DNA from: Naegleria gruberi
Taxonomy: Eukaryota
Length of the DNA stretch: 64,000 nucleotides
Assembly: GCA_000004985.1 (NCBI GenBank)
Contig: GG738855.1
Reading direction: 5' to 3' (one strand)
In this document: piece after piece, positions 1-64,000 of the stretch
Position numbering within the stretch: the first letter of the stretch is position 1
Layout: every line of letters starts with the position of its first letter
Program-made: the position numbers and the translations under genes
Notes under the pieces: model-generated
Database searches by the model: none
Told to the model about the DNA's origin: nothing
The model's input: the letters and a program-made list of their open reading frames with translations, nothing else

Positions 1-364
1 ATTGATTCCAATCATAATTATCTTCTTCTTCATCATCTTCATCAATCCACTTTGACCAATCAACAGCAATATTTCTATTCTTGATGTTGGATTTAGTGAG
101 TCTTGGCCAGAATTCGCCACTCTCGGTTCTTTCAATGTTAAGATCAATAGATCTACCAGACACTTTCCATTTTGATTTTTCGGTATTGATTTCACCAAAC
201 AATTCCAATTCCAATTCATACTTGTTTTCACCTCCTGTTGCTGAAAACTTTAAAATACTATTATCCAATGAAACTTTGACATCTGTAGCATCTGGGACTT
301 CAACAGTCACATAGACACGATCGGCTCTTGGAGCCCACAAAACGTGAGGAACATGTACAGACAT
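1..364 (-). CDS. p23/Sba1-type Hsp90 co-chaperone (CS domain). Partial: ATG at 364-362, 3' end runs off the window
   Basis: My translation of the reverse strand gives MSVHVPHVLWAPRADRVYVTVEVPDATDVKVSLDNSILKFSATGGENKYELELELFGEINTEKSKWKVSGRSIDLNIERTESGEFWPRLTKSNIKNRNIAVDWSKWIDEDDEEED. It aligns with the p23 (prostaglandin E synthase 3) motifs W..R.D.V....V.D..DV.V......L.F...G......H..I.LF..I.P..S.....RSI...L.K.ESG..WPRLTK. Not in the ORF track because it runs off the edge. Confidence 0.7.
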   Translation of the reverse strand, partial: MSVHVPHVLWAPRADRVYVTVEVPDATDVKVSLDNSILKFSATGGENKYELELELFGEINTEKSKWKVSGRSIDLNIERTESGEFWPRLTKSNIKNRNIAVDWSKWIDEDDEEEDNYDWNQ

Positions 365-428
365 TTTTTTAAGAATTGTGTATTTGATTAAATTCCGAGA
401 ACAACAAGATCATTCCGAATAATATTTA

Positions 429-674
429 TTATTTTCGGAACATACAACAATTTTTGTTCTTCACATTGTCGAAAATTATAGAGTTGGTGATTATTTTGAT
501 AGGATGTAAAATATCAAAGATAACCAATGTTTTAATGTTTTGCTCTAAATCTTCCATTCTCTCATTCAAAACACCCTTAATTTCCCTATCTAATGCATTA
601 ATTTTCATGAGAACATTTAAATCAATCATTAGAAAGAAAGCAATATTTATATCTTTGAAGTTGTTGCAAACCAT
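429..674 (-). CDS. Small charged/coiled-coil-like ORF of uncertain reality
   Basis: Track ORF of 81 aa (..KINALDREIKGVLNERMEDLEQNIKTL..) lying between the p23 and NEK genes. An overlapping antisense ORF (454..864 +) exists. No homology recognised. Confidence 0.2.
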   Translation of the reverse strand: MVCNNFKDINIAFFLMIDLNVLMKINALDREIKGVLNERMEDLEQNIKTLVIFDILHPIKIITNSIIFDNVKNKNCCMFRK

Positions 675-980
675 GATAGATCGATCACCTTCTGTATATT
701 CTATTCTATCAATATTGACATTAACTTTTCCAATAGAATATTGCGAAGAAATGGACGAAGATTTTGATGAAATTTATTCGGATGAAACAAACTTGTCTTG
801 TTATTCCAGAGTACAACATCGTTTTCGAAAAATCAAGTTAAAATTAGTATCTACCGAATCTTGAATATTAAAGATTGGTGGTGATTATTTTGCTATGTTA
901 AATATTATCTTGAAAGTGGAATCTCTCCCTGTTGAAATAAAATAGACAGTATTAAGGTTCCATTTTTTGGTGGGAAGAAG

Positions 981-992
981 TTGGCGCCAAAA
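981..992. promoter_or_regulatory. Palindromic E2F-like element TTGGCGCCAAAA in the divergent promoter between the p23 and NEK genes
   Basis: Perfect 10-bp palindrome TTGGCGCCAA inside a very AT-rich spacer. The same 10-mer recurs at 9334, 31509 and 57692, always in 5' intergenic DNA. Confidence 0.5.
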
Positions 993-1094
993 CATTAAAA
1001 AAAAATACAACAAGATTAATTCGAGTAGAAACCCCATCACGAGTCGAGTCAGTTGTATAGTAATTGTGCTAGGAAGCTAGATTGTAAATAGTGA

Positions 1095-3117
1095 ATGAAT
1101 ATAAATATAATGGGTTTTCAGGATTATGATATTATTGAAGAGCTAGGATCTGGTTCCTACGGAAAAGTTTTCACTGTTCGGGATCGAAGAACTGGAGAAA
1201 TTTGTGTTCAGAAAATTGTTAGCCTAGATGGAGTTGATGAAAAGGATAGAGAAGAAACATTAAATGAGGTTCGTAGGAGTAATTATAATACAGTGCATTG
1301 ACTCTGAATAGGCTCGTTTAATGAGCCAGTGTGAACATTTCAATATCATTAAATATTTGGACTCTTTCATCGAGAATAACTACCTATGTATTATTATGGA
1401 ATATGCATCTGGAGGGGATCTGACAAAGAAAATTAAAGCACAACAGGGAAAACCATTCAAGGAAGATTTAGTGTGGAACTTTTTGATACAGATATCTCAA
1501 GGGTTGAAATATTTGCATGACAAGAGAATTTTGGTAAGTTTGTAAATTATTACAAATATTAAACTGATCACATATTATAGCACAGAGATCTTAAACCTCA
1601 AAATATATTTCTAGATGCAGAGGATAATATTAAAATTGGAGATATGGGTTTAGGAAGAATACTAGGACCTCAATCCTCTTTCGCCTCATCAAATGTAGGA
1701 ACACCTCTTTATCAAAGCCCTGAGCTGTGTCAGGAAAAGCCTTACAATCATAAGAGTGACATTTGGGCTTTTGGATGTCTTTTATATGAGCTAGCAGCTT
1801 TTTCACCTCCATTCTTAGCAACAAATCAGATAGCTCTAGCAAAGTAAGTCTCTTTGTTATACTAAATATACTTATGTTATAATAGGAAAATTGTTGGTGA
1901 TAGACCAAACAGTCTTCCCAAAATCTATTCTATGGAACTTCAATTTTTAATATTTAAAATGTTAGAAAAGGAGCCAAGTAAGAGACCAGATATAAACCAA
2001 ATATTGAATTATTCGGCTGTAAAGTTGAGAATTCAAAAGGCTAAGCTTAGACACAAGGAGTTAAAATTGAAGGAGCAATTTTTAACTTTGGAAAAACAAT
2101 TGAGAATGGATTATGAGACAAAAATTGATATGCTCGAAAGGAAACTCTCTGATTACAGATACCAGGAGGAGCAAGTGCAAATGGAAAGAGAAAATATTGT
2201 ACGTAAATAATTCTTAACATGGAATCTAATAATTTGTTATCTCACAACAGAGAGAAAGAGCTCAAGAGCTGGATAAGAAAGAGAATGGGCTGAGAGAACT
2301 CGAGGAAAAACTGCTGAGAAAGCAACACCAACTCAATGAGCTCATAAAACATGGGCATGTTATTATTTCAACACCAAATTCTGGGATTGGTCCCACCATC
2401 ACACCAAGCATACCATCGCCATTTACTTCGCCTGTGAAAGAGCACGGGACACCACAGAGAAAGGTCGACAGTAAATATTATAAACCTGAAACAACTAAGG
2501 TAGTACAAGAAAAGTTCAACTCACTCTATAACATGTTCCATGAACAACAACCAAATAATAGTCCTAATGCTCAGAAAGCTCGATCAGCACCATCAACACC
2601 TGTTAAAAAGCGAACCGATGCAGTTCCAAAGACTCCAAGCCCTAAACCTGTTCACAGACCAAAGAGCAATGGCAATGCTCCTCTTGAACACACACCAAAA
2701 CAAAAACGAAAGAATTCCAATCCTCCATCAACACCAAATGTAAACTCTTCCCAGGTGAGTGTTGGATCCTCAGTCCAGTTAGACTCTAAATTTGTTGGTA
2801 AGGTAATGGGTAAAATAATGCAGAAGAAGCAAACTACTGAGACACCACTAGGAAATAAGGGAAGAAAGCTAGGTATGGGAGGTTCTCCAGATGAAGGTTT
2901 GGTTGATAATAGGGTAAAGAAAAAGTTATCATTTGAAGAAAGTGAACCAACCTTATTCAGACCAATGCCAAGAACATCGCCCACATCAAGGCACTTTGAC
3001 TTTAGAATTTCAGAACCCAAAATAGAGATTGAAGAGTTCAATTCAGATGAAGAAAACTCAGAAGAAGACCTGTTCGTTTTAAGGAGGAAACTGAAAAATG
3101 AAGAACTAAACAAATAA
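1095..3117 (+). CDS. NIMA-related (NEK) Ser/Thr protein kinase with C-terminal coiled-coil and S/P/K-rich tail; 5 exons
   Basis: Exons about 1095-1268, 1312-1533, 1581-1843, 1886-2198 and 2251-3117. Donors are GTTCGT/GTAAGT/GTAAGT/GTACGT, acceptors are AG, and frames were checked against the track ORFs. The spliced product reads GSGSYGKV..CVQKI..LNEARLMSQCEHFNIIKYLDSF..IIMEYASGGDL..HDKRILHRDLKPQNIFL..IKIGDMGLGRIL..GTPLYQSPELCQEKPYNHKSDIWAFGCLLYEL, which is a NEK catalytic domain. The initiator could instead be the ATG at 1110. Confidence 0.85.
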
Positions 3118-3118
3118 T

Positions 3119-6100
3119 TTATTCTGTTTGATAATAGATTACAACATTTCTTGTACCACCAGCAGCAAAGAGAGGGAACTTGTCATGGAAGCAGCACGAT
3201 CCAACTTTTTCACCTTCTATATCTTGTAAAATACCTACACACTGGGCAGTTCTGCAATTGAAGATGATAATCAAACCCTTAGACGTTCCAGTGACAAGAT
3301 ATGGAGATATTTCTGCATTTCCAGAAACTCCAATCGCTGTCACATTATCATTTGAAGAATCAGAAAGTTTAGGAATATCCTTCTTATTGTATGTGTGTAA
3401 TCTTGTAGCTGCTTCATTCAAAAAGAACAAACCACAAAGTTGAGCATTTTCAGTAACATTCTCTTTGTGAATAGCAACCAAAAATATTCCTTGGTTTGCT
3501 CCAGTGGTTACAGCCTTAATTACAGAAGAGTAAATAACAGAGTATGGATTTAAAGCTATTTTTTGGAGTAATTTTCCACTACTCATTCTCCAAATGCCAA
3601 TATATGAATTAGTACTTCCAATTACAAAATCTTTCAATTCAGGGACAAACTGAAGGTTATTGATGGCTTCCTTTCCATTAAGGGTTTGGAATGTGACAAC
3701 CTTGACCCTACTCGTAAAATCACTTGTGAGCATGTATTTTAAAAGTTCTCCATTATTGGTTGCAACCATCAAAGTAGAGTCGTAAACTTCCATACAAGAT
3801 ATTGGTGATCTTACATCATCCAAGCTTAATAGGGGTTTTTTCTCTTGACCCAACTGACTTCTGATTGATGACCCATCGATATCAAAGAATCTGATATGAT
3901 AGGAGAGAGTTCCATCAGCTTGGGCAGGATTTTCATCATCCAGTATGGACATGGTCATGGTTATTGATGGTTCAAATGAGGAAGAGGCAATAATCAACAT
4001 TTCTCCATCAGGTGTAAACTTGGAAGAATAAAACTCCTCATTTTCTTCATTTTCTAAACCAAAAAGTTCTGTTTGAATCCATTCTGATCCTGTTAGCTCA
4101 ATTAAGGATACTTGAGTCTTTGTACAAATAGTTAATCTGGGATCACCTACTGGTGAAAATATCATGTTCAAAACTGGACCCTTAATCTTGATCCTACTAT
4201 AGGACTTGAGAGGATGTTGCTTGTCTATTTTTTCGATTGGATGTCTAGGTAGAGAATTTTGTGATAGCACAGGTTGAGATCGCATAGGAGAGGCAAAACT
4301 GGCACGTGGAGGACTGGAAAGTGGAGGTGTGCTTAGATTACTTTTGTCTGCATCATTTTCAGATGTAACAGGTTTTGTGGCACTGGATGAAGCCAGCACA
4401 GGTGAGGAAGGTATTTCTTCCTCATCTTCTGATTCAAAATTCAAACTAAAATTGACAGCGATTGTTGGCTCAAGCTCATATTTAGGTTTAACATCCAAAG
4501 TTTCACCCTTGTTCACTATTGGAGGAGATCCTAAATTAGCTTTTGTTAGAATAGGTGAAAAGTTGATTGGTGGTGAACTGAAATCTTTGATTTCAAAAGT
4601 TTGAGAAGGTGTTCTTGGTGACAATTCATCATCTGTTTCATCATCTTGAACTTGCATAAATGGATTCTTCTTTTTGCTTGGAGAAATATCGCCTGGATTC
4701 AAAACTATCTTTACAGCAGAGTATTGTGTCTCTTCCACCTCTTCAAGAATTACATCAGATTTAGGAGTGGTATATGACAATATTCTACTGGTATTATGTG
4801 GTGGTGTAGACATTGGTGGTGGATTATTATCTTCTTCCATTTCATCATCACTAACATTTGCTCCTTGAGATTCAAGTGGATCGTAATAGACTGTTGGAGG
4901 AATTACAATTTGTGGTGATTGTGCCTTTTCCTTTGGCTTAATTGGAGTTGGGGTTGGTGGAACTTCTTCATCATCAATCATTGTGTCAGCTTGTTTCACA
5001 TTTCCTTCTTTTGTAGTTTCTTCTTTAGCTGGTGGTGTAATATCCAAGTTCATGGATGGAAGGGTTTGAGGTGTTTCATCGTCTTCATCTAATTTATCGG
5101 TAGATGTCTTTTCCAGAGAAATATTTGGTTTCTGAACTGTTGGTGGAGGAGGTGATGGTGCTGTTTCAGTTTTGGTTTCTAATTTCTCTTCCAGATTCGG
5201 AAGCTCGGTTGGTGTACTCAATGATGGTGAATTCAAGTCAGCACTGTCATTGGTATTGAAATTAATGTCAACAGTAGGCATAATGAGAACAGGTTTGTTT
5301 GGTGAGGGTTTTGTGGTCGGGTTAGGACTACTTTGTTTGGCTTCTATGATTGTTATTGTGGTTGTTGCAGAACTGTTGGTGGGAACTGGTTGATGATTGG
5401 CTGGTTCCAAATCCTCCATAAATAATAAATCATCACCTGGAGGCAAAGAATCAGGTGTACTACTTGGAGAATCGAGTGTTGGTGATTTTGGAAGATCAGT
5501 ATTAATTCTGAGGGGAGATTTTGGCTTTTCGATTGGTTCACAAGTTTTTGTTGTGGATTCAATTGGTTTCACTTGTTCCACAATTGTTTCAACCTCAGCT
5601 TGTACAATTTGTTCACTTGTGATGGGTGGTTTCTTCTCAATGGTTTCAATGATGGCTGGTTCAGTAAAAGATGTGTCCTTTGGAGGAGAGTTGAAAGATG
5701 TTTCAACCTTTTCCTCTTGTGTACTTTTCTTGTTATCCAGTGGTTGAATTTCTTCTCCCTCATCCAGCATTGGATCCTTTTTGACTACTTCTTCTGTTGC
5801 TATAGTTATTTCTATTAATGGCTGTACTGTAGTTTCAGAAGGTTTTTCTATGATATCTACAATCATTTTGTCTTCATTTTGCTTAATGGTTTCCTCGATA
5901 GTACTACTAGTTGGAGGAGTAGGTGGTGGAAGAATATTTTGAGATGGTAATGAGGCTGTCAAGGATGAACTAGTACTACTGGACTTTTGGGTACTGCTCT
6001 CTTGGGTTGACCTCTTGGATTGAGATGGAAGGGATGGTACTGCAAATTCTTCGTTTCGTCTCTCGATTGGCATTTTTCGATTTTGCAAAGGAGAAATAAC

Positions 6101-7264
6101 TTTGAGCTTGTCAACTTTTGGTGATTTTGGCATATTTACAAGGGATAGACGGGTGTTTGATGTAGAATTGTCTTCACTGTCACTCTCTTCAGCAATGGAT
6201 TCTTGACTGATAAGATTGGAAGTTTGGCTTGGTATTTTGGGTGGAGAGGAAGAAATTACTTGCTCTTGGTTTGATTTTTCAACTACAATATGAGATGACT
6301 CAGAATGAGTTGGTGTTACTATTGGCTCATCCGCATTGGGTCTCGAAAGAAGCATGAAATCGAGATTTTCTCTTGCATTAGTTGGGGAGGTATTAGAAAC
6401 AGGTGTAACATCATATTCTAAAGTATCCATTTTGAGCTTTTTGAGTGGTGTAATTTCTTCTGATGAAATTATTGATGAAGAAGGTTTTGGAGAAATTTGA
6501 GAAGATTCAGAGTCAGCTCCATTCTCTCTCATTGAATCATCTTCAACATCCTTGATTACTCTCTTACTTCTCTTCTTTCGTCTTTTTACAGCTGTGGTCA
6601 ATATTGTTGATGATGAATCCTCTGAAACAGTATCATCTGTCATTGTATCTGTTTGTTGATTTTCTTCAAGGAGCCGTTTTTTAGTATTTTCTAAACTCGT
6701 AATTTCTTCCAATAACTTTGCTTTTTCCTTTTCCAAAATGTCTTTCCAATATTCTCTGTCTCTTCCTCCAAAATAGTTAACCCTTGTGGGTAAGTGTAAA
6801 TTCTTTTGTTTGGCTATAGAATTGAGTAGATTTTTCAGAAAGTCTTCACAAAATCCAAAAGCTTTCAATCCTGTTAAATCTTCTGTATTGACTCCTATAT
6901 ATACATAATCCACGATAGTTTTATCCGTATTATTGATTGCATTCTCATCTTCAACCATTTCGGGTTGATACATTTGAAATGCTTGTTTGAAAGGTTGAGA
7001 GCAGCAACTTCCCATAAATCTTTCTCCGACACCTTTCCTACTCGAAACATCAGTAACCACAAATTGTGGTCCAACTAAACCTTTTATCACCTCGATTTGA
7101 AATTGTATTAATTCTATAGCATTATCAGTGGACCAATCTTTTTCATTTGGTTTTTTAGTTCTTCTCCTTCTCCTCAGCCTGAGTATTGCTGTATAACCTG
7201 ATGGATAGGGATGTTGATATTCTCCCTTGAATTTCCTCCAATAACTTTCCACTGACCCGAACAA
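3119..7264 (-). CDS. Very large (1381 aa) hypothetical protein: N-terminal globular region plus coiled coil, long S/T/P/E-rich disordered middle, C-terminal beta-propeller-like domain
   Basis: Single uninterrupted ORF. Track M is a TTG; the true ATG is not resolved. The last roughly 400 aa have repeated hydrophobic-strand periodicity (..LLKYMLTSDF..VIGSTNSYIGIWRMSSG..GLIIIFNCRTAQ..) suggestive of WD40 or another beta-propeller. The stop lies 1 nt from the NEK stop (convergent). Confidence 0.6.
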   Translation of the reverse strand: MFGSVESYWRKFKGEYQHPYPSGYTAILRLRRRRRTKKPNEKDWSTDNAIELIQFQIEVIKGLVGPQFVVTDVSSRKGVGERFMGSCCSQPFKQAFQMYQPEMVEDENAINNTDKTIVDYVYIGVNTEDLTGLKAFGFCEDFLKNLLNSIAKQKNLHLPTRVNYFGGRDREYWKDILEKEKAKLLEEITSLENTKKRLLEENQQTDTMTDDTVSEDSSSTILTTAVKRRKKRSKRVIKDVEDDSMRENGADSESSQISPKPSSSIISSEEITPLKKLKMDTLEYDVTPVSNTSPTNARENLDFMLLSRPNADEPIVTPTHSESSHIVVEKSNQEQVISSSPPKIPSQTSNLISQESIAEESDSEDNSTSNTRLSLVNMPKSPKVDKLKVISPLQNRKMPIERRNEEFAVPSLPSQSKRSTQESSTQKSSSTSSSLTASLPSQNILPPPTPPTSSTIEETIKQNEDKMIVDIIEKPSETTVQPLIEITIATEEVVKKDPMLDEGEEIQPLDNKKSTQEEKVETSFNSPPKDTSFTEPAIIETIEKKPPITSEQIVQAEVETIVEQVKPIESTTKTCEPIEKPKSPLRINTDLPKSPTLDSPSSTPDSLPPGDDLLFMEDLEPANHQPVPTNSSATTTITIIEAKQSSPNPTTKPSPNKPVLIMPTVDINFNTNDSADLNSPSLSTPTELPNLEEKLETKTETAPSPPPPTVQKPNISLEKTSTDKLDEDDETPQTLPSMNLDITPPAKEETTKEGNVKQADTMIDDEEVPPTPTPIKPKEKAQSPQIVIPPTVYYDPLESQGANVSDDEMEEDNNPPPMSTPPHNTSRILSYTTPKSDVILEEVEETQYSAVKIVLNPGDISPSKKKNPFMQVQDDETDDELSPRTPSQTFEIKDFSSPPINFSPILTKANLGSPPIVNKGETLDVKPKYELEPTIAVNFSLNFESEDEEEIPSSPVLASSSATKPVTSENDADKSNLSTPPLSSPPRASFASPMRSQPVLSQNSLPRHPIEKIDKQHPLKSYSRIKIKGPVLNMIFSPVGDPRLTICTKTQVSLIELTGSEWIQTELFGLENEENEEFYSSKFTPDGEMLIIASSSFEPSITMTMSILDDENPAQADGTLSYHIRFFDIDGSSIRSQLGQEKKPLLSLDDVRSPISCMEVYDSTLMVATNNGELLKYMLTSDFTSRVKVVTFQTLNGKEAINNLQFVPELKDFVIGSTNSYIGIWRMSSGKLLQKIALNPYSVIYSSVIKAVTTGANQGIFLVAIHKENVTENAQLCGLFFLNEAATRLHTYNKKDIPKLSDSSNDNVTAIGVSGNAEISPYLVTGTSKGLIIIFNCRTAQCVGILQDIEGEKVGSCCFHDKFPLFAAGGTRNVVIYYQTE

Positions 7265-7289
7265 AGTCTTTTTCGTTGATGAATTCCAA

Positions 7290-7592
7290 TCAGGAAGAAG
7301 GAAACTCTATCAAATCACCAAGAGAAATAACCTCCAATGGAAGACATCTCAACGTGAAGGGTGTTGTTACAATTGTTCTAGTGTTCTGTAATGATGTGTT
7401 TTTACTCTCGCCTCGATCGGATCTATTATTATTCACTAATTGATCATCAGAAAAATCGTAAATATCACAACAAAAAGTCGAATATAATTCCTCATGATTT
7501 GTTATCATCACGGAAGAAGCAGATCCTCCACCACTCGATGAAGCAGAAGCAGCAACAGAAGAGGCCGATGATGTTAATATTCTTCCGTTCAT
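7290..7592 (-). CDS. Small S/A-rich ORF (100 aa) directly upstream of the large gene; status uncertain (possibly 5' exon/uORF or spurious)
   Basis: Track ORF with a genuine ATG at 7592. Low complexity (SSASSVAASASSSGGGSASS). No homology. Confidence 0.2.
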   Translation of the reverse strand: MNGRILTSSASSVAASASSSGGGSASSVMITNHEELYSTFCCDIYDFSDDQLVNNNRSDRGESKNTSLQNTRTIVTTPFTLRCLPLEVISLGDLIEFPSS

Positions 7593-7801
7593 TTTTTTTG
7601 TCTTTTCTTAGGAATGAGAGAAATTGTAATTTTGATGATAATTATAACAATATTGTTCGGAAATATCGGAATATTATTGGTTACTATTTGGTTTAATAAT
7701 GAAAGAATTGTTTATTGAATCAGTAACAATTTACAAAAAGATATCTTTTTGCATCATCATTACTCTTTGAACTTTTCGAATAAAAAACAAAATACAAAAA
7801 A

Positions 7802-9208
7802 ATGAAATCGTCCACTTTAATAATATTCATATGTTCACAGGCACTGTTTCTAGCACTGTCAGCACTCACATTTCGATTATATCTATCATCAAAAAACAAT
7901 GAAAAATGTTCAATTTCTTTTTTAATATTGACAGCTCCACGTCAAATGGATGGCAATAGTTTTTATTATCTAGGACAAACAATTAATAGTATTGCTAAAT
8001 TAAAACAACGATTATTCAATCCATGTATTGTAATATTCAATAGCAAGGGAGAAGCTTTTAAAGAAGAAGTTGAATTTATGGTGAGAGGTTCAGCTCTCGA
8101 TGCACAAGTAACAATCTATCACAAGAAGAAGGAATGGGAAAGTAATAATTTTGATAATTCACAATTATCACCTCGGAAGAAACATCAATCCAATGATTTT
8201 TATGATATGATCAAGACGGTTGATTCAAACTTTAGAGTGAAGGATAATACTCCAATTGCCATCATGGAAGATGATTTTATAATGTGTGAAGGAGCTTATT
8301 ATCATTTTGGTAGGATTTTTGAAAAGATTCATGAATTGGAATCGAGTGGAAAGGATTGGGTTGGTTATCGATTCTCCTTCGGTCTGAATGGTGTGCTAAT
8401 TCAGAGAAAGGATCTTGGCAGTATGTTGAGATTTTTGGAGAGAGAATCTGAAACTGATACACCAATTGATTGGCTATTGGAACAATACTTCCATCAATTG
8501 AATCATTATGGAAAATTACGTTTCCAAGACAGATTATTCTATATTTATAGATATCAATTAATGAAACACATTGGTGTCACATCGTCTGTTGGAAATGAGA
8601 GAAATATTGAGAGAAATAATGTTGATTTTCCAAATTGTATGGAACCTCAAACACAATCTCAACTTTTAGTACTGTTCCAGGCAGAGGCATGTCCAAACTC
8701 ATACTTTTTCCCGTGTAATGATACCCTAACTGGATCCAATACACTCACCAAAAGAATTCCAAAGTCAAGTATGGCAGGAGGTATTCCATATATTGACGAT
8801 AAGGACTATGAGTTTGAACATGATACTCTTCGATTGCCTTCCTATTCATCCTCAAATCCTTTACCATTGGTTGAATTGAAGAAAGTGAGAAGTGTTCCAT
8901 GTGATGCATCAGAGAGTTGTTCAACATGTTGTGAACGATTGGGCTCAGTGTGTGAACCTCAATTCTTTTCCTATATTAATAGATGTGATGAGTTGAAACG
9001 ATATGCACCAAATTGTAAGTGCATGTATGAGAGAAATCCTGTTTTGGACTCTAGCTCACCTCTCCTTGATGGAGACTATTGCATTCTTGGTTCAAGACCA
9101 AGCAGATTCAGATGTAAAAATCAAATGGATGGCAAACGAAGATTGTGTCCATGTTTCAGGGAGAAACAAAACTCATTCGATAGGTCAAGAAAGACTTCCA
9201 ATAATTAA
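7802..9208 (+). CDS. Type-II-membrane/secreted protein with DxD-containing (glycosyltransferase-like) domain and C-terminal Cys-rich module
   Basis: ATG at 7802. N-terminal hydrophobic signal/anchor (LIIFICSQALFLALSALTF). An EDDF motif precedes an aromatic-rich core. The C-terminal roughly 110 aa contain about 16 Cys (CDASESCSTCCERLGSVCEP..CKCMYER..CPCF). Family not recognised. Confidence 0.5.
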   Translation: MKSSTLIIFICSQALFLALSALTFRLYLSSKNNEKCSISFLILTAPRQMDGNSFYYLGQTINSIAKLKQRLFNPCIVIFNSKGEAFKEEVEFMVRGSALDAQVTIYHKKKEWESNNFDNSQLSPRKKHQSNDFYDMIKTVDSNFRVKDNTPIAIMEDDFIMCEGAYYHFGRIFEKIHELESSGKDWVGYRFSFGLNGVLIQRKDLGSMLRFLERESETDTPIDWLLEQYFHQLNHYGKLRFQDRLFYIYRYQLMKHIGVTSSVGNERNIERNNVDFPNCMEPQTQSQLLVLFQAEACPNSYFFPCNDTLTGSNTLTKRIPKSSMAGGIPYIDDKDYEFEHDTLRLPSYSSSNPLPLVELKKVRSVPCDASESCSTCCERLGSVCEPQFFSYINRCDELKRYAPNCKCMYERNPVLDSSSPLLDGDYCILGSRPSRFRCKNQMDGKRRLCPCFREKQNSFDRSRKTSNN

Positions 9209-9333
9209 TAAATCTTGAATTTAAAGAAAATATCAAGGTGAGGAACTGATATTGTAATATTGTTTCAAGGTGTGAAGAACTCATTACGGTTATCCAAATC
9301 TTAGGAGAAAAGACAAAACGTAACGGTTTGGAA

Positions 9334-9343
9334 TTGGCGCCAA
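9334..9343. promoter_or_regulatory. TTGGCGCCAA palindrome (E2F-like) about 150 bp upstream of the UBE2S-type E2 gene
   Basis: Exact 10-mer palindrome in 5' intergenic DNA. The downstream gene is a cell-cycle (APC/C) E2 orthologue type. Confidence 0.5.
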
Positions 9344-9493
9344 GAATAAATGCTCATCAGACGTTATTTAAAATTCAAAAAAAAACTACAACACTCTTCA
9401 AAGGTCGTTTGCAGTACATCTTGACGACGACTATTAATTTTAGGAAGACTATCTTCATCTCTTCTATTTATACAATTATAATAATTTAATACA

Positions 9494-10195
9494 ATGAGTA
9501 CTTTCTTGCCACCAAATACACTCCAAAGAGTAACCAAGGAAATTTTCGACCTTCAAAAGAACAAGATTGATGGAATTGAAATTCTCACCTATGATCCTGT
9601 TAGAAATGTAGACTTGTTGAGTGATTTGAGCGAGATTTATGCTTCTATTGATGGTCCACAAGGTACTCCATTCGAAGGAGGTAAATTTACTATCAAATTG
9701 GTCTTGGATCACGAATTCCCTAATAAGCCACCAAAGGGATATTTCGTTACCAAGATTTTCCACCCAAATGTTTCTACACGTGAAGGTGAAATTTGTGTGA
9801 ATACATTGAAGAGAGATTGGAAGTCTACTCTTGGTTTCAGACATGTTCTCATGGTTATTCGTTGTTTGATGATTGAACCAAATCCTGATAGTGCTCTCAA
9901 TGCTGAAGCAGGTAGACTTATTCAAGATAACTATGAAGGTTATTCAAACAAGGCTAAGATGTTCACAGATATCTATGCCAAACAACAACAAGGTGTCACA
10001 AGTCAATCAGAACCTGAAGTGTCCAAGACCATCTCTGAAGAAACTGTTGTTGATTCCGAAAATGCTAAGGAAAATATTTGTAATGTAAATCAAACCCAAC
10101 AAAAGAAACCACTCCTCTTACTCAAAAAGCCAACTACCACCACAACCAATACTTCTACTGTTGCCAAAAAACCAGCAGGTTTGAAACGTCTGTAA
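9494..10195 (+). CDS. UBE2S: Ubiquitin-conjugating enzyme E2, UBE2S-like, with C-terminal K/T-rich extension
   Basis: ATG at 9494, intronless. The UBC fold reads ..FPNKPPKGYFVTKIFHPNVSTREGEICVNTLKRDWKSTLGFRHVLMVIRCLMIEPNPDSALNAEAGRL.., very close to human UBE2S (HPNVGANGEICVNVLKRDW..LIHPNPESALNEEAGRLL). It has the lysine-rich tail typical of UBE2S. Confidence 0.85.
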   Translation: MSTFLPPNTLQRVTKEIFDLQKNKIDGIEILTYDPVRNVDLLSDLSEIYASIDGPQGTPFEGGKFTIKLVLDHEFPNKPPKGYFVTKIFHPNVSTREGEICVNTLKRDWKSTLGFRHVLMVIRCLMIEPNPDSALNAEAGRLIQDNYEGYSNKAKMFTDIYAKQQQGVTSQSEPEVSKTISEETVVDSENAKENICNVNQTQQKKPLLLLKKPTTTTTNTSTVAKKPAGLKRL

Positions 10196-10312
10196 ATGAA
10201 ATCTTGTGTAAGGATGTCATTCTAAGAAGATCTAGGCAATAAATAATATTATTTAACAACATAATAGGATATTAGAGAAACAAATTTCACTAATTACATT
10301 TTACAGTTTTAT

Positions 10313-12706
10313 TTAAGGAGCTAGTGCTTTAGCAGAAGTATTCACAATACCAGCAAACAAGTATTCCCCACCATCTTGTTCTTCCTTCATTAAATCCCTT
10401 AAGAAAAGAACAGTTTGCTTTTCAGTATTTTCAATTGATCTATCAATTTCAGCCTCTAATTGATTTCCTTCATATACTGCAGAGGTTTGTTTTCCTTCCA
10501 AAACCCAACTTTCAAATTGGAGAGCCTTAGCATGAGCAATTTCCTTTGTTGGAGCCAAAATACGATAGGCACGCTTGTATAAACTCTTTCTCTTATCTTC
10601 AGAAAGATTCTCGAAAACTTCAACCAAAATATCGTGAAGCAAGAAAGGTAAATCAAAGTTATAGTCTCGTCTGGCAACTTTTTCACAATAATCGAAAATC
10701 TTTTCCTTCTCTATTAATGATTTGGTAATTTCTTCCGTGGCAGTATCCTTATTCATTCTATGAATAATGTAGCTACCATGAATGGATCTGAGTTGAGCCC
10801 AAATCTTGAATTTGTTTTCAAAACAGTCTTCATTTCTTGAAAGAATAATTACAATATTTTCAAGGTATGATTCGAATTGTTCCTCTCTATTGAGTGCATG
10901 ATTTGAGTGTTCCCTCATTTGAGTAACAGCAAATCTCAACAAGTGGAGAGCTTCATTAATAATAACTTCCTTGAAGTTGAAGAAATGTACAGATAATTGA
11001 TTCCAAATTTGAGGGTGATTTTCCTTGATATTAGTTTCAAATGTCAATACATGAGTAATTGACATTAATAAATTATCCCAAACTTGAGCAAATTCGTCCC
11101 AACCAGAGTTTTCACTTTCTTCGCTCAAAAATCCCTTAATGAAAGAAAGTTGAAGTTTGCAAAGTTCAGAACATGCTTGAATTTCGACCTTATCCTTGAG
11201 AAGTTGAAGCATGGCAGATGATGGTTGATCACCAACACTTGGAATTTCATCAGAGAACATTCCAATGCTTTGACCAATACCTGTACCAATGTCAAGCAAT
11301 CTCTTGATTGTCTTTAATCTTGATGGAATATCTAGTGCATTATTTTGAGCTTCTTCACTTTCTTCTTCTTGTTCAGGTTGTTTCTCTCGTTGTTTAACAA
11401 GGAGCATCTTTCTTAAAAAGATTGACCATTCATAGGAAAGTACTACAGAATCTAATACAATTTGTTGACTGGTGAATTTAGGATGCAAAGACTTTTCAGC
11501 AGCAGGTAAGCTGTTCAATTGTCTAGCAGTAAGAAAAGTCAAATCTTCGTAACAAGAATCAGCTGATTTCCATTCATTTGCCATTGTGTACAAATATCCA
11601 AGTTTGAGCAATGATGTCTTGAGTTCGAACAAGTTTAGGCTATCAGATGCAAAGTTAATAGATGCAGGATTCTCTTTTGGAAGAAGCTTTTTAAGGTGAT
11701 CAGCTGAACTCTTAAAATCTTGCACTCTTTCGAATAGAATTGAAAGTCTCTTATCCAAATCTCTAATGTACTGTTCAGTAGATGCTATATGTTTGATAAC
11801 GTCTTGAGTTGAGGAAATGTTTTTAAGAATATTTAGAACCTCTTCCAATTTTTGGTATACAGCAATGAGAGTATTTACAGCATTTCTCAATTGTCCTTCA
11901 CGTTCATAAACAGCTGAGAGTTGGAAATATGTACCAAAAATGCTCATCACAAGATTTTCATTTCTTTTTTGCTCCAAGAAGGATTCTACAACAATTCTGG
12001 TTGCGAATGATGATGCATCATATTGGAAGAAGAGTAATTTTTGAAGAATAATCTTGCTCAATGATGTACATTGAAGAATATTGTAAATTCCGTTCATCTC
12101 GTTCAAATATTTGATAATTTCCTCTTTAGCTTTTTTAACAGTTTCAACATTTTCAGGAAGATGAGAAAGGTCTGTCTTTCTCTTTATCAATGATTGCAAC
12201 TTGCTTGTGGAAAAGCTCAATTTTGATAAATCTGCCAATTTACTATCATCCTTCTTTGACAATTCATGTTCCTTCAAGTATTGTGATGCTACTTGGAGTG
12301 CAATAAGTTGTGGATATATATCTTCGGCATCAGGTCTATCGGCCATATATTGTTTAGAAACATAAACAATACCGTCTATTGTTTTGGTGAGTGTCTCTGT
12401 GAGCGCTTTCTTATCATCTGTAGCATTCTTCCAGCTATAGAGTTGAATAATAAGAGTTTGTAAATGAGTTTGAGTCCACTTTGCTACAGTTTCATCATTT
12501 AAATCGGAAATATGATATTCATTTGCTTGACCAAGGTTTGTATCATAATGATAGGAATTAAAACAAGTGCCAGTTAAAGATGTTGTTGTTTTCAAACAAT
12601 TAATACTATTATGCTTAATTGATGATGATCTATTGTTGGTAACCAATAACGAAGATGAAGAAAGAGTCTTTGGCCTGAAAACCCTTTTCACGATGTGATT
12701 TTTCAT
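10313..12706 (-). CDS. Hypothetical all-alpha-helical protein (797 aa); family not recognised
   Basis: Long uninterrupted ORF with helical-repeat character. N-terminal S-rich segment. Track start is non-ATG; the real start is undetermined. Confidence 0.5.
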   Translation of the reverse strand: MKNHIVKRVFRPKTLSSSSLLVTNNRSSSIKHNSINCLKTTTSLTGTCFNSYHYDTNLGQANEYHISDLNDETVAKWTQTHLQTLIIQLYSWKNATDDKKALTETLTKTIDGIVYVSKQYMADRPDAEDIYPQLIALQVASQYLKEHELSKKDDSKLADLSKLSFSTSKLQSLIKRKTDLSHLPENVETVKKAKEEIIKYLNEMNGIYNILQCTSLSKIILQKLLFFQYDASSFATRIVVESFLEQKRNENLVMSIFGTYFQLSAVYEREGQLRNAVNTLIAVYQKLEEVLNILKNISSTQDVIKHIASTEQYIRDLDKRLSILFERVQDFKSSADHLKKLLPKENPASINFASDSLNLFELKTSLLKLGYLYTMANEWKSADSCYEDLTFLTARQLNSLPAAEKSLHPKFTSQQIVLDSVVLSYEWSIFLRKMLLVKQREKQPEQEEESEEAQNNALDIPSRLKTIKRLLDIGTGIGQSIGMFSDEIPSVGDQPSSAMLQLLKDKVEIQACSELCKLQLSFIKGFLSEESENSGWDEFAQVWDNLLMSITHVLTFETNIKENHPQIWNQLSVHFFNFKEVIINEALHLLRFAVTQMREHSNHALNREEQFESYLENIVIILSRNEDCFENKFKIWAQLRSIHGSYIIHRMNKDTATEEITKSLIEKEKIFDYCEKVARRDYNFDLPFLLHDILVEVFENLSEDKRKSLYKRAYRILAPTKEIAHAKALQFESWVLEGKQTSAVYEGNQLEAEIDRSIENTEKQTVLFLRDLMKEEQDGGEYLFAGIVNTSAKALAP

Positions 12707-12978
12707 TTTTTTTAAAATTTATTTTTATTCCTTTCCGAACTTTAATTTCCAGTTTGATTGTTGTTCTTATCCGTATTGCATGATTTTGAAAAGAGGGTAG
12801 ATGAAATTTAATGCCACATGTGGCTTACTCTGCTTTACAATGAGAAGAGATGATGATATTTAATGTAGGTGAAACACAAAGCTGTTTTAGTAGATAGGAA
12901 TAGCATTCACCACTTGTTGGAATCAAAAGTTTTTGCCGCCTTTTTTTAAATATCAAACGAATTGAAAATCAAAACAAA

Positions 12979-14121
12979 ATGGAAAGTGGTCTCTCTTTAA
13001 ACCTTGTAGATTTCAATTCCTTGGTTGTTTCCTCGACAAATAGTGTTGGAGACTCTGCAGTGAATACGAGGAGAATGTTGGCAAAATCGTGGACTTCACT
13101 CCTGTTGGGTGGTGATGAAGGAGAAGACGAAGTCTATTCGTCATCGCCTCCGACCATTCATCACCATCTGCAAAATACTCATTTAAATTCGGATCCTAAT
13201 GATTTAGTTGTTTTGCATGATTTTAATGACAATTCAAGTATTATTACAGATGTCATCAGTAATGTTGATAATGGCAGTAGCAATCACGTGATTGATTCAG
13301 CAGTAATTCAAAAAGAACGATTAATCAAAAAACAATTGGAATGTAAAAAATTGAGAATGCTCTTCTCACCTCCAGAAATGCTAACAGAGGATGGTGAAAT
13401 TGAAGAGTCTTACTTTAGACCAGATCCTTCCAGAATTTTTAATATGGATTGTCTGAAAACACTGACCTGGAATAAGACAGACGAAGAATTGTTGAGAAGA
13501 GGTATTAATGAGTTTGGAAATGATTGGACAGCCATAATTTTGAAATACCTTCCGAATTGGGACGCAAAAGAACTGCAAGAAAAGTGTAAACAATTGAAAA
13601 TCTCAACAAAAAAGGCTCGCACAACTCCTGAACCAAAAATCAATACTAGTGGTAAACTATCCACTTCTTCATCAACAAAGAGGAAGAAAAAAACAAAGAA
13701 AAAACCAGAAAGTGAAGACAAAGAATTTGAAGAAAATGAAACAGATGAAGAATCATTTGAAATTATTTCAGAAGAGGAGAAGAAGCCAAAGAGAAAAACA
13801 TCTAATAAGAAGAATGCCACAACCACTGTAAAATCTAAAACAATATCTAAAACCAATAAGAAATCTAACAGCAAACAAAATGGAAAATCAACCACTAAAA
13901 AGGTGGCTGTAACCAATTCTGAAACTTCTGAAGAGGAGGAAGAATTCAATGAAGATGATTTTATTTCAGAAGAAGAAGAGGAGGATGAAATGAGTGATGA
14001 AGAACCTCCAAAAAGTAGCAAAAGAGGTGGCAGAGCTAGGCCAAAGAGGCAAGTACAAAGGTATTGCTATCATGAAAATTCATCTGGTGAAGATGAAATG
14101 CTCGACCAGTACATTGATTAA
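12979..14121 (+). CDS. SANT/Myb-like domain protein with K/E/S-rich acidic-basic tail
   Basis: ATG at 12979. Myb/SANT-like segment LTWNKTDEELLRRGINEFGNDWTAIILKYLPNWDAKELQEKCKQL. Downstream are KKKTKKK and EEEEE tracts. The stop TAA overlaps the ATG of the next ORF (TAATG). Confidence 0.55.
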   Translation: MESGLSLNLVDFNSLVVSSTNSVGDSAVNTRRMLAKSWTSLLLGGDEGEDEVYSSSPPTIHHHLQNTHLNSDPNDLVVLHDFNDNSSIITDVISNVDNGSSNHVIDSAVIQKERLIKKQLECKKLRMLFSPPEMLTEDGEIEESYFRPDPSRIFNMDCLKTLTWNKTDEELLRRGINEFGNDWTAIILKYLPNWDAKELQEKCKQLKISTKKARTTPEPKINTSGKLSTSSSTKRKKKTKKKPESEDKEFEENETDEESFEIISEEEKKPKRKTSNKKNATTTVKSKTISKTNKKSNSKQNGKSTTKKVAVTNSETSEEEEEFNEDDFISEEEEEDEMSDEEPPKSSKRGGRARPKRQVQRYCYHENSSGEDEMLDQYID

Positions 14122-15116
14122 TGTATCAACACTCTAAAAAAATGTCACCTCATGAATTGCTAGAAGATTATCAATTTTGGATAGAAAAATTAGTGATTGC
14201 ATATTGGATACTCGGAAGTGTCTTGTATTGTCTCCGATTTTTCAACAATTTTTTCCATTCATCATTTCAATATGGAAGATTTTCATCAACGAGTACGGAT
14301 AACTCTCCTCACACCAATCAACCAAGGAATGAATTTCTTGACAAAATTTCACACTTTATTATGAAACCTATTGTGACGGAAAGTTTTCATTGGAGAAGCA
14401 TATACTCAGTCGGATTGGTTGTGAATACTTTTGGAATTTATGTGTTTCACTCTGTGAATGGATTAGAGTGGTCAACAATTTTGATTCTTGTACTGTATGA
14501 AGCTCATCTCCTCAAGAGATGCATTGAAGTCTATTGGTTACAACCATGGGTCAATCCTCCAAGATTTGTTGGATCATTTCTATTCTTGAGTGGTGTTTCG
14601 TATTATGTCATCTCTCCAATTACATTCTTATTGGGATGCCTTAAGCGTACAGATTTGCAGAGGTATCCGCTGAATATTTTAGGAGCTTTCTTCTTTATCT
14701 ATTGCTGGTATGTAATTTGTTAAATATTTAATCACAATTAATTATTTGAATGGTCACTAGCTATCACCAATACCAATGTCACAAGATTCTCTATTCGCTT
14801 GCAAGAGAAAAAAACAAGAATCCAAGCATTGGGTATCAGATTCCAAATGGTGACTTATTTGATTTGTTATATTGTCCACATTACTCAACAGAAATCGGAA
14901 TGTACCTTTCACTCAATATTATCCTATGTTTTTCATACATTCCCTCAATGTAAGTTAATACTCCTTAGAAAATCATCTTAGAGTAATAGATTGTGTTTTG
15001 CATTCACTTCACTTAACCTTGGTTATCACTCAATTGAAACATATCGTTGGTATCAAACAAAATTCCCAAAGAAACTCCCATCTAAGCGCAAAGTACTCAT
15101 TCCTTACCTTTTCTAA
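14121..15116 (+). CDS. Steroid 5-alpha-reductase / polyprenol reductase family membrane protein (SRD5A3/TECR-like), 3 exons
   Basis: Exons about 14121-14707, 14761-14949 and 14990-15116 (GTATGT...CACTAG; GTAAGT...AATAG). The spliced product contains ..HQYQCHKILYSLAREKNKNPSIGYQIPNGDLFDLLYCPHYSTEIGMY.. and the C-terminal ..HSIETYRWYQTKFPKKLPSKRKVLIPYLF*. These match the family signatures HQYKCH, IP.GG.F..VS.P.Y..E and WY..KF..YP..R.A.IPF. The true start may be the internal Met at about 14142 rather than the ATG overlapping the upstream stop. Confidence 0.7.
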
Positions 15117-15372
15117 AAAAGGGGAATTTTCTTTGGCCAAACCGTTTGTTATAATGCTGTCTGACTCTGAGCAAATAAACAAACCGGCATTCCACCTCTT
15201 CTATAAGTTATTATTCTTATAAAAAAATTCACCATCCAACCGCTCGCTTACACTGTCGCCTCAATAGACTGCACAAAAACATTAAGCAGCAAACGTAAAC
15301 ATTAAAATTGGATTTTGATAACAATAATAACAATAATAATAATACATCCTATTCAGCTGCTCGACAGGAATT

Positions 15373-17631
15373 ATGTTCCGTCCCTCATCCTTCATAAGAT
15401 CAACAGGATCTCGACAACCCTTGGGAGATTTTTCATCTTCTTCTAATAACTCGACACCAAACACCCCTCCTCCACCTACATCCACTAATGAAACTAATAG
15501 TAATAATAATATTGGAAAATCATTTTTGAGAGGTTCTTCATTTGTTGGAGGATTTACTCAGTCCTTCAACCTTCCTATTAAGAGAACAACAGAAGTAGTG
15601 GAAACAGATAACAATGTCCGAAGAAATAGCGAGGCCACACAACGTCTTCCTTCACCCTCAATAGCAGAAACCATTGAAGTTGATAAAAACCTAGTATCCA
15701 GCATCAAATCATGGGCATTTGAGGGTTCAATTAAGTTACCAGAATGTTTGAATCCAAATTTTAAACCTAAAATACAACCAGAAGAAGAATCAGAAATGAA
15801 AAGATCGGAAAGTGTAGTAATTGATGAAAAAAAGTCTTTTAATGAGCTTTTCGACTCTTTATTCTCATCATCTTCCTTAGAGGAAACAGCAGGAGAAAAA
15901 TCTCCCTCAACAACAGATGATTCTGATGTTGCCTCTCCCCCTAATACACCACCTTCATCAACTAATAGTGTAGGAACACCTCCAAAGGGAGGTTTAAAAT
16001 CTCTTTTATTCGGAAAAAAGTATAAACCAACAACAACAGCAACAGTAAGCAATATTCCTCTGGTTAAGGAAACACCTAAGCCTCTAAATCCATATAGAAT
16101 TGCCCATGTTCCTCTTCGAGATGACCAATTTGGCAGAACAGGGTTTAAATTGGAATTAACAGATTTTCAAATTATAGAAACTTTCAGAGATGTATCTAGA
16201 TATAATAGAAAAAAAGATATTGACGAGCAACGAAGAATGAGAAACCAACTGATGGAAAATTCAAAAAACCAAAATAATGATACTTCAGATTCTGTTCTGG
16301 AAAGAGAGTATGAATACTCGTGCTATAGTTCCCAATCTGATTCCCCTGTTGTGGATAAGAATTCAGAGGAAATATTGAGAAGGAAAAAGTTTATAGAGAA
16401 GGAAATAATGGAAACAGAGATTGGATATGTGAGAAATCTTGTACATTTATTTGAGTATTATTTATTGCCAATTAGGAAAGTTGGTATTCTATCAAAAGAA
16501 AACTATCAGATAGTATTCAAAAACATTAATATGATTCTAGCAATTAATACTACATTGCTTACAGAATTCGAAAAAGCATACTATTCACTAAAACCAAAAG
16601 AGTCGATTGCGTCGATATTCAGTTCTAGAATTCCAGCAATTAAGCTCTATGTAGGATATGTAAATAGTTACCCGAGTGCAATCAAGTGTTTGAATGAAAT
16701 CTTGTCAAAAGATAATAATTTTGATTCATGGGAGAAATCTCAACGAAATACTAAAGTGAACGGAGTTCATTTGTTTCCACTGAGGAGTTTTATTGCGTTA
16801 CCTCTGCAAAGAATTACTAAGTACTACCTCTTATTCAATGATTTGTTGGAAACATTGGATGGTGATGACTATTACTCTCTTAGCGCAGTTATTGATGAAA
16901 TGAAATCCCTGTCCGCTTATTGTATCGAGAAGAAGAATGAATCAGATAATTTGGAAACTCTGTTAGAGTTCCAGAAAAAGCTGAAACTAAAAGAACTGGT
17001 AAGAGGAGATAGAACCTTCCTTAGGGAAGGAGTTGGAAGTGTAGATAATGGTGACACCATAGTTGAGTTATATCTATTCTCAGACCTTTTAGTTTATGTC
17101 ATGTCAAATGAATCGAAACGAGTAGTTAAGGAGGTACCTCTCAAAGCTGGTAATCTTATTGAACTAACCAAAATCTCATCCACAACTGTGATGCTTTCCT
17201 TTCAGAATGAAAAGAGTTATATCACATTTGATTCTGAAGAAGAGCAAAAAGTGTGGTCATCTGCAATCAATGAACAACTCAATTCCAGCTTAACAAAGGC
17301 AAGAATAAGAAGAAGAGGAAATTCAAGCACTCCACTAGAGGAAAAGATTATTTTTGCAGGCTACCTCACAAAATCCAAAGGCTTGAGCAAGAAAACTAGA
17401 TTCCATACATTATCTTCCATGGGAGGTGTAAAATACTATGACAAGCCCAATGGTGACATGAAAGGTTCCTATCAAATCAAGGGAAGTAAGATATTCAAAA
17501 AATCACCTACAACTTTCTTACTCACTGATAGTGATGGTAAATCCTTTTACTATAGCACAGAAAACGACAGTATTGCCTCAACTTGGATCAATCGATTCAT
17601 TGGTTTGGGAGCAGTCATTATGAAACAATAA
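15373..17631 (+). CDS. Rho guanine-nucleotide exchange factor with DH and PH domains
   Basis: ATG at 15373. S/N/P-rich N-terminal third. DH domain (..RRKKFIEKEIMETEIGYVRNLVHLFEYYLLP.. LRSFIALPLQRITKYYLLFNDLLE) is followed by a PH-like C-terminus (..IFAGYLTKSKGLSKKTRFHTLSSMGGVKYYDK..). Intronless. Confidence 0.75.
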   Translation: MFRPSSFIRSTGSRQPLGDFSSSSNNSTPNTPPPPTSTNETNSNNNIGKSFLRGSSFVGGFTQSFNLPIKRTTEVVETDNNVRRNSEATQRLPSPSIAETIEVDKNLVSSIKSWAFEGSIKLPECLNPNFKPKIQPEEESEMKRSESVVIDEKKSFNELFDSLFSSSSLEETAGEKSPSTTDDSDVASPPNTPPSSTNSVGTPPKGGLKSLLFGKKYKPTTTATVSNIPLVKETPKPLNPYRIAHVPLRDDQFGRTGFKLELTDFQIIETFRDVSRYNRKKDIDEQRRMRNQLMENSKNQNNDTSDSVLEREYEYSCYSSQSDSPVVDKNSEEILRRKKFIEKEIMETEIGYVRNLVHLFEYYLLPIRKVGILSKENYQIVFKNINMILAINTTLLTEFEKAYYSLKPKESIASIFSSRIPAIKLYVGYVNSYPSAIKCLNEILSKDNNFDSWEKSQRNTKVNGVHLFPLRSFIALPLQRITKYYLLFNDLLETLDGDDYYSLSAVIDEMKSLSAYCIEKKNESDNLETLLEFQKKLKLKELVRGDRTFLREGVGSVDNGDTIVELYLFSDLLVYVMSNESKRVVKEVPLKAGNLIELTKISSTTVMLSFQNEKSYITFDSEEEQKVWSSAINEQLNSSLTKARIRRRGNSSTPLEEKIIFAGYLTKSKGLSKKTRFHTLSSMGGVKYYDKPNGDMKGSYQIKGSKIFKKSPTTFLLTDSDGKSFYYSTENDSIASTWINRFIGLGAVIMKQ

Positions 17632-17670
17632 ACTTGTTCAACAATTTATTGGTAAAATCCAATCAAAAAA

Positions 17671-19938
17671 ATGCTTCAAAAATCAACAAGAAGAATTTCA
17701 TCACTTTATGCTGGTTGTGGTCGTATTTCATCAACACCATCATCATCGGGAGTTGTACTCAACACTAATAGTTCAATCAAAATAATTAACCATCAATACA
17801 GATGTTATAATAATCATTTGGCAAAATTAAATCGTCTATCGGAATTATCAAATAATAACAAGAAACAATTTAAAAATCATCGTGATAGACAATATCAACC
17901 AATGGATAACATTGAAACACCAAAGGAAGTAAAGAATGATGTAACTACAGAATCCTATACTAAAATATTGAAAAAGTTCTTCTTAAAGGTTCACCCTGAC
18001 TTTTTCCAACAAGATCCACCAAAACAACAACAAAACAAGGAGTCCTTCTCAAAATTGAACGAACTTTTAAATTGGACTAACGAATATACCCAATTAACAC
18101 TTGATAATAAGAATTTGAATGAAGAGGAAATAGCTGACCTGGAAAAGAGATTGAATAGACTTGGTCCTATTCCAAGCGTTGATGAATCATTTGTTTTCTA
18201 TGTTAAGGAAACTGGAAGACAAAAATCTGAACCATTTAGAATTGAAGTTTTGTTTTCTTTACCAAAGAAGGTTCAATTCAATGGAAAATTAAAGAGTAGA
18301 TTGATTTTAACTCAACGTTTGGAAGAATTAGTAACTTCACTTTTGGAAAAATCAAAAATCATAACTGCTGAGGAAGCTAAAGCAAGAAGAGACATTGCTT
18401 TGGAACAATACAGAGAAATGGAAGAGTCCGTGGGTTCAAAGGGTAAGAAGACCTATAAATCACTGAAAGAAGAGTTACGTATGGCTCTCCAAAATAATTT
18501 ACAAGGAGCAGTCAACCTTGAAAAATTAAGAAGAGGTGAAGAAGATGATGAAGAATGGTGGTGGGATAAAGACTTGCCATCCATTGAACACTTGGTTACA
18601 CACGGCATGCTCTTCTTCTCTAAGAATATTACAGCAGAACAAACCATCAAAGCTATGAATCAATTGAAGAATGGTCTTGGTGAGATGAGATATTATGAAT
18701 GGAGTGATATTCCATTAATGATTACAGAAAAAACTGGCAAGTATGCTGTAAATGATCCTGTTGATGGGTTCATTTGCATTCCTTATGACTTTACTCCATT
18801 CGATTTTGTCAAGGAAATCATTACCAACGAAAAGAACATGACACTCCTCGTTGAAAAACGTGAATTGACAAGAAAAAAGGCCGAAGCTATTCAAAACATT
18901 AGAGAAAAACTTATTGAAGAAGTTGGTTTCTCTGATTTAACCATTTCACCAGAATTGACCTCAGAAGAACTCTATACATTTATTGAAAACTTTGAAAAGA
19001 GATACTTAAGTAATGACAAGATGAAATTGTTACTGAAAGACCTCTGTATCATCATTGATAACAAGTATTCAGCAAGTCCAGATGGATACATTTCAATTCA
19101 TTGGAACTTTATGCACAATGGAAAGGACAATATGTTCGAATTTTTGAAAGATTTAGGAGCTCAAAAAATCAAGAATATCAAAGATATGGGAAGAACTCTC
19201 AGCAATCTTAAGAGAGCATGTGTTTCACTCGGTGAAGAACTCATTGATAAACTTAAATGTAAAGAACTCAATTTGACAACCTATGCCGATTTGAACGAAT
19301 CCAATATGAAACGGTATCAAACTCTCCCAGTTACCCACGAATATATGAAACGATTGAGAGAATGTTGCCTCTTCTTGGAACGTTATGATTGGAGCACACA
19401 TACTTTCTATTTGGTCAATACTTTGGATTTACCTAAAGGTTTCAAACTTCCACTCAAACAAGTTCCTCATGTCAAGACAGAGGCCGATGTTAAGAGTTTA
19501 ATGAGAAGAATGACAATATATGGTGATACTATCATTGATATGGGCGCCAGAGCAGTCTATATTCCTGTAAACTTTACTGAAAATCAATTGTTCGAAACAG
19601 TCAACAAATATTGGAAGATGATTGAAAAACCTCAATTGCAATTGGATGGTGATGATTTTACAGATGTTGTAGATCCTCAAGGATTCCAACAATATAGAAA
19701 TTTGGCCTCTGAACTCGTCAAACAAGCTGAGTTTATGCTGACAAAGAAGAGAGCAGAAAGATATCAACAATTGGCTGAATTCCTCAACAGTCTTGAAGAT
19801 CAACAATTGTATGGTAAGGGTGCCAATAGTATTATGGAAGCAGCACTAGATAGACAAGAAGATGAAAGATATATCAATCTGTATCGTACTTGGTTCAGAA
19901 TTAGAGATATTCCATTAGATGTTTTTGAAACTCAATAA
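17671..19938 (+). CDS. Hypothetical protein with mitochondrial-presequence-like N-terminus and a J-domain-like HPD segment
   Basis: ATG at 17671, only 39 bp after the RhoGEF stop on the same strand. N-terminus MLQKSTRRISSLYAGCGRISS. Segment ..YTKILKKFFLKVHPDFFQQD..FSKLNELL has an HPD tripeptide in a J-like context. No confident family assignment. Confidence 0.5.
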   Translation: MLQKSTRRISSLYAGCGRISSTPSSSGVVLNTNSSIKIINHQYRCYNNHLAKLNRLSELSNNNKKQFKNHRDRQYQPMDNIETPKEVKNDVTTESYTKILKKFFLKVHPDFFQQDPPKQQQNKESFSKLNELLNWTNEYTQLTLDNKNLNEEEIADLEKRLNRLGPIPSVDESFVFYVKETGRQKSEPFRIEVLFSLPKKVQFNGKLKSRLILTQRLEELVTSLLEKSKIITAEEAKARRDIALEQYREMEESVGSKGKKTYKSLKEELRMALQNNLQGAVNLEKLRRGEEDDEEWWWDKDLPSIEHLVTHGMLFFSKNITAEQTIKAMNQLKNGLGEMRYYEWSDIPLMITEKTGKYAVNDPVDGFICIPYDFTPFDFVKEIITNEKNMTLLVEKRELTRKKAEAIQNIREKLIEEVGFSDLTISPELTSEELYTFIENFEKRYLSNDKMKLLLKDLCIIIDNKYSASPDGYISIHWNFMHNGKDNMFEFLKDLGAQKIKNIKDMGRTLSNLKRACVSLGEELIDKLKCKELNLTTYADLNESNMKRYQTLPVTHEYMKRLRECCLFLERYDWSTHTFYLVNTLDLPKGFKLPLKQVPHVKTEADVKSLMRRMTIYGDTIIDMGARAVYIPVNFTENQLFETVNKYWKMIEKPQLQLDGDDFTDVVDPQGFQQYRNLASELVKQAEFMLTKKRAERYQQLAEFLNSLEDQQLYGKGANSIMEAALDRQEDERYINLYRTWFRIRDIPLDVFETQ

Positions 19939-19944
19939 ATATAT

Positions 19945-22182
19945 TTATTTCACCAAGTCCAAATAGTTTCCAGAATTATTATCAATATACTTGACCGAAC
20001 AAGACAAACAAGGAAGCAAAATTAAGGGAAGAGGAAGCAAAAACAATGTGGCAAACCCAAAAGAGTACTGTTCTGGATAAGCAATGATAATGGCATGATG
20101 AACGAATAAACAAATCAGACTACACAGTACGGTAATGTACATGTTAATGTACAAACAACGTTTGGTTTTCGAATAGAGAGCTCTACACTCCAAGCAACAC
20201 CACAAAAAGGCAATAAATATCGTTCCAGCAAACAAGAGAAACTCTACTACAAATAGTGGAATCATAGCCACTGCCCAATCAATCTCTGACTCAATAGAAA
20301 ATTGATGAGTAATCATGATTGAACACAGCATACTATAACAAAATGCCACTATTAAAATGATAGAGTTGCAAGTAGAAGTGAGCTTGGAAATCACTGTTCT
20401 GAATTTGATACTTCTCACAATCAACCAAATAAAACAATAAATCAGCATGATTGTCGAAAGTCCACCAAAAACGGCAAACAAATACCATGGAGATTGACTG
20501 AATTGAGAATGAGGCAGACACAAGTACAAATTCCACACAAGTGCAAAAACAATTCCACAAATAGATAAGAGTAACAATCCAATACATGACATGACACTAT
20601 CAAAAAACATCTTCCTCAAACTCAAGATATTCCTCTGTTTTTCCCTTCTCTTACTGTTATTCCTGAGCGCAATTCCAAGTTTCCTCGCTGAAAGTCTCAA
20701 CTCTATTATGGACGATACGAGAATATTAATCATTCCACAATAGAGTGGAAAGAATACCACAATCCAACTCCACTCATTCTCATAATCAATACCAACATTC
20801 ATCAACACTCCCTTAATGGAGAATCCCAATATGAAACATGTGAAAAAGATGTAAACCAAGGGTGCAGAAAATACAAAGTGAATAGAAGATAGCCCCTCAA
20901 TGTCATCCAAAATGAGTTGCTCTGATAGTGGAATAGTTGTGAAACGATCTGATTTTTTCTTTTCAATCTTTCTAAATATGTCAATTCCAAATTGTTTGAC
21001 TTTCTTTTCAGTTTTCAAACATTCACAATAACAATCCTTCTCGAAAATAATATCATTCACTCCCTCAATTGTTACCGATTTGTACTTTTTAAACATAGAT
21101 GGAGGTATCTGAACAGTTGATTCCTCGCTATCACAATCTGATTCATTAATTAGTGTCAATATTTCCATTTCTTCCTCTTCAGAAACATATTCTTCTGAGG
21201 TAAGAGTTTCTGATAATTGATGATCAATCAGAGCAGTTTGGCTAGCACCACTATTATTCGAAAACTCATCCATTTCAATTGAAATTACCTCCTGATGGTT
21301 TCTCTCACCACGTGGAGATTCAATATCCTCAATAAATTCCATAATTTTTGGTGGTGAAAAACATGAATTTTCTATTTTACAAACTCCTCCCAAGTCCAAT
21401 AGAGAAGGTTTCGTATTCACCTTCTTTCCATTCGACATTAAATAATTTAAATGATATTGACCTAAATTTCCACCCTTCTTCCTATTGAAAAAGTAATTCT
21501 TAACTGCCAATATTCTTCTCTTTACAACTTTTTCCTGCACATAAATATCAAAATCCTTAAAGTATAATAATTTCAATTCTCGTATCTTGATTTGATATAA
21601 TCTATTCCAAAAACGTTGTTCTCTATCCAGAAAATTGTACCACATTGAACAAGTATGTGATAAATTGACCATTGTCAAAGAATCATCCAAAAACTCTGAA
21701 ATAATCATCAAAATATCATTTGCAATAATATTCTCAAAATTATGCCATTCAACAGGTTTCAATCGTTGATTATTATTACGATGACGATGATGATGATGAT
21801 TTGCACCATCCAATATAATTGTTCCTTCCTCCTCCGAATCATCATTTCTATTTTCCATTATTATTGTTGTGGTGGTGTTGTGATTGTTGTTGTTATATGA
21901 AGAACTGAGGGCGTGAAAAATTCTGGCAATTGGTGATTTGGTATTGGTTCGTTGTTGATTGTTTATAATGGGAGAAGGTGGCTGGTCAGTTTGGATTGTG
22001 ATATGTTCTTCATCAACATCATGTCTTTCCATCAATAATTGATTACGAGATTGACTAACATGAGTAGTGACAGGTATTGGTGAGTCATCTTCGGAGAGGA
22101 GAGATTCAGAGTTTGCAAAACCAATTTCCGAAGTTTGAATTTGATGGTTGGATTTATTGGTGGATGATCGTTTTCTAGTCAT
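19945..22182 (-). CDS. F-box-like domain protein with long low-complexity N-terminus and C-terminal multipass transmembrane domain (paralogue of 34997..37813)
   Basis: ATG at 22182 (MTRKRSSTNKSNHQIQT). Poly-His/Asn tract. F-box-like segment NDILMIISEFLDDSLTMVNLSHTCSMWYNFLDREQRFW. At least 8 predicted TM helices in the C-terminal 350 aa. Intronless. Confidence 0.55.
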   Translation of the reverse strand: MTRKRSSTNKSNHQIQTSEIGFANSESLLSEDDSPIPVTTHVSQSRNQLLMERHDVDEEHITIQTDQPPSPIINNQQRTNTKSPIARIFHALSSSYNNNNHNTTTTIIMENRNDDSEEEGTIILDGANHHHHRHRNNNQRLKPVEWHNFENIIANDILMIISEFLDDSLTMVNLSHTCSMWYNFLDREQRFWNRLYQIKIRELKLLYFKDFDIYVQEKVVKRRILAVKNYFFNRKKGGNLGQYHLNYLMSNGKKVNTKPSLLDLGGVCKIENSCFSPPKIMEFIEDIESPRGERNHQEVISIEMDEFSNNSGASQTALIDHQLSETLTSEEYVSEEEEMEILTLINESDCDSEESTVQIPPSMFKKYKSVTIEGVNDIIFEKDCYCECLKTEKKVKQFGIDIFRKIEKKKSDRFTTIPLSEQLILDDIEGLSSIHFVFSAPLVYIFFTCFILGFSIKGVLMNVGIDYENEWSWIVVFFPLYCGMINILVSSIIELRLSARKLGIALRNNSKRREKQRNILSLRKMFFDSVMSCIGLLLLSICGIVFALVWNLYLCLPHSQFSQSPWYLFAVFGGLSTIMLIYCFIWLIVRSIKFRTVISKLTSTCNSIILIVAFCYSMLCSIMITHQFSIESEIDWAVAMIPLFVVEFLLFAGTIFIAFLWCCLECRALYSKTKRCLYINMYITVLCSLICLFVHHAIIIAYPEQYSFGFATLFLLPLPLILLPCLSCSVKYIDNNSGNYLDLVK

Positions 22183-22289
22183 TTTTTTAATGTCGTTTCC
22201 ACCGAGATGACAAATGAAAACTTGTTTTAAAAGATGTTTGGTTGACCTCAGTTTTATGAACCAAATTATGAACTTCTTAACATCATAAC
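22134..22289. repeat. Copy A of a roughly 150-bp imperfect direct repeat (first codons plus 5' flank of the F-box/TM gene); partner at 23718..23840
   Basis: Shared blocks by eye: GAATTTGATG..TTTATTGG(T/C)GGA(T/A)GATCGTTTTCT(A/T)GTCATTT(T/C)TTTAAT(G/A)TCGTTTC..AAAAGATGTTTGG(T/C)TGA..CCAAAT(T/C)AT(G/A)AAC..CATCATAAC. About 80% identity with small indels. Confidence 0.6.
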
Positions 22290-22325
22290 TATTTGTATTC
22301 TTAATTTTGTAAACAAGTTCTTTGA

Positions 22326-23609
22326 TTGAATTTAAAAAAAATGCTCAAACGTTTCAACAAATTTCCTCTCAAAATGATCATCTTGCCCTCTGGATACACA
22401 CCTACGCTCCGACAATCACATTCCAATCAAAATGTTGAAAACAACTCCTCCTCCTACCTCAACAATCTTCAAAATATGATCAATGAGGCTTGTTATTCAG
22501 ATGTTGTTGGATCCTATCTCAAAACTGAATTGGTGGATGCCTACATGCAAAAGAATCCCTTCCCAAATAATCAATCAATAATGGAGGAGGGAGTCACACG
22601 TTTAGGATATCTTTTGAAATATTCCAATGACAATGTTAAGAGAAATAAGAATCTTGTTAGTTCTGCTTTGAATGATGAATATCAAAATGAGGTGTTTGAA
22701 TTTTCACATGAATCACTGCGATGTGACAAGTCATTTATTATTGAGAATGTCATTGGAAAGTGTCATGTAATATTACCTTACTTGTGTGATGAATTAAAAA
22801 GAGACAAGGAATTAATCTTGAAAATTATAGAAAGAAATTGTCGTGACTTGTACTATGCCCCTGATGAATTGAAAAGTGACAGGGATATTATTGCAATGGC
22901 AGGTAGAACGAATTTGATGGTCGCTTATGAAAATGGTTCCAAAGAAATACAGCAAGACAGAGAATTCTGGAAGGATTTAATGTCATCAAAATGTTGCAGT
23001 TTTGTTTTTGGAATCCCATTTCCCTTAAATAACGATTTGGAGATGATGAATATTGCTGTGGAGCGTAATTCATTTTTTGCAATTAGTTCAACTTCGAATG
23101 AATTAAGAAATGATCGAGAGCTCATATTAAAAGCAGTGAAATTGGATGGATGGGCTCTCAAGTGGGCATCTGTTGAATTGCAAGATGATTTTGAGATTGT
23201 TTTGGAAGCTGTTAAATGTACTGGGCTTGCTTTTGAGTATGCTTCTGAAAAATTGAGAAATAATGAGATTATTACAATGGAGGCAGTGAAAACATATCCA
23301 AATGCACTATATCATACTCCAACATTGTATGATAATTGGCAGATTGTCATGACAGCTGTCAAAGTGAATGGATGGGCTCTCAAGTGGGCGTCTGATAAAT
23401 TACAAGGAGATTTTGAAATTGCTTTGGAAGCTGTCAAATCAAATGGTGAAGCTCTCCAGTTTGCATCTAAGGAATTGAGAAGTAATAAGATGATTGTAAT
23501 GGAGGCAGTAAAACAGAATGAATTTTCCATCAGATTTGCTTCTGAAGAGCTTCAAAATGATAGTGAAGTTGTAGCTGCTTCTAGAAAATACAGAATATCT
23601 AAAATGTGA
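22326..23609 (+). CDS. DUF4116-type tandem-repeat protein (about 30-aa repeats D.E..L.AVK.NG.AL..AS.EL..D), intronless
   Basis: ATG at 22326. At least 8 tandem units, e.g. DRELILKAVKLDGWALKWASVELQDDFEIVLEAVKCTGLAFEYASEKLRNNEIITMEAVK / WQIVMTAVKVNGWALKWASDKLQGDFEIALEAVKSNGEALQFASKELRSNKMIVMEAVKQN. Near-identical DNA blocks lie within the gene (about 23140-23170 vs 23360-23395). Confidence 0.6.
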   Translation: MNLKKMLKRFNKFPLKMIILPSGYTPTLRQSHSNQNVENNSSSYLNNLQNMINEACYSDVVGSYLKTELVDAYMQKNPFPNNQSIMEEGVTRLGYLLKYSNDNVKRNKNLVSSALNDEYQNEVFEFSHESLRCDKSFIIENVIGKCHVILPYLCDELKRDKELILKIIERNCRDLYYAPDELKSDRDIIAMAGRTNLMVAYENGSKEIQQDREFWKDLMSSKCCSFVFGIPFPLNNDLEMMNIAVERNSFFAISSTSNELRNDRELILKAVKLDGWALKWASVELQDDFEIVLEAVKCTGLAFEYASEKLRNNEIITMEAVKTYPNALYHTPTLYDNWQIVMTAVKVNGWALKWASDKLQGDFEIALEAVKSNGEALQFASKELRSNKMIVMEAVKQNEFSIRFASEELQNDSEVVAASRKYRISKM

Positions 23610-23717
23610 AATTAACTCAAAAAATACCATGTTTCATCCAATCTCAGTTAGAGTTTGTTGCATCCTTTTTGGAATCTTCCTCTACATTTACACAAGAGAG
23701 TTGTTTGTGATTAATAA

Positions 23718-23840
23718 TGAATTTGATGATTTATTGGCGGAAGATCGTTTTCTTGTCATTTCTTTAATATCGTTTCTGTGACAAGTGAAATCTTCAAAAG
23801 ATGTTTGGCTGATGGTTATTATTGGTTACCAAATCATAAC
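23718..23840. pseudogene. Copy B of the direct repeat: truncated duplicate of the 5' end and promoter of the F-box/TM gene (minus strand reads MTRKRSSANKSSNSLLITNNSLV*)
   Basis: The reverse strand at about 23760-23690 encodes MTRKRSSANKSS.., versus MTRKRSSTNKSN.. for the intact gene at 22182. It stops after 23 codons. Located in the 3'-3' spacer after the DUF4116 gene. Confidence 0.55.
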
Positions 23841-23899
23841 ATCCTTTAAAATAATTATTCCTCTTTGTGAACTATTCAATTAAACTAAAGTATTCAAAA

Positions 23900-24811
23900 T
23901 TAGTCCAATTCAAATTTGTAATCGAGATCAGGACGTCTTTCTGAAATGTCACCCTCAAATTTAAGCAATTGTTTTTTGACTGACGTCTTTTTATCCAAAG
24001 GTTGATATCTTTGATAAGCTCCAATTCTCAAATCTTGTGAAACATATGATGGCTCATTATAGTCATTCTTTGGAACAATTAGAGGTGCCTTATTACTCGA
24101 CTTCAAATATCTTTGTTGAATGGATTGAGTCGTTTCTTGTCTTTCATTTTCAACAGTTTGATTATTAGACATCTTTTTCAATTGATCCTGTTCAAATTCC
24201 TTTAATTGTCTTCCGACCAACTTTAAATGAGATCTACGCATAGCTTGATACTCAATTGGAAGAGGCTTCCTTTCAGAATCCAAATCTTTCAACATTGTTT
24301 GTCTATCAGCAGAAGGAGCTGCCATAACTAATGGTGAACGACCTGTTGGTATATTTGTAAATAATTCCTCAGTTCCCTCTGCATAGAATCTATTGTAAGG
24401 TCTCCACGATACAAATGACCTAGTATGTTTTGAATCCTCATCCTCATCATCAATTCCTCTAACTGCTTTATCAATTTCATCACTCAAAAACATGGCACTT
24501 CTCAAAACTCTCAAATCAGTAACCTTTCCTCCAGTATCTCTGAAGAAATCTTCCAGTGCTCTTTTCTGTTTCTCTCTATTGGTTATTCTCCTCTCCAAGG
24601 CTTGTTGCTCTGCAGATTTTGCAAAGAGTGATTCCGAACTTGTAAGTGCTGGACTTCCAATAATTACTCTCTTTACATGTTCCGAAAGTAAATGTCTCAA
24701 GAAACGATAGGAAAGCAAACTGACAAGCGATGCTATCAGTGATATCTATTAAATGATTGCAATTTTAATTATCTTTCCGATTAATAATATACTTACAAGT
24801 GATGATCCCAT
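23900..24811 (-). CDS. Hypothetical protein, 2 exons (about 24811-24797 and 24745-23900)
   Basis: Upstream mini-exon ATGGGATCATCACTT is followed by GTAAGT...TTTAATAG and joins in frame to ..ISLIASLVSLLSYRFLRHLLSEHVKR.. The track ORF starts at a TTG. Product is basic/charged (..RRITNREKQKRALEDFFRDTGGKVTDLRVLRSAMFLSDEID..). No family recognised. Confidence 0.4.
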
Positions 24812-24994
24812 CTAGATAATATCCTCAAATAAATATTAAATTTCCAAAATAATTGTTTAATTCACTCTCCTATTTTAATTTAGAGTTTTTGAAAATGGAA
24901 GTGAAGAAGGAAATAATGCTGATGAAGGATGAAGGGATGAAGGTTGCTCTATTTTTTAAATTTAAAATCTTTTAATAAACAAATTATTAAAAAA

Positions 24995-25572
24995 ATGTCG
25001 GAAAGTGAATCATTAAATTCCATCACCACAAATGATGATCAGCAGCAAATAGTTGTAACAGAGGAAGGGAAGAGTGAAATAAACGAGGAAATTGAAACTT
25101 TGGGAGAAGGAGAAAATAATAGACCATCACCACTTATACCTAAAGAATTAGTTTTTGATTCTAAATTGATACAATATATTTCCGAGTATAGAGATGAAAT
25201 TAAGATGAAGCCGAGATGTGATTTGTTGGAGTGTGAAGCTAAATCATTGGAAGTTTTAATTAATGATCAAGGATTTAAGTATGTGACGAGAAAAATGATG
25301 GGAAAAGAACATTTGGAAGAAGCTTTTTTCATTGAATTTTTAGAAAGCTATTGCTTAGGTAGGTATTATTTATTGAGTGCATTTGATAAAATTCGAATAT
25401 TTGAACTCTTTCAGATTATTACAATTTCATAAATACGGGAGAGGAATTAAATCATGATGAAGAGGAAATTCAAACCCCTGAAGAGGATACATCATCATCA
25501 ACTACAAAAGTACAATCCAATGTTGTGATTGAAGAGTTGACCAATACTGAAGATCTGAAACAAAATGAATAA
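24995..25572 (+). CDS. Small acidic hypothetical protein, 2 exons (24995-25358, 25415-25572)
   Basis: True ATG at 24995 (MSESESLNSI..); the track start at 24944 is a TTG. Donor GTAGGT after ..LESYCL, acceptor TTTCAG. Second exon DYYNFINTGEELNHDEEEIQTPEEDTSSSTTKVQSNVVIEELTNTEDLKQNE*. Confidence 0.4.
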
Positions 25573-25748
25573 TATTCAAATAAACACTATTATTCATTCC
25601 AAAAAAAATCACCATCCACTCAATTCCATTATTTATTTAATTAATTTATGATATTAATTCCTCTCAGTGGTAGATTAATTCCTAAATGAAATTTAAAAAG
25701 AAAGAGAAAACTGGTTGAATCAAAAAAGAAATAAAGTTTTATTAAAAA

Positions 25749-26232
25749 ATGCCACGACCATCAATTACACCAAAGACTTTCAAGAGTTTGAATTATATTC
25801 TCGATAATAGAGTTGTTTTTCCAACTAATTTGAAGAAAATAACGACCATCTATAACTCTTACGGAGGACAGGTAAACTCTATTTCTAGAGATTTTGTTGT
25901 TAAACACTATCCAGCTATTCAACATTTCAACCCACAAACAGAATGCAAGAGAGTTAAATATAACAAGACTTCAGGTTTTGCTAAAATTGTCATTGAATTG
26001 GGTAAGTAATTATTATGCGGAACTAATCAAGAACAACAACAACATTACAGATGACGGAACACAAACAGCCATCAAGGTTCAAGAAACAGATAATGAACAA
26101 ACTCTTGCCGAACGTATTAAACAAACTGCTCTCTCATTAACTGAAACTCAATACGAACCAGAAGTTGCTATTTTCATCAAGGATTTTGCTAAGCGTGTTC
26201 AAGAATCCAAGTCATTGGTCCAACAACAATAA
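25749..26232 (+). CDS. Small (about 145 aa) hypothetical protein, 2 exons (25749-26001, 26051-26232)
   Basis: ATG at 25749. Donor GTAAGT after ..KIVIELG, acceptor TTACAG. Joined product ..SGFAKIVIELDDGTQTAIKVQETDNEQTLAERIKQTALSLTETQYEPEVAIFIKDFAKRVQESKSLVQQQ*. Family not recognised. Confidence 0.45.
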
Positions 26233-26569
26233 TTTAACTACTAGTATTAAATCATAATAACAATGGAAACATAGGATTTACCGAGACAAATATATTTTGA
26301 AATTAGGAATTAGAATAAACATCACCGATAGATTTTAGAATTTATTAATTTCTTACTTTAGATAATTATTAAGGATAATTCTCCCAATCTGTTAATCTAA
26401 ATATAAAGGAAGGGAGCATTCTGTTTGTGAAGAGAGTGTTATCATTATCAAATATGAATACTTTTGGATTTTCGTTGAACAAGGTAGCCGGTGCACATTT
26501 GATATTGTCATCACGTGCCCATCATAAAAATAAAATTGCAATTCATATTGTTGAAAATTAAAATAAAAA

Positions 26570-29500
26570 ATGAGTAAACTCCAAGAAGTAGACGCAAGTA
26601 TTAACTTTGCTAGAGAAGAAGAAAAGACTTTGTCGTATTGGAAAGAAATCGACGCCTTCAATACCAGCTTGAAAAAGTCGGAAGGAAAGAAGCCATTCTC
26701 CTTCTATGATGGTCCACCATTCGCAACAGGGTATGTAAAAATCATCATAACTTGGAAAGCCTAACAATCTATTTAAATGTTGTTGTATATAATGACGATC
26801 TATTAATTATATTACATAGTGTAAGTATTAACTAGGTGATTCAATCAGTATTTACAATTATTTTCAGCTTCCTCACTATGGTCACATTTTAGCAGGTACT
26901 ATTAAAGACGTTGTTACCAGATATGCTCACCAAACTGGTCACTATGTTGAAAGAAGATTTGGTTGGGATTGTCACGGTCTTCCAATTGAATTTGAAATTG
27001 AAAAGATTTTGAAGAGAGACAAGATTTTCGAGGAAAAACTCTTGTCAGAAGAAGAGTTGAAAAACGAAGAATTGATCAAAAAGAAGATTTCAGAAATGAC
27101 TTTGAGTCGTGCTGATATCGAAGAATATGGTATTGCCAGATATAATGACAAATGTGAATCTATTGTCATGAAATACTCTTCCGAATGGGAACAAATCATT
27201 ACAAGATTGGGAAGATGGATTGACTTTAAGAATGACTACAAGACAATGAACTTCTCATTTATGGAAAGTGTTTGGTGGGTTTTCAAGCAATTATGGGATA
27301 AGAATTTGGTTTATAAAGGAGTTCGTGTCATGCCATACAGTACAGGTTGTACAACACCACTCTCCAACTTTGAAGTCACACAAGGATACAGAGATGTCCA
27401 AGATACTGCCATCACAGTTGCTTTCCCAATTAAGAGTGAAGATGAAAAATTCAAGGATACAAGCTTTTTGGTTTGGACAACTACTCCATGGACATTGCCA
27501 AGTAACTTGGCTCTCTGTGTTAATCCTGAATTCACATATGTTAGAGTTTATGATGAACAAAAGAAATGGTACTTTATCGTTTTGAAGGATTTGGCTTCTA
27601 AATATTTCAAGAAGGTCAAAACTGAAGGTGAATTTAAGGGAAGTGATTTGGTTGGTATGAAGTATGAACCTCTCTATAATTTCTATGCTGAAGAATTTGC
27701 TGATGCTTTTAGAGTTATTTCCGATGATTACGTCACAAATTCAAGTGGTACTGGTATTGTCCATCAAGCTCCAGGTTTTGGTGAAGACGATAACCGTGTT
27801 TGTGCCAAGTTTGGAATTATTGATAACAAGACTAGATTACCTCCATGTCCTTTGGATGATATTGGTCGTTATGTTTCACCAATTGAAACTTTCAAGGGAA
27901 TGTACATCAAGGATGCTGATCCATTGATTATTGAAGATTTGAGAAGCAGACTCAGACTTTTCAAGAAGGAAGGTATTACCCACAAGTATCCATTCTGTTG
28001 GAGATCTGATACTCCATTGATTTACAAGACTGTTCCATCTTGGTTCGTTAGAGTTACTGATTTAAGAGATAGACTTCTTGAAAACAATAAGCAAACTTAT
28101 TGGGTTCCTGAACACGTTCAAGAAGGTAGATTCCACAACTGGCTTGCTGATTGTAAGGATTGGACCATTTCTAGAAGTAGATATTGGGGTACTCCAATTC
28201 CTGTCTGGATGAGTGAGGATGGTGAAGAAATGGTTGCTGTTGGTTCTGTTGCTGAATTGGAACAATTGACTGGTATCACTGGAATTAACAATCTCCACAG
28301 ACAACACATTGACAAGCTTACTATTCCTAGCCAAAAGGTACCTGGTAAGGTTTTGAAGAGAGTCAGTGATGTCTTTGATTGTTGGTTTGAATCTGGTTCT
28401 ATGCCATATGCTCAAAACCACTATCCATTTGAAAACCCAGAAAAGTTCCAAGACTCTTTCCCAGCTGATTTCATTGCTGAAGGTTTGGATCAAACTAGAG
28501 GTTGGTTCTACACTTTGTTGGTTTTGGGTACTGCTTTGTTTGACAAGTGTCCATTCCAAAATGTTATTGTAAACGGTCTCGTCCTTGCTGAAGATGGTTC
28601 CAAGATGAGTAAGAGTAAGAAGAATTATCCAGATCCACAAATTGTTATTGACAAGCACGGTTCTGATGCCTTGAGATTATATTTGATCAACTCACCAGTT
28701 GTTAGAGCTGAACCACTCAAGTTCAAGGAAGATGGTGTTTTCGATGTCGTCAAGGAAATCTTGTTGCAATGGTACAATGCTTACAGATTCTTTGTTCAAT
28801 CTGTCAAACGTTATGTTGACGAAACTGGTGAAGATTTTAACAGTGATATTGCCAATGCTGCCAAGATTGATAATATCATGGACAAGTGGATCATTTCCTC
28901 TAGCAACAGTTTGTTGAAGAATATTAGTGCTGAAATGAAGGCCTATCGTTTGTATAATGTTACACCAAAGTTGGAAGGTTTCATTGACCATCTTACTCGT
29001 TGGTATGTCAAGATTAACAACAAGCGTTTGAAGGGTGAACAAAAGGATCAAACTAAGGAAGATAGATTGTCTGCCTTGTCTGCTATGTTCATTGCTTTGT
29101 ATAATGTTGTTAGAATTATGGCTCCATTCACTCCATTCTTGACTGAAAAGATGTATCAAAATCTTAAGAACTTGCTCACAAAGAGTGAAGATTCTGTCCA
29201 CTATGAAATGCTCCCAGAATGTGATGAATCCAAGATTGATTTGGAAATTGAAAGAACTGTTGAAGCTATGCAAGCTGTCATTAAGGTTGGTAGAACTTTG
29301 CGTGTCAGAAAGAACATTCCTTCCAGAACTCCAGTATCTTCCTACATTGTTTGTAACATTGATGAAGATTTCATTAGAAGAGTTAAGAGTATGGAATACT
29401 TTATCAAGAAGGAACTCAACATTCATGGATCTGTTATTGCTACAAGCAACATTCAAGAATATAGTGTTAAATTGGAAGCTACTCCAAATAACAAGGCTTT

Positions 29501-30029
29501 GGGTGTTCGTTTGGGTAAGAAGTTCAAGGATGTCTATAAGGCAATTACTGGTTTGAAACACGAAGAATTGGTTTCATTCTTGATGAAGAAGGAAATTGTT
29601 TTGTGCGGTGAAACTATCAACAATGAAGACTTGATTGTGGCTAACAAGTTTGTTGGTACTGAAAAGAATTACTTTGCTGATGAATGTGGTACTGGTACTT
29701 TGATTTTGAACACTGACTTGTCAGAAGAATTGAAGGAATTAGGTTTCGTCAGAGAAGCTGGTAGTAAAGTCCAACAAATGAGAAAGGAAGCTCGTCTCAA
29801 GTTTGAAGATAAGGTTGACGTTTTCTTGACTGGTAAGAGTTCTCAAACAGTAGTTGAAGTTTTGAAGAAGCACTCTGCCACTCTTGCTCAACATTTGAAG
29901 GGTATGGACGTCTTCTTTGAAGCTGTTCCTTCTGGAAAGGATTTGATCATTCAACAAGAAATGAATGTTGACAGATTAACTCAAGAAGAAAGCAATGTTG
30001 TTGTTTTCACGTTGATTAGAAAAGAATAA
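26570..30029 (+). CDS. IARS1: Isoleucyl-tRNA synthetase, cytoplasmic (class I), 2 exons
   Basis: Exon 1 starts at ATG 26570 (..[12 protein letters not shown]). A roughly 135-nt intron (GTATGT at 26731, TTTTCAG ending 26867) precedes exon 2, which runs 26868-30029. Exon 2 reads [89 protein letters not shown].., nearly collinear with eukaryotic IARS1. The exact junction phase could not be reconciled by eye (see findings). Confidence 0.9.
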
Positions 30030-30044
30030 ATTTTTGAAAATATT

Positions 30045-31303
30045 TTAATTAATTTCTTTCCTCAGTTTCATCCAATCCATTTCGAAATCCATCTTGTAAC
30101 CCATTCTATTGAAGAGATTGGCAAATTTTGTTCTTAAATAATCATAATCTGGTTTTTCCTCAAATTTCAGTTTCTTTACGTAGAGAAAGTATTGAGTAAA
30201 CTCGATTGGCAAGCCAGCGCATAATTGATTTATGGAAGTGTTCATCTTCTTTTCCATAATCTTTTCATACTTTTTCTGTCTATTGTTTGCCATGAGACCT
30301 TGCCAAGGTAAACTACCATTTAAGAAATATACAAATAAATAACCAATACTTTCCAAATCATCACGACGACTCTGTTCATAACCCAAGTGAGAGTTTGTAC
30401 TTGTATATCTTGCTGTACCTGTAAGAGATTTGTTCTTCCTCATTGGTATATGTTTGAGACCTTCTCCTTTTTCTTCAACCATATATCTCTTAGCGAGACC
30501 AAAGTCTAACATGTAGACGTGGTGACCTTTTTCTTTTCTTCCCATTAGAAAGTTTTCAGGTTTAACTATTAAGGTGTTGGATTAGAGCTAGTTACTAAAA
30601 AAAACTTACCATCTCTATGAATAAAATGTTTGTAATGCAAAAATTCAATTCTTGAAATTAATTGATCTGCCAAAATAAGAACAGTTTTCAATGAAAATCT
30701 TCTACTACAAAAACTAAATAAATCTTCCAAAGATGGGCCAAGACATTCAATTACCATTACATTGAAATCATCTTCTACTCCATACCAATACAATTTTGGA
30801 ATTCCTATCACAGTGGCTTCTTCTTGATGATGTTGTGTAACAGAGAGTACTTCTTGACTCTTTGATGTCCCAATACCTGTACTATTAGGGCTATTTCCAT
30901 GGTTCACATGTAAAGAAGCAGTATCAATAGATGTATTCAAAGCAGCTGAGGCTGCACTTAGAGTTTTCCTGCTTGTAGAGACTGGTAATCCCCAAAGAAT
31001 TTTATAGATTCTACTCTCCGCAAGCAATTGAGGGAATTTACATTTTACTTCTTCAAACTTGATGGCTACTTCTTGATTATTACTTATTATTTTACCTGCG
31101 TGAATAGTACCAAAACTTCCACTTCCTAGTTTTGCTCCTACTAAAAATCGTTTTCCTATTAATCTAGGTATTTGTGGTTTATATGACTGTTGTTGAGCAA
31201 CTTCTATTTGTTGTTGTTGCTGTACTGCTCGAACTCCATTGTCATTCGCTGTCCTATTATTTGGAGAGGAAGGAACGACTTGATTTGAATTTGGTGGATT
31301 CAT
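30045..31303 (-). CDS. Casein kinase I, 2 exons (31303-30610 and 30565-30045), with Q-rich N-terminal extension and a roughly 55-aa low-complexity insert in the N-lobe
   Basis: ATG at 31303. Exon 1 ends ..HYKHFIHRD|G. A 44-nt GTAAGT...TTAATAG intron follows. Exon 2 reads [72 protein letters not shown].., canonical CK1 subdomains VI-XI. Confidence 0.9.
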
Positions 31304-31508
31304 GATGAAACAATAATACTACCAATACTACTACAAGGGTGTAAAGGTTTAATATACACGAAAAAGGATTATTGCCAATCCCTTAGTTTGTTGTTCGGAT
31401 ATTGATGATGAAATGGCCAGCGTGTTAGTTCAGCTTGCCCAATGATGATATTTTCTTTTATAAATATTGAAAGGCAGTAAATTTTACGGTTTTTCATCTC
31501 TATGTCTA

Positions 31509-31518
31509 TTGGCGCCAA
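31509..31518. promoter_or_regulatory. TTGGCGCCAA palindrome (E2F-like) in the divergent promoter between the CK1 and GAF-domain genes
   Basis: Exact 10-mer; flanked by ..TATGTCTA and CGCCTCTCATG. Confidence 0.5.
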
Positions 31519-31925
31519 CGCCTCTCATGAAACCTTTTGGAACTATTATAAGTTTACTCACATCATCATAATTGTACATTATTCCTCTCTCTCAATAATT
31601 GCATATACTACATTCACTATTTGTGAGTGGAATGAAGACATCATCAGGACTTTATCCTAGCAAAACCTCACTTGATTTTCTTGGTATCTAGATTGCTTTA
31701 ATATATTCTACGAAACTTTTCAGTGATTGTCATTCTCAAAGACAATAAACCTAGCAACAACAACAGATTTAACGACTTTTTGTCTACAGTTTCACTATTA
31801 TCTAAGGAGAGAGAAAAAACAGCAGAAAAAAAAGAACTATCATCAACCTCTATTCGGGCTTGGTATAAAATTCATTGATACTAATCATTAACAATAATTG
31901 GATTATTGTTTCTGAACAATAAGAA

Positions 31926-34898
31926 ATGAGTACACTAGTAGGAGGAGGAAATTCCGTGAAGCTTGTCTCATCATCCTCTACAGGATCATTGACAGAAAAA
32001 CAGGCTCTTGGTACAAAATTACCAAGAAGTAGTAGTGAGTTGAGAATTACGGAAAAGACAACATTACAACCTCTCTCACCACTTTCATTCCATGATGAAG
32101 ATAACGAATTTGATGACAATAATCAACAAACTCCAGATAAAAAAGAGGAAGATAAATATCCAGAATTTAAAGTACCAGAATCGGAGTTAAAACAAACAAG
32201 TGATTATTTGAAATTTGTAGGTGATGATGTAGATTTGGATAAGGAAACAGATTCAGATCAAAGTGATGAAGAATTGGATTTAACATCAAATTCTGTTGGA
32301 GAAGATCCAAGATTGAGGAATGTCCACAATCTTCCTGAGGAATTCTTTTACAATCACGAAAAGCTGGGGAAAACAATGGATAGATTATTATCTATTTTTG
32401 ACGAAACTCTTATTTTCAAGACTGGGCAACTAATTGAATCAAAAGATAATGGAGGAAACCATCAAGTTAATATTGGTAAAGTTATTCAACCAAACATATT
32501 CTCTGAGAGTAGGAATGAGTTTGCCAAATGTTCCAAAAAAGTATCATTTCGTTTAAAGGAGATGGAGATTATTTTGAACACCAAGATTAATGATCTGAAA
32601 CAAGAATTGACCATTGCAAAGAAAGAGAAGGACGTAAAAGCACTAGAGTGGAAGGAAAGATATGATAAATTGCAAAAGAGATGGCAAGATGTAATCTCTG
32701 ACATGAACAGCTTACAAAAAGAAAAGGAAGAGATAAGAAAAGAAAGAGACTCACTCTATGGATTAGTTAGACTAAGTGAAACAATACCAGTTGTACCTCA
32801 TCACATTCAAATGCCAACATCTGTTTCTTTAAATGCATTTACTGACGAAGTTGACAAAACCCACCCTCCAATTTCTGAAACTCCTTCACTAATGACAAGT
32901 AAGGTCGAACCTGCCACTACACCAAACAGAATGACAAAAACAAATCTTTTGTCTAAGGAAATCTCTCCTAAACCCCAACGTCTGGAGATGCTTAAAGCTG
33001 TTTCCCAAAGATTGTTAACATCTATGGCGGATTCTCTCTCTTCACAAATGGCAACCATATTTCTCTATAACCCTAGGATTAACGAATTGCAAAGTTTTTG
33101 CATTGTTTGTAAATATGATTTTAACAATCCAGTATTGTATACATTAGTGGAAAATAAGAATCTAAGTAATGCAACACAATACTCGAATAATACACATATA
33201 CTGATTGGAGGACCAAAAGCATTCCCAAAGCAGATATCTGTTCCTGCAAATCAAGGAATCATTGGAGAGACCTTTGCAAAAACAACTGCTTTGAATATTT
33301 TCGATGTTCCAACATTCAAAAAGCATTACAGACAAATAGACAAAGATACTGGGCTTAAAACAAAGGTCGCAATTTCATATCCACTCATTACAAAGAAGAT
33401 GAATAATTGTTTTGGAGTTTTGGAAATTATGAATAAGACACCAAATCCAGATAATCTAGAAGAAATTGAACCTTATGACATTCAGGACGAAGCCAAAATG
33501 CATGAATATTCGACAATAATATCTGACCTTCTCGAAAGCGAAGCAGATTGCTTACCTTATTCAATTTTTGTTGGAAGAAGATCCAATACTCCCGTTGTTG
33601 CAAAAGAAAAGGATGATAAAAATACAGATCTTTCCAGGATCAATGTCACTAGGGTTTATGCACAAAATGCAATGAGAGTTTTTGAGGATTTGGAAGACTC
33701 GAGGACACCTGGAAGTCCGAGTAGCCCAGTTTCTAATCTTGCCCGTCCTACTAACGCTCTGGTTCCAAAAGATATTGAAGAGTACATTAAAAAGTTGGAA
33801 TCTTGTTGGAGGAAATCGGTGAGTGAAACAGCTCAATTCAAGAATGCTGCCACTCAATTGGAAGATCAATTAAATGACAGACAGGGGTATATCAAAAATT
33901 TGGAGAGAAAAGTTGGTGAAATGGAGAAAAATATGGAAGAAGCAAGGGATAAGATGATTTCAGACTTTAAGGAACAAAAGATTGCCAAGCAAGAGTGGAA
34001 AATTAAAGAAAATGAAATGAGAGTGGAATTGGATTTTATTAAAAAGGCTCACAATACCATTGTACAGGAACACATGTTCAGATTGAAGGAAGAAAGTATC
34101 AAGTCACTCTTACTACCTGTGAACCAGAATGAATCGAACTCTTCAAAACCTTCACCCCCACAGCCCCAACAGGAAGCTAAAAGAGATCGAGTTGAATTGC
34201 CCTATCTTGACAAGACTGTAAACCAATCGAAAAGGGTTCAAAATAATAGCACGAACAGTGGCTCCTCAAGAAAGACACCTGTAACAAAGAATGAAAGAGT
34301 CTCTATTGATTTTGCTGAGAGAAATTCTGTATACTATCCGCCAATATTTTACGAGCTTTTTTCTCAATACGCTCTCCCAACTTTGATTCTCAATAGCAAA
34401 TTTAGAATTTGGAAGTACAATGTAAGATTCCTCACTTTAATTGGTTGCAAGACTGAGCAGAACGAAATATTCCTCTCTCAAATATTGGGAATGCAATTTT
34501 CTGATATTTGTGTTGGTATTGAGGCTGATGCTCTGCCGAGACTATTGCAGTATGATGTTTTGCAAGGTTTGGGAATTGCCAAGTTGGGAAATGACAATTC
34601 AACTGATGCATTTAACTCTAATGGATCTAGGTCAGCCTCTCCAATTTTGAATAATTCAGGATTCAATACTTTAGATTTGCGATCAGACTCGAAATCTCCA
34701 ACTCAAAATCTACTTAGTAAGAAGACGTTTGTGAGAGTGACTGCCTACATCAGCAAACTAGGTCAAAATGGACAAAAGTTTTCTACCTACCAAGGAGGAT
34801 CTAAAATATCAGCCTCTCCTATCATGGATGAATCATCTGTTGGTAACAGTAATACATTAATTAAGGGACCTCTCTACAGCATTATTTTCACCAAATAA
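31926..34898 (+). CDS. Coiled-coil protein with a central GAF domain (990 aa)
   Basis: ATG at 31926. Heptad-rich segments flank ..QRLLTSMADSLSSQMATIFLYNPRINELQSFCIVCKYD..ANQGIIGETFAKTTALNIFDVPTFKKHYRQIDKDTGLKTKVAISYPLI..NCFGVLEIMNK.., a GAF-like small-molecule-binding fold. Intronless. Confidence 0.55.
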   Translation: MSTLVGGGNSVKLVSSSSTGSLTEKQALGTKLPRSSSELRITEKTTLQPLSPLSFHDEDNEFDDNNQQTPDKKEEDKYPEFKVPESELKQTSDYLKFVGDDVDLDKETDSDQSDEELDLTSNSVGEDPRLRNVHNLPEEFFYNHEKLGKTMDRLLSIFDETLIFKTGQLIESKDNGGNHQVNIGKVIQPNIFSESRNEFAKCSKKVSFRLKEMEIILNTKINDLKQELTIAKKEKDVKALEWKERYDKLQKRWQDVISDMNSLQKEKEEIRKERDSLYGLVRLSETIPVVPHHIQMPTSVSLNAFTDEVDKTHPPISETPSLMTSKVEPATTPNRMTKTNLLSKEISPKPQRLEMLKAVSQRLLTSMADSLSSQMATIFLYNPRINELQSFCIVCKYDFNNPVLYTLVENKNLSNATQYSNNTHILIGGPKAFPKQISVPANQGIIGETFAKTTALNIFDVPTFKKHYRQIDKDTGLKTKVAISYPLITKKMNNCFGVLEIMNKTPNPDNLEEIEPYDIQDEAKMHEYSTIISDLLESEADCLPYSIFVGRRSNTPVVAKEKDDKNTDLSRINVTRVYAQNAMRVFEDLEDSRTPGSPSSPVSNLARPTNALVPKDIEEYIKKLESCWRKSVSETAQFKNAATQLEDQLNDRQGYIKNLERKVGEMEKNMEEARDKMISDFKEQKIAKQEWKIKENEMRVELDFIKKAHNTIVQEHMFRLKEESIKSLLLPVNQNESNSSKPSPPQPQQEAKRDRVELPYLDKTVNQSKRVQNNSTNSGSSRKTPVTKNERVSIDFAERNSVYYPPIFYELFSQYALPTLILNSKFRIWKYNVRFLTLIGCKTEQNEIFLSQILGMQFSDICVGIEADALPRLLQYDVLQGLGIAKLGNDNSTDAFNSNGSRSASPILNNSGFNTLDLRSDSKSPTQNLLSKKTFVRVTAYISKLGQNGQKFSTYQGGSKISASPIMDESSVGNSNTLIKGPLYSIIFTK

Positions 34899-34996
34899 CA
34901 ATAAAGAGTCGCACTTAATTTGAAACCCACTTTCTCCTTTGTTACAAAAAAAGATTCCAAACAATATCTTGTTCTCTAATGAAAACCGATTAACTG

Positions 34997-37813
34997 TTGG
35001 TTTGCCACACAATGACCGAACATGATCATCATGAAGAAGAGAACAAACATGCTACTAGTTTACCGACAGGTTCCATAGAATTGGATGAAGTCATAACAAC
35101 AATTTCAACGACAAATAATCAATTGCAACAAACTTCTAATAACCATTCCGAAAATTCATCATCAAATCATTCTTCAACAACCTCTACAACAACTCGGAAT
35201 CACCCTAACCTTCCGGAAATAATAATTCCAAAGAATGAAGATATTATCGTAGCCATTTCCAAACATCATACCTCTCCAAATTCTCACCATATTCCCAATA
35301 ATAATACATCTACAGATATTGTCTTTGAGGATAATGGTGAATCCAATACTAGTTTTATGAATACAGAAGATGATATAATTTCAGATTCAACACAAGAGGA
35401 AAACCTCTATGATGATATTGTTCTATCAAATCCGACCCAACCAAACTCTGCGCGATCCAATAGTAACAATAGTACGGCAACAACAACAAGTAGTAACCAA
35501 CCCTCTCCTCTTCAACAATTAAACATTCAGCCCCATCATCAAATACAGGATGGTAGAGTTTCTCCCTCTGCAAATCCCTATCCGACAAGTTCTAATTCAT
35601 CAATTAAACAACAACATTCGGTAATCACGACTCCATCTCCTCCTTCGATTCCTTTTTCATCAGCTGCTACAAGACACCATGTAAATAATAATACACCAAC
35701 ATCATCACTACACAAACATACCACCACTACACCAACCGTAAATATATCAAGACATTATAGTGGCACCAGTAACAAATCTGATATTATCAGTATTGAATCA
35801 TCTTACTCTGAAACTTCGAGTTACAAAGCTAAAAGACATAGAGAAAGGAATATACAATACCAAACCAATACTGTATCTGAAAGGTCAAACAATTCTCATA
35901 GACAATCCAAATTACCTCCCTCTCTCATTTCTGATTTTACACCAAATAGAAACTCTCTAGTAAGGTTTCAAGAAGATAATATCATTGATAATAATTTACA
36001 TCATCAAATTTCCAAGAGACTCACATCCTCTCCAAGGGCTGAAGATGATCAAAGAATGATTGCAAGCAATTTCTTCACCAATGCCTCAGTGCCTAATCTT
36101 TTATCAATTGGAAGTAATATTTTCTTTTCTGGAAACAAGACCTCTACTGTCACAAGTAATAATGTAGACAAGTATAAGGATACTACAAATGTTCTAAGCT
36201 TACCAGATAATATTATGCTGCACATTTTCTCATTTGTTGGAATTCAATATGCAGAGGATAACAATTACAACATGCTCTGTAAGAGGTGGTATGTCTTGTT
36301 GTGCTTGGATTATTTGTGGAAGGAGAGATACTTTAATTTTTTCAATTCGAGATCAATTCAAGCAAATCCAATGCTTCTTTCATATTCTAAAGATTTTGAT
36401 TTTCCTCAAAGAAGCAAATTTAGATATAATTTAATCTTATTGAGAAAGAAGAAGCACCTCCTCAAGCAACGTCTTCTATCTCAAAACAGACACGAAAAAT
36501 CAAGAAGATACTTCCTATTCAACTCATTTGTATTGAATCCATTAGTTGCAATAATATGTTTCATGATTTCCACTGTAGTGTTTGGCCTACAAGAGGATGG
36601 TGTAATTCCAAAGAATGATAGAAATACTTTACTCTTTGTTTTTTTGCCTTTCTTCACATCATTCCTGTTTTCCATTGTTGGAAATGTTTCACTTGGTTTG
36701 AGAGAGACCATTTTCTGCAAGAATGGATTTTATGACATTTCTCACTTTATCCATTTTCTTGTTATTGTACTCGGACAGTACACATTCTATTTTTGCTCTT
36801 TACTGTTTGGTTTAAAGTGGTTTTGGTTTAAAACCTCTTTATGGACTTCCTTCTCCATTCCATGCCTTTGTATCTATATCATGTTTGTTGGATTTTGCTT
36901 TGCATATATTTTGCATAAGTATGTCAAAAGAAGAATTCAATTCCAAGATATGAGAAAGGATAGACCCAACCTGAGTGTAAATAGTCCTGAATACTTTTAT
37001 TTTGCTTATAGACTGAGATCTCATAAGAGAAGAGAATTCTACTCAAAAGCCAAATATATTGCACAACCATACGATGATGATTTTATAGAGTTGAGTGAAG
37101 ATGAAGATATGGGAAATGATACAGATGAGGATCTTGAGGATACTTTTGATGACTCTACTGCATTTGATGATGAAACTGAAACAACATCAAGAAAAACTGA
37201 TGAAATGGTTTCAACACCAAAGACCAGGGAAAGAAAGAAAGAGACAGCCAAGCTTTCTGTCTTTAAAGAGTTTGATAATCAAATGCATATTCAAGATATT
37301 ACTGACATATCCACACTTACCATTATTGTATTTATATTTCTCATACTATTTATGGTAGGATTGGAGATGATTCTGGTACCCCTCAAAATTGATGGGATTA
37401 TTGTATCTTCTTGGAGTTCTGTGTTTGTACCTCTATGGATAGTAATGTTCATTCTTTTATGTGGATTGCCGTCGTGGATAACATGGGAAATTTGCACCAA
37501 AACCAATTTAGACAAGAAAACAATAAGCACTTCAGTGGATGTCATTACTGAAGAATTTTCAAAGGCAACCACCAAAAATAAGAATGACCCAGAAAGATAC
37601 CAACGAGCATATTATTCGTTTGTTGCATGTCCATGGTGTTTTACCATTCCATTGTTTGTTGCTTTGGTTGTTCTTGCAGCCACTCTTGATGGAGCCAACA
37701 TTCCATATGTTGTTTCCTGTGCATTATTTGCATTTTGTGAGTTTGTAATTGGTGGCCTTTACTTGATGATTGTTATACCTTATACTCTAGCACACAACGT
37801 TTGGGATGTTTGA
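34997..37813 (+). CDS. F-box-like domain protein with low-complexity N-terminus and two clusters of transmembrane helices (paralogue of 19945..22182)
   Basis: Long S/T/N/H-rich N-terminus. F-box-like LSLPDNIMLHIFSFVGIQYAEDNNYNMLCKRWYVLLCLDYLWKERYF. About 6 TM helices follow, then an acidic D/E tract and about 5 more TM helices. Intronless. Domain order matches the gene at 19945..22182. Confidence 0.55.
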   Translation: MVCHTMTEHDHHEEENKHATSLPTGSIELDEVITTISTTNNQLQQTSNNHSENSSSNHSSTTSTTTRNHPNLPEIIIPKNEDIIVAISKHHTSPNSHHIPNNNTSTDIVFEDNGESNTSFMNTEDDIISDSTQEENLYDDIVLSNPTQPNSARSNSNNSTATTTSSNQPSPLQQLNIQPHHQIQDGRVSPSANPYPTSSNSSIKQQHSVITTPSPPSIPFSSAATRHHVNNNTPTSSLHKHTTTTPTVNISRHYSGTSNKSDIISIESSYSETSSYKAKRHRERNIQYQTNTVSERSNNSHRQSKLPPSLISDFTPNRNSLVRFQEDNIIDNNLHHQISKRLTSSPRAEDDQRMIASNFFTNASVPNLLSIGSNIFFSGNKTSTVTSNNVDKYKDTTNVLSLPDNIMLHIFSFVGIQYAEDNNYNMLCKRWYVLLCLDYLWKERYFNFFNSRSIQANPMLLSYSKDFDFPQRSKFRYNLILLRKKKHLLKQRLLSQNRHEKSRRYFLFNSFVLNPLVAIICFMISTVVFGLQEDGVIPKNDRNTLLFVFLPFFTSFLFSIVGNVSLGLRETIFCKNGFYDISHFIHFLVIVLGQYTFYFCSLLFGLKWFWFKTSLWTSFSIPCLCIYIMFVGFCFAYILHKYVKRRIQFQDMRKDRPNLSVNSPEYFYFAYRLRSHKRREFYSKAKYIAQPYDDDFIELSEDEDMGNDTDEDLEDTFDDSTAFDDETETTSRKTDEMVSTPKTRERKKETAKLSVFKEFDNQMHIQDITDISTLTIIVFIFLILFMVGLEMILVPLKIDGIIVSSWSSVFVPLWIVMFILLCGLPSWITWEICTKTNLDKKTISTSVDVITEEFSKATTKNKNDPERYQRAYYSFVACPWCFTIPLFVALVVLAATLDGANIPYVVSCALFAFCEFVIGGLYLMIVIPYTLAHNVWDV

Positions 37814-38041
37814 GATTCTTTATTTGCCAAATCCAAATGAAATTCAAAATATCCTCCGTCAAAATAAATTTAAAAATGACAAGTGAATCTCAATTTAAGT
37901 AAGAGAGAATAAAGGGATTGAAATCATTGAATTTGTAATGCTCGCCCTTAGTTTAGAGTCATACAGACAGTGCGCGTATGTTATAATGTTTCACCTCTTA
38001 AACATGCAATATTCAAATTTAAACAAATCAAATAGAGAAAG

Positions 38042-39446
38042 TTGAAAAAAATTAATTCAAACATCATGAATACTCAACACCTTTCTAATGAGCCATTCCA
38101 TAACACAATACCCTACCTGGAGCTTCTAGGCGTAACTGAATCTCTGGCCAGCAATTCAACAAGTAGCAGCAAAGGTATCAATTTTACTTCTGGCAAAATA
38201 CCTGAAGCTGCTGAAAACATTGGAAGTCTGGTCAATTCTGGCTTCTTCATATTGACTTTAGTTCCTGTTTTTATCATCCTAATTGCCTTTTATTATAAAC
38301 AAAGACAAGAGATGAAACGTAACCAGAGATTACTTTTCATTCTCGTGGCCATCCTAATTGTGGTGGAGGTTGTTGGGTTGTGCATTAGAGTTGTCTACAA
38401 TGCAACTGCACTTCACATGAACCAAATCGATTGGCAATCACTGCCTGACTTGCCTAGTTACAGAATTGTATTGTGGATTTCAGGTGTCTTGGAAAATGCT
38501 ATTGTCTATTCAGTCGTTGTAGCCATCACACTCATTATGGCCTTCGTTCAAGATATTTTGTAAGTTTATCACATTTATTCATGTTGAAATATTAAAGTTA
38601 TTTAGTTTGACAACTGCTGCAGCTGCTGGTTCCATGTCTAAAAAAGTTTACAGAAGATTACGTTACTCACTCATTGTTTTCTCAGTTGTGGCTTCCATCA
38701 TCTTGGGTCTTGTCATTGTAATTAATGCAACACTCAATTTACTAGTGAAAATGTCTATTATTGATAAGAATGCTGGTATTCCACTCCAAGTAGTTCTTTT
38801 AATTGTTTATTTCCTCACAAGTGTCCTCACACTCATTGTATTTTCAATTGTGGCAATCAGATTAATTGGTATTGTGAAAAAAACTTCAAGCAACATTTCC
38901 AGTGCAGTTTCTCCAACTCAAAAGAAGAAACAAAAAAAGGATGTGCCTTATATGAAGATTGTTGGCTTAATGTTTGGTATGATTATCAGTTCCTTCTTTC
39001 AAATCTTGTCAGCAATTATTGGCTTCCTCACCTCTTCATTTGCAGGATATTTACACATTTTGGACTATTTCTGCCAAGCTGTTGGTATTCTAATCTTTGT
39101 CGTTTTCGTTTTATTGTTGTACAATCCATTGTGGAGACGTGAAGTTGCTGAAGATCAACAACGTGCTTTGGATGATACTCAAACAGATACCTCTTCTCAC
39201 ACTCATCCAAATGCAACAAGAAAGAGTTTGAAAATTGAAACTACTTCCAAAATGCAACAATTAGATGATTTGGAAATGACACCTGTCTCACCAATGGTGC
39301 AATCTCCAAAGGCAGAGACAATCACAACAATGAGTGGAGCTGGAGAGGGTTCATCACTAGCTAATTCAATCGTTAATGGAGAATCTCAAGATGAAAACTC
39401 TCATTCTTTGATGGGAAATACTGAAACACCTCAATCTGTTGTTTAA
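38042..39446 (+). CDS. Seven-transmembrane (receptor-like) membrane protein with long Ser/Thr-rich C-terminal tail, 2 exons (38042-38559, 38606-39446)
   Basis: ATG at 38042. A 46-nt intron (GTAAGT...TATTTAG) joins ..AFVQDIF|LTTAAAAGSMSKKVY.. Seven hydrophobic helices in total (3 in exon 1, 4 in exon 2), then a roughly 110-aa hydrophilic tail. No family signature recognised. Confidence 0.5.
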
Positions 39447-39614
39447 GCTAAGATCACGTCATAACAGCTATTATTGTATCATATATCCTCAAAACATTAA
39501 GAAATAACCCTTTAAATATGAAATGCAGAGTCTATTAATAAATATTGATTTTATTCGCTTTCAAAATTTTGTAATCTCTATATTTTGTTTTTCAACCAGG
39601 TCAATTGAATTAAT

Positions 39615-40811
39615 TTAAGCAAGACGTTCAATAACAACTGCTGAAGCACCACCACCACCATTACAAATGGAAGCACAACCAATTTCTTGATTTCTATGTT
39701 GGAGAGCACTGATCAAAGTACAGAGAATTCTAGCACCTGAACAACCAATTGGGTGACCCAATGAAACAGCACCACCAAAGATGTTTACATTACTAACATC
39801 CAATCCAAGAATCTTCATATTAGCAAGGGCAACAACAGAGAAAGCTTCATTAACTTCCCACAAATCAACATCACCAATATTAACACCAGCATGTCTCAAA
39901 GCAATTGGAACAGCAGCAGAAGGAGCAGTTGGGAAATCAATTGGAGCCTTTTCAGCATCACCATAACCCAAAATTCTAGCAATTGGCTTCAAACCAGCAT
40001 TCTTGGCCTTTTGTTCACTCATCAAAACTAAAGCAGCACCACCATCAGACAGTGTGGAAGCATTGGCAGCGGTGACAGTACCATCCTTCATAAAAACTGG
40101 CTTGAGTTGTGGAACCTTATCAAAGTTAATGTTAGTATATTCTTCATCTTTTTGGAGATAGCTGACAACATCACCCTTCTTCTTTGTTGGAAGAGCAATC
40201 GAGAACATTTCATTAGCCATATATCCCTTTTCATTAGCTTCACGAGCTCTATTATATGATTCAATTGCATAGTTATCTTGATCTTCACGAGTAATACCAA
40301 ATGATTTGGCAGTATGTTCAGCACACCAACCCATATGTTCATTACTGAAGGCATCAGTCAAACCATCCTTCAAAATTGAGTCAACCAATTTACCATCACC
40401 TAATCTGTGACCAGATCTTCCGTGTGGAACATAATATGGTGCATTACTCATAGATTCAAAACCACCAGCAACAACACAATTATGGATTCCTAATTCAATT
40501 GATTGAGTACCATACATGACAGCCTTCATACCAGAAGCACACATCTTGTTGAGTGTTGTACAAACGACACTATCTGGAAGACCAGCATGAATACAAGCTT
40601 GGCGAGCTGGAGCTTGACCCAAATTAGCAGAAATAACATTGCCCATAATTACTTCTTGTACTTCGGAGAGTGTAACACCTGATTTTTGAAGGGCAGAACG
40701 AATGGCCAATGAACCTAATTTTGGTGCATCAAATCCAGAGAGTTTACCAAGGAAGGAACCGATTGGTGTTCTTTGAGCGGCAACAATAACAGCACGAGTC
40801 TTTAAAGTCAT
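39615..40811 (-). CDS. Acetyl-CoA C-acetyltransferase (acetoacetyl-CoA thiolase)
   Basis: True ATG at 40811 (MTLKTRAVIVAAQRTPIGSFLGKL); the track start at 40925 is a TTG in the leader. Signatures NKMCASGMKAV (active-site Cys), GHPIGCSGARIL and CNGGGGASAVVIE. Intronless, about 398 aa. Confidence 0.9.
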   Translation of the reverse strand: MTLKTRAVIVAAQRTPIGSFLGKLSGFDAPKLGSLAIRSALQKSGVTLSEVQEVIMGNVISANLGQAPARQACIHAGLPDSVVCTTLNKMCASGMKAVMYGTQSIELGIHNCVVAGGFESMSNAPYYVPHGRSGHRLGDGKLVDSILKDGLTDAFSNEHMGWCAEHTAKSFGITREDQDNYAIESYNRAREANEKGYMANEMFSIALPTKKKGDVVSYLQKDEEYTNINFDKVPQLKPVFMKDGTVTAANASTLSDGGAALVLMSEQKAKNAGLKPIARILGYGDAEKAPIDFPTAPSAAVPIALRHAGVNIGDVDLWEVNEAFSVVALANMKILGLDVSNVNIFGGAVSLGHPIGCSGARILCTLISALQHRNQEIGCASICNGGGGASAVVIERLA

Positions 40812-40948
40812 TTTTTTATAATAATTTAATAAATAAATTTTCGCGTTTTTCCATTCAACCAAGAGTATGGACCATTTTAGTTTTGGAAGGAAAAGCGGAT
40901 CTCCATTTTGTAAAGTTAAGCTCAATTGAAATTAATTAATTGAATAAG

Positions 40949-41911
40949 CTAATTGAAAATCTTCCAAATGCCTCTGATTGACTTTTGGTGAACAGCATAT
41001 GGAACCTCAAGAAGACCTCTCAACATTTTCATAATATCTAACCCCATTGTTAAACCGATAATACCAGCAATAGAACCCAATAAACCTGGAATATCTGTCG
41101 ATAGGACTTCATCAATAACTTGAACATCAAGCGTTCCATAAGAGACAGAGATAATAATATCTGCAGAACTGGCATTCGATATTTTGATTTGTGACAAGGT
41201 TGGCTCCCACAGTGTAGTTGAATTCCCATCAAGAAAGTTCTTTGTCACCTTATTCAGAGTATACATATTATCCTTGTATGGAGAAGCAAATTGTGTCTCT
41301 GCAAAAATGTCAGCTTCAGCAGCTATTTCATGGAATGAAATCTGAGCACCATATTTCCCTGCAGTAGGAGCTTTCATTTTAAAGTTCAATGATATTGATC
41401 CTCCAAATCCTGCAGTTGATGTTGTCTTAATACTCTTAATTTCATTATTAAGAAAATAACAATTAAATTTCAGTCCAGAAGTTACAATCTCCTTCTTTTG
41501 ATTTGTAATGGTTGTTGAAGACTTTACTCCAGAGCTGGAGTAAGAATAAGCTCCAGTAAAAGTAATATCACAATAATCACAAGCTTCGGAAGGAGGCTTG
41601 GCATTATAATTACAAATGGTCATCCCAGGAAATTCCATCTTATCCTGAGTGACATACGAGATTGTTGTTGTAGGCTGGTTTTTACTCTTCTCATAGGTAT
41701 CCGATACGTCATAAATATACCAGCCACTAAATCCTAGAAAAATCAACCAACCAATAATTGCGAAAATATCCCTTACTGCAAATTTCCATTTCTTTTTAGG
41801 AGCAGCTGGAGCAGAAATTTGTATACCTATTTTCTCTCCAACCTTTTCAACTCCTTCTACAAGAGTATGCACGGGAACAGTTGAATTCATTTTTTTAAGC
41901 ATGTAGTTCAT
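40949..41911 (-). CDS. Compact two-TM membrane protein with ENaC/degenerin-like motifs (paralogue 1)
   Basis: ATG at 41911. TM1 (IFAIIGWLIFLGFSGWYIY) is followed by ..DKMEFPGMTICNYN.. (compare ENaC/ASIC post-TM1 FPAVTxCN). A Cys-containing ectodomain follows. Pre-TM2 ..GSIAGIIGLTMGLDIMKM.. resembles ENaC/ASIC GG..GLF.G.S.L. About 320 aa. Confidence 0.45.
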   Translation of the reverse strand: MNYMLKKMNSTVPVHTLVEGVEKVGEKIGIQISAPAAPKKKWKFAVRDIFAIIGWLIFLGFSGWYIYDVSDTYEKSKNQPTTTISYVTQDKMEFPGMTICNYNAKPPSEACDYCDITFTGAYSYSSSGVKSSTTITNQKKEIVTSGLKFNCYFLNNEIKSIKTTSTAGFGGSISLNFKMKAPTAGKYGAQISFHEIAAEADIFAETQFASPYKDNMYTLNKVTKNFLDGNSTTLWEPTLSQIKISNASSADIIISVSYGTLDVQVIDEVLSTDIPGLLGSIAGIIGLTMGLDIMKMLRGLLEVPYAVHQKSIRGIWKIFN

Positions 41912-42035
41912 ATTGTATTTGGGGTGTTTCTACAGAGAGTGTATGAACTTGAACATAAAAGCGGGAGATGAATGGCTTCTCGATTATGTTTATTAAATTC
42001 ATAATGTATTATATTACATTGTTGGTTATTAAACC

Positions 42036-42977
42036 TTAATTCAAAGCTTCATAGACCAGTCTGTGTTGTTTAGTTTTGACTGCTTCGAATATAATAAACC
42101 CAACTCTTATCATTTTTAGGAGATCCAGGCCGAACAATACACCCAACATACCAGCAATTTCTCCCATCAATTCAGTCCAAGTTTTAGACTCGAATTCATT
42201 TCTAGTTGTAATGTCCAATTTACCATAACCAACAGAAACCACAACTGTTCCATCAGAATAGTTAATTAATTTTACAGAAGACTTCACTGCCTTATAGAGT
42301 GTGTTATCAGTTCTATACTCGACTGATGTCTTTAATCTCTTAATGTTCTCTAAAGAGAGAGTGAAAAAGTTATCATCTCCAACTGATGCAAAATTGAACT
42401 TGGCATGGTCATTATCGACAGAAACACCTTCATCATAAGTATTGAAAAATACATAAAGACCAGCTCTTTTAAGACTATTAATCTTTGAGAAATCATCAAG
42501 TGTAAACTCAAAAGCAATTGATCCACCATATCCACTTTGATTTGATTTGTATTTTGATTTTCCATCTCCATTAAATGTAAAACACTGATACGTGTAGACA
42601 GTACCTGCCTGTGTTACTGTAATTTTTGATGATGAAAGAGTTTCAGTGCAACTCCCTCCAGGAATTGTGCATCCAGTAAAACTTAGTGCTGTATCTGGTA
42701 TTGATGAACAAAATGTTGTCTTGGGAAAGTTCAATGATGAATAAGAAGTGACATCCACTGATACTGGAGGATGGGTCTGAAGATAAGAGTAGCCAGATAT
42801 AACACTCCACATATAAACTCCCAACATTGCAATACTTCCTAGCCATCCGAAAATTACAAGAAATTCTCCATAAGTGTATCCATATTTCTTCTCAAGCTCA
42901 TCTCTTGCTCCTTCTCCACTTCCATCATCGGAATCTTCTTCTGCTCCTAAAACATCAACAGGTTGATCGGTGGTCAT
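42036..42977 (-). CDS. Compact two-TM membrane protein with ENaC/degenerin-like motifs (paralogue 2)
   Basis: ATG at 42977. Acidic N-terminus. TM1 (FLVIFGWLGSIAMLGVYMW) ..SLNFPKTTFCS.. Cys-rich ectodomain ..ELMGEIAGMLGVLFGLDLLKM.. TM2. Same architecture as, and clear paralogy with, 40949..41911. Confidence 0.45.
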   Translation of the reverse strand: MTTDQPVDVLGAEEDSDDGSGEGARDELEKKYGYTYGEFLVIFGWLGSIAMLGVYMWSVISGYSYLQTHPPVSVDVTSYSSLNFPKTTFCSSIPDTALSFTGCTIPGGSCTETLSSSKITVTQAGTVYTYQCFTFNGDGKSKYKSNQSGYGGSIAFEFTLDDFSKINSLKRAGLYVFFNTYDEGVSVDNDHAKFNFASVGDDNFFTLSLENIKRLKTSVEYRTDNTLYKAVKSSVKLINYSDGTVVVSVGYGKLDITTRNEFESKTWTELMGEIAGMLGVLFGLDLLKMIRVGFIIFEAVKTKQHRLVYEALN

Positions 42978-43282
42978 TCTCTATTTCTTCTCTATGTATC
43001 CCTTAATGATGAAAATTTATTAATTTTTTTGAATATGAACTTGTTATTCCCGCGCATTGTACTCTGGAGACATTATTGTAGTGCGATTGATCAGAATGGC
43101 TTGAGGGTTTTGAGGTGAAAGAATGGAAATTGAGCTCCAACTAAGAATAAGTTCCCATTTCAAATAATTGTCAATGGCTCAATGGATTGTTGAGCTTGTA
43201 TGTCAAATTATCACTGTGGCAAAGATTAGACCAAAGAATTCAAGTTTGGTTGCTATGTTTGTCTAAACTTATTGTACTCTAA

Positions 43283-43972
43283 ATGTTTGGTGAAGGAAGA
43301 AAAGAAAAAATGTCATCAAGCAACAACACTCATTCATCATCATCTTCCCTTCTCTTGGATATTGAAGACAATTTGAACAAAAAGAAAGAAAATTCAAATC
43401 CTATTAGTAAACCATCCTTTCTCAAATTATCACAGCAACAAGATGGCACAAATGAAGGAATGCCTAGATTTGCTCCTTCCGAGCTCTTGTCCAGACTACA
43501 AAGCTTTTTACCACAAATTAAAGAAGCAAACGAAAAGCTAGAAAGTGGTGAAGTTGAAGGCTTTTCGGATTGTGTTGAAATTATTGAGAATGATGATGAG
43601 GAGGAACAAGATGGTGCTCAACTTCAAGAGGAAAATTATAATGATGAAGAAGAATCCGAACATAAACCCTATGTGGAGATGAATGTAGTATTGGGAGTAT
43701 TAGAACAAAAACAAAAAACAAGCCTAATTACAGATATAGATGGACCAACAGAGGATGAACAAAAATTGGAAGAAAAAGATGAAGTTGTAAATTTGAGAAT
43801 TGGAAAGGATTTTACTCCACAAGAAAGCAAAAATATTGAACAGGATATGGTGGCATATATGAATATTATGAATTCTCTTCTCGGTTCTTCATCAGCATTG
43901 AAAAGAAAACGAGTAGAGGACAACAGTGATAGTGGCAGTAGTGGTGATAGTAGTGACAGTGATCAAGATTAG
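43283..43972 (+). CDS. Acidic hypothetical protein (229 aa) with S-rich ends
   Basis: Track ORF; ATG at 43283 or an internal Met. Conserved-looking segment FAPSELLSRLQSFLPQIKEANEKLESGE is followed by D/E-rich tracts and a C-terminal SSGDSSDSDQD. Its 3' end overlaps the convergent TPR gene by 4 nt. Confidence 0.4.
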   Translation: MFGEGRKEKMSSSNNTHSSSSSLLLDIEDNLNKKKENSNPISKPSFLKLSQQQDGTNEGMPRFAPSELLSRLQSFLPQIKEANEKLESGEVEGFSDCVEIIENDDEEEQDGAQLQEENYNDEEESEHKPYVEMNVVLGVLEQKQKTSLITDIDGPTEDEQKLEEKDEVVNLRIGKDFTPQESKNIEQDMVAYMNIMNSLLGSSSALKRKRVEDNSDSGSSGDSSDSDQD

Positions 43973-45408
43973 AACATTACATTTGCTACATATTTACGTT
44001 TCAAGTATTCAGCCATGGTTCTATCCTCTTTTGCTAATTCTGTTTGACCCAATGCCTCATAGGCTTCGCATCTATCTCTGAAAGCAGGGAAGAAGGTATT
44101 ATCAATATTAATTGCTTCAGTATTGTCATTTACACATTTCCAATACTCCTTCTTTCTGAAATATGACAGACCTCTCTTATTAAGTGCATTGACCTTGTAT
44201 TGTTTCAATATTTGTGCATTTGCTGGATTCTTCTTTAAACAAGTGTCAATATATTCCATACAGTATGCGAAATGAGAACGTGCCATTTCATGATCCTCAT
44301 ACTTTGTGTAAGCAATACCTAATTTCACCAAAATATCCACATAAACTGCATTAAAATCAATATTATTTCCTTTGGCAACACAATCCTTCACAAATAAATT
44401 AAAGTGATCAATAAATCTATTGTAGAATGAAAGAGCAACTTGATCATTACCCAATTTTGAGTGACAATCACCAGCATTCATCTCTGCATGGTATTCAGTT
44501 GGATCTATCTTTAAGATCTTATCATAACAACTGACTGCCTCTTTCAGATAATTTTCTCTTTCTTCAACTCGTGTGATTGGCAAAATTTTGGATAATTCTT
44601 CCAAAAAGATACCCTTAGCATAGAGTAGTCCACAATGTGTGTCGTCCTTTTCAATTGCTCCAGAAACGAGCTTGATTCCCTCCTTCAACATGTCAGTTTT
44701 TTGACTGAGGTCATACCTCTTATCTTGTGAAATTGATAACAAGTTGTAAGATAATTTTTCAATAATAGTTGAGGCCAAAACCGATCTATTTTCACACAAT
44801 TCCAAAGATTTTTCGAGAATTTGATTGGCTTCATTAATATTTCCAGTAGCTACATAACAATCATGTAAATTTACACAAATGTCAGAAATTTCATATTTTG
44901 TCAAAGATTCAGTTGGGATCTTTTCACATTGTTCCAGGTAGAATGATCTTAATTCCTCAAATAATGGCTTTGATTTTTCATATTCTCCCAAAGAAAAGAA
45001 CATTGTGCCAAGAAGTTCTTTCAGCTTGTAAATACTGACTTGGTAATGTTCATCACTTTCATCAATTTCTTCCGAAAAAGTAACAATTTTCTTTTCCAAA
45101 TACTTGATGGCATCCTTGTTATCTAAAACCCAAAATTCCTCTGCATTCTTAGCAGCATCACTAATCTTTTTCGAAAGTATTGATTCGTGAAATGGTGCCT
45201 GTATGAGGTGTGATGGTTTTTCTGGTTTTAAATTTGGATTTGTATCGATGGCCTTGTTGGACAAACCTGGCTTTTGATTTAATACCACACCACCATGATG
45301 AAGTGAGAAAGTTTTCAATTGTACTCTAGTATTTCCGAAAAATGTCAATGATGAAGAAGTTTTATAAAGACGATTGAGTCTGAGAATGCTTTGTCCAATC
45401 TTTTTCAT
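43969..45408 (-). CDS. Tetratricopeptide-repeat (TPR) protein with N-terminal presequence-like region
   Basis: True ATG about 45408 (MKKIGQSILRLNRLYKTSSSLTFF..); the track start at 45420 is a TTG. Multiple TPR-like helix pairs (..YHAEMNAGDCHSKLGNDQVALSFYNRFIDH.., ..FPAFRDRCEAYEALGQTELAKEDR..). Confidence 0.55.
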   Translation of the reverse strand: MKKIGQSILRLNRLYKTSSSLTFFGNTRVQLKTFSLHHGGVVLNQKPGLSNKAIDTNPNLKPEKPSHLIQAPFHESILSKKISDAAKNAEEFWVLDNKDAIKYLEKKIVTFSEEIDESDEHYQVSIYKLKELLGTMFFSLGEYEKSKPLFEELRSFYLEQCEKIPTESLTKYEISDICVNLHDCYVATGNINEANQILEKSLELCENRSVLASTIIEKLSYNLLSISQDKRYDLSQKTDMLKEGIKLVSGAIEKDDTHCGLLYAKGIFLEELSKILPITRVEERENYLKEAVSCYDKILKIDPTEYHAEMNAGDCHSKLGNDQVALSFYNRFIDHFNLFVKDCVAKGNNIDFNAVYVDILVKLGIAYTKYEDHEMARSHFAYCMEYIDTCLKKNPANAQILKQYKVNALNKRGLSYFRKKEYWKCVNDNTEAINIDNTFFPAFRDRCEAYEALGQTELAKEDRTMAEYLKRKYVANVMF

Positions 45409-45465
45409 TTTTTCTTTCAATTTTAATATTAAATAATTTATGATGAATACGAAATTATTAAAAAA

Positions 45466-46650
45466 ATGTCCTTTCTCTCATCACAATATCAACCAACATC
45501 TGATAATAATTCATCGGCATCAAGCCGATCATCAATTTCCATGTTTCAGCCAACATTCTTTGAAATAATGACACAGGAAAGAATGATTTCTGGATTAAAA
45601 TCAGCGCTCCGATACATCTTGTCAATGGCTGCACAACGCAATTTTAGATATTTGAACATTTTGAAATATTATGATGAATTATTTGGAATACTTCAACTTG
45701 TGATCGAGAGACATTTTCTCTCAAATTTTGACTCTTCTTTTGCCGAGCATTTATTTGGATTGAAACGAGTGGATGCAAATCAATTTACACCTGATAATCA
45801 ATCAAAACCTTCATTTCTTACCAGCAAACAGAGAGCACAAAGTCTTGCATATCTTGTCTTTGTTCCTTATATAAAGGATAAATTGGAAAATTTATATGTT
45901 GATTTGAGAAGAGAGCATGCCTTGTCAGATATTAGAAATTCTACAGAATTGGATAATTCAATTATTCCTTCGGAAATGCTGCAAGAGGAGTCAAGTAATA
46001 TGGGATATCATAGATTTTCAAAAATTGTTAGGACATACTTTATGAAATTATGGCCATATATTAGTACTGCCTATGAGGGCTCTCATTTCTTTTTCATGTT
46101 CCTCTATCTGTTAAAGAGAGATTTCAAATATCATAATCCTTTCATGTATTTGATTGGACTATGTCTTAAGAGATTATCACCATCAGAACATGTACAACAT
46201 TTGAGTGCTATGAATATCAAGAGAAATAATCTCATTGAATCTTTCAAAAAATTGGGGGGAAATTTATTTGGATCTCTTTTTGGTTACATTATCAAATTTT
46301 TATACTCAATTTCTGATTACTCAACTCATTTACTCTTAGCAATAGCCTTCCTTTTCAAATTCTTTGAATGGTATTTCAATAATGAATCATCACTTCTCAC
46401 AAAGGGAAATATCATCATTCCACCTCCACCTTCACAACCAGAGAGAACTCCAGGAGGTCTAGAAATACCAACAAACCCAAGATTATGTCCATTGTGTAAG
46501 AAGGAAAGAAGAAATGCCACTTTATTGACAGTTTCTGGCTTTGTATTCTGTTACAAGTGTATTCAAAATCATTTGATAAGTCATTCAACCTGTCCAATCA
46601 CACTCTCTCCCTGTAACAAATCACATCTTGTAAAGATATTTGAAAATTAG
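45466..46650 (+). CDS. PEX12: Peroxisome assembly protein 12 (Pex12 family, degenerate C-terminal RING)
   Basis: The C-terminus NPRLCPLCKKERRNATLLTVSGFVFCYKCIQNHLISHSTCPITLSPC matches the Pex12 zinc-binding motif (CPLC..R.N.T.L..SG.VFCY.C......H..CPIT), and the N-terminal region has the Pex2/10/12 architecture. Intronless; the start coordinate is taken from the track. Confidence 0.8.
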   Translation: MSFLSSQYQPTSDNNSSASSRSSISMFQPTFFEIMTQERMISGLKSALRYILSMAAQRNFRYLNILKYYDELFGILQLVIERHFLSNFDSSFAEHLFGLKRVDANQFTPDNQSKPSFLTSKQRAQSLAYLVFVPYIKDKLENLYVDLRREHALSDIRNSTELDNSIIPSEMLQEESSNMGYHRFSKIVRTYFMKLWPYISTAYEGSHFFFMFLYLLKRDFKYHNPFMYLIGLCLKRLSPSEHVQHLSAMNIKRNNLIESFKKLGGNLFGSLFGYIIKFLYSISDYSTHLLLAIAFLFKFFEWYFNNESSLLTKGNIIIPPPPSQPERTPGGLEIPTNPRLCPLCKKERRNATLLTVSGFVFCYKCIQNHLISHSTCPITLSPCNKSHLVKIFEN

Positions 46651-46788
46651 TACTAACTGAAATAACAGTCTAGGAGCTATCTGTTACTACTCAACAAAAA
46701 TAGTTTCCCGCCAATCAGAGTACAAATTTCAAATCAAAAAAAAATTCAACTTTGGATTTTTAATCTCCATTATACTGCACTGTTGTAT

Positions 46789-47787
46789 TATGAGCTGCTA
46801 TTTTAAACCTATTGGTGATGCTAAGGTAGGTTGGGAATATATTGTATGATGATGATGGTCTAATTATTCTTTTGTTTTAATTTAAATCAAAATAACAACA
46901 ATAGATTTTGGAGAAGAAGGCACCATCAAGTGTTTGTTTTAAAGATGTAAGATCATCACTGGATACAGGAAAAGTAAAAAAGAAGGATGATTCAGGTAAG
47001 TTCAAAGATCTTGAATGTTTCCGAACATTACTTTCCTAACAACAGGCGATTCTAAATTATTTAAAAAAGTTGAAAACTTTAAGAGAATGAAAGGAACTGA
47101 ATTAATGAAACTCATTCTTCTCAAATTAAATTCGCAAAATAACACCTCACAAACAGAGCCTCTAGAACATGCTCCACCATCACCAAGTGGATCAAAAAGC
47201 TTGTATTCATCTATGGCTTCTTGCACATTCTCTGAAGCCAAATTAGCAGTGCATCAATCTGATCCAATCCTTGTAAAAACCAGATTGAAGGAAGATGTTC
47301 ATGATGTGGATAATATGGTACTCTTATTGGATGTTAGAGATACAGATGAATATTCAGTATGTCACATCCAGACAGCTTATAGATATCCAGCTGCTACAGT
47401 GAATAGAACTGTTAATCCATTTACACCTGAAATGCTTTCTTTTGTAAGTGTTTAAATCTTTAAAATTGGAACCTTATTGGAATTATTAAGAAAAATCATC
47501 CTCTCAAAAAAATTGTAATATATGACAGGGACGAAAAGATTGCTTGTCCTGCTGCCAACCTTCTCTTTGAAAAGGGTTTTGATAATATTGTAGTTCTTAG
47601 TGGAGGCTTACAAGAATTCTTCCAAAAACACCCAGAGCTCATTGTTGGAGAAGTGCCAAAGGAATGGTATCCTCCTGTTCTAAAGAAGAAAACAAGACCT
47701 CCTTCTGTCGCTAGCTTGAACTCAACAAAGAAGGCTTCGATTACAAAAGAGAAGACGAAATCAACAGGACCAAAACCATTCAAGTAA
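46789..47787 (+). CDS. CEP41: Centrosomal protein CEP41-like (rhodanese domain), 4 exons
   Basis: Exons about 46789-46824 ([12 protein letters not shown]), 46905-46995, 47046-47443 and 47491-47787, all with GT..AG boundaries and consistent phases. The product contains ..[25 protein letters not shown].. and the rhodanese core [41 protein letters not shown]|[49 protein letters not shown]. This is close to human CEP41 ([68 protein letters not shown]). Confidence 0.8.
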
Positions 47788-48006
47788 TTTAGAGGCAGTT
47801 TTTGTCAAGCAAAGACTTCAATTTGTGCATTAAATTCGCAGCGATGTTAACTCGTGTAACATCATTGATAAATACCAACAACAAGAACACGAATAAATTT
47901 TAAATTATGTTTTATTGTTTGATGATGATTAGGAAAAGGTGTTGGGTGGTAGAGAGGGAAAATTGAGAGTGAGTAAATAATCTGAGATTATTAAACATTG
48001 AAATGT

Positions 48007-48351
48007 TTAGAAACCGTGGACTTTAAGAGATTCCTTGGTGACAATACCTTCTTCGAGCAAAAATTCAGAAATATTGCCTCGTTGATCTCCAGAAACTTGG
48101 ATAACTTTACCTGCCTTTTCATCTTCTACTATTGTTCCGTTGCAACAGAATTTATGCTTGACACCACTGATGAATTTCTTAAACTTGAAATTACGAGGCA
48201 ATCCTTCAACAATAGTAACACATTTTCTACCGTTACGCTTTTGGACTCTGATGTGAACGAAGTTTTGTTCAGTAACAGTGGTTGAAAGTTGGTTGTTGTC
48301 TGCGGAATCTCTGAAAGGATCGAATGTTTGGAAGTTTTGAATTTCAGACAT
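48007..48351 (-). CDS. Translation initiation factor eIF1 / SUI1
   Basis: ATG at 48351 (MSEIQNFQTFDPFRDSAD..). The SUI1 fold reads ..HIRVQKRNGRKCVTIVEGLPRNFKFKKFISGVKHKFCCNGTIVEDEKAGKVIQVSGDQRGNISEFLLEEGI.. 113 aa, intronless. Confidence 0.85.
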   Translation of the reverse strand: MSEIQNFQTFDPFRDSADNNQLSTTVTEQNFVHIRVQKRNGRKCVTIVEGLPRNFKFKKFISGVKHKFCCNGTIVEDEKAGKVIQVSGDQRGNISEFLLEEGIVTKESLKVHGF

Positions 48352-48513
48352 GATGATGCGATGCAATATTTTTTTGTGTTTTTTATTTAAAAAAATAATA
48401 TTACTTGTTTTTTATTGATGATTATTTTTAGTTTGACAAAGTCCATTTGAAATTTGTTATGCTCTGTTTACAATTCAAATTAAAGATGTAAGCCGATTCT
48501 AAAATATTAGCAT

Positions 48514-49152
48514 CTATTGACTGGTTGAAGTACCATTCTTATTTTCAATATCTTTTTTAATGTAAGAGAAATTAGCTTCGAGCTCTCTTTCCAATTCTTG
48601 TTCCTTCTCTTCACTCTTTTTAATCTTGTCATTGAACTTTTTAACCTTGGCTTCCAAATTCTTCCTCTTTACAGCCCAAATCAATAAACAAACAGAAATA
48701 AACAGAACACCAAATGCACGAATACCTCTATAAATAACCTTCTTTAACATGACTTCTGCATCCTTACGGGATTCCAATTCTTTTTGTAACATTTCTCTCT
48801 TTTGTTTCAGACTTTCGGCAGAGTCCATGATGAGAGAAGCTGTCGATTGCAAATTAAAAACATTTTCTGATGTTGTTGATTGTTCTGATGAGGTATTGGT
48901 TTGTTGTTCGTTGGTTGTTGTGGTAGGTTCTTGGGCTGGTGAATTTTCTACCACTGGTTCCGATAATGTTGAGGTTTTTTCTTCTTTACTTTCTGATTGT
49001 TCTGATGAGGTATTTGTTGTTGTTGTATTATTGGATAATAATCTATTAGAAAATTGAGTGGAAAAACATCTTGATGAGAAGGTAGTGGCCAATCTTTGGT
49101 TATATCCTGTTGGCAATCGGAGTAATTGTTTGGTAAATTGTCGTGATAACAT
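48514..49152 (-). CDS. Hypothetical mitochondrial-type single-pass membrane coiled-coil protein
   Basis: N-terminus MLSRQFTKQLLRLPTGYNQRLATTFSSRCFSTQF is presequence-like. A T/S/Q-rich linker is followed by one TM (GIRAFGVLFISVCLLIWAV) and a charged coiled-coil tail. Confidence 0.4.
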   Translation of the reverse strand: MLSRQFTKQLLRLPTGYNQRLATTFSSRCFSTQFSNRLLSNNTTTTNTSSEQSESKEEKTSTLSEPVVENSPAQEPTTTTNEQQTNTSSEQSTTSENVFNLQSTASLIMDSAESLKQKREMLQKELESRKDAEVMLKKVIYRGIRAFGVLFISVCLLIWAVKRKNLEAKVKKFNDKIKKSEEKEQELERELEANFSYIKKDIENKNGTSTSQ

Positions 49153-49248
49153 TTTTTTGTTGTGAATTTAAAAATTGAAAATTATTACACAAGTACCTGC
49201 AAGGTAAATTGAAAATCTAAATCATTTCTTTAGGGTTTTATGGTACAA

Positions 49249-50123
49249 TTAATGAGAGAGTAAATTCAAACGATCTTTCCATGCTGTATCTGCCGAGTGG
49301 AAGGTAATAATTCTCTTTTCGTCTTGCTCATCTGCCACTTCAGAGTTCATGTCTGTATCGACTGGTTCGAAAATAATACAGAGAATGTGACATTTGGTTG
49401 TGTCTGACATGGCATCTTTGATGATAGTGTGATGTGGTTGCTTCATCACATCTTCTTCCAATAATCTATTTCCCCATTCAATGAGCGAAATTCCACTTGA
49501 AAAAACAGATGGTAAATCCAATCTATCAAATCGTTCCAATCTATAGAGGTCAATATGATGAATAGGACTATTAAATTATTATATTTGTTAAATTAAAATT
49601 CATTGTAATAATACGAAACTTACACTTTCTTGCTCGTCATTTTGGATTCGTAAATATTATCTAGCAAAAATGTTGGTGATGGAACATTGAGATTCATATC
49701 CTTTTCCAATACTCTGATAACGTGTCTTGCAAAAACAGATTTTCCACTTCCCATATCACCAATTAATAAGACAACATCTGTAGATTCCAACATGGATGAA
49801 AATCTTTCGGCCAAATTTCTAGTTTCTTCAACTGAATTGACAACAAAAGTTGCTTCAAAATAGGTGGGAGTGACCTGGGATGGTATTTCTCTAGCCGAAT
49901 ATTTATAATCATCCATTTTCTGTTGCTTTTTCAACTCTGGCCCATTTAAACAAGAGTGAGTACTGAATGTTCTTTCTCCGATGAATTTTGTAGATTGATT
50001 CCAATTAGTGGTAGTCCAGTTGGCCGCACTTCCAAGTATAAACTTTCCATTGTTTTTGGTGATGGATTGAATTTGATGGATGAGATTGATACTTCTTCTT
50101 CTGCTGCTGTTGCTCGATAACAT
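49249..50123 (-). CDS. TsaE/YjeE-like P-loop ATPase (bacterial t6A-biosynthesis accessory protein family) with N-terminal extension, 2 exons (50123-49624, 49567-49249)
   Basis: ATG at 50123 (MLSSNSSRRRSINLIHQ..). Walker A VVLLIGDMGSGKSVFARHVIRVL, then ..NVPSPTFLLDNIYE... A 56-nt intron (GTAAGTTTCG...TTTAATAG) joins to PIHHIDLYRLERFDRLDLPSVFSSGISLIEWGN... This matches the TsaE motif order (G.GKT / PTF.L...Y / .HFDLYRL...E...L / ..IEW). Junction phase verified. Confidence 0.6.
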
Positions 50124-50477
50124 ATTGATTAATGGACAATAGAAGTCTACTACTGTGTGTGTTAATCAAAAATGAAGCTTTGAGGCAAGTTAAAGTTGTG
50201 TGATGATATTTTTTTTTTGTATGAAAGAAGGGTTTGATTCTGATCTTGTTTGTGTGGCTTAGAGTCTATTTATACAATGAAGCCGAAAATAGGAAGTATT
50301 ATTCAAGAATGTACTTGATAAATGACTACTTTAAATAATTTGATTTTACAATGCAAAGTATCATCTACAGAGAGTTTCTATTAAAAGTCAACTCTTGTCG
50401 AACTAAAGTATTTATCCTGTAGAACACAATGATGGAAATTAGTCATCTCCTTGTTCAGGAATAAGTATTTATTAAGC

Positions 50478-51865
50478 TTACTTTTCATAAATTCTATGCA
50501 AATAAATGGTTAGTGGTTCATATTGATCAGTGGCTTCTTCAATGTCAAAACAGTAAGCTTTTGGATATTTTGGTGGTTCTTTTGAAGAGATAGATAGTCC
50601 CTCTGATTCGGCCTCTACTCTTGATATTCCACAAAATGTTTGAAGAGATTCAACAAGGGATGTTGCATTTTCACTCAAAGGATACTCAATTGAATCATTT
50701 TCTGCCTTCTTTCTCCTTTCGTTTGTATAAATTGCTTGTTGATGAAAGGAAAAAATGTTTTCTTTAGTTTCTGATAAGGCAACATCTATTTTGATTCCAC
50801 TCCATTCAGTATCATACTCCTCTGAATCAAATCTATTATCCCTTATTGTAAAGTAGTGTAAATTATCCTTATTGGGAGTATCACATGATTGTCTCATCAT
50901 TTTCTTGAGGAGATCAATAGGAGAACGGTCAATTTGAATTTTCATTGAACGATTGCCAGAGAGAGAACCATCCCAACTACGTAATTGACCCTTCTTGATT
51001 TGTACTGGCTTGTTTGGTTTAACCTTGAGTTTCCAACTCAAAATCATTTCATCTGAATTACCTCCAGGATATCGACTGAATAAAAATTAATAAACTCATT
51101 GAATTAAGAAACATACTCTAGTGCCATGAATAGAATACTGATTGATAGTGAGCAATTCTTCTTGTACTCTTCAACAACAGATGGTAGATTTGAGGTTAGG
51201 TGAACACTAAATCTAGGATCCACCTTCTTACTTCTCATCACTTGTACAAACTCATTTCTATTCATCATATCACAAATGCACGAGTTAAACTTTCCATACA
51301 TTCTAGAATTCAACACTGCCAAATTTGCAAATGATTCAGCATTGAGAAACTTTGAAATTTCATAAATCAAATCATTGGTAAACTCTTCCAATGCACTTGT
51401 TCGTGTGAGTGTTGAGCTTGACATTTTAATCTTTTTAGAAAGATTTTCCTCTTCATCAATTGTAATTTCCAAACTTCTCTTCTTCTCTTGTTTTAACAAT
51501 TCCTCAATTCTTTTCTTATCATTGGCTTTTAATTTTTTTAATCCGTGTATTTCGTGATTCTTCAATTTTTCAACCAAATCATCATCTTTGATATATTCTA
51601 AATTAAATATTATTTGTTATTGATGATGATGGTGGTGTGTGATTATAAAGTATTTACCTTCAAAATTGTACCATTCTGGATAATTTCCACCAAAACTATC
51701 AACCTCTGATCTGACAATCTTTCCAATCCTAAGAACACTTTGTGGAATATTCTTGCCAGTCAACTTGCATTTTGATCGGCTTGATTTACTGTACTCGATC
51801 ATATAATCACCTAGTGGTGGAAATTCAGGCATTTTTTCTTGTGTTTTCTTTCTGTTTGCAAACAT
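50478..51865 (-). CDS. Hypothetical protein with degenerate PARP-type zinc-finger-like N-terminus and F-box-like segment, 3 exons (51865-51658, 51597-51117, 51075-50478)
   Basis: ATG at 51865. Exon 1 reads ..YMIEYSKSSRSKCKLTGKNIPQSVLRIGKIVRSEVDSFGGNYPEWYNFE, matching the zf-PARP pattern (..Y.KS.R..C..C...I.K..LR......S..FDG....WYH..C) but with the second Cys and the H..C pair replaced. Introns of 59 and 41 nt (GTAAAT..TTTAG; GTATGT..ATTCAG) join in frame to ..EYIKDDDLVEKLKNH.. and ..DRYPGGNSDEMILSWKLK... Total about 428 aa. Confidence 0.45.
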
Positions 51866-52151
51866 TTCTGGTTTTTATCTGTGGCCACTGGATGGTTGTT
51901 TGGAAGTAAAAGAATAGAAATTGTAAACTAATGAAAAGTGCGCGCAACGGGATGTGTTTGTGTTGTTTCTGCGAGTCAATTTTGTAAAACTCATGCTGGG
52001 GTTGAATTTATTTTGATACAATGTTATTGAAAAAGCTGACAAACAAACCTTATTGGAATATTTCACACACCACAAAAGAAAATTAGGAATCACAAATTGA
52101 TAAGGACCTTAACGATTCTTACTATACGCACATCAATAGTGAAAACAATAT

Positions 52152-52757
52152 TTATTGAGAGTAATAATCCTTTCTTGGTTTCCAAGTTTTCATTAGTTCA
52201 TTCTTTTGTTTCAAATTCTTAATAGCCTCATTTGGGTCAATAATTGCTAAATATCCAAAATTGAGTGGATGAGTTTGACACAAAGATGGTGTAGCTGTTT
52301 CAGATAATCTCTGATTGACCTCTACTAATTTTCCTTTCACATATGATTGTATTTCCAATGAGCAAATTGTTTCTGGAGACTCATTTGAGGCATATTCAAT
52401 TTTACAAATTATTGTGTTTGGTTGAATTGAGTGACATGGTAATTTTTGTTTGTTCTTTTTTCCATTGTTGTTATTTTGTTGTTTGACCTCCTTTGGTTTT
52501 TCATCATCCTCCATGGCATTATCGGATGGTGTTGTTGTAGTTGGTGGTTGAATTGGAAAATGCACTTTTACTACTCGGAAAGTATTTTGGCAAAGAAAGT
52601 GCTTCGGAGATAAACAAATCACAAATAAACCATTCTTATGTTCTTGAATACATAAATCATAATTTAAAATTGGGTCATTACTGGTTGTTGCAGGTTGAAT
52701 ATAGTAATCATCAATATTCTCGTTGATTAAAAGTTGGGTACGTTCACATTTACTCAT
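52152..52757 (-). CDS. Hypothetical protein (201 aa)
   Basis: ATG at 52757 (MSKCERTQLLINENIDDYYIQP..). Segments ..GLFVICLSPKHFLCQNTFRVVKVHFP.. and ..CSLEIQSYVKGKLVEVNQRLSE..PLNFGYLAIIDP.. look like a folded domain. Family not recognised. Confidence 0.4.
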   Translation of the reverse strand: MSKCERTQLLINENIDDYYIQPATTSNDPILNYDLCIQEHKNGLFVICLSPKHFLCQNTFRVVKVHFPIQPPTTTTPSDNAMEDDEKPKEVKQQNNNNGKKNKQKLPCHSIQPNTIICKIEYASNESPETICSLEIQSYVKGKLVEVNQRLSETATPSLCQTHPLNFGYLAIIDPNEAIKNLKQKNELMKTWKPRKDYYSQ

Positions 52758-52784
52758 TTTTTTAAATTAATTTTAAATTATTAA

Positions 52785-54906
52785 TTATTTATTGAGAGTG
52801 AATTTCTTTCGTTGTTGCTGAGAGTAAGCTAGTGTATTATACATGTTCTTGATTTCTGCTAATTGACGTTTCAATTGATCATTTTCTTCAAGTAATCGTT
52901 TCTGTTCTTCTTCTAATTCTGATTGTTGTGCTTCTGGGTCTAATCTTGGTGGAGTTCTTTGTCTAATAGATGGTAGCTCAAAGCTCGAAGATAATTGTGA
53001 AGATTCTCCTAGTTTATCCTTGAGTGCAGTTATGTGTTGTTCATAATTTCTTTTCTGTGTTTCAATAATTTCTTGGTAGGTCCTGATTTCCTCTTCCTTA
53101 GATCGTTTACTATGCTCAATTGTGAGTTTAAGAGCTTCATTTTCATCTCTGAGGAGCATTATTTCTTCCTGGAGTTGTGATGTTGAAGGATAATCGAACG
53201 TATTTCTTTCTCCTTTCAAGAATTGACATTTTCTTTCCAGTTCTGAAGTTTGCAATCGTTCTTTCATCAGTATTTCATTAGTCTCGTTCAGCTTTTGCTC
53301 CAGCTCTGTTATTTTAGATCCAGTAACTTTTTTAAGTTCTTTCAACTTTTCCAATTCTATAGTTGTAATAGTGAGTTTTAATCTTAATTCCTCATCCGGT
53401 GTGGTATTGGAAATTGGCTGTTTGAGATCGAAACTAGTATTTTGAAATTGTAGAGTGTCTAGTGCTCTTCTACTTGTGCTTTGAAGCTCATTTTTCAAAT
53501 ATTTGATGATTTCATCCTTTTGTTCAATGTCTTTGCCCTATAGAAAATATTAAGCAAAGCTTCATTAAAAGTACTACCTACCAGCCTTTTGATTTCTTGC
53601 TCTAATTGTGGAGCAGATGGTATAGATGCTCCAGATTTTGGCCTTCTTTTCTTTAAATTGTCAATTTCTGCTTTCAACAAATCGACAAGCTTGTTGTCAT
53701 TCTCGGATTTCTCAATCATTCTGGCCTGTTTGGCCTTAATCTCATTGTAGGTCTTTTCTAAAATTTTGTTTCTAGCCACAGATGCATCCAACTTATTCTT
53801 GACAGCTTTGATTTCTTCCACTTTTTCAGTAATTTCTTTTTTCAAATCGACAACTTCATTCCTTCTTTCTTGTTCAAGTTTTTCAATTGCTTTTCTTTGC
53901 CTCTCATCCACAGAAACAGTAGATAGTGTTGAAATGGAGCTGTTTTCATTGGCAGAGACTGATTGAGGAGATATACTATTAATTGTTGATGAGAGAGGAC
54001 TTGGAATATTTGAAATTGTAGGAGAAGAGATTGTTTGTGATTCTAACTTCTTTTGGAGATCCTTGACCTTATTTTTAAGTAAATAAATTTGTTGAGCTCT
54101 TCCTCTAAACCCGTCGCTATTGGTAAGAAGTGAATCAATCGACAAGTCATCACCAACTTCTTTTTGAATAAGAGCTCTCAGTTTCAAATTTTCATTCTTG
54201 TGCTTTTCTCCTTGCTCTCTAAGCATTTTCATTCGTTTCTCATAAGTTGCAGCCCTTTCTTTAAATTGTTTAAGTAATTTCATTGTTTCATCCTCTCCGT
54301 CCTCTTCTTCCACAGATCCTGAATTGGTTTCATTTAAGTTTTCCCTCACCTTAGAACTAAAATGTCTCAGATTGTTATTATTTGTGACTGTTATTGATCG
54401 ACTCGATTGTTGTAATTGTTGTACCTGTTGAGTAAGAACTGCAACTTTAGACTTTTCCTTATTCAATTTTACAATTATATTCTTATTTTTTTTTGCCAGC
54501 TCAATGAGCTTTTTGTCTCTCAAGTCTATTAATTCCTCCGAATCTTGATCATGAAGTCATTAAATTGAATCTTGTTGTAATATTACATACCATCCAAAAA
54601 CAAAGCTTCTACTTCTCGGTTTGTATTCCTCAACTCTTCCACAACTTCTTTTAAATCTCGTATTTCACTCTCCTTTGCTTCAAGCTCCTCTAGGAGAGAT
54701 TTATTTACATCTGGAGAGCCTTCCATTGCAAGTTTATCCAACTTGGCATAGGATGATGGTTTGTTGTTTCCTAAATCCTCAATATTTGGAGGAGTTTCGT
54801 CTCCGCTACTATTCTCTTCATCCAATTCCTTTTTTTTGATGATCTCCTTTGATTTTAATTCTTGTTTTGATGACGATTTTTGTAGTTGTTGTTTACTTGT
54901 CGACAT
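52785..54906 (-). CDS. Long coiled-coil protein (about 670 aa), 3 exons (54906-54591, 54525-53582, 53537-52785)
   Basis: ATG at 54906 (MSTSKQQLQK..). Introns of 64 and 44 nt (GTATGT..TTAATAG; GTAGGT..TCTATAG) link three track ORFs in frame (..EALFLD|DLRDKKLIELAKK.. and ..EQEIKRL|GKDIEQKDEIIKYLKNELQS..). Heptad repeats run throughout. Function unknown. Confidence 0.5.
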
Positions 54907-55005
54907 TTTTTTATTTGAATGAAAATTGTACTCTACTTTTGGCGGGAAAGTTTATTCAACCTCCCAACTGTTATCAAGACTTAAAACAGAGGAAATATAT
55001 TTTGA

Positions 55006-57585
55006 TTACATGATCGAACAACACTTAGCCTCCTTTTCTTGGACTGGTTTTCCTGGGTTCTTATTTGGGAGTGGTGTTGGTGGCATGAAAATAGGAGATA
55101 GTTGAATATCATCTGTGTGAAGAGTGTCATTAACATTCTTCGTTTGATTATTCTGTTTAGTGAGTGGAGGAGAGTTGGACTCAGAAGCATTAAGGTTGAC
55201 TGCAAAAATATTCTCATCAGTTTTGAGAGCACTGTTACTGGAGGAGGGTTTTTCCTTGACTGGAGTTTGTGGAGGAGATAGCTGGTATGGTGTGATGTAC
55301 TTTTCATTTTCTGGACCTTTCAAATCCTTGATATGAAAAAGAGAAAAGAATGTAGACTGAAGGGATGGATCCATTGGGTGTGGCTCCAACTTTTGTTTTC
55401 TATCAGCAAAAGGTACTGGTAAATAGAGATTTTCTCGTAATTTCCACTCATATTTGGCTCCTCTTTCGAATGGTATAGTTCTATTGTTCTGCACAACATC
55501 AATATTGTAATAGAAGGATTTGGACAGCTCATCTCTTTCCAACAAATTAGATCCTCCTCCCACGTTTACAAATGAATAGTAGAATGCAAATATTTTGAAT
55601 AATGATTGATTTCTTGAAGGGTCATTTTCAAAAATCTTGTAAAACTCTACAAAACAAGGCACATCTTCCTCAACCCAATCAAGCTCAGTAAGCTTTTTGT
55701 CAAGGAAAAGAGAAATACTGACATTGAGTATAAGTCTATAAGAATTATGGTGTGAGGAAGATATTATATCATCAACGTATCTGGTAACATCAGTTTTTCC
55801 AAAAAATGCTATTGAATGTTGCTCAATAGATCTCTTTTCAATAGCCTTGTTAAAGCTCATATCTATTACTTCCATAACAAAGTCTCGAGCTATAACTATG
55901 GAATCATAGGAGGGCTTGTGTTGTGGACTGGTTGGAGGAGAATAGAAAACGTCAGAAATATATCCAACTGGTGTTGGAGTACTAGACTTGGACTCACCAC
56001 TCATTTTAGAGAATGAAGATGATCGTGTTCTTTCCTTGTAGTTTTCCCTTCTCCACTGCATTAGTTTCCAATTTTTTGGTTGGCTTCTATCGTGCACTTC
56101 AAAAGAAGAAAAATCATTGTCATACATTTCAACACTCTCCGCAGTACTTATTTCACTAAACGTATCAGTGACATCATATTGATCTAGCTCTTGTTTAGTT
56201 TCAGGCAAAGAAGTTGCAACTGTAAGAGGACTGTTTGGCCGAGATGTGGTGAAACTTTTAGAATTTCCAGTTGTGTTGGGCCTAGAAGGTTTCTTCTTTG
56301 CTTTCATGTCCCCTATTGTTGGAGTTTTCACTCTTTGTATTTGAGTATTTACAGGAACTCTTTCCACACTCTTCCTTACATCAGTTACTATGGATGTAAG
56401 TGATGATATACTTCCTCTTCGAGGTGAATTTTGGGCTGATGGTGGTGGAAACATTGTGGAATTTGTGGGTATGGCATCTTTAAGACTTGGTTTCTTAACA
56501 GCAGTTGAACCAATACTACCACTCGATGTATTGGCTGTACTTGTCTTATCCCACTGTTGCTTCTTCTTTTCTGAGGGTTCTTTACATTTAATTTCATCGG
56601 TTGGATTGAAAAATTGAGGCTTATATCCCATATCCTTAATTGGTTTTGAAGGTTCCGATCTCCTTAATGGATCAACGGCATTTGTTTTTGTTTTTGGTTT
56701 AGATTTTGTTATTATTACTGGTTGAGGGGGTGGAGGTTGGTTAATTGTTTCAATTGTGGCTTGTTTCTTTGCTTTTTCATCATTTACATATTTTGACTCG
56801 TCTTCAAGAACTGGGGAAGCTTGGAAAAACTCATCCTCAGAAGAATCTCCAATTAAAAAGTCGTCTTCCTCCTTTTTTTCTACTTTGGAGCCGGGCACTG
56901 AGAATGTTATTTGAGTTTTTGGATTGCCTTGAATGTTAGGAGTAAAAAGCCACTCTCCACTTTCGTCTTCTTGAGCCTCGCTCAGTAATTTTGAGGCAGC
57001 CATCAATCTAATGTTATGAGCAACAGATTTTCTGTCACTAATATTGGGTAAAACCTTATCCTCTGTTAGAAGGTCTTTTTGAGATCCAGGTTTAAGGTTG
57101 AGTAGTTTTGCAGAATTTCCTAACGGAGAAGGGTAATGAATATACTTCTCATTAATTAAATAATTATTTACACCTTTCTTTTCAATTAGATTTCCACTTG
57201 GAGTTTCATATTTGATGTCTGGCATTAGAGAATCCATTTTTGTAATATAATATGCTTTGTCCCTCTCCTTTTTTACCATTATCTCCTTTTCAAAGAATTC
57301 CCCATCCATAAAACGTTTCTCTTCATCACCCATTGAGAGGTTTGCTCTCGGCGTTAGAATTGTTGGAGAAAGCAAAATGTCACTCATTTCAAGAGGTGAT
57401 AATTTACTTCCTGTTGGATCAAAGAAAGATCCTCCTAAAGATCCATTCAAATCATCAAATTCATCATCCAAAATACTTGTTTGTTTGAGCATGGTAAGAT
57501 TGGTATCCATCTCCCGCTGCATCTCCTCAATGGATTGTTGATTATCAAACAAATCCAACTCGCTATTGTCCAACAAACTAGACAT
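55006..57585 (-). CDS. Large S/P-rich hypothetical protein (859 aa) ending in a CaaX-type motif (CCSIM*)
   Basis: ATG at 57585. Structured N- and C-terminal regions flank a long S/T/P/K-rich disordered middle. The C-terminus ..KEAKCCSIM is a candidate prenylation box. Confidence 0.5.
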   Translation of the reverse strand: MSSLLDNSELDLFDNQQSIEEMQREMDTNLTMLKQTSILDDEFDDLNGSLGGSFFDPTGSKLSPLEMSDILLSPTILTPRANLSMGDEEKRFMDGEFFEKEIMVKKERDKAYYITKMDSLMPDIKYETPSGNLIEKKGVNNYLINEKYIHYPSPLGNSAKLLNLKPGSQKDLLTEDKVLPNISDRKSVAHNIRLMAASKLLSEAQEDESGEWLFTPNIQGNPKTQITFSVPGSKVEKKEEDDFLIGDSSEDEFFQASPVLEDESKYVNDEKAKKQATIETINQPPPPQPVIITKSKPKTKTNAVDPLRRSEPSKPIKDMGYKPQFFNPTDEIKCKEPSEKKKQQWDKTSTANTSSGSIGSTAVKKPSLKDAIPTNSTMFPPPSAQNSPRRGSISSLTSIVTDVRKSVERVPVNTQIQRVKTPTIGDMKAKKKPSRPNTTGNSKSFTTSRPNSPLTVATSLPETKQELDQYDVTDTFSEISTAESVEMYDNDFSSFEVHDRSQPKNWKLMQWRRENYKERTRSSSFSKMSGESKSSTPTPVGYISDVFYSPPTSPQHKPSYDSIVIARDFVMEVIDMSFNKAIEKRSIEQHSIAFFGKTDVTRYVDDIISSSHHNSYRLILNVSISLFLDKKLTELDWVEEDVPCFVEFYKIFENDPSRNQSLFKIFAFYYSFVNVGGGSNLLERDELSKSFYYNIDVVQNNRTIPFERGAKYEWKLRENLYLPVPFADRKQKLEPHPMDPSLQSTFFSLFHIKDLKGPENEKYITPYQLSPPQTPVKEKPSSSNSALKTDENIFAVNLNASESNSPPLTKQNNQTKNVNDTLHTDDIQLSPIFMPPTPLPNKNPGKPVQEKEAKCCSIM

Positions 57586-57690
57586 TTAAAATGTTTTTCA
57601 ATGATAATGGTGCAGATGATGTTTTGATCTATCAAATTAAGTAGTGCCTTAAATCGTCCTAGTCGTATTTTTTTTTAAATTTTTAAATCA

Positions 57691-57701
57691 TTTGGCGCCA
57701 A
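57691..57701. promoter_or_regulatory. TTTGGCGCCAA palindrome (E2F-like) in the divergent promoter between the CaaX-ending gene and the PAP2 gene
   Basis: Exact TTGGCGCCAA 10-mer, preceded by T-rich runs. Confidence 0.5.
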
Positions 57702-57997
57702 CTCCTTTCAACGGCAACAAAGGGCCTGTTCTTTTTTCTAAGGACAAACCATATCAATCCTATGATACGATAACGTATTAATAAATTAATTTGTTTGATT
57801 CAGATCTACAGGATTCTTAGAAGATATATAATACTCTTTGTAAGGAATTGAAAATGATCTCTTCAATATTGAACTAGATACTTTGTTACTACCATATATC
57901 AGCCCAACTCACGGCAATTTATTTAATAATCGTGATAGACCTTGAAATTAGAGGCCTTGAAATTGTTGGCAGGGAAGATGCGTATGGCAAATAAAAA

Positions 57998-58803
57998 ATG
58001 GCTAAACAACTCTTCCAAGTTCATCATCAGCAGAATCAACAACAACAACATGAAGAGGTGAAAGATGTCATCACGGGATTTGGTATTATCATAGTATTAT
58101 GTTTTTCTCAATATTTGATTGGATTCTTTTTAAATTATAATAACTTTACTTTATACGAATACTTTGCCACATGTGTTGTTTCTTTATTTGCATTTGTTGG
58201 AGGATTTGAACTATATTTCAAAGTAAGTGATTATGATTGATAGGTCAATATCTTAATTATCCACAGTCACAAAGAATTGTAATGGCCAAACCTAGAGATT
58301 TTATCAATTTACATTGTAAATTAGATGACTGGATACCCTTTATTCCTCATGCTATTTATTTGTATTCTTTTGGAGATTTATTTATCATGTCTCTGATTAT
58401 ACCCACCTCACCTGATTTGGAATATTTATTTAGAGTCTTATTTGGAATGCTTCTAGTGACAATTACACAATGTATTTTCTTTGTAATTTTCCCATCCAAT
58501 ACTCCAGATTTCTATCGGGATAGCATAGCTCACTATGAGTCAAAAAACGGAAAGTTGGACAACTTGACAAAGTATTTCTATGAAAAGATGCACAAAGCAG
58601 ATCTGAATATCAACACAGTACCATCAGGCCATTGCTCTCTGGCTACCTATTTGTCACTCACTCAACTCCACATTTTTGGATATTGGACTTTATTGAATCC
58701 ATTGGCAATTGGAATAAGTTGTGTCCTCACCAAACAACATTCAATACTGGACACTTTTGCAGGAGCACTATTTGGATATTTTCTCTTCATTCTCATTCAT
58801 TAA
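57998..58803 (+). CDS. PAP2-superfamily (type 2 phosphatidic acid phosphatase-like) membrane protein, 2 exons (57998-58222, 58267-58803)
   Basis: ATG at 57998. A 44-nt intron (GTAAGT..CCACAG) joins ..LYFK|SQRIVMAKPRDF... The PAP2 catalytic motifs PSGHCS and ..TKQHSILD are present. Multi-TM. Confidence 0.7.
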
Positions 58804-58899
58804 ATTCGCTGTATTTCCTTCCTCAATAATATCAAATCACAATTAGAATCTACTCTTTTCCCAACAGCAAAGAAATTAAAAAATCAATTCACATAAAAA

Positions 58900-61637
58900 A
58901 TGGCTGGATTGAAAAAACTTTTAAATAAGAAAAAGTATGTCCTCTCCATGTTTCCCTATCCGAGTGGTAATTTGCACATGGGACATGTTAGAGTGTACAC
59001 AATTTCGGACCTCATTGCTAGGACTCATAAAATGTTAGGGTACAATGTTATTCATCCATTTGGTTTTGATGCCTTTGGATTACCTGCAGAGAATGCTGCC
59101 ATTGAGAGAGGTGTTTCTCCAGCAGATTGGACTCACAAGAATATTGCTCACATGAAGGAACAAATTAAAGCCTTGGATTTTGATTTTGATTGGGAGAGAG
59201 AAGTGATAACTTGCAATCCGGAATATTACAAGTGGACACAATGGCTTTTCCTTCAACTCCACAAGAAGGGATTAGCCTATCAACAAGAAGCTTTGGTAAA
59301 TTGGGATCCGATTGATAATACTGTATTGGCCAATGAACAAGTTGATAGTCAGGGAAGATCTTGGAGATCTGGTGCTTTGGTGGAGAGAAAGAATTTGAGA
59401 CAATGGTTTTTCAAAATTAGAGAATTTGCAAACGTATGTTTAATGCAATATGATTCAGTATTATTTAGTGATGATGATTTTTAAATTTGGAATTTATTAA
59501 TAATTATTCTGTAATTCTGATTTAATGATAATTAATTGATGATTTAATGTTGGATGAATAATATTAATAATAGGAATTATTGGAAGATGCTGATACTTTG
59601 GAAAATTGGCCAATTAATGTTAGAACAATGCAAAAACAATGGATTGGAAAATCGGAAGGAGCTGAATTTTCTTTTGAAACAACTAGTGGAAGTAAGATTA
59701 CTGTCTTTACAACAAGACCAGACACAATTTATGGTGTCACTTATTTAGCTGTTGCTCCAGAAAATGATAAATTAATTGCTGCAATGGTTCCAGAATCGGA
59801 TAAATCTAGAGTTGATGCTTTTATTAAGCGTCTTTCATCATTGACAAGTGTGAAGAGAAATGAAGTTGCCAGCAACTCAAAAGAAGGTTGTTATACTGGT
59901 GTTGATGCTATTCATCCAATCACCAAAGAACGTATTCCAATTTATATTGCCGATTATGTCATTGCTGACTTTGCTGAGGGATGTGTTATGGGAGTCCCAG
60001 CTCACGATACCAGAGATTTTGAATTTGCTCAAAAACACTCCATCCAAGTTAAGAGAGTAATCAAACCACTCGATGATATTGTCGATGAAAATCAATGCTA
60101 CACTGAAAAGAATGGTATTCTCGTTAATTCTGCACAATTTAATGGTATGAAAATTGCTGAAGCTACACCAAAAATTATTCAATTTGCTAAAGAACAAGGT
60201 TTTGGTGGGCCATCTGTCCAATTCAAATTGAGAGATTGGTTAGTTTCAAGACAAAGATACTGGGGTGCACCAATTCCAATCATTCATTGTCCTCAATGTG
60301 GACCTGTTCCAGTTCCTGAAAAGGACTTGCCAGTTCTTTTGCCAACAAATATTGAATTTACTGGTAAGGGACCATCTCCATTGGCCAAAGTTGAAGATTG
60401 GATTAATGTCAAATGTCCATGTGGAAAGGGTATCGATTGTAAACGTGATACTGATACTATGGATACCTTTGTTGATTCATCTTGGTATTTCCACAGATAT
60501 ACCGATGCCAAGAATGATAAGGAGGCATTTAGTGTAGAAAAATCCGATAAGGAAATGAATGTAGATATCTATATTGGAGGTATTGAACATGCCATTCTTC
60601 ACTTGCTCTATTCTAGATTCATTCACAAATTCCTCCACAGTGAAGGATATATGAAACATAAGGAACCATTTGATACTCTCCTCACTCAAGGAATGGTCCA
60701 AGGTGAAACATTCAAAGATTTGGATAACAATAAGTATTACAAACCAGAAGAAATGACAAGATTGGAAGATGGCACAGTTGTAGATAAGAATACTCTCAAA
60801 CCATTGACAAGCGTTTGGGAAAAGATGTCCAAATCCAAATATAATGGTGTAGATCCAGAAGCTGTTGTGAAAGAATTTGGTTCAGATACTGTTCGTCTCT
60901 ACATTCTATTCAAAGCTCCATATGATAAGGAGTTGATGTGGGAACAAAATCAAATTTTGGGGCAACAAAGATTCCTTGCTCGTTTGGATGGTTTGATTTC
61001 CAACTTTGCTAAACGTAAATCTGAAAATGTACAACAATCTGAAGTGGAAACATCTGATGATGAATTCAAATTCTTGAAGGAGATTTATTCTCTCATTGAA
61101 CAAACACGTGAAGGTGTGACATCTCGTTATACATTCAATGTTTGTGTTTCTAATCTCCACAAATATGGTATTGCTCTCCAAGAATATGAAGAAAAGATTG
61201 GAAATACTAAGGCTTATGAAGAAGCAATGCTTTTGTTACCATCTGTTATGGCCCCTTTCACACCAATATTTGCTGAAAAGACCTTCAAGACAGTGACAGC
61301 TCATTTACCAAAAGATCACCCACTCAAACAATGTACATCTGTGTTCGAAACTGCCTTCCCAACTGTTACTCCAAGCGAAATTAAGGTTGAAAAGAAGAGT
61401 CAACTCTGTGTCGTGCAAGTGAACGGTAAGAGAAGAGACGAGCTCCAAATTCCAATGTCCCTTTTAAAGATTGCCAACAATTCTGAAAGACAAACAGCTG
61501 TTGAATCATTTGTTATGAGTAACAGTAGAGTTATTGCTATCAAGAGGGAACAAAATGAAACATTCAAAAAGATTATTCACGTCGACAAGATGAAACATCA
61601 ATATGTAATCAATTACATTGTCGAAGAAAAAGAATAA
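58900..61637 (+). CDS. Leucyl-tRNA synthetase, bacterial/organellar type (probable mitochondrial LeuRS), 2 exons (58900-59433, 59574-61637)
   Basis: ATG at 58900. Signatures [23 protein letters not shown] (HMGH) and KMSKSKYN (KMSKS). A 140-nt intron (GTATGT..AATAATAG) joins ..FFKIREFAN|[29 protein letters not shown]..., collinear with bacterial LeuS (about 866 aa). Only a 12-aa basic N-terminal extension ([12 protein letters not shown]). Confidence 0.9.
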
Positions 61638-61641
61638 AAAT

Positions 61642-63129
61642 TTATCTCTTTGGTGGCCTTATCAATTGTTTCTTCACTTTCATTGGGAACATGTTGGCAA
61701 AGAACATTGGATCTTTCATCATTTGTTCACTCATTTTCTTTGGATCCTTCATGGCTGCTGAACCAGCCTTACTGATGAATGATTTCATCTTTTCGTACAT
61801 CTTGAGCATCTTGTTTACATCGGTAACTTCAACCTTAGCTCTCTTAGCCAAGTCCAATCTTCTGGCACTCGATGATTCAACCAAGAGAGGTTGCAATTTT
61901 TCTTGTTCAGACATGCAACTAATGATATGTTCGTGATTATCAATGAATGACAAGTCCATATTATCCAATTTATCTCTGAATTTACCAATAAATTGTTCTG
62001 GAAGGTAACTGGCCATATTTTTCAGAGATCCCATCTTTTTAAGCATTTGAATTTGATCTTGATAATCCTTGAATGTGTATGCACCCTTACTGAATTGAAC
62101 AAGTTTTTGTTGAGCTTGAGCAGCATCCAAATTCATGGCATCCTTAGCTTTTTGAGCGAGAGTCATAATGTCACCTCCACCCAAAATTCTCTTAGCCAAA
62201 CTTTGGGGATCAAAAGTTTCCAAATCATCCATCCTTTCACCAATACCAATATATTTAACACTCAAACCAACAACTTGTTTCATACTGATAGCACAACCAC
62301 CACTGCTAGTACCATCCATTCTTGTCAAAACAATACCAGATAAACCAACACGATCGTGGAATTGAGTAGCAATATTCACAGCGTCGTTACCAAGCATAGA
62401 GTCTGCAACCAACAAGGTTTCATTTGGTTGAACAATAGCTCTTAATTCTTCCAATTCTGTCATGAGTTGTTCGTCAATGTGCATTCTACCAGCTGTATCG
62501 AAAATTACAGTATCAAATTGTTCACCATTTGGACCCACATATTCCATAGCTCTCTTTGCAATTTCAATTGGATTTTGTTCTGGAATAATTGGAAGTGATT
62601 CGACTTGAATTTGTTGAGCCAATGTTTGAAGCTGCATTTGAGCTGCAGGTCTGTAAGTATCAAGTGATACCAACAAGACTCTTCTATTTTCCTTTCTCTT
62701 TAATTGTAAAGCCAACTTGGCACTCGATGTGGTTTTACCAGAACCTTGAATACCTGTCACCATGATAACTGATTTACCTTCAGTGGATGGAATTAATTCC
62801 AAAGGAGCAACACCTCCACCCAACAATTCTGAAAGTCTATCCATCACCATCAAGTAAACAGTAGCAGATTTTGGTAATTCTTCAGCTTTTTGATTCGGAC
62901 CAACCCATTTTGCAATACGTGACAGTATTCCCTTATTTTCCTGTGATTCAACTTGTTTAACAGCTGCAATACCAATGGCATCCTCAGTGGCTTCCTTCAC
63001 AAATTGTGAAACAACAGATTCAGCAACATCAGCATCCAACAAGGCAACTCTAACTTTTTGCATGGCCTCTTCGACATCTTCCTTGGTGAGTGTCTTCTTT
63101 TTGAAGAGATTAGTAAAAGCATCAGACAT
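61642..63129 (-). CDS. ffh: Ffh-type (bacterial/organellar) signal recognition particle protein SRP54, probable mitochondrial
   Basis: ATG at 63129 (MSDAFTNLFKKKTLTKEDVEEAMQKVRVALLDADV..). GTPase motifs VIMVTGIQGSGKTTS, DTAGRMH and LTRMDGTSSGG. The region VLLVSLDTYRPAAQMQLQTLAQQIQV aligns with E. coli Ffh VLVVSADVYRPAAIKQLETLAEQVGV rather than cytosolic SRP54. A Met-rich C-terminal M-domain is present. The track start at 63189 is a GTG. The stop is 4 nt from the LeuRS stop. Confidence 0.8.
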   Translation of the reverse strand: MSDAFTNLFKKKTLTKEDVEEAMQKVRVALLDADVAESVVSQFVKEATEDAIGIAAVKQVESQENKGILSRIAKWVGPNQKAEELPKSATVYLMVMDRLSELLGGGVAPLELIPSTEGKSVIMVTGIQGSGKTTSSAKLALQLKRKENRRVLLVSLDTYRPAAQMQLQTLAQQIQVESLPIIPEQNPIEIAKRAMEYVGPNGEQFDTVIFDTAGRMHIDEQLMTELEELRAIVQPNETLLVADSMLGNDAVNIATQFHDRVGLSGIVLTRMDGTSSGGCAISMKQVVGLSVKYIGIGERMDDLETFDPQSLAKRILGGGDIMTLAQKAKDAMNLDAAQAQQKLVQFSKGAYTFKDYQDQIQMLKKMGSLKNMASYLPEQFIGKFRDKLDNMDLSFIDNHEHIISCMSEQEKLQPLLVESSSARRLDLAKRAKVEVTDVNKMLKMYEKMKSFISKAGSAAMKDPKKMSEQMMKDPMFFANMFPMKVKKQLIRPPKR

Positions 63130-63617
63130 ATTAGAGGTCAAGTTTGAAAATAGACCATATTGTTTTGGTGAAGAGTGGAAGAATCTCACTTGTTGTTGAT
63201 TGTATTGTTGAAGAACATTTGGAGCCCAACATTCTTGTTATTTGATGAAAATAAACTTGTATGATGGCACAAGGCTGGTGAAAATACTTCCGATGATGAA
63301 AAGACAATTTTACAGTGATGATGTGTGTTGGCTGTCTTTAAAAATCGTGAGAGGAGAGAACGACTATTACTTTTAAACATTTTTTTCTAATCTGTGTTGT
63401 TTTATTATTATAATTGTTTCTTCATGTATCTAATTGATGTGATGATAACAAATTGTTGTACTATTAGATATTATGAACGACGACAATTAAATAATTAATA
63501 TTATATTATAGTTTTTATTGTTTGAAAAAGGTGTCGAAAATTAAAATCAACCAAAACAAAGACCCATTTTGGTTAATATTGTTGTTATTGTTGGTGTTAA
63601 AAGGTGGTAGAGTAGAA

Positions 63618-64000
63618 TTATTGTTTACCTCCGATGATAGACTTCAAGTGTTCGTTGAGCTTGGTTGGTGTATTCTTCCATGAGTGAGAAGTAACAAGAT
63701 TGTAGGTGGAAATGGTTGGTTTGACTGGATATTGAACAAAGAAAGTTTGAGCAGCTTCTTCTTCTCCATTGACAAGATAAGAGTACAGCAAAGCATTACG
63801 CAAGGAAGCAACTTCTCTATCAGTTGAAGCTCTCTTAATATATAATCCAAAGGTAAGTTCAGCATCAGGTACGCTACCAACTTGACCGAAAGCAGCAATA
63901 ATCTTGGCCATATCATCAATTTCCAAATCACGTGGGTGAGCATCGTAGTGTTGCTTGAGAGAAATGAGAGACTTGTAGTCGCTTGCCTTGGCAAATTCTA
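63618..64000 (-). CDS. 3' part of a gene running off the window end (hypothetical; C-terminus ..SIIGGKQ*)
   Basis: Open reading frame continuing beyond 64000 on the minus strand (..ASDYKSLISLKQHYDAHPRDLEIDDMAKIIAAFGQVGSVPDAELTFGLYIKRASTDREVASLRNALLYSYLVNGEEEAAQTFF..). No family assigned. Confidence 0.35.
   Translation of the reverse strand, partial: EFAKASDYKSLISLKQHYDAHPRDLEIDDMAKIIAAFGQVGSVPDAELTFGLYIKRASTDREVASLRNALLYSYLVNGEEEAAQTFFVQYPVKPTISTYNLVTSHSWKNTPTKLNEHLKSIIGGKQ

What the first reader, a model, noticed from the sequence alone, without database searches (positions are those of the whole stretch)
981..992. Perfect palindrome TTGGCGCCAA recurs four times, only in 5' intergenic regions (E2F-like sites)
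The GC-rich 10-mer TTGGCGCCAA occurs at 981, 9334, 31509 and 57692 in a window that is about two thirds A+T, where a given GC-rich 10-mer is expected well under once. All four lie in short promoter spacers. Three of those spacers are divergent (p23/NEK, CK1/GAF, CaaX-gene/PAP2) and one is upstream of the UBE2S-type E2. The sequence matches the classic palindromic E2F/DP site (TTTSGCGCSAAA). NEK kinase and UBE2S are textbook cell-cycle-regulated genes. Weaker CGCGC-core variants sit in other promoters: ATTCCCGCGC at 43046, GTGCGCGCAA at 51938, GTGCGCG at 37970 and TTTGCCGCC at 12932.
Basis: partly seen in the sequence, partly recalled or inferred. Interest (0 to 1): 0.65.

Follow-up and report, generated by a model that had tools for sequence, protein, structure and literature searches.

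The report
E2F-type promoter sites in Naegleria
A GC-rich 10-base palindrome sits in four promoter spacers of this Naegleria gruberi region and is almost certainly a binding site for the amoeba's own E2F/DP cell-cycle transcription factors; this is a familiar kind of element, but I found no earlier report of it in this deep-branching lineage.

Summary
TTGGCGCCAA occurs exactly four times (981, 9334, 31509, 57692) against about 0.011 expected, and it is the most over-represented 10-mer in the window. All four copies lie in promoter-facing spacers, 107-206 bp from the nearest start codon, and their flanks are unrelated.

The window is Naegleria gruberi. Published sequence sets include N. gruberi E2F, DP, DEL and RB. 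The E2F and DP recognition helices are identical to those of human E2F4/DP2 in the DNA co-crystal.

Eight of nine TTSSCGC matches are in promoter spacers. The same motif class is promoter-enriched in 161 kb from other heteroloboseans.

It recurs in UBE2S promoters of several taxa, always beside a Myb-like TAACGG element. However, the exact 10-mer is not conserved in the N. fowleri or N. lovaniensis UBE2S promoters.

Binding and cell-cycle co-regulation remain untested. Cryptosporidium shows the same two motif variants without phase-specific expression.

Verdict: a real cis-element, a new member of a known kind, of moderate interest.

The parts
981..990 (.). TTGGCGCCAA palindrome, site 1; 114 bp upstream of the NEK2-like kinase ATG (1095+), in the 730-bp spacer between the p23/CS gene (ATG 364-) and NEK
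9334..9343 (.). TTGGCGCCAA palindrome, site 2; 160 bp upstream of the UBE2S-type E2 ATG (9494+), in a tandem spacer 126 bp after the stop of the Glyco_transf_18 gene
31509..31518 (.). TTGGCGCCAA palindrome, site 3; divergent spacer between the CK1-like kinase (ATG 31303-) and a 990-aa ORF (ATG 31926+)
57692..57701 (.). TTGGCGCCAA palindrome, site 4; divergent spacer between an 859-aa ORF (ATG 57585-) and the PAP2-family gene (ATG 57998+)
46704..46714 (+). TTTCCCGCCAA, a canonical asymmetric E2F-type site overlapping a CCAAT box, upstream of the rhodanese-domain gene (ORF from 47015+; a probable short first exon has its ATG near 46789)
54937..54949 (-). TTTTGGCGGGAAA (sense strand TTTCCCGCCAAAA), a canonical E2F-type site 31-43 bp upstream of ATG 54906(-) of a coiled-coil protein gene
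43047..43055 (.). TTCCCGCGC, an E2F-consensus match in the divergent spacer between the ASC/ENaC-like gene (ATG 42977-) and NOPCHAP1 (ATG 43283+)
12932..12940 (.). TTTGCCGCC, a weak E2F-like match in the divergent spacer between a 797-aa ORF (ATG 12706-) and a Myb-like gene (ATG 12979+)
9320..9329 (+). GTAACGGTTT, a Myb/MSA-like element 4 nt upstream of site 2; the same element is conserved in UBE2S promoters of other heteroloboseans
31484..31492 (+). TTACGGTTT, a Myb-like variant 16 nt upstream of site 3
57709..57714 (+). CAACGG (Myb consensus YAACGG), 7 nt downstream of site 4
51938..51950 (+). GTGCGCGCAACGG, a GC box fused to a Myb-like CAACGG in the spacer upstream of the ORFs at 50478-51577(-)
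1095..3117 (+). NEK2-like kinase gene: 5 exons, 4 introns of 42-52 nt, 612 aa
9494..10195 (+). UBE2S-type ubiquitin-conjugating enzyme gene, 233 aa, single exon

Best explanation
The four TTGGCGCCAA copies are promoter-proximal binding sites for Naegleria gruberi's E2F-family winged-helix factors. These are the single E2F-DP heterodimer and/or the two-domain DEL (E2F7/8-type) protein. Each half, TTGGCG and CGCCAA, would be read by one RRxYD recognition helix. Because the site is a perfect palindrome, the dimer can sit in either orientation, which suits spacers that drive two divergent genes (three of the four). Together with the asymmetric variants TTTCCCGCCAA and TTTTGGCGGGAAA in other promoters, they form one motif family. 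By analogy with animals and plants, occupancy would be repressive while the RB-type pocket protein is bound and activating after CDK phosphorylation. At the UBE2S, CK1-spacer and 859-aa/PAP2-spacer sites a Myb-like ACGG element within 4-16 bp suggests joint E2F-Myb control of the kind that times G2/M genes. What is shown: the sequence match, the statistics, the promoter location, the presence of the factors with conserved DNA-contact residues, and recurrence of the motif class in related species. What is inferred: actual binding, the sign of regulation and the cell-cycle timing.
For: Over-representation and exclusive promoter location. Eight of nine TTSSCGC sites lie in the 12.8% of the window that is promoter-facing, binomial about 6e-7 (my arithmetic). 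CGCCAA, GCGCCAA and GGCGCCAA are the only non-AT-rich k-mers enriched in promoter spacers. None of these sites lies upstream of the housekeeping genes in the window: IleRS, LeuRS, eIF1, thiolase, TsaE, SRP54. The organism is N. gruberi. NgruE2F, NgruDP, NgruDEL and NgruRB are in PMC4862756 source data. NgruE2F aligns to 1CF7 chain A at E=7e-25 with [24 protein letters not shown] identical; NgruDP aligns to chain B at E=1e-28 with KNIRRRVYDALNVLMA identical. By my reading, the NgruE2F C-terminus (EGEGVSDLF) resembles the pocket-protein-binding motif. In 161 kb from other heteroloboseans, 7 of 17 TTSSCGC sites are in promoter-facing spacers, P=0.0034, and all are 15-131 bp from an ATG. They include TTTTGGCGCCAAAA 15 bp upstream of the Willaertia RNase H2 subunit B gene. 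Three of seven non-gruberi UBE2S promoters carry a strict E2F match: Naegleria sp. L090, Acrasis kona and L093. The Acrasis and L093 sites lie 5-12 nt from TAACGG. A 99.1%-identical environmental strain keeps the site while nearby spacer bases differ. Cryptosporidium parvum has the same two variants, DTTGSCGCCH and TTTGGCGGGAAV, which its authors assigned to E2F (PMC3734150).
Against: No binding or expression data exist here. The exact 10-mer is absent from the UBE2S promoters of N. fowleri and N. lovaniensis, and GGCGCC is absent from 41 kb of those two species. Measured against the promoter-specific background rate, UBE2S conservation is only P about 0.02 (my arithmetic). Several flanking genes have no evident cell-cycle role: PAP2, the ASC channel, NOPCHAP1 and the unknown ORFs. 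In Cryptosporidium, E2F-like motifs do not track any expression phase, so 'E2F site' need not mean 'cell-cycle regulated'. The window is strongly CpG-depleted, so some promoter enrichment of CpG-containing words could be passive.
Confidence: 0.75

Rival explanations
1. The sites are bound by E2F-family proteins but act as a general promoter element, unrelated to cell-cycle phase. This was proposed for Cryptosporidium, where E2F-like motifs precede most genes.
For: E2F-like matches occur in about 8 of 24 promoter-containing spacers of the window. They flank genes with no obvious cell-cycle role. In C. parvum the same variants lie upstream of 2,379 genes with no preferred expression time.
Against: Housekeeping promoters in the window lack the motif: aminoacyl-tRNA synthetases, eIF1, thiolase, SRP54. 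The two clearly annotatable targets are mitotic-type genes, NEK2-like and UBE2S. N. gruberi retains RB, unlike Cryptosporidium. A Myb/MSA-like element lies adjacent to three of the four palindromes and to the GC box at 51938.
Confidence: 0.15
2. The palindrome is the site of a different, unidentified Naegleria DNA-binding protein that recognises GGCGCC-type palindromes, and the resemblance to E2F sites is coincidental.
For: All four copies are identical over exactly 10 bp, and the outer T/A flanks expected of TTTGGCGCCAAA are only partly present. No one-mismatch variants occur in promoters. The palindrome is not seen in the N. fowleri and N. lovaniensis loci.
Against: The asymmetric variants TTTCCCGCCAA and TTTTGGCGGGAAA in other promoters are what an E2F family predicts, not a strict-palindrome reader. 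The E2F and DP recognition helices are unchanged. The motif class is promoter-enriched across heteroloboseans. No alternative family with this specificity is known; NFI needs a 5-bp spacer and is, to my knowledge, metazoan-only.
Confidence: 0.07
3. Chance recurrence, a fragment of a dispersed repeat, or passive survival of CpG-rich words in unmethylated promoter DNA, with no sequence-specific function.
For: CpG o/e is 0.40, and GCGC words in general are promoter-biased: 9 of 16 occurrences.
Against: Expected 0.011 copies against 4 observed; 0 of 100 shuffles gave a match. The flanks are unrelated. Passive CpG retention cannot produce four identical 10-mers.
Confidence: 0.02

Closest known systems
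Canonical E2F/DP binding sites of animals and plants (TTTSSCGC; palindromic high-affinity form TTTGGCGCCAAA; E2F4-DP2-DNA structure 1CF7, E2F8 structure 4YO2)
   Same: The central 10 bases are identical to the palindromic site. The asymmetric TTTCCCGCCAA and TTTGGCGGGAAA variants are also present. The location is promoter-proximal. The host encodes E2F, DP, DEL and RB with unchanged RRxYD recognition helices.
   Different: The outer T/A of the 12-mer is not fixed. No binding, occupancy or expression data exist. The recognisable targets are G2/M-type genes (NEK2-like, UBE2S) rather than the classic G1/S replication genes. To my knowledge, in human cells those two genes are controlled mainly through CHR elements.
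E2F-like motifs of Cryptosporidium parvum (DTTGSCGCCH and TTTGGCGGGAAV; Oberstaller et al. 2013, PMC3734150)
   Same: The same two sequence variants occur in a compact, AT-rich protist genome with short spacers, inferred from over-representation alone.
   Different: C. parvum lacks RB, and the motif precedes most genes with no expression pattern. N. gruberi has RB, and the motif is absent from housekeeping promoters in this window.
Composite E2F plus Myb control of G2/M genes (plant MSA elements AACGG with MYB3R/E2F/RBR DREAM-like complexes; animal DREAM/MMB with CDE/CHR). Cited from my own knowledge.
   Same: A GC-rich E2F-like box lies 0-16 bp from a Myb-consensus ACGG element at three of the four palindromes and at 51938. 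The pairing recurs in UBE2S promoters of most of the eight taxa examined.
   Different: There is no fixed spacing or orientation. No CHR (TTTGAA) stands at the canonical 4-nt distance. MuvB and R1R2R3-Myb components in Naegleria were not examined, and no paper linking them was found.
NFI/CTF palindrome TTGGC(N5)GCCAA
   Same: The same half-sites, TTGGC and GCCAA.
   Different: The half-sites abut with no 5-bp spacer. To my knowledge the NFI family is restricted to animals.

Membership tests
E2F/DP binding site | Sequence matches TTTSSCGC or the palindromic TTTGGCGCCAAA | tested here: met
   All four copies match TTSSCGC on both strands and 10 of the 12 positions of the palindrome. Site 1 adds AAA and site 4 adds TTT.
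E2F/DP binding site | Lies in promoter-proximal DNA near the start of the regulated gene | tested here: met
   4 of 4 palindromes and 8 of 9 family matches lie in promoter-facing spacers, 31-206 bp from an ATG. Transcription start sites are unknown.
E2F/DP binding site | The organism encodes E2F and DP with intact winged-helix DNA-binding domains | tested here: met
   NgruE2F, NgruDP, NgruDEL and NgruRB are in PMC4862756. Alignments to 1CF7 chains A and B give E = 7e-25 and 1e-28, with identical recognition helices.
E2F/DP binding site | Physical binding by E2F/DP (EMSA, PBM, ChIP) | not testable with these tools
   No experimental data are available.
E2F/DP binding site | Target set enriched for cell-cycle or replication genes, with periodic expression | tested here: inconclusive
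   The NEK2-like kinase and UBE2S fit, as do Willaertia RNase H2B and CSE1. The other flanking genes are unknown or unrelated. No expression data were available, and the rest of the N. gruberi genome could not be reached.
E2F/DP binding site | Conservation in orthologous promoters | tested here: inconclusive
   UBE2S promoters: strict match in 3 of 7 other taxa, near-match in Willaertia, a variant GC box in N. lovaniensis and L092, none in N. fowleri. P is about 0.002-0.02 depending on the background used. NEK orthologues were not retrievable.
CDE/CHR (DREAM) composite element | E2F-like CDE followed 4 nt later by CHR TTTGAA | tested here: not met
   No CHR stands at a fixed 4-nt distance from any of the four sites. 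A Myb-like ACGG element is the recurrent neighbour instead.
Dispersed repeat or transposon fragment | Sequence similarity extends into the flanks of the copies | tested here: not met
   The flanks are unrelated over +/-40 bp.
NFI site | TTGGC and GCCAA half-sites separated by 5 bp | tested here: not met
   The half-sites abut directly.

The most novel reading that the evidence does not exclude
In Heterolobosea, mitotic-type genes such as UBE2S are driven by a composite module: an E2F-type GC box next to a Myb/MSA-type TAACGG element. If this mirrors the E2F-Myb (DREAM/MMB-like) logic of plants and animals, combined E2F and Myb control of G2/M genes would date back to the last eukaryotic common ancestor. 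Naegleria would then offer a third, very distant lineage in which to test that.
Probability: 0.3. Interest if true: 0.6.

Novelty: new member of a known kind. Interest (0 to 1): 0.4.

Why it matters
Almost nothing is known about promoter grammar in Naegleria or in Discoba generally. Full-text searches found no paper linking Naegleria promoters to E2F sites. These sites are a concrete, testable cis-element with a named candidate factor set (one E2F, one DP, one DEL, one RB). They could be used to find the cell-cycle regulon of N. gruberi and of the pathogen N. fowleri. They would also extend sequence-level evidence for the RB-E2F axis to a lineage far from animals and plants. The E2F-Myb pairing, if real, bears on how old the two-wave (G1/S, G2/M) transcription programme is.

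Tried and rejected
- The N. gruberi genome could not be reached beyond the window. The NCBI protein P0001 is not in the contig index, and the window's E2 protein retrieved only a 2.6-kb metagenome contig 99.1% identical to the window. Genome-wide enumeration was therefore impossible.
- The surroundings of SRP54 in other heteroloboseans are not syntenic with the window. They served only as background sequence.
- The single metagenome scan, run with a UBE2S alignment, returned 80 loci with at most 64% identity. Most were short contigs from other eukaryotes and none was useful for footprinting.
- The last protein search, run with the spliced NEK, missed Naegleria orthologues. The best hits were Andalucia and other 'nek2' proteins. 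The N. fowleri hit P0272 is a 48%-identical paralogue matching the kinase domain only. Site 1 could therefore not be footprinted.
- The rhodanese-domain gene downstream of 46704 was considered as a possible Cdc25. This was rejected because the domain lacks the catalytic Cys-X5-Arg motif.
- NFI, dispersed-repeat and chance explanations were rejected (see the membership table).
- No literature was found on MuvB/DREAM components in Naegleria.

Full report
**Observation.** TTGGCGCCAA occurs at 981, 9334, 31509 and 57692 and nowhere else in the window. None of 100 dinucleotide-preserving shuffles produced a single copy. The window is 65% A+T with strong CpG depletion (o/e 0.40). A first-order Markov model expects 0.011 copies, giving Poisson P(>=4) = 6e-10. 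Among 622 10-mers seen at least four times, this one has by far the highest observed/expected ratio: 359, against 38 for the next. After correcting for about 5e5 possible canonical 10-mers, P is still about 3e-4 (my arithmetic). The flanks of the four copies are unrelated, so this is not a repeat family.

**Organism and gene map.** An SRP54-like ORF at 61642-63189(-) is identical to a Naegleria gruberi predicted protein, apart from a 25-residue stretch that the NCBI gene model removes as an intron. The window is therefore N. gruberi. Genes are tightly packed and have introns of 42-52 nt.
- Site 1 lies 114 bp upstream of a five-exon NEK kinase. The best named relatives of that kinase are 'nek2' proteins. 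The spacer runs 730 bp to a p23/CS-domain gene (ATG 364-) and contains unassigned small ORFs.
- Site 2 lies 160 bp upstream of a UBE2S-type E2, in a tandem spacer.
- Site 3 lies between a CK1-like kinase and a 990-aa ORF.
- Site 4 lies between an 859-aa ORF ending in CSIM and a PAP2-family gene.
- Promoter-facing spacers make up 12.8% of the window, and all four copies are in them.

**The wider motif family.** Scanning for the E2F consensus TTSSCGC gives nine distinct sites.
TTTCCCGCCAA is at 46704, upstream of a rhodanese-domain gene. TTTTGGCGGGAAA is at 54937, 31-43 bp upstream of ATG 54906(-) of a coiled-coil protein gene.
- TTCCCGCGC is at 43047 and TTTGCCGCC at 12932, both in divergent spacers. 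One further site is in thiolase coding sequence.
- Eight of nine sites in 12.8% of the sequence gives a binomial P of about 6e-7 (my arithmetic).
- In an unbiased k-mer comparison of promoter spacers with the rest of the window, CGCCAA, GCGCCAA and GGCGCCAA are the only enriched words that are not A/T runs.
- The promoters of IleRS, LeuRS, eIF1, thiolase, TsaE and SRP54 have no such site.

**Is the factor present?** The source data of Medina et al. 2016 (PMC4862756) contain NgruE2F, NgruDP, NgruDEL (with two DNA-binding domains, E2F7/8 type) and NgruRB.
- NgruE2F matches the E2F4 chain of the E2F4-DP2-DNA crystal structure 1CF7 at E=7e-25. The recognition helix [24 protein letters not shown] is unchanged.
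- NgruDP matches the DP2 chain at E=1e-28, with KNIRRRVYDALNVLMA unchanged.
- The dimerisation and marked-box regions also match E2F4/5-DP1 structures.
- With the DNA-contacting residues identical, the canonical specificity is the expected one. This last step is an inference.

**Related sequences.** The N. gruberi genome itself could not be reached beyond the window. I therefore used loci from N. fowleri, N. lovaniensis, Willaertia magna, Acrasis kona and uncultured relatives.
- In 161 kb of non-redundant sequence there are 17 TTSSCGC sites. Seven are in promoter-facing spacers (12.8% of the sequence; P=0.0034), and all seven are 15-131 bp from an annotated ATG.
- One of these is a perfect TTTTGGCGCCAAAA, 15 bp upstream of the Willaertia RNase H2 subunit B gene. 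Another is GCGGGAAA, 92 bp upstream of CSE1.

**Footprinting the UBE2S promoter across eight taxa gave a mixed answer**.
- The exact 10-mer is present only in N. gruberi and in a 99.1%-identical environmental strain.
- Strict E2F matches occur in Naegleria sp. L090 (TTCGCGCC, -62), Acrasis (TTTTGGCGC, -31) and L093 (TTTTGGCGCGC, -80).
- Willaertia has ATCCCGCCAAAAA.
- N. lovaniensis and L092 share a variant, TTGAGCGCCTT.
- N. fowleri has none.
- Three strict matches out of seven correspond to P of about 0.002 against the overall site density, and about 0.02 against the promoter-specific density (my arithmetic). This is suggestive but not decisive.

**A recurrent neighbour.** The best-conserved element of the UBE2S promoters is a Myb/MSA-like TAACGG(TTT). 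It is found in N. gruberi, N. fowleri (two copies), N. lovaniensis, L092, L093 and Acrasis, usually 4-25 nt from the GC box. Within the window, ACGG-type elements lie 4, 16 and 7 nt from palindromes 2, 3 and 4, and one is fused to the GC box at 51938 (GTGCGCGCAACGG). GCGC occurs only 16 times in 64 kb, so this adjacency is unlikely to be chance. I noticed it after the fact, however, so I treat it as a lead. It recalls the plant MSA/E2F and animal DREAM/MMB arrangement for G2/M genes (my own knowledge). No CHR element stands at the canonical distance, and no literature on MuvB in Naegleria was found.

**Mechanism.**
- Most likely (0.75): these are E2F-family binding sites. One winged helix reads each half of the palindrome. 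The symmetry suits bidirectional spacers. RB-dependent repression and CDK-dependent release are inferred by homology.
- Main alternative (0.15): the same proteins bind, but the element is a general promoter signal. This would match Cryptosporidium parvum, where the identical pair of variants (DTTGSCGCCH, TTTGGCGGGAAV) precedes 2,379 genes without phase preference.
- Unrelated factor (0.07) or no function (0.02): both are poorly supported.

**Novelty and verdict.** Searches of the held literature found no report of E2F sites or promoter motifs in Naegleria. The element itself is a well-known kind. I rate it a new member of a known kind, with interest 0.4. The most novel reading still open is an ancestral E2F-Myb composite module, at probability about 0.3.

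Noticed in passing
window 808, 43057, 43272, 45319, 46717, 54926 (and 51162, in coding sequence): AGAGTACAA occurs 7 times against about 0.8 expected (my estimate), and six copies are in or at the edge of promoter spacers. At 54926 it is 20 bp upstream of ATG 54906(-). It directly follows both asymmetric E2F-type sites. It may be an initiator-like element. It was not found in promoters of the other heterolobosean loci.
   Followed up: partly
window 46704-46735 (+) and 54906-54949 (-): Two unrelated genes share a promoter module of about 30 bp on their sense strands: TTTCCCGCCAA(N2-4)AGAGTACAA(A/T)TTTCA.
   Followed up: partly
window 9320-9329; L007 about 9812-9860; L008 about 9834-9870; L091 9970-9992; L092 about 9900-9930; L093 1009-1040: A Myb/MSA-like TAACGG(TTT) element is the best-conserved feature of UBE2S promoters across heterolobosean and related taxa, usually next to a GC-rich E2F-like box.
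   Followed up: partly
window 61642-63189 (-); L005 10001-11701 and 12627-14327: Outside Heterolobosea, the best matches of the SRP54-like gene are alphaproteobacterial Ffh proteins at about 42% identity. This suggests a mitochondrial-type SRP54. The gene is tandemly duplicated in Willaertia magna.
   Followed up: no
whole window: Strong CpG depletion: CpG o/e is 0.40 against GpC o/e 0.78. The surviving GCGC words are concentrated in promoter spacers (9 of 16).
   Followed up: no
window 7802-9208, 40949-42977, 43283-43972, 17671-19938: Protein families usually thought of as animal-type are encoded here: Glyco_transf_18 (GnT-V-like), an ASC/ENaC-like channel, NOPCHAP1 and DUF4460/DUF4461.
   Followed up: no
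window 47015-47787 (+): The rhodanese-domain protein downstream of the TTTCCCGCCAA site lacks the catalytic cysteine, so it is an inactive rhodanese and not Cdc25. A short upstream first exon with its ATG near 46789 is likely.
   Followed up: partly
L008 16980-17672 (-), N. lovaniensis: A called gene carries an HTH_OrfB_IS605 domain (TnpB/Fanzor-type) beside the UBE2S neighbourhood.
   Followed up: no
L001 (ENA ERZ929261 contig) = window 7753-10373: An environmental metagenome contig is 99.1% identical to the window, pointing to a second N. gruberi-like strain. Its differences in the UBE2S spacer cluster downstream of the intact Myb-like and E2F-like elements.
   Followed up: partly

What the first reader, a model, noticed from the sequence alone, without database searches (positions are those of the whole stretch)
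14119..17673. Extremely tight gene packing, including same-strand gaps of 0-40 bp and convergent stops 1-4 bp apart
Convergent stops are nearly abutting: NEK and the large gene at 3117/3119, LeuRS and Ffh at 61637/61642, and the acidic and TPR genes overlap at 43969-43972. Same-strand neighbours are also very close. The RhoGEF stop at 17631 is followed by the next ATG at 17671 (39 bp). PAP2 to LeuRS is 96 bp, and the GAF gene to the F-box/TM gene is 98 bp. The SANT gene stop overlaps the ATG of the reductase gene (TAATG at 14119-14123). Such spacing leaves no room for conventional promoters or terminators. It implies overlapping UTRs, promoters embedded in upstream coding sequence, or some polycistronic or read-through transcription.
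Basis: seen in the sequence. Interest (0 to 1): 0.5.

Follow-up and report, generated by a model that had tools for sequence, protein, structure and literature searches.

The report
Tight gene packing in Naegleria gruberi
The window is ordinary nuclear DNA of the amoeba Naegleria gruberi, whose genes sit almost end to end because the poly(A) signal AATAAA often overlaps the stop codon and untranslated regions are tiny; this is real but largely already published.

Summary
The window is a Naegleria gruberi NEG-M nuclear scaffold; several ORF products are identical to NAEGRDRAFT proteins. The tight junctions are real. My map has 39 genes in 64 kb, with 13% of the sequence between coding regions.

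Two claims need amending. The reductase most likely starts at ATG 14142, which has the A-rich start context, not at the TAATG ATG at 14121. That gives a 20-nt spacer. The "GAF"-to-F-box gap is 113 nt to the ATG, not 98.

Gap size depends on orientation: convergent median 15 nt, tandem 196, divergent 305 (p=0.007). Same-strand runs average 2.05 genes. This fits separate genes with their own 5' regions, not polycistrons.

AATAAA overlaps 9 of 38 stop codons (background 2%), including at most of the tightest junctions. It is about 18-fold depleted in sense gene bodies.

Published direct RNA sequencing of N. gruberi (PMC11529991) reports AAUAAA as the signal, a median 3'UTR of 39 nt, and "dual-use" stop codons with 22-nt 3'UTRs. 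The main explanation is therefore already known.

One less ordinary residue remains. The Myb/SANT-to-reductase pair stays adjacent, 13-89 nt apart, in N. lovaniensis, N. fowleri and Willaertia magna. The other five adjacencies I compared are not conserved.

The parts
12979..14121 (+). Myb/SANT-domain gene, 380 aa, stop TAA at 14119-14121
   Evidence: Product is identical to EFC47207 / NAEGRDRAFT_47217. Weak Pfam Myb_DNA-binding match. Orthologues sit in the same position in N. lovaniensis, N. fowleri and W. magna. There is no AATAAA anywhere in the gene or in its 3' spacer.
14122..14141 (+). 20-nt spacer TGTATCAACACTCTAAAAAA between the SANT stop and the probable reductase start codon
   Evidence: Start-context scores are -5.2 for ATG 14121 and +7.2 for ATG 14142. 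Sequence checked.
14142..15116 (+). Polyprenol/steroid 5-alpha-reductase-like gene. Three exons. Introns 14708-14760 and 14950-14989. The alternative ATG is at 14121.
   Evidence: The spliced 300-aa product matches PF02544 at 1.4e-19. Orthologues are aligned in A1. No N. gruberi entry was returned by the homology search.
15174..15179 (+). First sense-strand AATAAA downstream of both the SANT and the reductase stop codons
15373..17631 (+). RhoGEF-PH gene, 752 aa
   Evidence: Pfam RhoGEF 4.8e-32 plus PH.
17627..17632 (+). AATAAA overlapping the RhoGEF stop codon (dual-use stop and poly(A) signal)
17632..17670 (+). 39-nt spacer between the RhoGEF stop and the TCAIM-like ATG
   Evidence: ATG 17671 scores +6.2; the next in-frame ATG (codon 78) scores -2.3.
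17671..19938 (+). DUF4460/DUF4461 (TCAIM-like) gene, 755 aa
   Evidence: Pfam. Orthologues at 55-70% identity. No N. gruberi entry was returned.
19934..19949 (.). Perfect 16-nt palindrome AATAAATATATTTATT that holds both convergent stop codons and an AATAAA for each strand
   Evidence: palindrome test true.
19945..22182 (-). 745-aa multi-pass membrane protein gene, convergent with the TCAIM-like gene (6-nt gap)
3115..3123 (.). NEK/WD40 convergent junction: NEK TAA at 3115-3117, WD40 TAA at 3119-3121(-), WD40 AATAAA at 3118-3123(-)
30025..30049 (.). IleRS/kinase convergent junction (15-nt gap): IleRS AATAAA at 30025-30030, kinase ATTAAA at 30044-30049(-)
34899..35011 (+). 113-nt tandem spacer between the 990-aa gene and the F-box/TM gene. 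It contains AATAAA 4 nt after the stop codon.
   Evidence: Both products are identical to database models..
43969..43972 (.). Overlapping stop codons (TTAG) of NOPCHAP1 (+) and the TPR gene (-). Neither has an AATAAA nearby.
52758..52793 (-). Coiled-coil gene to GCV_H tandem junction: AATAAA at 52788-52793 abuts the stop codon at 52785-52787, then a 27-nt spacer to ATG 52757
58799..58899 (+). PAP2-to-LeuRS tandem junction: ATTAAA overlaps the PAP2 stop codon, then a 96-nt spacer
61633..61644 (.). LeuRS/Ffh convergent junction: LeuRS AATAAA at 61633-61638, 4-nt gap, Ffh TAA at 61642-61644(-)

Best explanation
This is the normal compact architecture of the Naegleria gruberi nuclear genome. Each gene is most likely its own RNA polymerase II unit.

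The 3' side needs almost no space. The poly(A) signal AAUAAA is very often placed on or next to the stop codon, which gives 3'UTRs of about 20-40 nt. Convergent genes can therefore abut. Their mature mRNAs would overlap by only a few tens of nucleotides inside each other's last codons.

The 5' side needs somewhat more space. There is an A-rich leader directly before the ATG and an AT-rich zone confined to about 60 nt upstream. This is why divergent gaps are the longest and tandem gaps intermediate.

In the few tandem pairs with 20-39 nt between coding regions (SANT-to-reductase, RhoGEF-to-TCAIM-like, coiled-coil-to-GCV_H), the downstream gene's core promoter must lie within the last codons of the upstream gene.

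What is shown here: the coordinates, the orientation dependence of the gaps, the enrichment of AATAAA at stop codons, and its depletion in sense gene bodies.

What is taken from a paper: AAUAAA is the functional signal, and the 3'UTR lengths.

What is inferred: where the transcripts of these particular genes start and end.
For: Identity of the window:
- Six of ten ORF products are exact matches to N. gruberi proteins on a 613,270-bp scaffold. A second look-up added three more exact N. gruberi matches.

Gaps by orientation:
- Convergent median 15 nt (n=9), tandem 196 (n=20), divergent 305 (n=9), Kruskal-Wallis p=0.0066.
- An earlier version of the gene map, pooled with annotated N. lovaniensis and W. 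magna loci, gave the same order (medians 61 < 137 < 288 nt, p=0.0002).
- There are 19 strand runs for 39 genes, or 2.05 genes per run. This agrees with about 2 genes per directon reported for Heterolobosea.

Poly(A) signal:
- AATAAA overlaps 9 of 38 stop codons against a 2.0% background (binomial p=5e-8).
- Counting AATAAA or ATTAAA, such stop codons are commoner where the 3' gap is 50 nt or less (12/24 against 10/52, Fisher p=0.013).
- AATAAA occurs 3 times in sense and 49 times in antisense in 55 kb of gene bodies. Codon shuffles give 55 +/- 8. So it behaves as a strong signal that is selected against inside transcripts.
- Published nanopore direct RNA sequencing of N. gruberi reports AAUAAA as the signal, a median 3'UTR of 39 nt, 11-13% of stop codons overlapping AAUAAA with a median 3'UTR of 22 nt, and only 1238 AAUAAA in coding sequences (PMC11529991).

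Start codons and upstream zone:
- A is at 80-85% at positions -3 to -1 across 65 start codons.
- Runs of eight A/T are enriched about 3-fold only within -60 to -1 of ATGs.

The architecture recurs with different partners:
- The TCAIM-like orthologue in a related Naegleria (L007) has an unrelated upstream gene but a 42-nt gap with TAAATAAA. It also has a 7-nt convergent gap with ATTAAA on the stop codon.
- Ffh in the same metagenome sample sits 19 nt after a Brr2 helicase gene.
- N. lovaniensis is described as gene dense, with 77% coding sequence (PMC6125883).
Against: - I had no transcript data for these loci, so transcript ends and start sites are inferred.
- 16 of 39 genes have no AATAAA within 100 nt of the stop codon. 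These include SANT, NEK, NOPCHAP1, TPR and Ffh. They must use other signals or read far into their neighbours, so the dual-use mechanism does not explain every tight junction. The TTAG overlap at 43969-43972 is the clearest exception.
- No defined promoter motif was found, only a compositional signal.
- My gene map is hand-built from ORFs, Pfam matches and a few inferred introns, so some start codons may be wrong.
Confidence: 0.8

Rival explanations
1. Read-through or bicistronic transcription of selected tandem pairs, above all SANT/Myb-to-reductase. The upstream gene has no AATAAA of its own. Because AATAAA is purged from the sense strand of the downstream gene, polymerase and RNA would continue to the downstream gene's signal. 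One RNA would then carry both ORFs.
For: - In N. gruberi, N. lovaniensis and N. fowleri there is no AATAAA from the Myb start codon to the reductase stop codon. The first one lies 58, 162 and 128 nt after the reductase stop codon.
- The Myb-to-reductase adjacency is kept in all four species examined, with spacers of 20, 61, 89 and 13 nt. The other five adjacencies of the three anchor genes (reductase, TCAIM-like, Ffh) are not conserved in any comparison.
- The same 'first AATAAA only after the next gene' pattern holds for PAP2-to-LeuRS, TsaE-to-orf48514, ASC-a-to-thiolase and Pex2/12-to-rhodanese.
Against: - 16 of 39 genes lack a nearby AATAAA whatever their neighbour's orientation, so the absence is not specific to this pair.
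- In W. magna an ATTAAA overlaps the Myb stop codon.
- The reductase has its own strong A-rich start context, like free-standing genes.
- A 380-codon upstream ORF with many internal ATGs makes translation of a second ORF by leaky scanning implausible (established knowledge of eukaryotic initiation).
- Gene-order statistics show no polycistron signature.
- The synteny argument rests on only three anchor genes.
Confidence: 0.12
2. Coupled termination-reinitiation at the UAAUG overlap (14119-14123), as on some viral bicistronic RNAs. The ribosome finishing SANT would restart at the overlapping AUG of the reductase.
For: The pentanucleotide TAATG is present, and the ATG is in frame with the reductase ORF.
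Against: - ATG 14121 has a start context like a random ATG. ATG 14142, 21 nt downstream, has the consensus context.
- The overlap is not conserved. Orthologous pairs have spacers of 13, 61 and 89 nt.
- The residues between the two ATGs (MYQHSKK) lie upstream of the conserved block that starts near YWILG.
Confidence: 0.02
3. Kinetoplastid- or nematode-style operons resolved by spliced-leader trans-splicing.
For: - Naegleria belongs to Discoba, the supergroup that also contains the trans-splicing Euglenozoa.
- Some tandem gaps are as short as intercistronic regions in operons.
Against: - Same-strand runs average 2.05 genes.
- Convergent gaps are the shortest class.
- Heterolobosea are reported to lack the directon expansion seen in Euglenozoa.
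- Functional-looking AATAAA signals sit between tandem genes.
- Rfam found no SL RNA or any other RNA family in the window.
- To my knowledge no spliced leader has been reported in Heterolobosea. A literature search found none.
Confidence: 0.02
4. Artefact of gene calling. The tight junctions would be introns or mis-assigned start codons, and the real intergenic distances would be larger.
For: - Two apparent tandem gaps in the window are in fact introns (38560-38605 and 51076-51116).
- The reductase start codon moves by 21 nt.
Against:
- Their stop codons are fixed by the ORFs.
- In-frame stop codons lie just upstream of the downstream ATGs.
- Several flanking products are identical to database models.
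- Orthologues support the N-termini.
- Convergent stop-to-stop distances do not depend on start-codon choice.
Confidence: 0.04

Closest known systems
'Dual-use' stop codon / poly(A) signals and ultrashort 3'UTRs in protists (Giardia, Spironucleus, N. gruberi; PMC11529991)
   Same: - AATAAA overlaps the stop codon at 9 of 38 genes in the window.
- It is strongly avoided inside sense gene bodies.
- The organism is the one in which this was measured by direct RNA sequencing.
   Different: - Here the frequency is about 24%, against the published genome-wide 11-13%.
- It is concentrated at the tightest junctions.
- One convergent pair shares a perfect 16-nt palindrome that serves both strands.
- As far as I read it, the paper does not discuss neighbour orientation or convergent overlap.
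Overlapping transcription in compacted eukaryotic genomes (microsporidia, nucleomorphs). This comparison is from my own knowledge of that literature; I did not read those papers here.
   Same: - Very short intergenic spacers.
- Transcripts are expected to run into neighbouring genes.
- There is a suggestion that such entanglement can preserve gene order.
   Different: - Naegleria is a free-living organism with a gene-rich genome (15,727 predicted proteins), not a reduced parasite or endosymbiont genome.
- Tightness alone does not preserve gene order here. The TCAIM-like and Ffh neighbours change between species.
Polycistronic transcription units of Euglenozoa
   Same: - Both belong to the supergroup Discoba.
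- Some same-strand neighbours are separated by only tens of nucleotides.
   Different: - No long same-strand gene runs.
- Convergent gaps are the shortest class.
- Poly(A) signals lie between tandem genes.
- No spliced leader is known.
Polycistronic mRNAs reported in green algae and fungi. This comparison is from my own knowledge; I did not read those papers here.
   Same: It is a possible analogue for the conserved Myb-to-reductase pair, in which the upstream gene has no poly(A) signal of its own.
   Different: - No transcript evidence here.
- The upstream ORF is long and rich in ATGs, which argues against leaky scanning.

Membership tests
Dual-use stop codon / poly(A) signal architecture (PMC11529991) | The organism's poly(A) hexamer overlaps the stop codon | tested here: met
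   9 of 38 stop codons overlap AATAAA against a 2% background, p=5e-8. Individual sites were checked.
Dual-use stop codon / poly(A) signal architecture (PMC11529991) | The hexamer is the functional signal in this organism and is avoided inside coding sequence | tested here: met
   3 sense against 49 antisense AATAAA in 55 kb of gene bodies; codon-shuffle expectation 55 +/- 8. The paper reports AAUAAA as the top hexamer and 1238 occurrences in coding sequence.
Dual-use stop codon / poly(A) signal architecture (PMC11529991) | Cleavage about 20 nt after the stop codon for these particular genes | not testable with these tools
   No RNA data for these loci, and no supplementary tables are held. 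The genome-wide median of 22 nt comes from the paper.
Polycistronic transcription units (Euglenozoa type) | Long runs of same-strand genes | tested here: not met
   2.05 genes per run; the longest run is 7. Heterolobosea are reported at about 2 genes per directon.
Polycistronic transcription units (Euglenozoa type) | Gaps within a unit (tandem) shorter than gaps at strand switches | tested here: not met
   The tandem median of 196 nt exceeds the convergent median of 15 nt.
Polycistronic transcription units (Euglenozoa type) | Spliced-leader trans-splicing of each cistron | not testable with these tools
   No RNA data. No SL RNA family was found in the window. The literature search found no report for Naegleria.
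Coupled termination-reinitiation at UAAUG | Overlapping stop and start codons, with the AUG used for initiation | tested here: not met
   TAATG is present. However, ATG 14121 scores -5.2 and ATG 14142 scores +7.2. The overlap is absent in three orthologous loci.
Overlapping convergent genes | Coding sequences on opposite strands share nucleotides | tested here: met
   The NOPCHAP1 TAG and the TPR TAA share 43970-43971. The TPR product is identical to EFC47331.

The most novel reading that the evidence does not exclude
The Myb/SANT-to-polyprenol-reductase pair is a conserved, physically inseparable expression unit in vahlkampfiid amoebae (Naegleria and Willaertia).

There are two versions:
- a genuine bicistronic or read-through mRNA that ends at the reductase's AATAAA;
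- a reductase promoter locked inside the conserved C-terminal coding region of the Myb gene.

Either way, the two genes have travelled together while the five other adjacencies I compared were reshuffled.
Probability: 0.12. Interest if true: 0.5.

Novelty: already known. Interest (0 to 1): 0.2.

Why it matters
For annotation: gene finders tuned to roomy genomes can miss genes that start 20-40 nt after a neighbour's stop codon. The reductase and the TCAIM-like gene returned no N. gruberi protein in the homology searches, which suggests this has happened here.

For biology: the window shows how a free-living eukaryote compresses 3' ends by merging the stop codon with the poly(A) signal. Convergent genes can even share one palindromic signal.

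The mechanism itself is already published for this species, so the finding adds little new. The open point is whether the conserved Myb-to-reductase pair, and other tandem pairs that lack an AATAAA between them, produce read-through RNAs.

Tried and rejected
- **Exact-sequence contig look-up for N. gruberi.** It returned nothing for the RhoGEF and SANT products. For the GT18 product it returned only a short metagenome contig. I therefore could not obtain the reference gene table or any RNA-derived contigs.
- **Genome paper and supplements.** The 2010 N. gruberi genome paper is not held. The direct-RNA paper has no supplements held, so 3'UTR coordinates for these genes could not be checked.
- **Promoter motif search.** There is no positional enrichment of TATA[AT]A. 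Only AT-rich runs within 60 nt of the ATG stand out.
- **Stop-overlapping AATAAA doubling as a TATA-like element.** The element sits at -44 and -43 from the TCAIM-like ATG in N. gruberi and in L007. I dropped the idea because other tight tandem pairs have it at -36 or -18.
- **A SANT-reductase fusion through an intron.** By hand I tried one candidate splice, from the GT at 14109 to the AG at 14162-14163. It does not join the two reading frames. The stop codon is present in all four species.
- **Junction DNA alignment across four species.** It shows only the coding conservation of the Myb C-terminus.
- **Metagenome scans.** Scans with the reductase alignment and with the Myb alignment found no further loci.
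- **Rfam and tRNA scans of the window.** Both found nothing.
- **Orthology of the W. magna RhoGEF next to the Myb gene.** tblastn gave no hit at E below 1e-5 to the N. gruberi RhoGEF.

Full report
**What the window is.** Six of the ten long ORF products I looked up are identical to proteins of Naegleria gruberi strain NEG-M (EFC47205-EFC47336, NAEGRDRAFT_*). All lie on one 613,270-bp scaffold. A second look-up added three more exact N. gruberi matches. G+C is about 34%. Genes have short GT..AG introns of 40-53 nt. This is therefore ordinary nuclear DNA of a free-living heterolobosean amoeba. Its relatives are described as gene dense; N. lovaniensis is reported as 77% coding (PMC6125883).

| Junction | Type | Gap |
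|---|---|---|
| NEK / WD40 | convergent | 1 nt |
| LeuRS / Ffh | convergent | 4 nt |
| NOPCHAP1 / TPR | convergent | stop codons overlap within TTAG (43969-43972) |
| RhoGEF to next gene | tandem | 39 nt |
| PAP2 to LeuRS | tandem | 96 nt |
| SANT to reductase | tandem | TAATG at 14119-14123 |

- NEK has kinase exons from ATG 1095.
- The reductase is a three-exon gene matching PF02544.
- LeuRS has two exons.

Two numbers need amending.

1. The reductase has two candidate start codons before its first conserved block. I built a start-context matrix from 63 other start codons in Naegleria and Willaertia. A is at 80-85% at positions -3 to -1. On that matrix ATG 14121 scores like a random ATG (-5.2). 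ATG 14142 (CTAAAAAAATG) scores +7.2, in the top 0.3% of all ATGs in the window. The likely arrangement is a 20-nt spacer, and the TAATG overlap is probably coincidental.
2. The "98 bp" between the 990-aa gene and the F-box/TM gene is measured to an in-frame TTG. The database-identical model starts at ATG 35012, which gives 113 nt.

The ATG at 17671 is well supported. It scores +6.2, whereas the next in-frame ATG, at codon 78, scores -2.3. A 70%-identical orthologue has an N-terminus of matching length.

**The whole-window picture.** My gene map comes from ORFs, Pfam matches, exact database matches and a few inferred introns. It has 39 genes, or one per 1.64 kb. Only 13% of the window lies between coding regions. 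Gap size depends on orientation (Kruskal-Wallis p=0.0066):

| Orientation | Median gap | n |
|---|---|---|
| Convergent | 15 nt | 9 |
| Tandem | 196 nt | 20 |
| Divergent | 305 nt | 9 |

An earlier version of the map, pooled with annotated loci from N. lovaniensis and Willaertia magna, gave the same order (medians 61 < 137 < 288 nt, p=0.0002). This is what one expects if every gene needs some private 5' space and almost no 3' space. It is the opposite of a polycistronic layout, where gaps within a unit are the short ones.

Same-strand runs average 2.05 genes, the value for random orientation. A comparative preprint reports about 2 genes per directon for Heterolobosea and no polycistron signature.

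**How the 3' ends fit.** AATAAA overlaps the stop codon at 9 of 38 genes, against 2.0% for stop-like trinucleotides in general (p=5e-8). The sites include:
- RhoGEF (17627-17632);
- IleRS (30025-30030);
- LeuRS (61633-61638);
- the WD40 gene (3118-3123, minus strand);
- both partners of the TCAIM-like/TM745 pair.

The two stop codons and two AATAAA signals of that last pair form a perfect 16-nt palindrome, AATAAATATATTTATT (19934-19949). Counting AATAAA or ATTAAA, such stop codons are commoner where the 3' neighbour is within 50 nt (12/24 against 10/52, p=0.013).

AATAAA is almost absent from the sense strand of gene bodies. There are 3 occurrences in 55 kb, against 49 on the antisense strand and 55 +/- 8 after codon shuffling. 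ATTAAA is not depleted (36 against 36).

All of this matches published nanopore direct RNA sequencing of N. gruberi (PMC11529991):
- AAUAAA is the poly(A) signal.
- The median 3'UTR is 39 nt.
- 11-13% of stop codons overlap AAUAAA, and those genes have a median 3'UTR of 22 nt.
- Only 1238 AAUAAA hexamers occur in coding sequences. AUUAAA also occurs in coding regions, which the authors read as consistent with AAUAAA being the stronger signal.

Its result explains most of the tight 3' junctions. From those numbers I infer two things. The RhoGEF mRNA should end roughly 20 nt before ATG 17671. Convergent partners such as TCAIM-like/TM745 should overlap by only about 40 nt.

**The 5' side.** I found no discrete promoter motif. 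Runs of eight A/T are about three times more frequent within 60 nt upstream of ATGs than further upstream. The leader directly before the ATG is A-rich. For the three tandem gaps of 20, 27 and 39 nt, part of the downstream gene's promoter must therefore lie in the upstream gene's last codons. This is inference, not observation.

**The architecture re-forms with new partners.**
- In a related Naegleria from a metagenome (L007), the TCAIM-like gene has an unrelated upstream neighbour. It still sits 42 nt after that gene's TAAATAAA and 7 nt from a convergent stop codon.
- Ffh in the same sample starts 19 nt after a Brr2 helicase gene.
- In W. magna there are convergent gaps of 2 and 9 nt and tandem gaps of 13 and 32 nt.

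**What the main explanation does not cover.** 16 of 39 genes have no AATAAA within 100 nt of the stop codon. These include SANT, NEK, NOPCHAP1, TPR and Ffh. For tandem pairs of this kind, the next sense AATAAA is the one after the downstream gene. Read-through RNAs are therefore conceivable.

The SANT-to-reductase pair is the most interesting case.
- The adjacency is kept in N. lovaniensis (61 nt), N. fowleri (89 nt, after correcting a truncated model) and W. magna (13 nt).
- The other five adjacencies of my three anchor genes (reductase, TCAIM-like, Ffh) are conserved in none of the comparisons.
- In the three Naegleria species no AATAAA occurs between the Myb start codon and the reductase stop codon.

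Against co-transcription:
- The lack of a nearby AATAAA is common in this window.
- W. magna has ATTAAA on the Myb stop codon.
- The reductase has its own consensus start context.
- Three anchor genes are a small sample.

I put about 0.12 on a bicistronic or read-through unit. I put about 0.02 each on UAAUG reinitiation and on spliced-leader operons.

**Verdict.** Space is too short for conventional UTRs, and some promoters must be embedded in upstream coding sequence. The polycistronic suggestion is not supported. The 3' compression is explained by dual-use stop/poly(A) signals already published for this very species. I rate it already known, with low interest. The small open question is the conserved Myb-to-reductase pair.

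Noticed in passing
window 14142-15116 (+) and 17671-19938 (+): Homology searches with the polyprenol-reductase-like gene and with the DUF4460/DUF4461 (TCAIM-like) gene returned orthologues from N. lovaniensis, N. fowleri and Willaertia but no N. gruberi protein. The same tool does return the N. gruberi model for Ffh. Both genes are the downstream member of an ultra-tight tandem pair. They are probably missing from the reference gene set.
   Followed up: partly
window 12979-15116; L002 8632-11111; L003 8422-10965; L004 9400-10902: The Myb/SANT-to-reductase tandem adjacency is conserved across N. gruberi, N. lovaniensis, N. fowleri and Willaertia magna, with spacers of 20, 61, 89 and 13 nt. The other neighbours of the three anchor genes I compared all differ between species. 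The annotated N. fowleri reductase model is N-terminally truncated; the likely ATG is at L003 9903.
   Followed up: partly
window 61642-63129 (-) and 58900-61637 (+): The Ffh gene is of bacterial type (TIGR00959 393 bits against SRP54_euk 212 bits). Its best hits outside Heterolobosea are mainly alphaproteobacterial. This matches the mitochondrial Ffh described in PMC8321541. It is convergent, 4 nt apart, with a bacterial-type LeuRS that is presumably also mitochondrial. W. magna carries two tandem copies of the Ffh gene (L008).
   Followed up: partly
window, all gene bodies: AATAAA occurs 3 times in sense and 49 times in antisense in 55 kb of gene bodies. Codon shuffles give 55 +/- 8. ATTAAA is not depleted (36 against 36). 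The three internal sense copies are at 22158(-), 25078(+) and 54705(-).
   Followed up: yes
window 46704-46735 (+) and 54918-54949 (-): A shared element of about 32 nt, TTTCCCGCCAA..AGAGTACAA.TTTCA, has an E2F-like core TTTCCCGCC. One copy lies 12-43 nt upstream of the coiled-coil gene's ATG at 54906. The other lies 54 nt after the Pex2/12 stop codon. It may be a regulatory site.
   Followed up: partly
window 38066-39446 (+) and 50478-51865 (-): Two apparent pairs of adjacent ORFs are single genes joined by short introns. One is a 444-aa membrane protein gene with intron 38560-38605. The other is a zf-PARP-like gene with intron 51076-51116; a single in-frame stop codon at 51617-51619 suggests a further small intron.
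   Followed up: yes
window 25749-26232 (+) and 26570-26830 (+): There is a small two-exon ORF between orf24995 and IleRS. The first IleRS exon starts at ATG 26570 and is not part of the long ORF. The small ORF had no Pfam or NCBIfam match.
   Followed up: partly
window 19934-19949: A perfect 16-nt palindrome, AATAAATATATTTATT, supplies the stop codon and an AATAAA to both convergent genes.
   Followed up: yes

What the first reader, a model, noticed from the sequence alone, without database searches (positions are those of the whole stretch)
19945..22182. Paralogous F-box-like plus multipass-membrane proteins (second copy at 34997..37813)
Two intronless genes 13 kb apart on opposite strands encode the same unusual order. 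Each has a long N/H/S/T-rich disordered N-terminus, then an F-box-like helix-loop segment (..ILMIISEFLDDSLTMVNLSHTCSMWYNFL.. vs ..IMLHIFSFVGIQY..YNMLCKRWYVLL..), then 8-11 predicted TM helices. An F-box fused to an integral membrane domain would place an SCF-type substrate adaptor in a membrane, which is uncommon; a TMEM183-like family is a possible relative. The gene at 19945 is also the source of the duplicated 5' fragment at 23718.
Basis: partly seen in the sequence, partly recalled or inferred. Interest (0 to 1): 0.6.

Follow-up and report, generated by a model that had tools for sequence, protein, structure and literature searches.

The report
Two membrane-embedded F-box proteins in Naegleria
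Two Naegleria gruberi genes each join a cytosolic F-box, the handle that plugs a protein into an SCF ubiquitin ligase, to an eight-helix membrane domain, but they belong to two separate old families and are not close duplicates.

Summary
The window is Naegleria gruberi DNA. Both genes are real. Each has a disordered N-terminus, an F-box-like domain, and exactly 8 transmembrane helices.

**F-box.** It is supported by Pfam. B passes the curated cut-off, A falls just under it, and A's orthologues pass. A joint A+B profile hits only F-box proteins among solved structures, including FBXW7 and Skp2.

**Topology.** The positive-inside rule puts the F-box and both termini in the cytosol. Lys+Arg in/out is 21/0 for A and 23/5 for B.

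**Membrane domains.** B's matches the TMEM185 family (PF10269), not TMEM183. A's is an orphan found only in Naegleria and Willaertia.

**"Paralogous" is not supported.**
- An exhaustive search with A does not retrieve B.
- The transmembrane profiles of the two families do not hit each other.
- Each family's F-box profile scores human Skp2 and FBXW7 about as well as the other family.
- Only a weak profile-profile signal remains (E 2.6e-4, probability 42%).

**Other points.**
- The reference gene model for A (380 aa) is truncated by a spurious intron, which hides its membrane domain.
- The 130-nt copy of A's 5' end at 23718 is confirmed.

**Most likely function.** These are membrane-anchored SCF substrate receptors. 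Plant TMEM185-like RING E3 ligases are a parallel. Interest is moderate.

The parts
19945..22182 (-). Gene A: complete 745-aa ORF for a polytopic membrane F-box protein. The N. gruberi reference model P0001 covers only the first 366 residues plus a 14-residue out-of-frame tail.
   Evidence: ORF. P0001 has 380 aa. Its tail maps to 20698..20660 in another frame, after a predicted intron starting near 21085. The N. lovaniensis and W. magna orthologues, and an environmental relative, align along the whole ORF, including the stretch that the model splices out.
21748..22182 (-). A residues 1-145: low-complexity N/S/T/H-rich N-terminal region, poorly conserved.
   Evidence: Composition. The alignment is gappy here.
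21592..21735 (-). A residues 150-197: F-box-like domain (NIIANDILMIISEFLDDSLTMVNLSHTCSMWYNFLDREQRFW). In N. gruberi the canonical LP is I-A. The orthologues have IPND, LPRD or LPPD.
   Evidence: PF12937 gives 22.5 bits, E 9.7e-5, against a cut-off of 24.3. Orthologues reach 3.5e-8. The joint profile hits FBXW7 and Skp2. The AF2 model shows three short helices here at pLDDT 67-81. Codons checked.
21499..21591 (-). A residues 198-228: conserved helical extension after the F-box (IKIRELK..YFKDFDIYVQEKVVKRR).
   Evidence: K209, D210, F211, D212, V215, Q216, E217 are invariant across the A family. A K[DE]FD motif lies at a similar position in 2 of 3 B-family members.
20938..21057 (-). A residues 376-415: conserved juxtamembrane helices (IFEKDCY.E....E..V...G.DIF.K).
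   Evidence: for conservation. AF2 pLDDT is about 76 for this block.
19984..20886 (-). A residues 433-733: eight TM helices (436-458, 471-493, 529-551, 566-588, 603-625, 637-659, 677-699, 708-730). Outer loops are short. Inner loops are Lys/Arg-rich.
   Evidence: Hydropathy. Loop charges 21 in / 0 out. The AF2 model shows eight long helices. Tmemb_185A scores only 14.2 bits, E 0.037. The family consensus gives no hit.
35012..37813 (+). Gene B: 933-aa F-box / TMEM185-like membrane protein, NAEGRDRAFT_78867.
   Evidence: 100% identical to P0002. Relatives are P0003 (67% identity) and W. magna P0004 (51%).
36194..36334 (+). B F-box-like domain (LPDNIMLHIFSFVGIQYAEDNNYNMLCKRWYVLLCLDYLW).
   Evidence: PF12937 scores 24.4 bits on the whole protein and 27.2 bits on the isolated segment, against a cut-off of 24.3. 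PF00646 gives E 0.0022. The B-family profile scores human Skp2 at 22.7 bits.
36518..36913 (+). B TM helices 1-4 (residues 503-525, 538-560, 579-601, 612-634 in 933-aa numbering).
   Evidence: Aligned in register with A's TM1-4 by hhalign, but weakly.
36914..37312 (+). B cytosolic loop of about 133 residues between TM4 and TM5, strongly acidic in the middle (SEDEDMGNDTDEDLEDTFDDSTAFDDETE).
   Evidence: Conserved in the B-family alignment.
37313..37774 (+). B TM helices 5-8 (768-790, 800-822, 873-893, 899-921). This is the best TMEM185 match and includes LKIDGIIVSSWSSVFVPLW.
   Evidence: PF10269 scores 26.6 bits on the TM domain. With the loop deleted, the three family members score 34.2, 32.1 and 25.0 bits, against a cut-off of 23.1.
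22136..22265 (.). Direct repeat, copy 1: the first ~45 nt of gene A's CDS plus ~85 nt of the divergent promoter region.
23718..23850 (.). Direct repeat, copy 2 (about 85% identical). On the minus strand it reads MTRKRSSANKSSNSLLITNNSLV*, a dead-end fragment.

Best explanation
Genes A and B encode two distinct polytopic membrane F-box proteins, each conserved within heterolobosean amoebae.

**Layout.** Each protein has a long disordered cytosolic N-terminus, then a cytosolic F-box, then eight membrane helices arranged as four hairpins. Both ends lie in the cytosol.

**Likely mechanism.**
- The F-box binds Skp1 and so recruits Cul1-Rbx1-E2. This places an SCF ubiquitin ligase on a membrane.
- The membrane domain sits where soluble F-box proteins carry their WD40 or LRR substrate-binding domain. 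It would therefore act as localiser and as receptor for membrane or membrane-proximal substrates.

**Membrane domains.** B's is TMEM185-like. A's is an orphan fold with only a hint of the same hairpin signature.

**Relationship.** The two genes are not recent paralogues, and their 13-kb proximity is incidental.

**Shown here:** the ORFs, their conservation, F-box identity, the 8 TM helices, inside/outside charge bias, and B's TMEM185 match.

**Inferred, not tested:** Skp1 binding, SCF assembly, substrate recognition by the membrane domain, and which membrane is involved.
For: **Organism and conservation**
- The source is N. gruberi.
- A has relatives in N. lovaniensis, N. fowleri, W. magna and an environmental contig at 32-42% identity.
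- B has relatives at 67% identity (an unnamed environmental ENA contig) and 51% (W. magna).

**F-box**
- PF12937 scores 27.2 bits for B and 22.5 bits for A, against a cut-off of 24.3.
- Three of five A-family members hit PF12937, best E 3.5e-8, and two hit PF00646.
- The joint profile gives 27 PDB hits at E <= 1, all of them F-box proteins. FBXW7 scores E 2.9e-4 and Skp2 E 5.6e-4.

**Topology**
- There are 8 hydrophobic segments in each protein.
- Lys+Arg counts are 21 in / 0 out for A and 23 in / 5 out for B, with the N-terminus inside.
- AF2 shows eight long helices in A.

**B's TM domain**
- PF10269 scores 26.6, 34.2, 32.1 and 25.0 bits in different scans, all above the cut-off of 23.1.

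**Parallel in plants**
[quoted passage not shown] This indicates that a TMEM185-like domain is joined to a ubiquitin-ligase module in another lineage (PMC6118397).

**A and B are separate families**
- In W. magna the two orthologues sit on contigs of different length, 273,527 and 295,897 bp.
- No A-like gene lies within 10 kb of W. magna B.
Against: - No interaction or localisation data exist.
- In N. gruberi, A's F-box falls just under the Pfam cut-off. The canonical Pro of the LP motif is Ala (IAND), which may weaken Skp1 binding.
- On the whole protein, B scores only 24.4 bits against 24.3 for the F-box, and 19.6 against 23.1 for PF10269.
- The AF2 models are weak: pLDDT 57.5 for A and 42.8 for B.
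- Fold searches of the PDB gave only generic helical bundles.
- Some F-box proteins, such as yeast Rcy1 and the RAVE complex, work with Skp1 outside SCF. This point rests on established knowledge and was not tested here.
Confidence: 0.55

Rival explanations
1. The proteins are membrane-anchored F-box proteins that bind Skp1 but act outside a cullin ligase. Yeast Rcy1 (membrane recycling) and the Skp1-containing RAVE complex work this way. They would then regulate trafficking or the assembly of a membrane complex, not ubiquitination.
For: The F-box and the membrane location are both supported. Nothing here distinguishes SCF from non-SCF use of Skp1. That non-SCF F-box proteins tend to be membrane-associated is established knowledge, not tested here.
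Against: Most characterised F-box proteins are SCF receptors. The plant TMEM185-like proteins carry a RING domain, a bona fide E3 module, which points to ubiquitination as the shared theme.
Confidence: 0.2
2. The F-box-like segments are degenerate remnants that no longer bind Skp1. The proteins would act through their membrane domains alone, for example as a transporter or scaffold like the uncharacterised TMEM185 family.
For: A scores below the Pfam cut-off and has lost the LP proline in N. gruberi. B is only marginally above the cut-off on the whole protein.
Against: The F-box columns are among the best conserved in both families. D156, L158, I161, L165, C178, W181 and L185 are invariant in A. 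P, D, L, I, F, S, F, C, K, R, W and Y are invariant in B. The orthologues of A keep [IL]P and pass Pfam at 3.5e-8.
Confidence: 0.15
3. This is the first reader's view: A and B are paralogues from one ancestral F-box-plus-membrane gene, both TMEM185-like, that have diverged beyond easy recognition.
For: - hhalign of the two families gives E 2.6e-4 at probability 42%, with TM1-4 aligned in register.
- The F-box-plus-linker region gives E 5e-4, and 0 of 100 shuffles reach that score.
- Both have 8 TM helices in four hairpins, with a hydrophobic-F-x-P-[LF]-[YFW] motif at the start of TM2 and TM6 (the motif was chosen after seeing the sequences).
- The best Pfam membrane hit for A itself and for its N. 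lovaniensis orthologue is also Tmemb_185A, at E 0.037.
- A K[DE]FD motif follows the F-box in both.
Against: - Exhaustive phmmer with A does not find B.
- The TM profiles do not cross-hit.
- The TM hhalign scores are reached by 2-3% of locally shuffled controls.
- The A-family consensus does not hit PF10269.
- The F-box profiles score human Skp2 and FBXW7 as high as, or higher than, the other family.
- The two genes are not linked in W. magna.
Confidence: 0.25
4. The annotated 380-aa model of gene A is correct. Gene A would then be a soluble F-box protein, and the downstream membrane ORF would be untranslated or a separate gene.
For: This is the NCBI/JGI model P0001.
Against: - The 745-codon frame is open end to end in DNA of 34% GC.
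- The stretch removed by the predicted intron encodes residues conserved in four relatives.
- The model's 14-residue tail is out of frame and has no counterpart in the orthologues.
- The N. lovaniensis (788 aa) and W. magna (646 aa) models include the membrane domain.
Confidence: 0.03

Closest known systems
F-box proteins (Pfam F-box-like PF12937 / F-box PF00646), the SCF substrate receptors such as Skp2, FBXW7, Cdc4 and TIR1
   Same: A three-helix motif of about 45 residues with the [LI]P.[DE].L..I...L, C..W and LW pattern. A second domain lies C-terminal to it. The joint profile hits only these proteins in the PDB.
   Different: The C-terminal module is an 8-TM membrane domain, where these proteins carry WD40, LRR or another soluble domain. 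A's N. gruberi copy lacks the Pro of the LP motif.
TMEM185 / Transmembrane Fragile-X-F protein family (Pfam PF10269; human TMEM185A/B)
   Same: B's membrane domain scores above the curated cut-off in all three family members. It shows the repeated short-loop hairpins with ..DG.I...W..VF.P.W.
   Different: By my recollection, which was not tested here, animal TMEM185 proteins have no F-box. B also carries a 133-residue acidic loop between TM4 and TM5. A's domain does not reach the cut-off. The function of TMEM185 itself is unknown.
[quoted passage not shown]
   Same: By its family name, a TMEM185-like polytopic domain is joined to a ubiquitin-ligase module in one polypeptide. This implies the same logic of a membrane-embedded E3 or E3 adaptor.
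   Different: The ligase module is a RING finger, which recruits the E2 directly. The F-box here works through Skp1 and cullin. No RING hit was found in A or B at E <= 10. The domain content of the plant proteins was not examined here. The paper's table gives only the family name and gene count.
TMEM183
   Same: It appears in ubiquitin-related gene lists. I recall it being annotated as F-box-like plus TM, but that was not verified here.
   Different: No sequence link was found. No profile for it was available, and the only membrane-family hit for A or B is PF10269.
Membrane-associated F-box proteins such as yeast Rcy1, Mdm30/Mfb1 and prenylated FBXL2 (from established knowledge, not tested here)
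   Same: An F-box protein acting at a membrane.
   Different: Those are peripheral or lipid-anchored. A and B are integral proteins with eight helices.

Membership tests
F-box (PF12937 / PF00646) | Match to the F-box HMM at or above the curated cut-off | tested here: met
   B scores 24.4 bits on the whole protein and 27.2 bits on the isolated segment, against a cut-off of 24.3. A scores 22.5 bits, just under. Three of five A-family members match, best E 3.5e-8. The joint profile hits only F-box chains in the PDB.
F-box (PF12937 / PF00646) | LP dipeptide and conserved hydrophobic/Trp positions that contact Skp1 | tested here: inconclusive
   B has LPDN...CKRWY...LW. A's orthologues have IPND, LPRD or LPPD. 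N. gruberi A reads IAND, with Pro replaced by Ala (codon GCA), while the remaining positions are kept.
F-box (PF12937 / PF00646) | Physical binding to Skp1 and assembly with Cul1 | not testable with these tools
   Only monomer prediction is available, and there are no interaction data.
TMEM185 (PF10269), gene B | Match to PF10269 at or above the cut-off of 23.1 bits | tested here: met
   B scores 19.6 bits on the whole protein and 26.6 bits on the TM domain alone. With the loop deleted, B, P0003 and P0004 score 34.2, 32.1 and 25.0 bits. The matches come as 2-3 stretches in shifting register, as expected for an internally repeated family.
TMEM185 (PF10269), gene A | Match to PF10269 at or above the cut-off of 23.1 bits | tested here: not met
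   A and P0005 each score 14.2 bits, E 0.037. P0006 and P0008 give no hit. The A-family consensus gives no hit.
One paralogous family containing both A and B | Reciprocal detection by sequence or profile search, closer to each other than to outsiders | tested here: not met
   phmmer with A over 1.84 billion representatives returns 5 proteins and not B. hmmsearch with the TM profiles gives no cross-hit. The F-box profiles score Skp2 and FBXW7 as high as or higher than the other family. hhalign gives only E 2.6e-4 at probability 42%. The TM scores are reached by 2-3 of 100 shuffles.
TMEM183 | Sequence match to a TMEM183 profile | not testable with these tools
   No TMEM183 model or sequence was available. 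Pfam scans at E <= 10 list nothing of that name.
Plant TMEM185-like RING E3 ligases (FHC14) | RING-HC zinc finger | tested here: not met
   Neither protein gives a RING or zinc-finger hit at E <= 10. The resemblance is functional and architectural only.

The most novel reading that the evidence does not exclude
Heterolobosean amoebae carry at least two independently built families of F-box proteins whose substrate-receptor position is filled by an eight-helix membrane domain. SCF ligases would then read substrates inside the bilayer. The TMEM185 fold would be a conserved membrane module for ubiquitin ligases, joined to an F-box in Naegleria and Willaertia and to a RING in plants. That would give a first testable function for the uncharacterised human TMEM185A/B proteins, as membrane partners or adaptors of E3 ligases.
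Probability: 0.25. Interest if true: 0.6.

Novelty: new variant of a known kind. Interest (0 to 1): 0.4.

Why it matters
Membrane-protein ubiquitination is usually assigned to polytopic RING ligases such as Hrd1, Doa10 and the MARCH family. SCF receptors are almost always soluble. An F-box placed directly in front of an 8-TM domain would put cullin-RING chemistry on a membrane through a different route.

The independent pairing of a TMEM185-like domain with an F-box here and with a RING in plants is a clue to the unknown role of the TMEM185 family. That family is conserved from plants to humans.

On the practical side, the N. gruberi reference model for gene A is wrong and hides this architecture. 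The N. fowleri A model and the W. magna B model also look defective.

Tried and rejected
- **Third word-indexed search.** I queried with a loop-deleted B-family TM alignment (A4).
- **AlphaFold database fold search.** It was not available. The direct structural test against TMEM185 models could not be run.
- **AF2 model of B.** Mean pLDDT was 42.8, too poor to search with.
- **Whole-length A-family profile against PDB sequences.** No hits.
- **Metagenome scan for B relatives.** Nothing confirmed.
- **A-family TM consensus against Pfam.** No PF10269 hit, so I dropped the idea that A is demonstrably TMEM185-like.
- **Synteny.** No neighbour of A or B is conserved around W. magna B, so I rejected a conserved gene pair.
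- **Literature searches.** Searches for TMEM185 plus F-box, TMEM183 plus F-box, Naegleria plus F-box plus transmembrane, and Naegleria plus Skp1 found nothing on such proteins.
Full report
**Source and genes**

The window is Naegleria gruberi nuclear DNA.
- The C-terminal 549 residues of gene B are 100% identical to NAEGRDRAFT_78867, which lies on a 613,270-bp scaffold.
- The first part of gene A matches an N. gruberi "predicted protein".
- GC content is about 34% and large uninterrupted ORFs are densely packed.

Gene A is a 745-codon ORF at 19945..22182 on the minus strand.

Gene B is listed from a TTG at 34997. Its real start is the ATG at 35012, giving 933 aa and ending at 37813.

**Gene model of A**

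The database model P0001 has 380 aa. It follows the ORF to ...PPSMFKK and then adds VETFSEETWNCAQE. That tail lies at 20698..20660 in another frame, so the model removes about 385 nt as an intron.

The removed stretch and everything downstream align with conserved residues in four relatives: N. lovaniensis (788 aa), W. magna (646 aa), an environmental protein (709 aa), and partly N. fowleri.

The long ORF is therefore the gene. The reference annotation hides its membrane domain.

**F-box**

| Scan | Score |
|---|---|
| B, whole protein, PF12937 | 24.4 bits (cut-off 24.3) |
| A, whole protein | no hit |
| B, isolated segment, PF12937 | 27.2 bits |
| B, isolated segment, PF00646 | E 0.0022 |
| A, isolated segment, PF12937 | 22.5 bits, E 9.7e-5 |
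| A family, 3 of 5 members, PF12937 | best E 3.5e-8 |
| A family, 2 of 5 members, PF00646 | best E 1.2e-4 |

The whole-protein scores are held down by the low-complexity N-termini.

A profile built from the F-box region of all eight sequences was searched against all PDB sequences. It returned 27 chains at E <= 1, every one an F-box protein. The hits included FBXW7 (2.9e-4), Skp2 (5.6e-4), FBH1, TIR1, FBXL17, beta-TrCP and Cdc4.

The AF2 model of A has three short helices here at pLDDT 67-81.

One caveat applies. N. gruberi A reads I-A-N-D where its orthologues read [IL]-P-x-D.

**Membrane domains and topology**

Hydropathy gives eight segments in each protein. The A model shows eight long helices.

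With the N-terminus inside, Lys+Arg counts in the loops are 21 inside / 0 outside for A and 23 / 5 for B. This places the F-box, the long acidic TM4-TM5 loop of B, and both C-termini in the cytosol. The four short loops of 5-14 residues face the other side.

B's membrane domain matches Tmemb_185A (PF10269):
- 26.6 bits for the domain alone.
- 34.2, 32.1 and 25.0 bits for the loop-deleted domains of the three family members, against a cut-off of 23.1.

A's domain gives only 14.2 bits, E 0.037, in two of five members. The family consensus gives nothing.

I therefore file B as TMEM185-like and A as an orphan 8-TM domain. No TMEM183 link was found.

**Are A and B paralogues?**

| Test | Result |
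|---|---|
| BLASTP, A vs B | E 0.002, 19% identity, within TM segments |
| Exhaustive phmmer with A (residues 140-745), 1.84 billion representatives | 5 proteins, all A orthologues |
| HMMER TM profiles of each family, all heuristic filters off, 247 ORF segments of the window | other gene not reported |
| hhalign, the two families | E 2.6e-4, probability 42%, TM1-4 in register |
| hhalign by sub-region | F-box plus linker E 5e-4; TM1-4 E 0.005 |
| Block-wise column shuffles | F-box score exceeds all 100; TM scores reached by 2-3 of 100 |

The F-box comparison does not point to a specific relationship:
- The A profile scores B members at 5.7-10.6 bits, against 13.4 for human FBXW7 and 9.2 for Skp2.
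- The B profile scores Skp2 at 22.7 bits, against 4.6-13.5 for A members.

Some shared features remain:
- the 8-TM, four-hairpin plan;
- a VF.P[LF][YFW]-type motif at the start of TM2 and TM6 in both (the motif was chosen after seeing the sequences);
- a K[DE]FD motif after the F-box.

These keep an ancient common origin possible, at about 0.25. They do not establish it.

In W. magna the two orthologues lie on different contigs. Nothing A-like lies within 10 kb of B, and no neighbour is conserved.

**Mechanism**

In SCF receptors the F-box binds Skp1 and the domain C-terminal to it binds substrate. This is established knowledge of the family.

Here the cytosolic F-box is followed by a polytopic domain. 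The most economical reading is a membrane-resident SCF receptor whose membrane domain localises the ligase, recognises membrane substrates, or does both.

Plants offer an independent parallel. [quoted passage not shown] By that name, a TMEM185-like domain is fused to a RING E3 module (PMC6118397).

Skp1 binding, cullin recruitment, substrate identity and the target membrane are all inferred.

The main rivals are:
- Skp1-dependent but cullin-independent roles, as for yeast Rcy1 and RAVE;
- a decayed F-box.

The second is disfavoured because the F-box columns are among the best conserved in both families.

**Duplicated fragment**

Positions 22136-22265 cover A's first ~45 nt of CDS plus ~85 nt upstream. 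They recur at 23718-23850 at about 85% identity and in the same orientation.

The second copy reads MTRKRSSANKSSNSLLITNNSLV* and stops.

The two copies bracket the DUF4116-repeat gene at 22326..23609. The direction of copying cannot be determined.

**Verdict**

The architecture is real and uncommon. The paralogy claim and the TMEM183 suggestion are not supported.

UniProt already labels B and A's Naegleria orthologues "F-box domain-containing protein". Three points are new here:
- the corrected gene A;
- the cytosolic F-box plus 8-TM topology in two separate families;
- the TMEM185 identity of B's membrane domain, with its plant RING parallel.

I rate this a new variant of a known kind, of moderate interest.

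Noticed in passing
window 22136-22265 and 23718-23850, flanking 22326..23609: Two direct repeats of about 130 nt, about 85% identical, bracket a complete gene on the plus strand. That gene encodes six DUF4116 repeats (PF13475, E 1.2e-77). The repeats carry gene A's start and promoter region. This looks like the scar of a local duplication or insertion event.
   Followed up: partly
window 20657-21085 (gene A) vs database model P0001: The N. gruberi reference model of gene A is truncated to 380 aa by a predicted intron of about 385 nt that shifts the frame. The orthologues show that the region is coding.
   Followed up: yes
P0007 (N. fowleri FDP41_002513), alignment A3 columns ~630-780: The N. 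fowleri orthologue model of A lacks the block that contains TM1-TM4. This is probably another gene-model error, not a real deletion.
   Followed up: no
L001 10925-12640 (Willaertia magna, JBEGDK010000115.1): tblastn aligns N. gruberi B residues 368-933 to this stretch of W. magna DNA in a single piece that runs 20 nt past the annotated gene end at 12620. The annotated W. magna protein P0004 ends in a different short tail (..PYSQFLIF). Its last exon therefore seems mis-called.
   Followed up: partly
window 19938-19945: Gene A and the convergent upstream gene 17671..19938 end only 6 nt apart. The upstream gene carries DUF4460 and DUF4461. This leaves almost no 3' intergenic space.
   Followed up: no
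window 36914-37312 (B residues 635-767): The cytosolic loop between TM4 and TM5 of B has a conserved and very acidic core, SEDEDMGNDTDEDLEDTFDDSTAFDDETE. D, S and T positions are invariant in all three family members. It could be a phospho-regulated or partner-binding segment.
   Followed up: no
tool behaviour: A profile query built from three B-family sequences returned no hit at E <= 0.01 in the word-indexed protein search, although those same proteins are in the database. A null result from that tool with alignment queries should not be read as absence.
   Followed up: no

What the first reader, a model, noticed from the sequence alone, without database searches (positions are those of the whole stretch)
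22134..23840. DUF4116-repeat gene flanked by about 150-bp imperfect direct repeats; downstream copy is a truncated 5' fragment of the neighbouring gene
The segment comprising the first roughly 50 nt of the F-box/TM gene CDS plus about 110 nt of its 5' flank (22134-22289) is repeated at 23718-23840. The two copies are in the same orientation at about 80% identity, on either side of the intronless DUF4116 gene (22326-23609). The downstream copy still encodes MTRKRSSANKSS.. before an early stop, so it looks like a gene-fragment pseudogene. This arrangement could be the scar of a tandem duplication followed by deletion. It could also mean the DUF4116 gene was inserted with target duplication. DUF4116 repeats are otherwise scattered among bacteria and some protists, so lateral origin is conceivable.
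Basis: seen in the sequence. Interest (0 to 1): 0.6.

Follow-up and report, generated by a model that had tools for sequence, protein, structure and literature searches.

The report
Decayed duplicate of a gene start
About 110-140 bp carrying the promoter-proximal DNA and first 16 codons of a Naegleria gruberi F-box membrane-protein gene was copied once to the far side of the neighbouring DUF4116 gene and has since decayed; it looks like an ordinary small duplication scar, with no sign of a mobile element and no positive evidence of gene transfer.

Summary
The repeat is real. Window 22136-22245 matches 23718-23812 in direct orientation: 84 of 95 aligned bases are identical, there are three indels, and E=2e-18 against the whole window. 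A weaker extension reaches about 22276/23842. It has two copies in the 64-kb window.

The window is Naegleria gruberi. Copy A is the working 5' end of a 745-codon F-box/8-TM gene (19945-22182, minus strand). Copy B keeps the ATG and 10 codons. A 5-nt deletion then shifts the frame, a stop follows at codon 24, and homology ends sharply after codon 16. B is therefore a dead promoter-plus-5'-CDS fragment.

An intact DUF4116 gene lies between the copies. Its composition is native and its family is expanded across Naegleria, so there is no positive evidence for lateral origin.

In Willaertia, N. fowleri, N. lovaniensis and a metagenomic relative, a NUFIP1 gene abuts this F-box gene. In N. gruberi it does not, so the locus is a lineage-specific breakpoint.

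One genome cannot separate three origins:
- short-range copy of the fragment into the next spacer (favoured, about 0.4);
- DUF4116 insertion with a long target duplication (about 0.2);
- tandem duplication plus deletion (about 0.15).

The intervening segment has no terminal repeats, and the repeat has no RNA signal and no evidence of function. This is an ordinary feature of low interest.

The parts
22136..22245 (-). Copy A, the functional original. It holds the first 16 codons (22136-22182) of the F-box/TM gene plus at least 63 nt of its 5' flank. A probable extension reaches about 22276.
   Evidence: The N-terminus M[ST]R.RS is shared with the orthologues P0124 and P0126.
23718..23812 (-). 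Copy B, the decayed duplicate of copy A. A probable extension reaches about 23842. It lies 108 nt after the DUF4116 stop codon and 57-87 nt after the stop codon of the 286-aa gene.
   Evidence: 88% identity over 95 aligned bases, three indels, Jukes-Cantor distance 0.126.
23688..23759 (-). Relic reading frame of copy B: ATG, 10 conserved codons, a 5-nt deletion that shifts the frame, and a stop after 23 codons (MTRKRSSANKSSNSLLITNNSLV*).
   Evidence: and the alignments.
19945..22182 (-). Parent gene: a 745-codon single-exon ORF. It has an N-terminal low-complexity region, an F-box-like region around residues 150-195 (assigned by orthology) and about 8 hydrophobic segments (residues 431-726).
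   Evidence: The reference model NAEGRDRAFT_47219 covers only codons 1-372.
22341..23609 (+). Intact DUF4116-repeat gene lying between the two copies. The annotated N. gruberi protein P0001 starts at 22374.
   Evidence: PF13475, E=1e-77, 6 units; 100% identity to an N. gruberi predicted protein; native composition.
23900..24811 (-). The 286-aa gene whose 3' end abuts copy B. Exon 1 is 24811-24797, the 51-nt intron is 24796-24746, and exon 2 is 24745-23900. It has no Pfam match.
22246..23717 (.). Segment between the secure repeat copies (1472 bp): the DUF4116 gene with a 95-nt 5' flank and a 108-nt 3' flank. Its ends carry no terminal inverted repeats, no direct repeats and no poly(A) tract.
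   Evidence: and the sequence.

Best explanation
General part (confidence about 0.9). Copy B is a non-functional, DNA-level partial duplicate of the 5' end of the N. gruberi F-box/multi-pass membrane gene. It comprises the promoter-proximal flank plus codons 1-16. It arose once in the N. gruberi lineage, at a locus whose ancestral gene order had already been broken, and has since decayed.

Specific mechanism I commit to (confidence about 0.4). The F-box gene and the DUF4116 gene were already divergent neighbours sharing a 158-bp spacer. A break or stalled fork in the next non-coding spacer, between the convergent 3' ends of DUF4116 and the 286-aa gene, was repaired by copying about 100-140 bp from the nearby F-box 5' region as filler. 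This is a short-range templated insertion or template switch. Because the copy stops at codon 16 and lies between two gene ends, it had no coding use and drifted: about 12% substitutions, three indels and a frameshift.

Shown: the homology, its boundaries, the disablement of B, the intactness of all three flanking genes, and the lineage-specific loss of the NUFIP1 neighbour.

Inferred: the direction and mechanism of copying, and the lack of function of B.
For: - The repeat is significant and unique in the window.
- B is truncated sharply after codon 16 and is frameshifted. A is the true start of a gene conserved in N. lovaniensis, N. fowleri, Willaertia and a metagenomic relative.
- Homology runs at least 63 nt upstream of the ATG, so the copy was made from DNA that included the flank.
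- The DUF4116 ORF is intact. The nearest paralogue found among annotated N. gruberi proteins is 29% identical, so no recent donor copy was found. Its composition is native. Both points are what is expected if the gene was resident.
- The intervening segment has no TIR, direct-repeat or poly(A) ends.
- Coding sequence fills nearly all of the surrounding DNA: the other spacer next to the parent gene is only 6 nt. The DUF4116/286-aa spacer is therefore the nearest place where a junk insertion could be tolerated (inference).
- Insertion of copied DNA, including genes and gene fragments, during double-strand-break repair is an established class of event (PMC3615480, which cites Wicker et al. 2010, PMC2928501). 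That locally templated insertions occur within a few kb of a break is from my own knowledge.
Against: - No ancestral (empty) site could be examined, so the polarity of the event is not shown.
- Microhomology at the junctions cannot be assessed without the ancestral sequence. None is visible at the one sharp junction.
- The two copies bracket exactly one complete gene. That is also the pattern expected for an insertion with target duplication.
- The locus is a proven lineage-specific breakpoint, which makes a rearrangement-linked origin by staggered break plausible.
Confidence: 0.4

Rival explanations
1. Gene relocation with a long target-site duplication. The 286-aa gene and the F-box gene were once tandem neighbours separated by about 139 bp. 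A staggered break spanning F-box codon 16 to about -63/-94 was filled in on both sides, and a 1.44-1.47-kb segment carrying the DUF4116 gene was ligated in between. This duplicated the promoter, so the F-box gene survived.
For: - The direct repeats flank exactly one complete gene with UTR-sized flanks.
- Under this model the ancestral spacer of 139 nt matches the 96-199 nt NUFIP1-to-F-box spacers of relatives.
- The F-box 5' flank is a lineage-specific breakpoint in N. gruberi.
- Staggered breaks that duplicate hundreds of bp of unique sequence, including gene fragments, at rearrangement breakpoints are documented in Drosophila, with a median of 321 bp (PMC1885836).
Against: - No donor or paralogue of similar age was found: the best among annotated N. 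gruberi proteins is 29% identical. The move would have to be cut-and-paste, or the donor was lost.
- A random 1.45-kb insert would rarely be exactly one intact, still-functional gene (inference).
- The insert has no terminal repeats and no poly(A).
- The right-hand repeat boundary is not sharp.
- The Drosophila precedent gives inverted duplications, not direct ones.
Confidence: 0.2
2. Tandem duplication followed by deletion. A 1582-bp unit (22136-23717: the F-box 5' fragment, DUF4116 and its 3' flank) duplicated head to tail. The second DUF4116 copy was later deleted, leaving only the start of the second unit, which is copy B.
For: - The copy spacing of 1577 bp and the direct orientation fit the start of a second tandem unit.
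- This gene region does duplicate in tandem: the DUF4116 coding sequence contains a 222-nt in-frame tandem duplication.
- DUF4116 genes form tandem arrays in N. lovaniensis.
Against: - It needs two events.
- The deletion would have to remove the whole second gene, about 1.4 kb, cleanly. Its left end would fall in a window of about 64-95 nt and its right end within 57-87 nt of the next gene's stop codon. No DUF4116 remnant is left.
Confidence: 0.15
3. Copy B is functional. It could be a second promoter or alternative first exon of the F-box gene, or a promoter driving antisense transcription across the DUF4116 gene.
For: - B keeps the ATG context and the TTTCA(C/T)TTGTCA stretch just upstream. 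A loosely similar stretch is seen upstream of the N. fowleri and N. lovaniensis orthologues.
- A GTAAAT follows the relic ORF.
Against: - B carries three indels and a frameshift.
- An intron from B to the F-box gene would be about 1.5 kb and would enclose a whole gene, whereas the one intron seen here is 51 nt.
- No conservation data or transcript data are available.
- There is no structured-RNA signal.
Confidence: 0.05
4. The repeat is a copy of a dispersed element, a promoter motif shared by many genes, or a chance match in AT-rich spacer.
For: The window has 35% GC, and the distal part of the alignment is not significant on its own.
Against: - E=2e-18, and 0 of 2000 shuffles reach the score.
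- There are only two copies in 64 kb.
- The F-box protein has a single N. gruberi cluster among 1.84 billion representatives.
- Seven related loci give only low-complexity chance hits.
- A metagenome scan found nothing.
Confidence: 0.03

Closest known systems
Partial (fragmentary) gene duplicates, also called unprocessed pseudogene fragments, as catalogued among young duplicates in animal and plant genomes (general knowledge)
   Same: A short DNA-level copy of one end of a gene, including its non-coding flank. It lies close to the parent, is truncated and frameshifted, and is decaying neutrally.
   Different: It is very short (about 110-140 bp, 16 codons). It is separated from its parent by one complete unrelated gene rather than lying directly in tandem.
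Insertion of copied DNA during double-strand-break repair; gene and gene-fragment movement that erodes collinearity in grasses (PMC3615480; Wicker et al. 2010, PMC2928501, as cited there). Locally templated 'filler' insertions within a few kb of a break are from my own knowledge.
   Same: A unique-sequence fragment copied into a non-coding site without transposon signatures, at a locus that has lost ancestral gene order.
   Different: Donor and acceptor are only 1.4-1.6 kb apart on the same strand. Junction microhomology cannot be checked because no ancestral site is available.
Breakpoint duplications from staggered breaks (Drosophila inversions; PMC1885836)
   Same: A duplication of a few hundred bp of non-repetitive sequence, including the 5' end of a gene, at a lineage-specific rearrangement breakpoint. 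The copies diverge by substitutions and small deletions.
   Different: Those duplications are inverted and flank inversions. Here the copies are direct and flank a 1.45-kb single-gene segment, which would require an insertion rather than an inversion.
Transposon target-site duplication
   Same: Direct repeats on either side of a discrete segment.
   Different: The length (at least 95-110 bp) far exceeds typical target-site duplications. The enclosed segment has no terminal inverted repeats, LTRs, poly(A) or transposase. It is an ordinary cellular repeat-protein gene.

Membership tests
Gene-fragment (unprocessed) pseudogene | Significant nucleotide homology to part of a functional parent gene | tested here: met
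   E=2e-18; 88% identity over 95 aligned bases. The parent is a 745-codon ORF with orthologues in four other heteroloboseans.
Gene-fragment (unprocessed) pseudogene | Disabling lesions (truncation, frameshift, premature stop) | tested here: met
   Homology ends after codon 16. A 5-nt deletion follows codon 10. A stop occurs after 23 codons.
Gene-fragment (unprocessed) pseudogene | The copy includes non-coding flank and has no poly(A), so it is DNA-level and not a retrocopy | tested here: met
   Homology continues at least 63 nt upstream of the ATG, and no A-tract lies at either end. Whether this extends beyond the transcription start is not known.
Gene-fragment (unprocessed) pseudogene | Not expressed or not functional | not testable with these tools
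   No transcript data. The only indications are the absence of an Rfam match and of structure.
Insertion with target-site duplication (mobile element or relocated gene) | Direct repeats immediately flanking the inserted segment, with matching sharp ends | tested here: inconclusive
   The orientation is direct and one boundary is sharp (22135|22136 and 23717|23718). The other boundary fades between 22245 and 22318.
Insertion with target-site duplication (mobile element or relocated gene) | Element termini (TIR, LTR, poly(A)) or mobility genes in the insert | tested here: not met
   The TIR and direct-repeat tests are at shuffle level. The only gene in the insert is a DUF4116 repeat protein.
Insertion with target-site duplication (mobile element or relocated gene) | An empty site in a related genome, or a donor copy elsewhere | tested here: inconclusive
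   The relatives available share no microsynteny here. The nearest paralogue among annotated N. gruberi proteins is 29% identical. The full N. gruberi genome was not searchable.
Tandem segmental duplication | Two head-to-tail units of like content | tested here: not met
   Only the first 95-125 nt of a putative second unit exist. There is no second DUF4116 copy. A later deletion would have to be assumed.
Dispersed repeat family | Many copies at unrelated loci | tested here: inconclusive
   There are two copies in 64 kb, none in about 120 kb of related loci apart from low-complexity chance hits, and none in the metagenome scan. The rest of the N. gruberi genome could not be searched.
DUF4116 (Pfam PF13475) repeat proteins (the middle gene) | Pfam score above the gathering threshold, with multiple units | tested here: met
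   256 bits against a cut-off of 24.9; 6 units.
F-box proteins (the parent gene) | An F-box or F-box-like Pfam domain above threshold | tested here: inconclusive
   The N. gruberi protein has no hit even at E<=1. The Willaertia orthologue scores 33.5 bits against a cut-off of 24.3. The metagenomic and N. lovaniensis orthologues fall below the cut-off. The aligned region is 44-52% identical.
Recent lateral gene transfer (the DUF4116 gene) | Atypical composition, absence from sister lineages, and nesting within a donor clade | tested here: inconclusive
   Two of the three features were tested and not met. GC 0.348, GC3 0.319 and codon-usage correlation 0.84 lie within the window's range. The family is present in N. 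gruberi, N. fowleri and N. lovaniensis. Nesting cannot be tested because the repeat units give no usable phylogenetic signal. Lateral origin therefore has no positive evidence but is not disproved.

The most novel reading that the evidence does not exclude
The DUF4116 gene moved as a single-gene cassette into the 5' end of the F-box gene through a staggered break of at least 110 bp. The fill-in duplicated the promoter and so rescued the target gene. DUF4116 genes would then be recurrently relocated at synteny breakpoints in Naegleria. One hint: a degenerate DUF4116-like gene sits exactly where N. fowleri and N. lovaniensis collinearity ends, next to the DUF4460 orthologue. The duplicated promoter B might still fire, giving antisense transcription over DUF4116.
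Probability: 0.1. Interest if true: 0.45.

Novelty: new member of a known kind. Interest (0 to 1): 0.2.

Why it matters
The wider importance is small. The fragment is one more example of the gene-fragment debris that local duplication leaves in a compact protist genome.

It has three modest uses:
- It marks a lineage-specific rearrangement at a gene pair (NUFIP1 and the F-box membrane gene) that is otherwise adjacent from Willaertia to Naegleria.
- If the insertion model were right, about 63-140 bp of 5' flank would be enough to run the F-box gene. Under the other models the pair only delimits a candidate promoter segment. Naegleria promoters are poorly known as far as I am aware.
- It exposes a truncated reference gene model, NAEGRDRAFT_47219.

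Tried and rejected
- Orthologous-locus comparison. I fetched the N. fowleri and N. lovaniensis loci of the DUF4460 neighbour (L002, L003) and the F-box orthologue loci of N. lovaniensis, N. fowleri, Willaertia and a metagenomic relative (L004-L007). Only the single query genes are shared with the window. The 286-aa gene and the window's DUF4116 gene have no counterpart there, so no empty site or two-copy site could be read.
- The 286-aa gene is not the NUFIP1 orthologue.
- N. fowleri DUF4116-like gene beside DUF4460. I tested it as a possible orthologue of the window's DUF4116 gene. It shows no special affinity and hits generic units of many family members equally.
- Exact-protein look-ups of the window's own proteins and of P0001 and P0010 were not on record.
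- The first homology search with the full F-box protein returned nothing, because low-complexity words filled the candidate list. The exhaustive representative search solved this.
- RNA-gene reading: no Rfam family, no tRNA, and folding z-scores between -1.1 and +0.5.
- Transposon reading: the intervening segment has no terminal repeats.
- A metagenome scan with a 29-base core pattern gave 0 hits.
- A 34-nt match of copy A in N. fowleri L002 (E=5e-4) lies in an A-rich low-complexity tract and was dismissed.
- Literature: no paper links DUF4116 with Naegleria. A 2023 14-genome Naegleria pangenome study included only one N. gruberi genome, NEG-M (PMC9928731).


Full report
ORGANISM AND GENES

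The window is Naegleria gruberi. The DUF4116 ORF is 100% identical to an N. gruberi predicted protein on a 613-kb contig (P0001). The first 372 codons of the neighbouring ORF equal NAEGRDRAFT_47219 (P0123). The window has 34.6% GC and is densely coding.

The genes around the finding are:
- a DUF4460/DUF4461 gene at 17671-19938 (+);
- a 745-codon ORF at 19945-22182 (-);
- the DUF4116 gene at 22341-23609 (+), with PF13475 x6 and E=1e-77;
- a 286-aa gene at 24811-23900 (-), with one 51-nt intron.

The 745-codon protein has no Pfam hit of its own. It does have clear orthologues in N. lovaniensis (42% identity), N. fowleri, Willaertia magna and a metagenomic heterolobosean. The Willaertia orthologue passes Pfam's F-box-like threshold (33.5 bits). 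The C-terminal half has about eight hydrophobic segments. 'F-box/TM gene' is therefore a fair label by orthology.

THE OBSERVATION

The repeat is real.
- blastn of either copy against the whole window finds the other copy: 22136-22245 against 23718-23812, 76% over 110 columns including gaps, E=2e-18. Nothing else scores better than E=0.01.
- The ungapped core is 49 nt at 90% identity, with a spacing of 1577 bp.
- In the secure part, 84 of 95 aligned bases agree and there are three indels of 5, 6 and 4 nt. The alignment score is 119 against 21+-4 for shuffles, and 0 of 2000 shuffles reach it.
- The Jukes-Cantor distance is 0.126. There are 3 mismatches in 42 coding positions and 8 in 53 upstream positions.
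- The left boundary (the 3' boundary in gene sense) is sharp, and the adjoining 100 nt are unrelated.
- The other boundary fades. A collinear block suggests that homology reaches about 22276/23842. The stretch beyond, to 22318/23891, is not significant on its own (108 of 2000 shuffles).
- A self-comparison of the whole window finds only two repeat pairs at E<1e-6: this one and a 222-nt in-frame tandem duplication inside the DUF4116 coding sequence.

WHAT THE COPIES ARE

On the minus strand, copy A starts the real gene with MTRKRSSTNKSNHQIQ.... The orthologues begin MSRSRSKSS... and MSTPRSAST..., so this is the ancestral start.

Copy B has its ATG at 23759 and ten matching codons. A 5-nt deletion then shifts the frame, and a stop follows after 23 codons. 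Homology ends after codon 16. Upstream of the ATG the copies stay aligned for at least 63 nt. B is therefore a DNA-level copy of the promoter-proximal flank plus the first 16 codons, and it is disabled.

Other readings were checked and not supported:
- It matches no RNA family and no tRNA, and it folds no better than shuffled sequence.
- The 1.47-kb segment between the copies has no terminal inverted or direct repeats and no poly(A) tract.

COMPARATIVE CONTEXT

I fetched the orthologous loci of the F-box gene. In N. lovaniensis, N. fowleri, the metagenomic relative and Willaertia, the gene immediately upstream is a NUFIP1-domain gene. It is in tandem in the first three, with spacers of 96-199 nt, and divergent in Willaertia. 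No NUFIP1 homologue lies anywhere in the 64-kb N. gruberi window. The N. gruberi lineage has therefore broken this otherwise deeply conserved pair right at the F-box promoter.

Beyond that, N. gruberi shares no microsynteny with the other species here. Only the query gene itself matches in each locus. The 286-aa gene has no counterpart in any fetched locus, and the window's DUF4116 gene has no orthologue there, only family members. A 2023 14-genome Naegleria pangenome study included only NEG-M for N. gruberi (PMC9928731).

LATERAL ORIGIN OF DUF4116

There is no positive evidence for it, although the data cannot disprove it.
- The gene's GC (0.348), GC3 (0.319) and codon usage (r=0.84 to the pooled window ORFs) are ordinary for the window.
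- The family is present in all three Naegleria genomes, and three copies stand in tandem in N. lovaniensis.
- The higher scores of some metagenomic proteins reflect longer arrays of canonical units, and the unique N-terminal 70 residues match nothing. Phylogeny of such repeats is not informative.
- The nearest paralogue found among annotated N. gruberi proteins is 29% identical, so no recent duplicate from elsewhere was found.

MECHANISM

Three histories give the present order (286-aa gene, B, DUF4116 on the opposite strand, A, F-box gene).

(a) Short-range copy. The F-box and DUF4116 genes were already divergent neighbours, and about 100-140 bp of the F-box 5' region was copied into the next spacer during repair or replication. 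Insertion of copied DNA at break-repair sites is well documented (PMC3615480).

(b) Insertion of a DUF4116 cassette at a staggered break, which duplicated the target. Breakpoint duplications of this size are known from Drosophila, although there they are inverted (PMC1885836).

(c) A 1582-bp tandem duplication followed by clean deletion of the second DUF4116 copy.

I favour (a), at about 0.4. It needs one event, no lost donor, and no lucky capture of exactly one intact gene. The spacer that received B is also the nearest non-coding site, since the only other spacer beside the parent gene is 6 nt long.

History (b), at about 0.2, gains from the proven breakpoint status of the F-box promoter and from the neat bracketing of one gene. 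It lacks a donor, terminal signatures and a sharp second boundary.

History (c), at about 0.15, needs two events and a very tidy deletion.

All three share the same general conclusion, which I hold at about 0.9: B is a decaying relic of one local duplication event. A functional reading of B, as an alternative promoter, a first exon or an antisense driver, is not excluded but has no support (about 0.05).

VERDICT

The 'gene-fragment pseudogene' interpretation is supported. Lateral transfer has no positive evidence. The feature is an ordinary kind of duplication debris and of low general interest.

Noticed in passing
window 23132-23294 and 23354-23515: An in-frame 222-nt (74-codon) tandem duplication inside the DUF4116 coding sequence, 79% identical at the nucleotide level. 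Together with the A/B pair it is the only repeat in the whole 64-kb window at E<1e-6.
   Followed up: partly
window 19945-22182 (-): The reference gene model NAEGRDRAFT_47219 (380 aa) covers only codons 1-372 of a 745-codon uninterrupted ORF. Orthologues show that the 8-TM C-terminal half belongs to the same protein, so the N. gruberi model looks truncated. The N. fowleri model FDP41_002513 also fails to translate from its locus as called.
   Followed up: partly
L004 8694-12367; L005 8662-12612; L006 6529-9941; L007 1774-5028: A NUFIP1-domain gene is the immediate upstream neighbour of the F-box/TM orthologue in N. lovaniensis, N. fowleri, Willaertia magna and a metagenomic heterolobosean. The pair is broken only in N. 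gruberi, where no NUFIP1 homologue lies in the window.
   Followed up: yes
window 19938-19945; L002 12470-16117; L003 12425-16071: The DUF4460/DUF4461 gene and the F-box gene converge with only 6 nt between their stop codons. The 3' flank of the DUF4460 orthologue differs in all three Naegleria species. N. fowleri / N. lovaniensis collinearity ends exactly after that gene, and N. fowleri has a degenerate DUF4116-like gene there.
   Followed up: partly
window 24746-24796 (-): The 286-aa gene has a 15-nt first exon (MGSSL) followed by a 51-nt GTAAGT...TAG intron. This model is my own reading of the sequence, and the protein has no Pfam match.
   Followed up: partly
L001 680-6718: Three DUF4116 genes (603, 516 and 526 aa) stand in tandem on one strand in N. 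lovaniensis. Only the middle one carries a precomputed DUF4116 Pfam label, but tblastn shows that all three are family members.
   Followed up: no
window 22183-22344 (-): The reading frame of the F-box gene stays open for 162 nt upstream of its ATG, with no in-frame start codon. This is probably chance, and the orthologues support the ATG at 22182.
   Followed up: no
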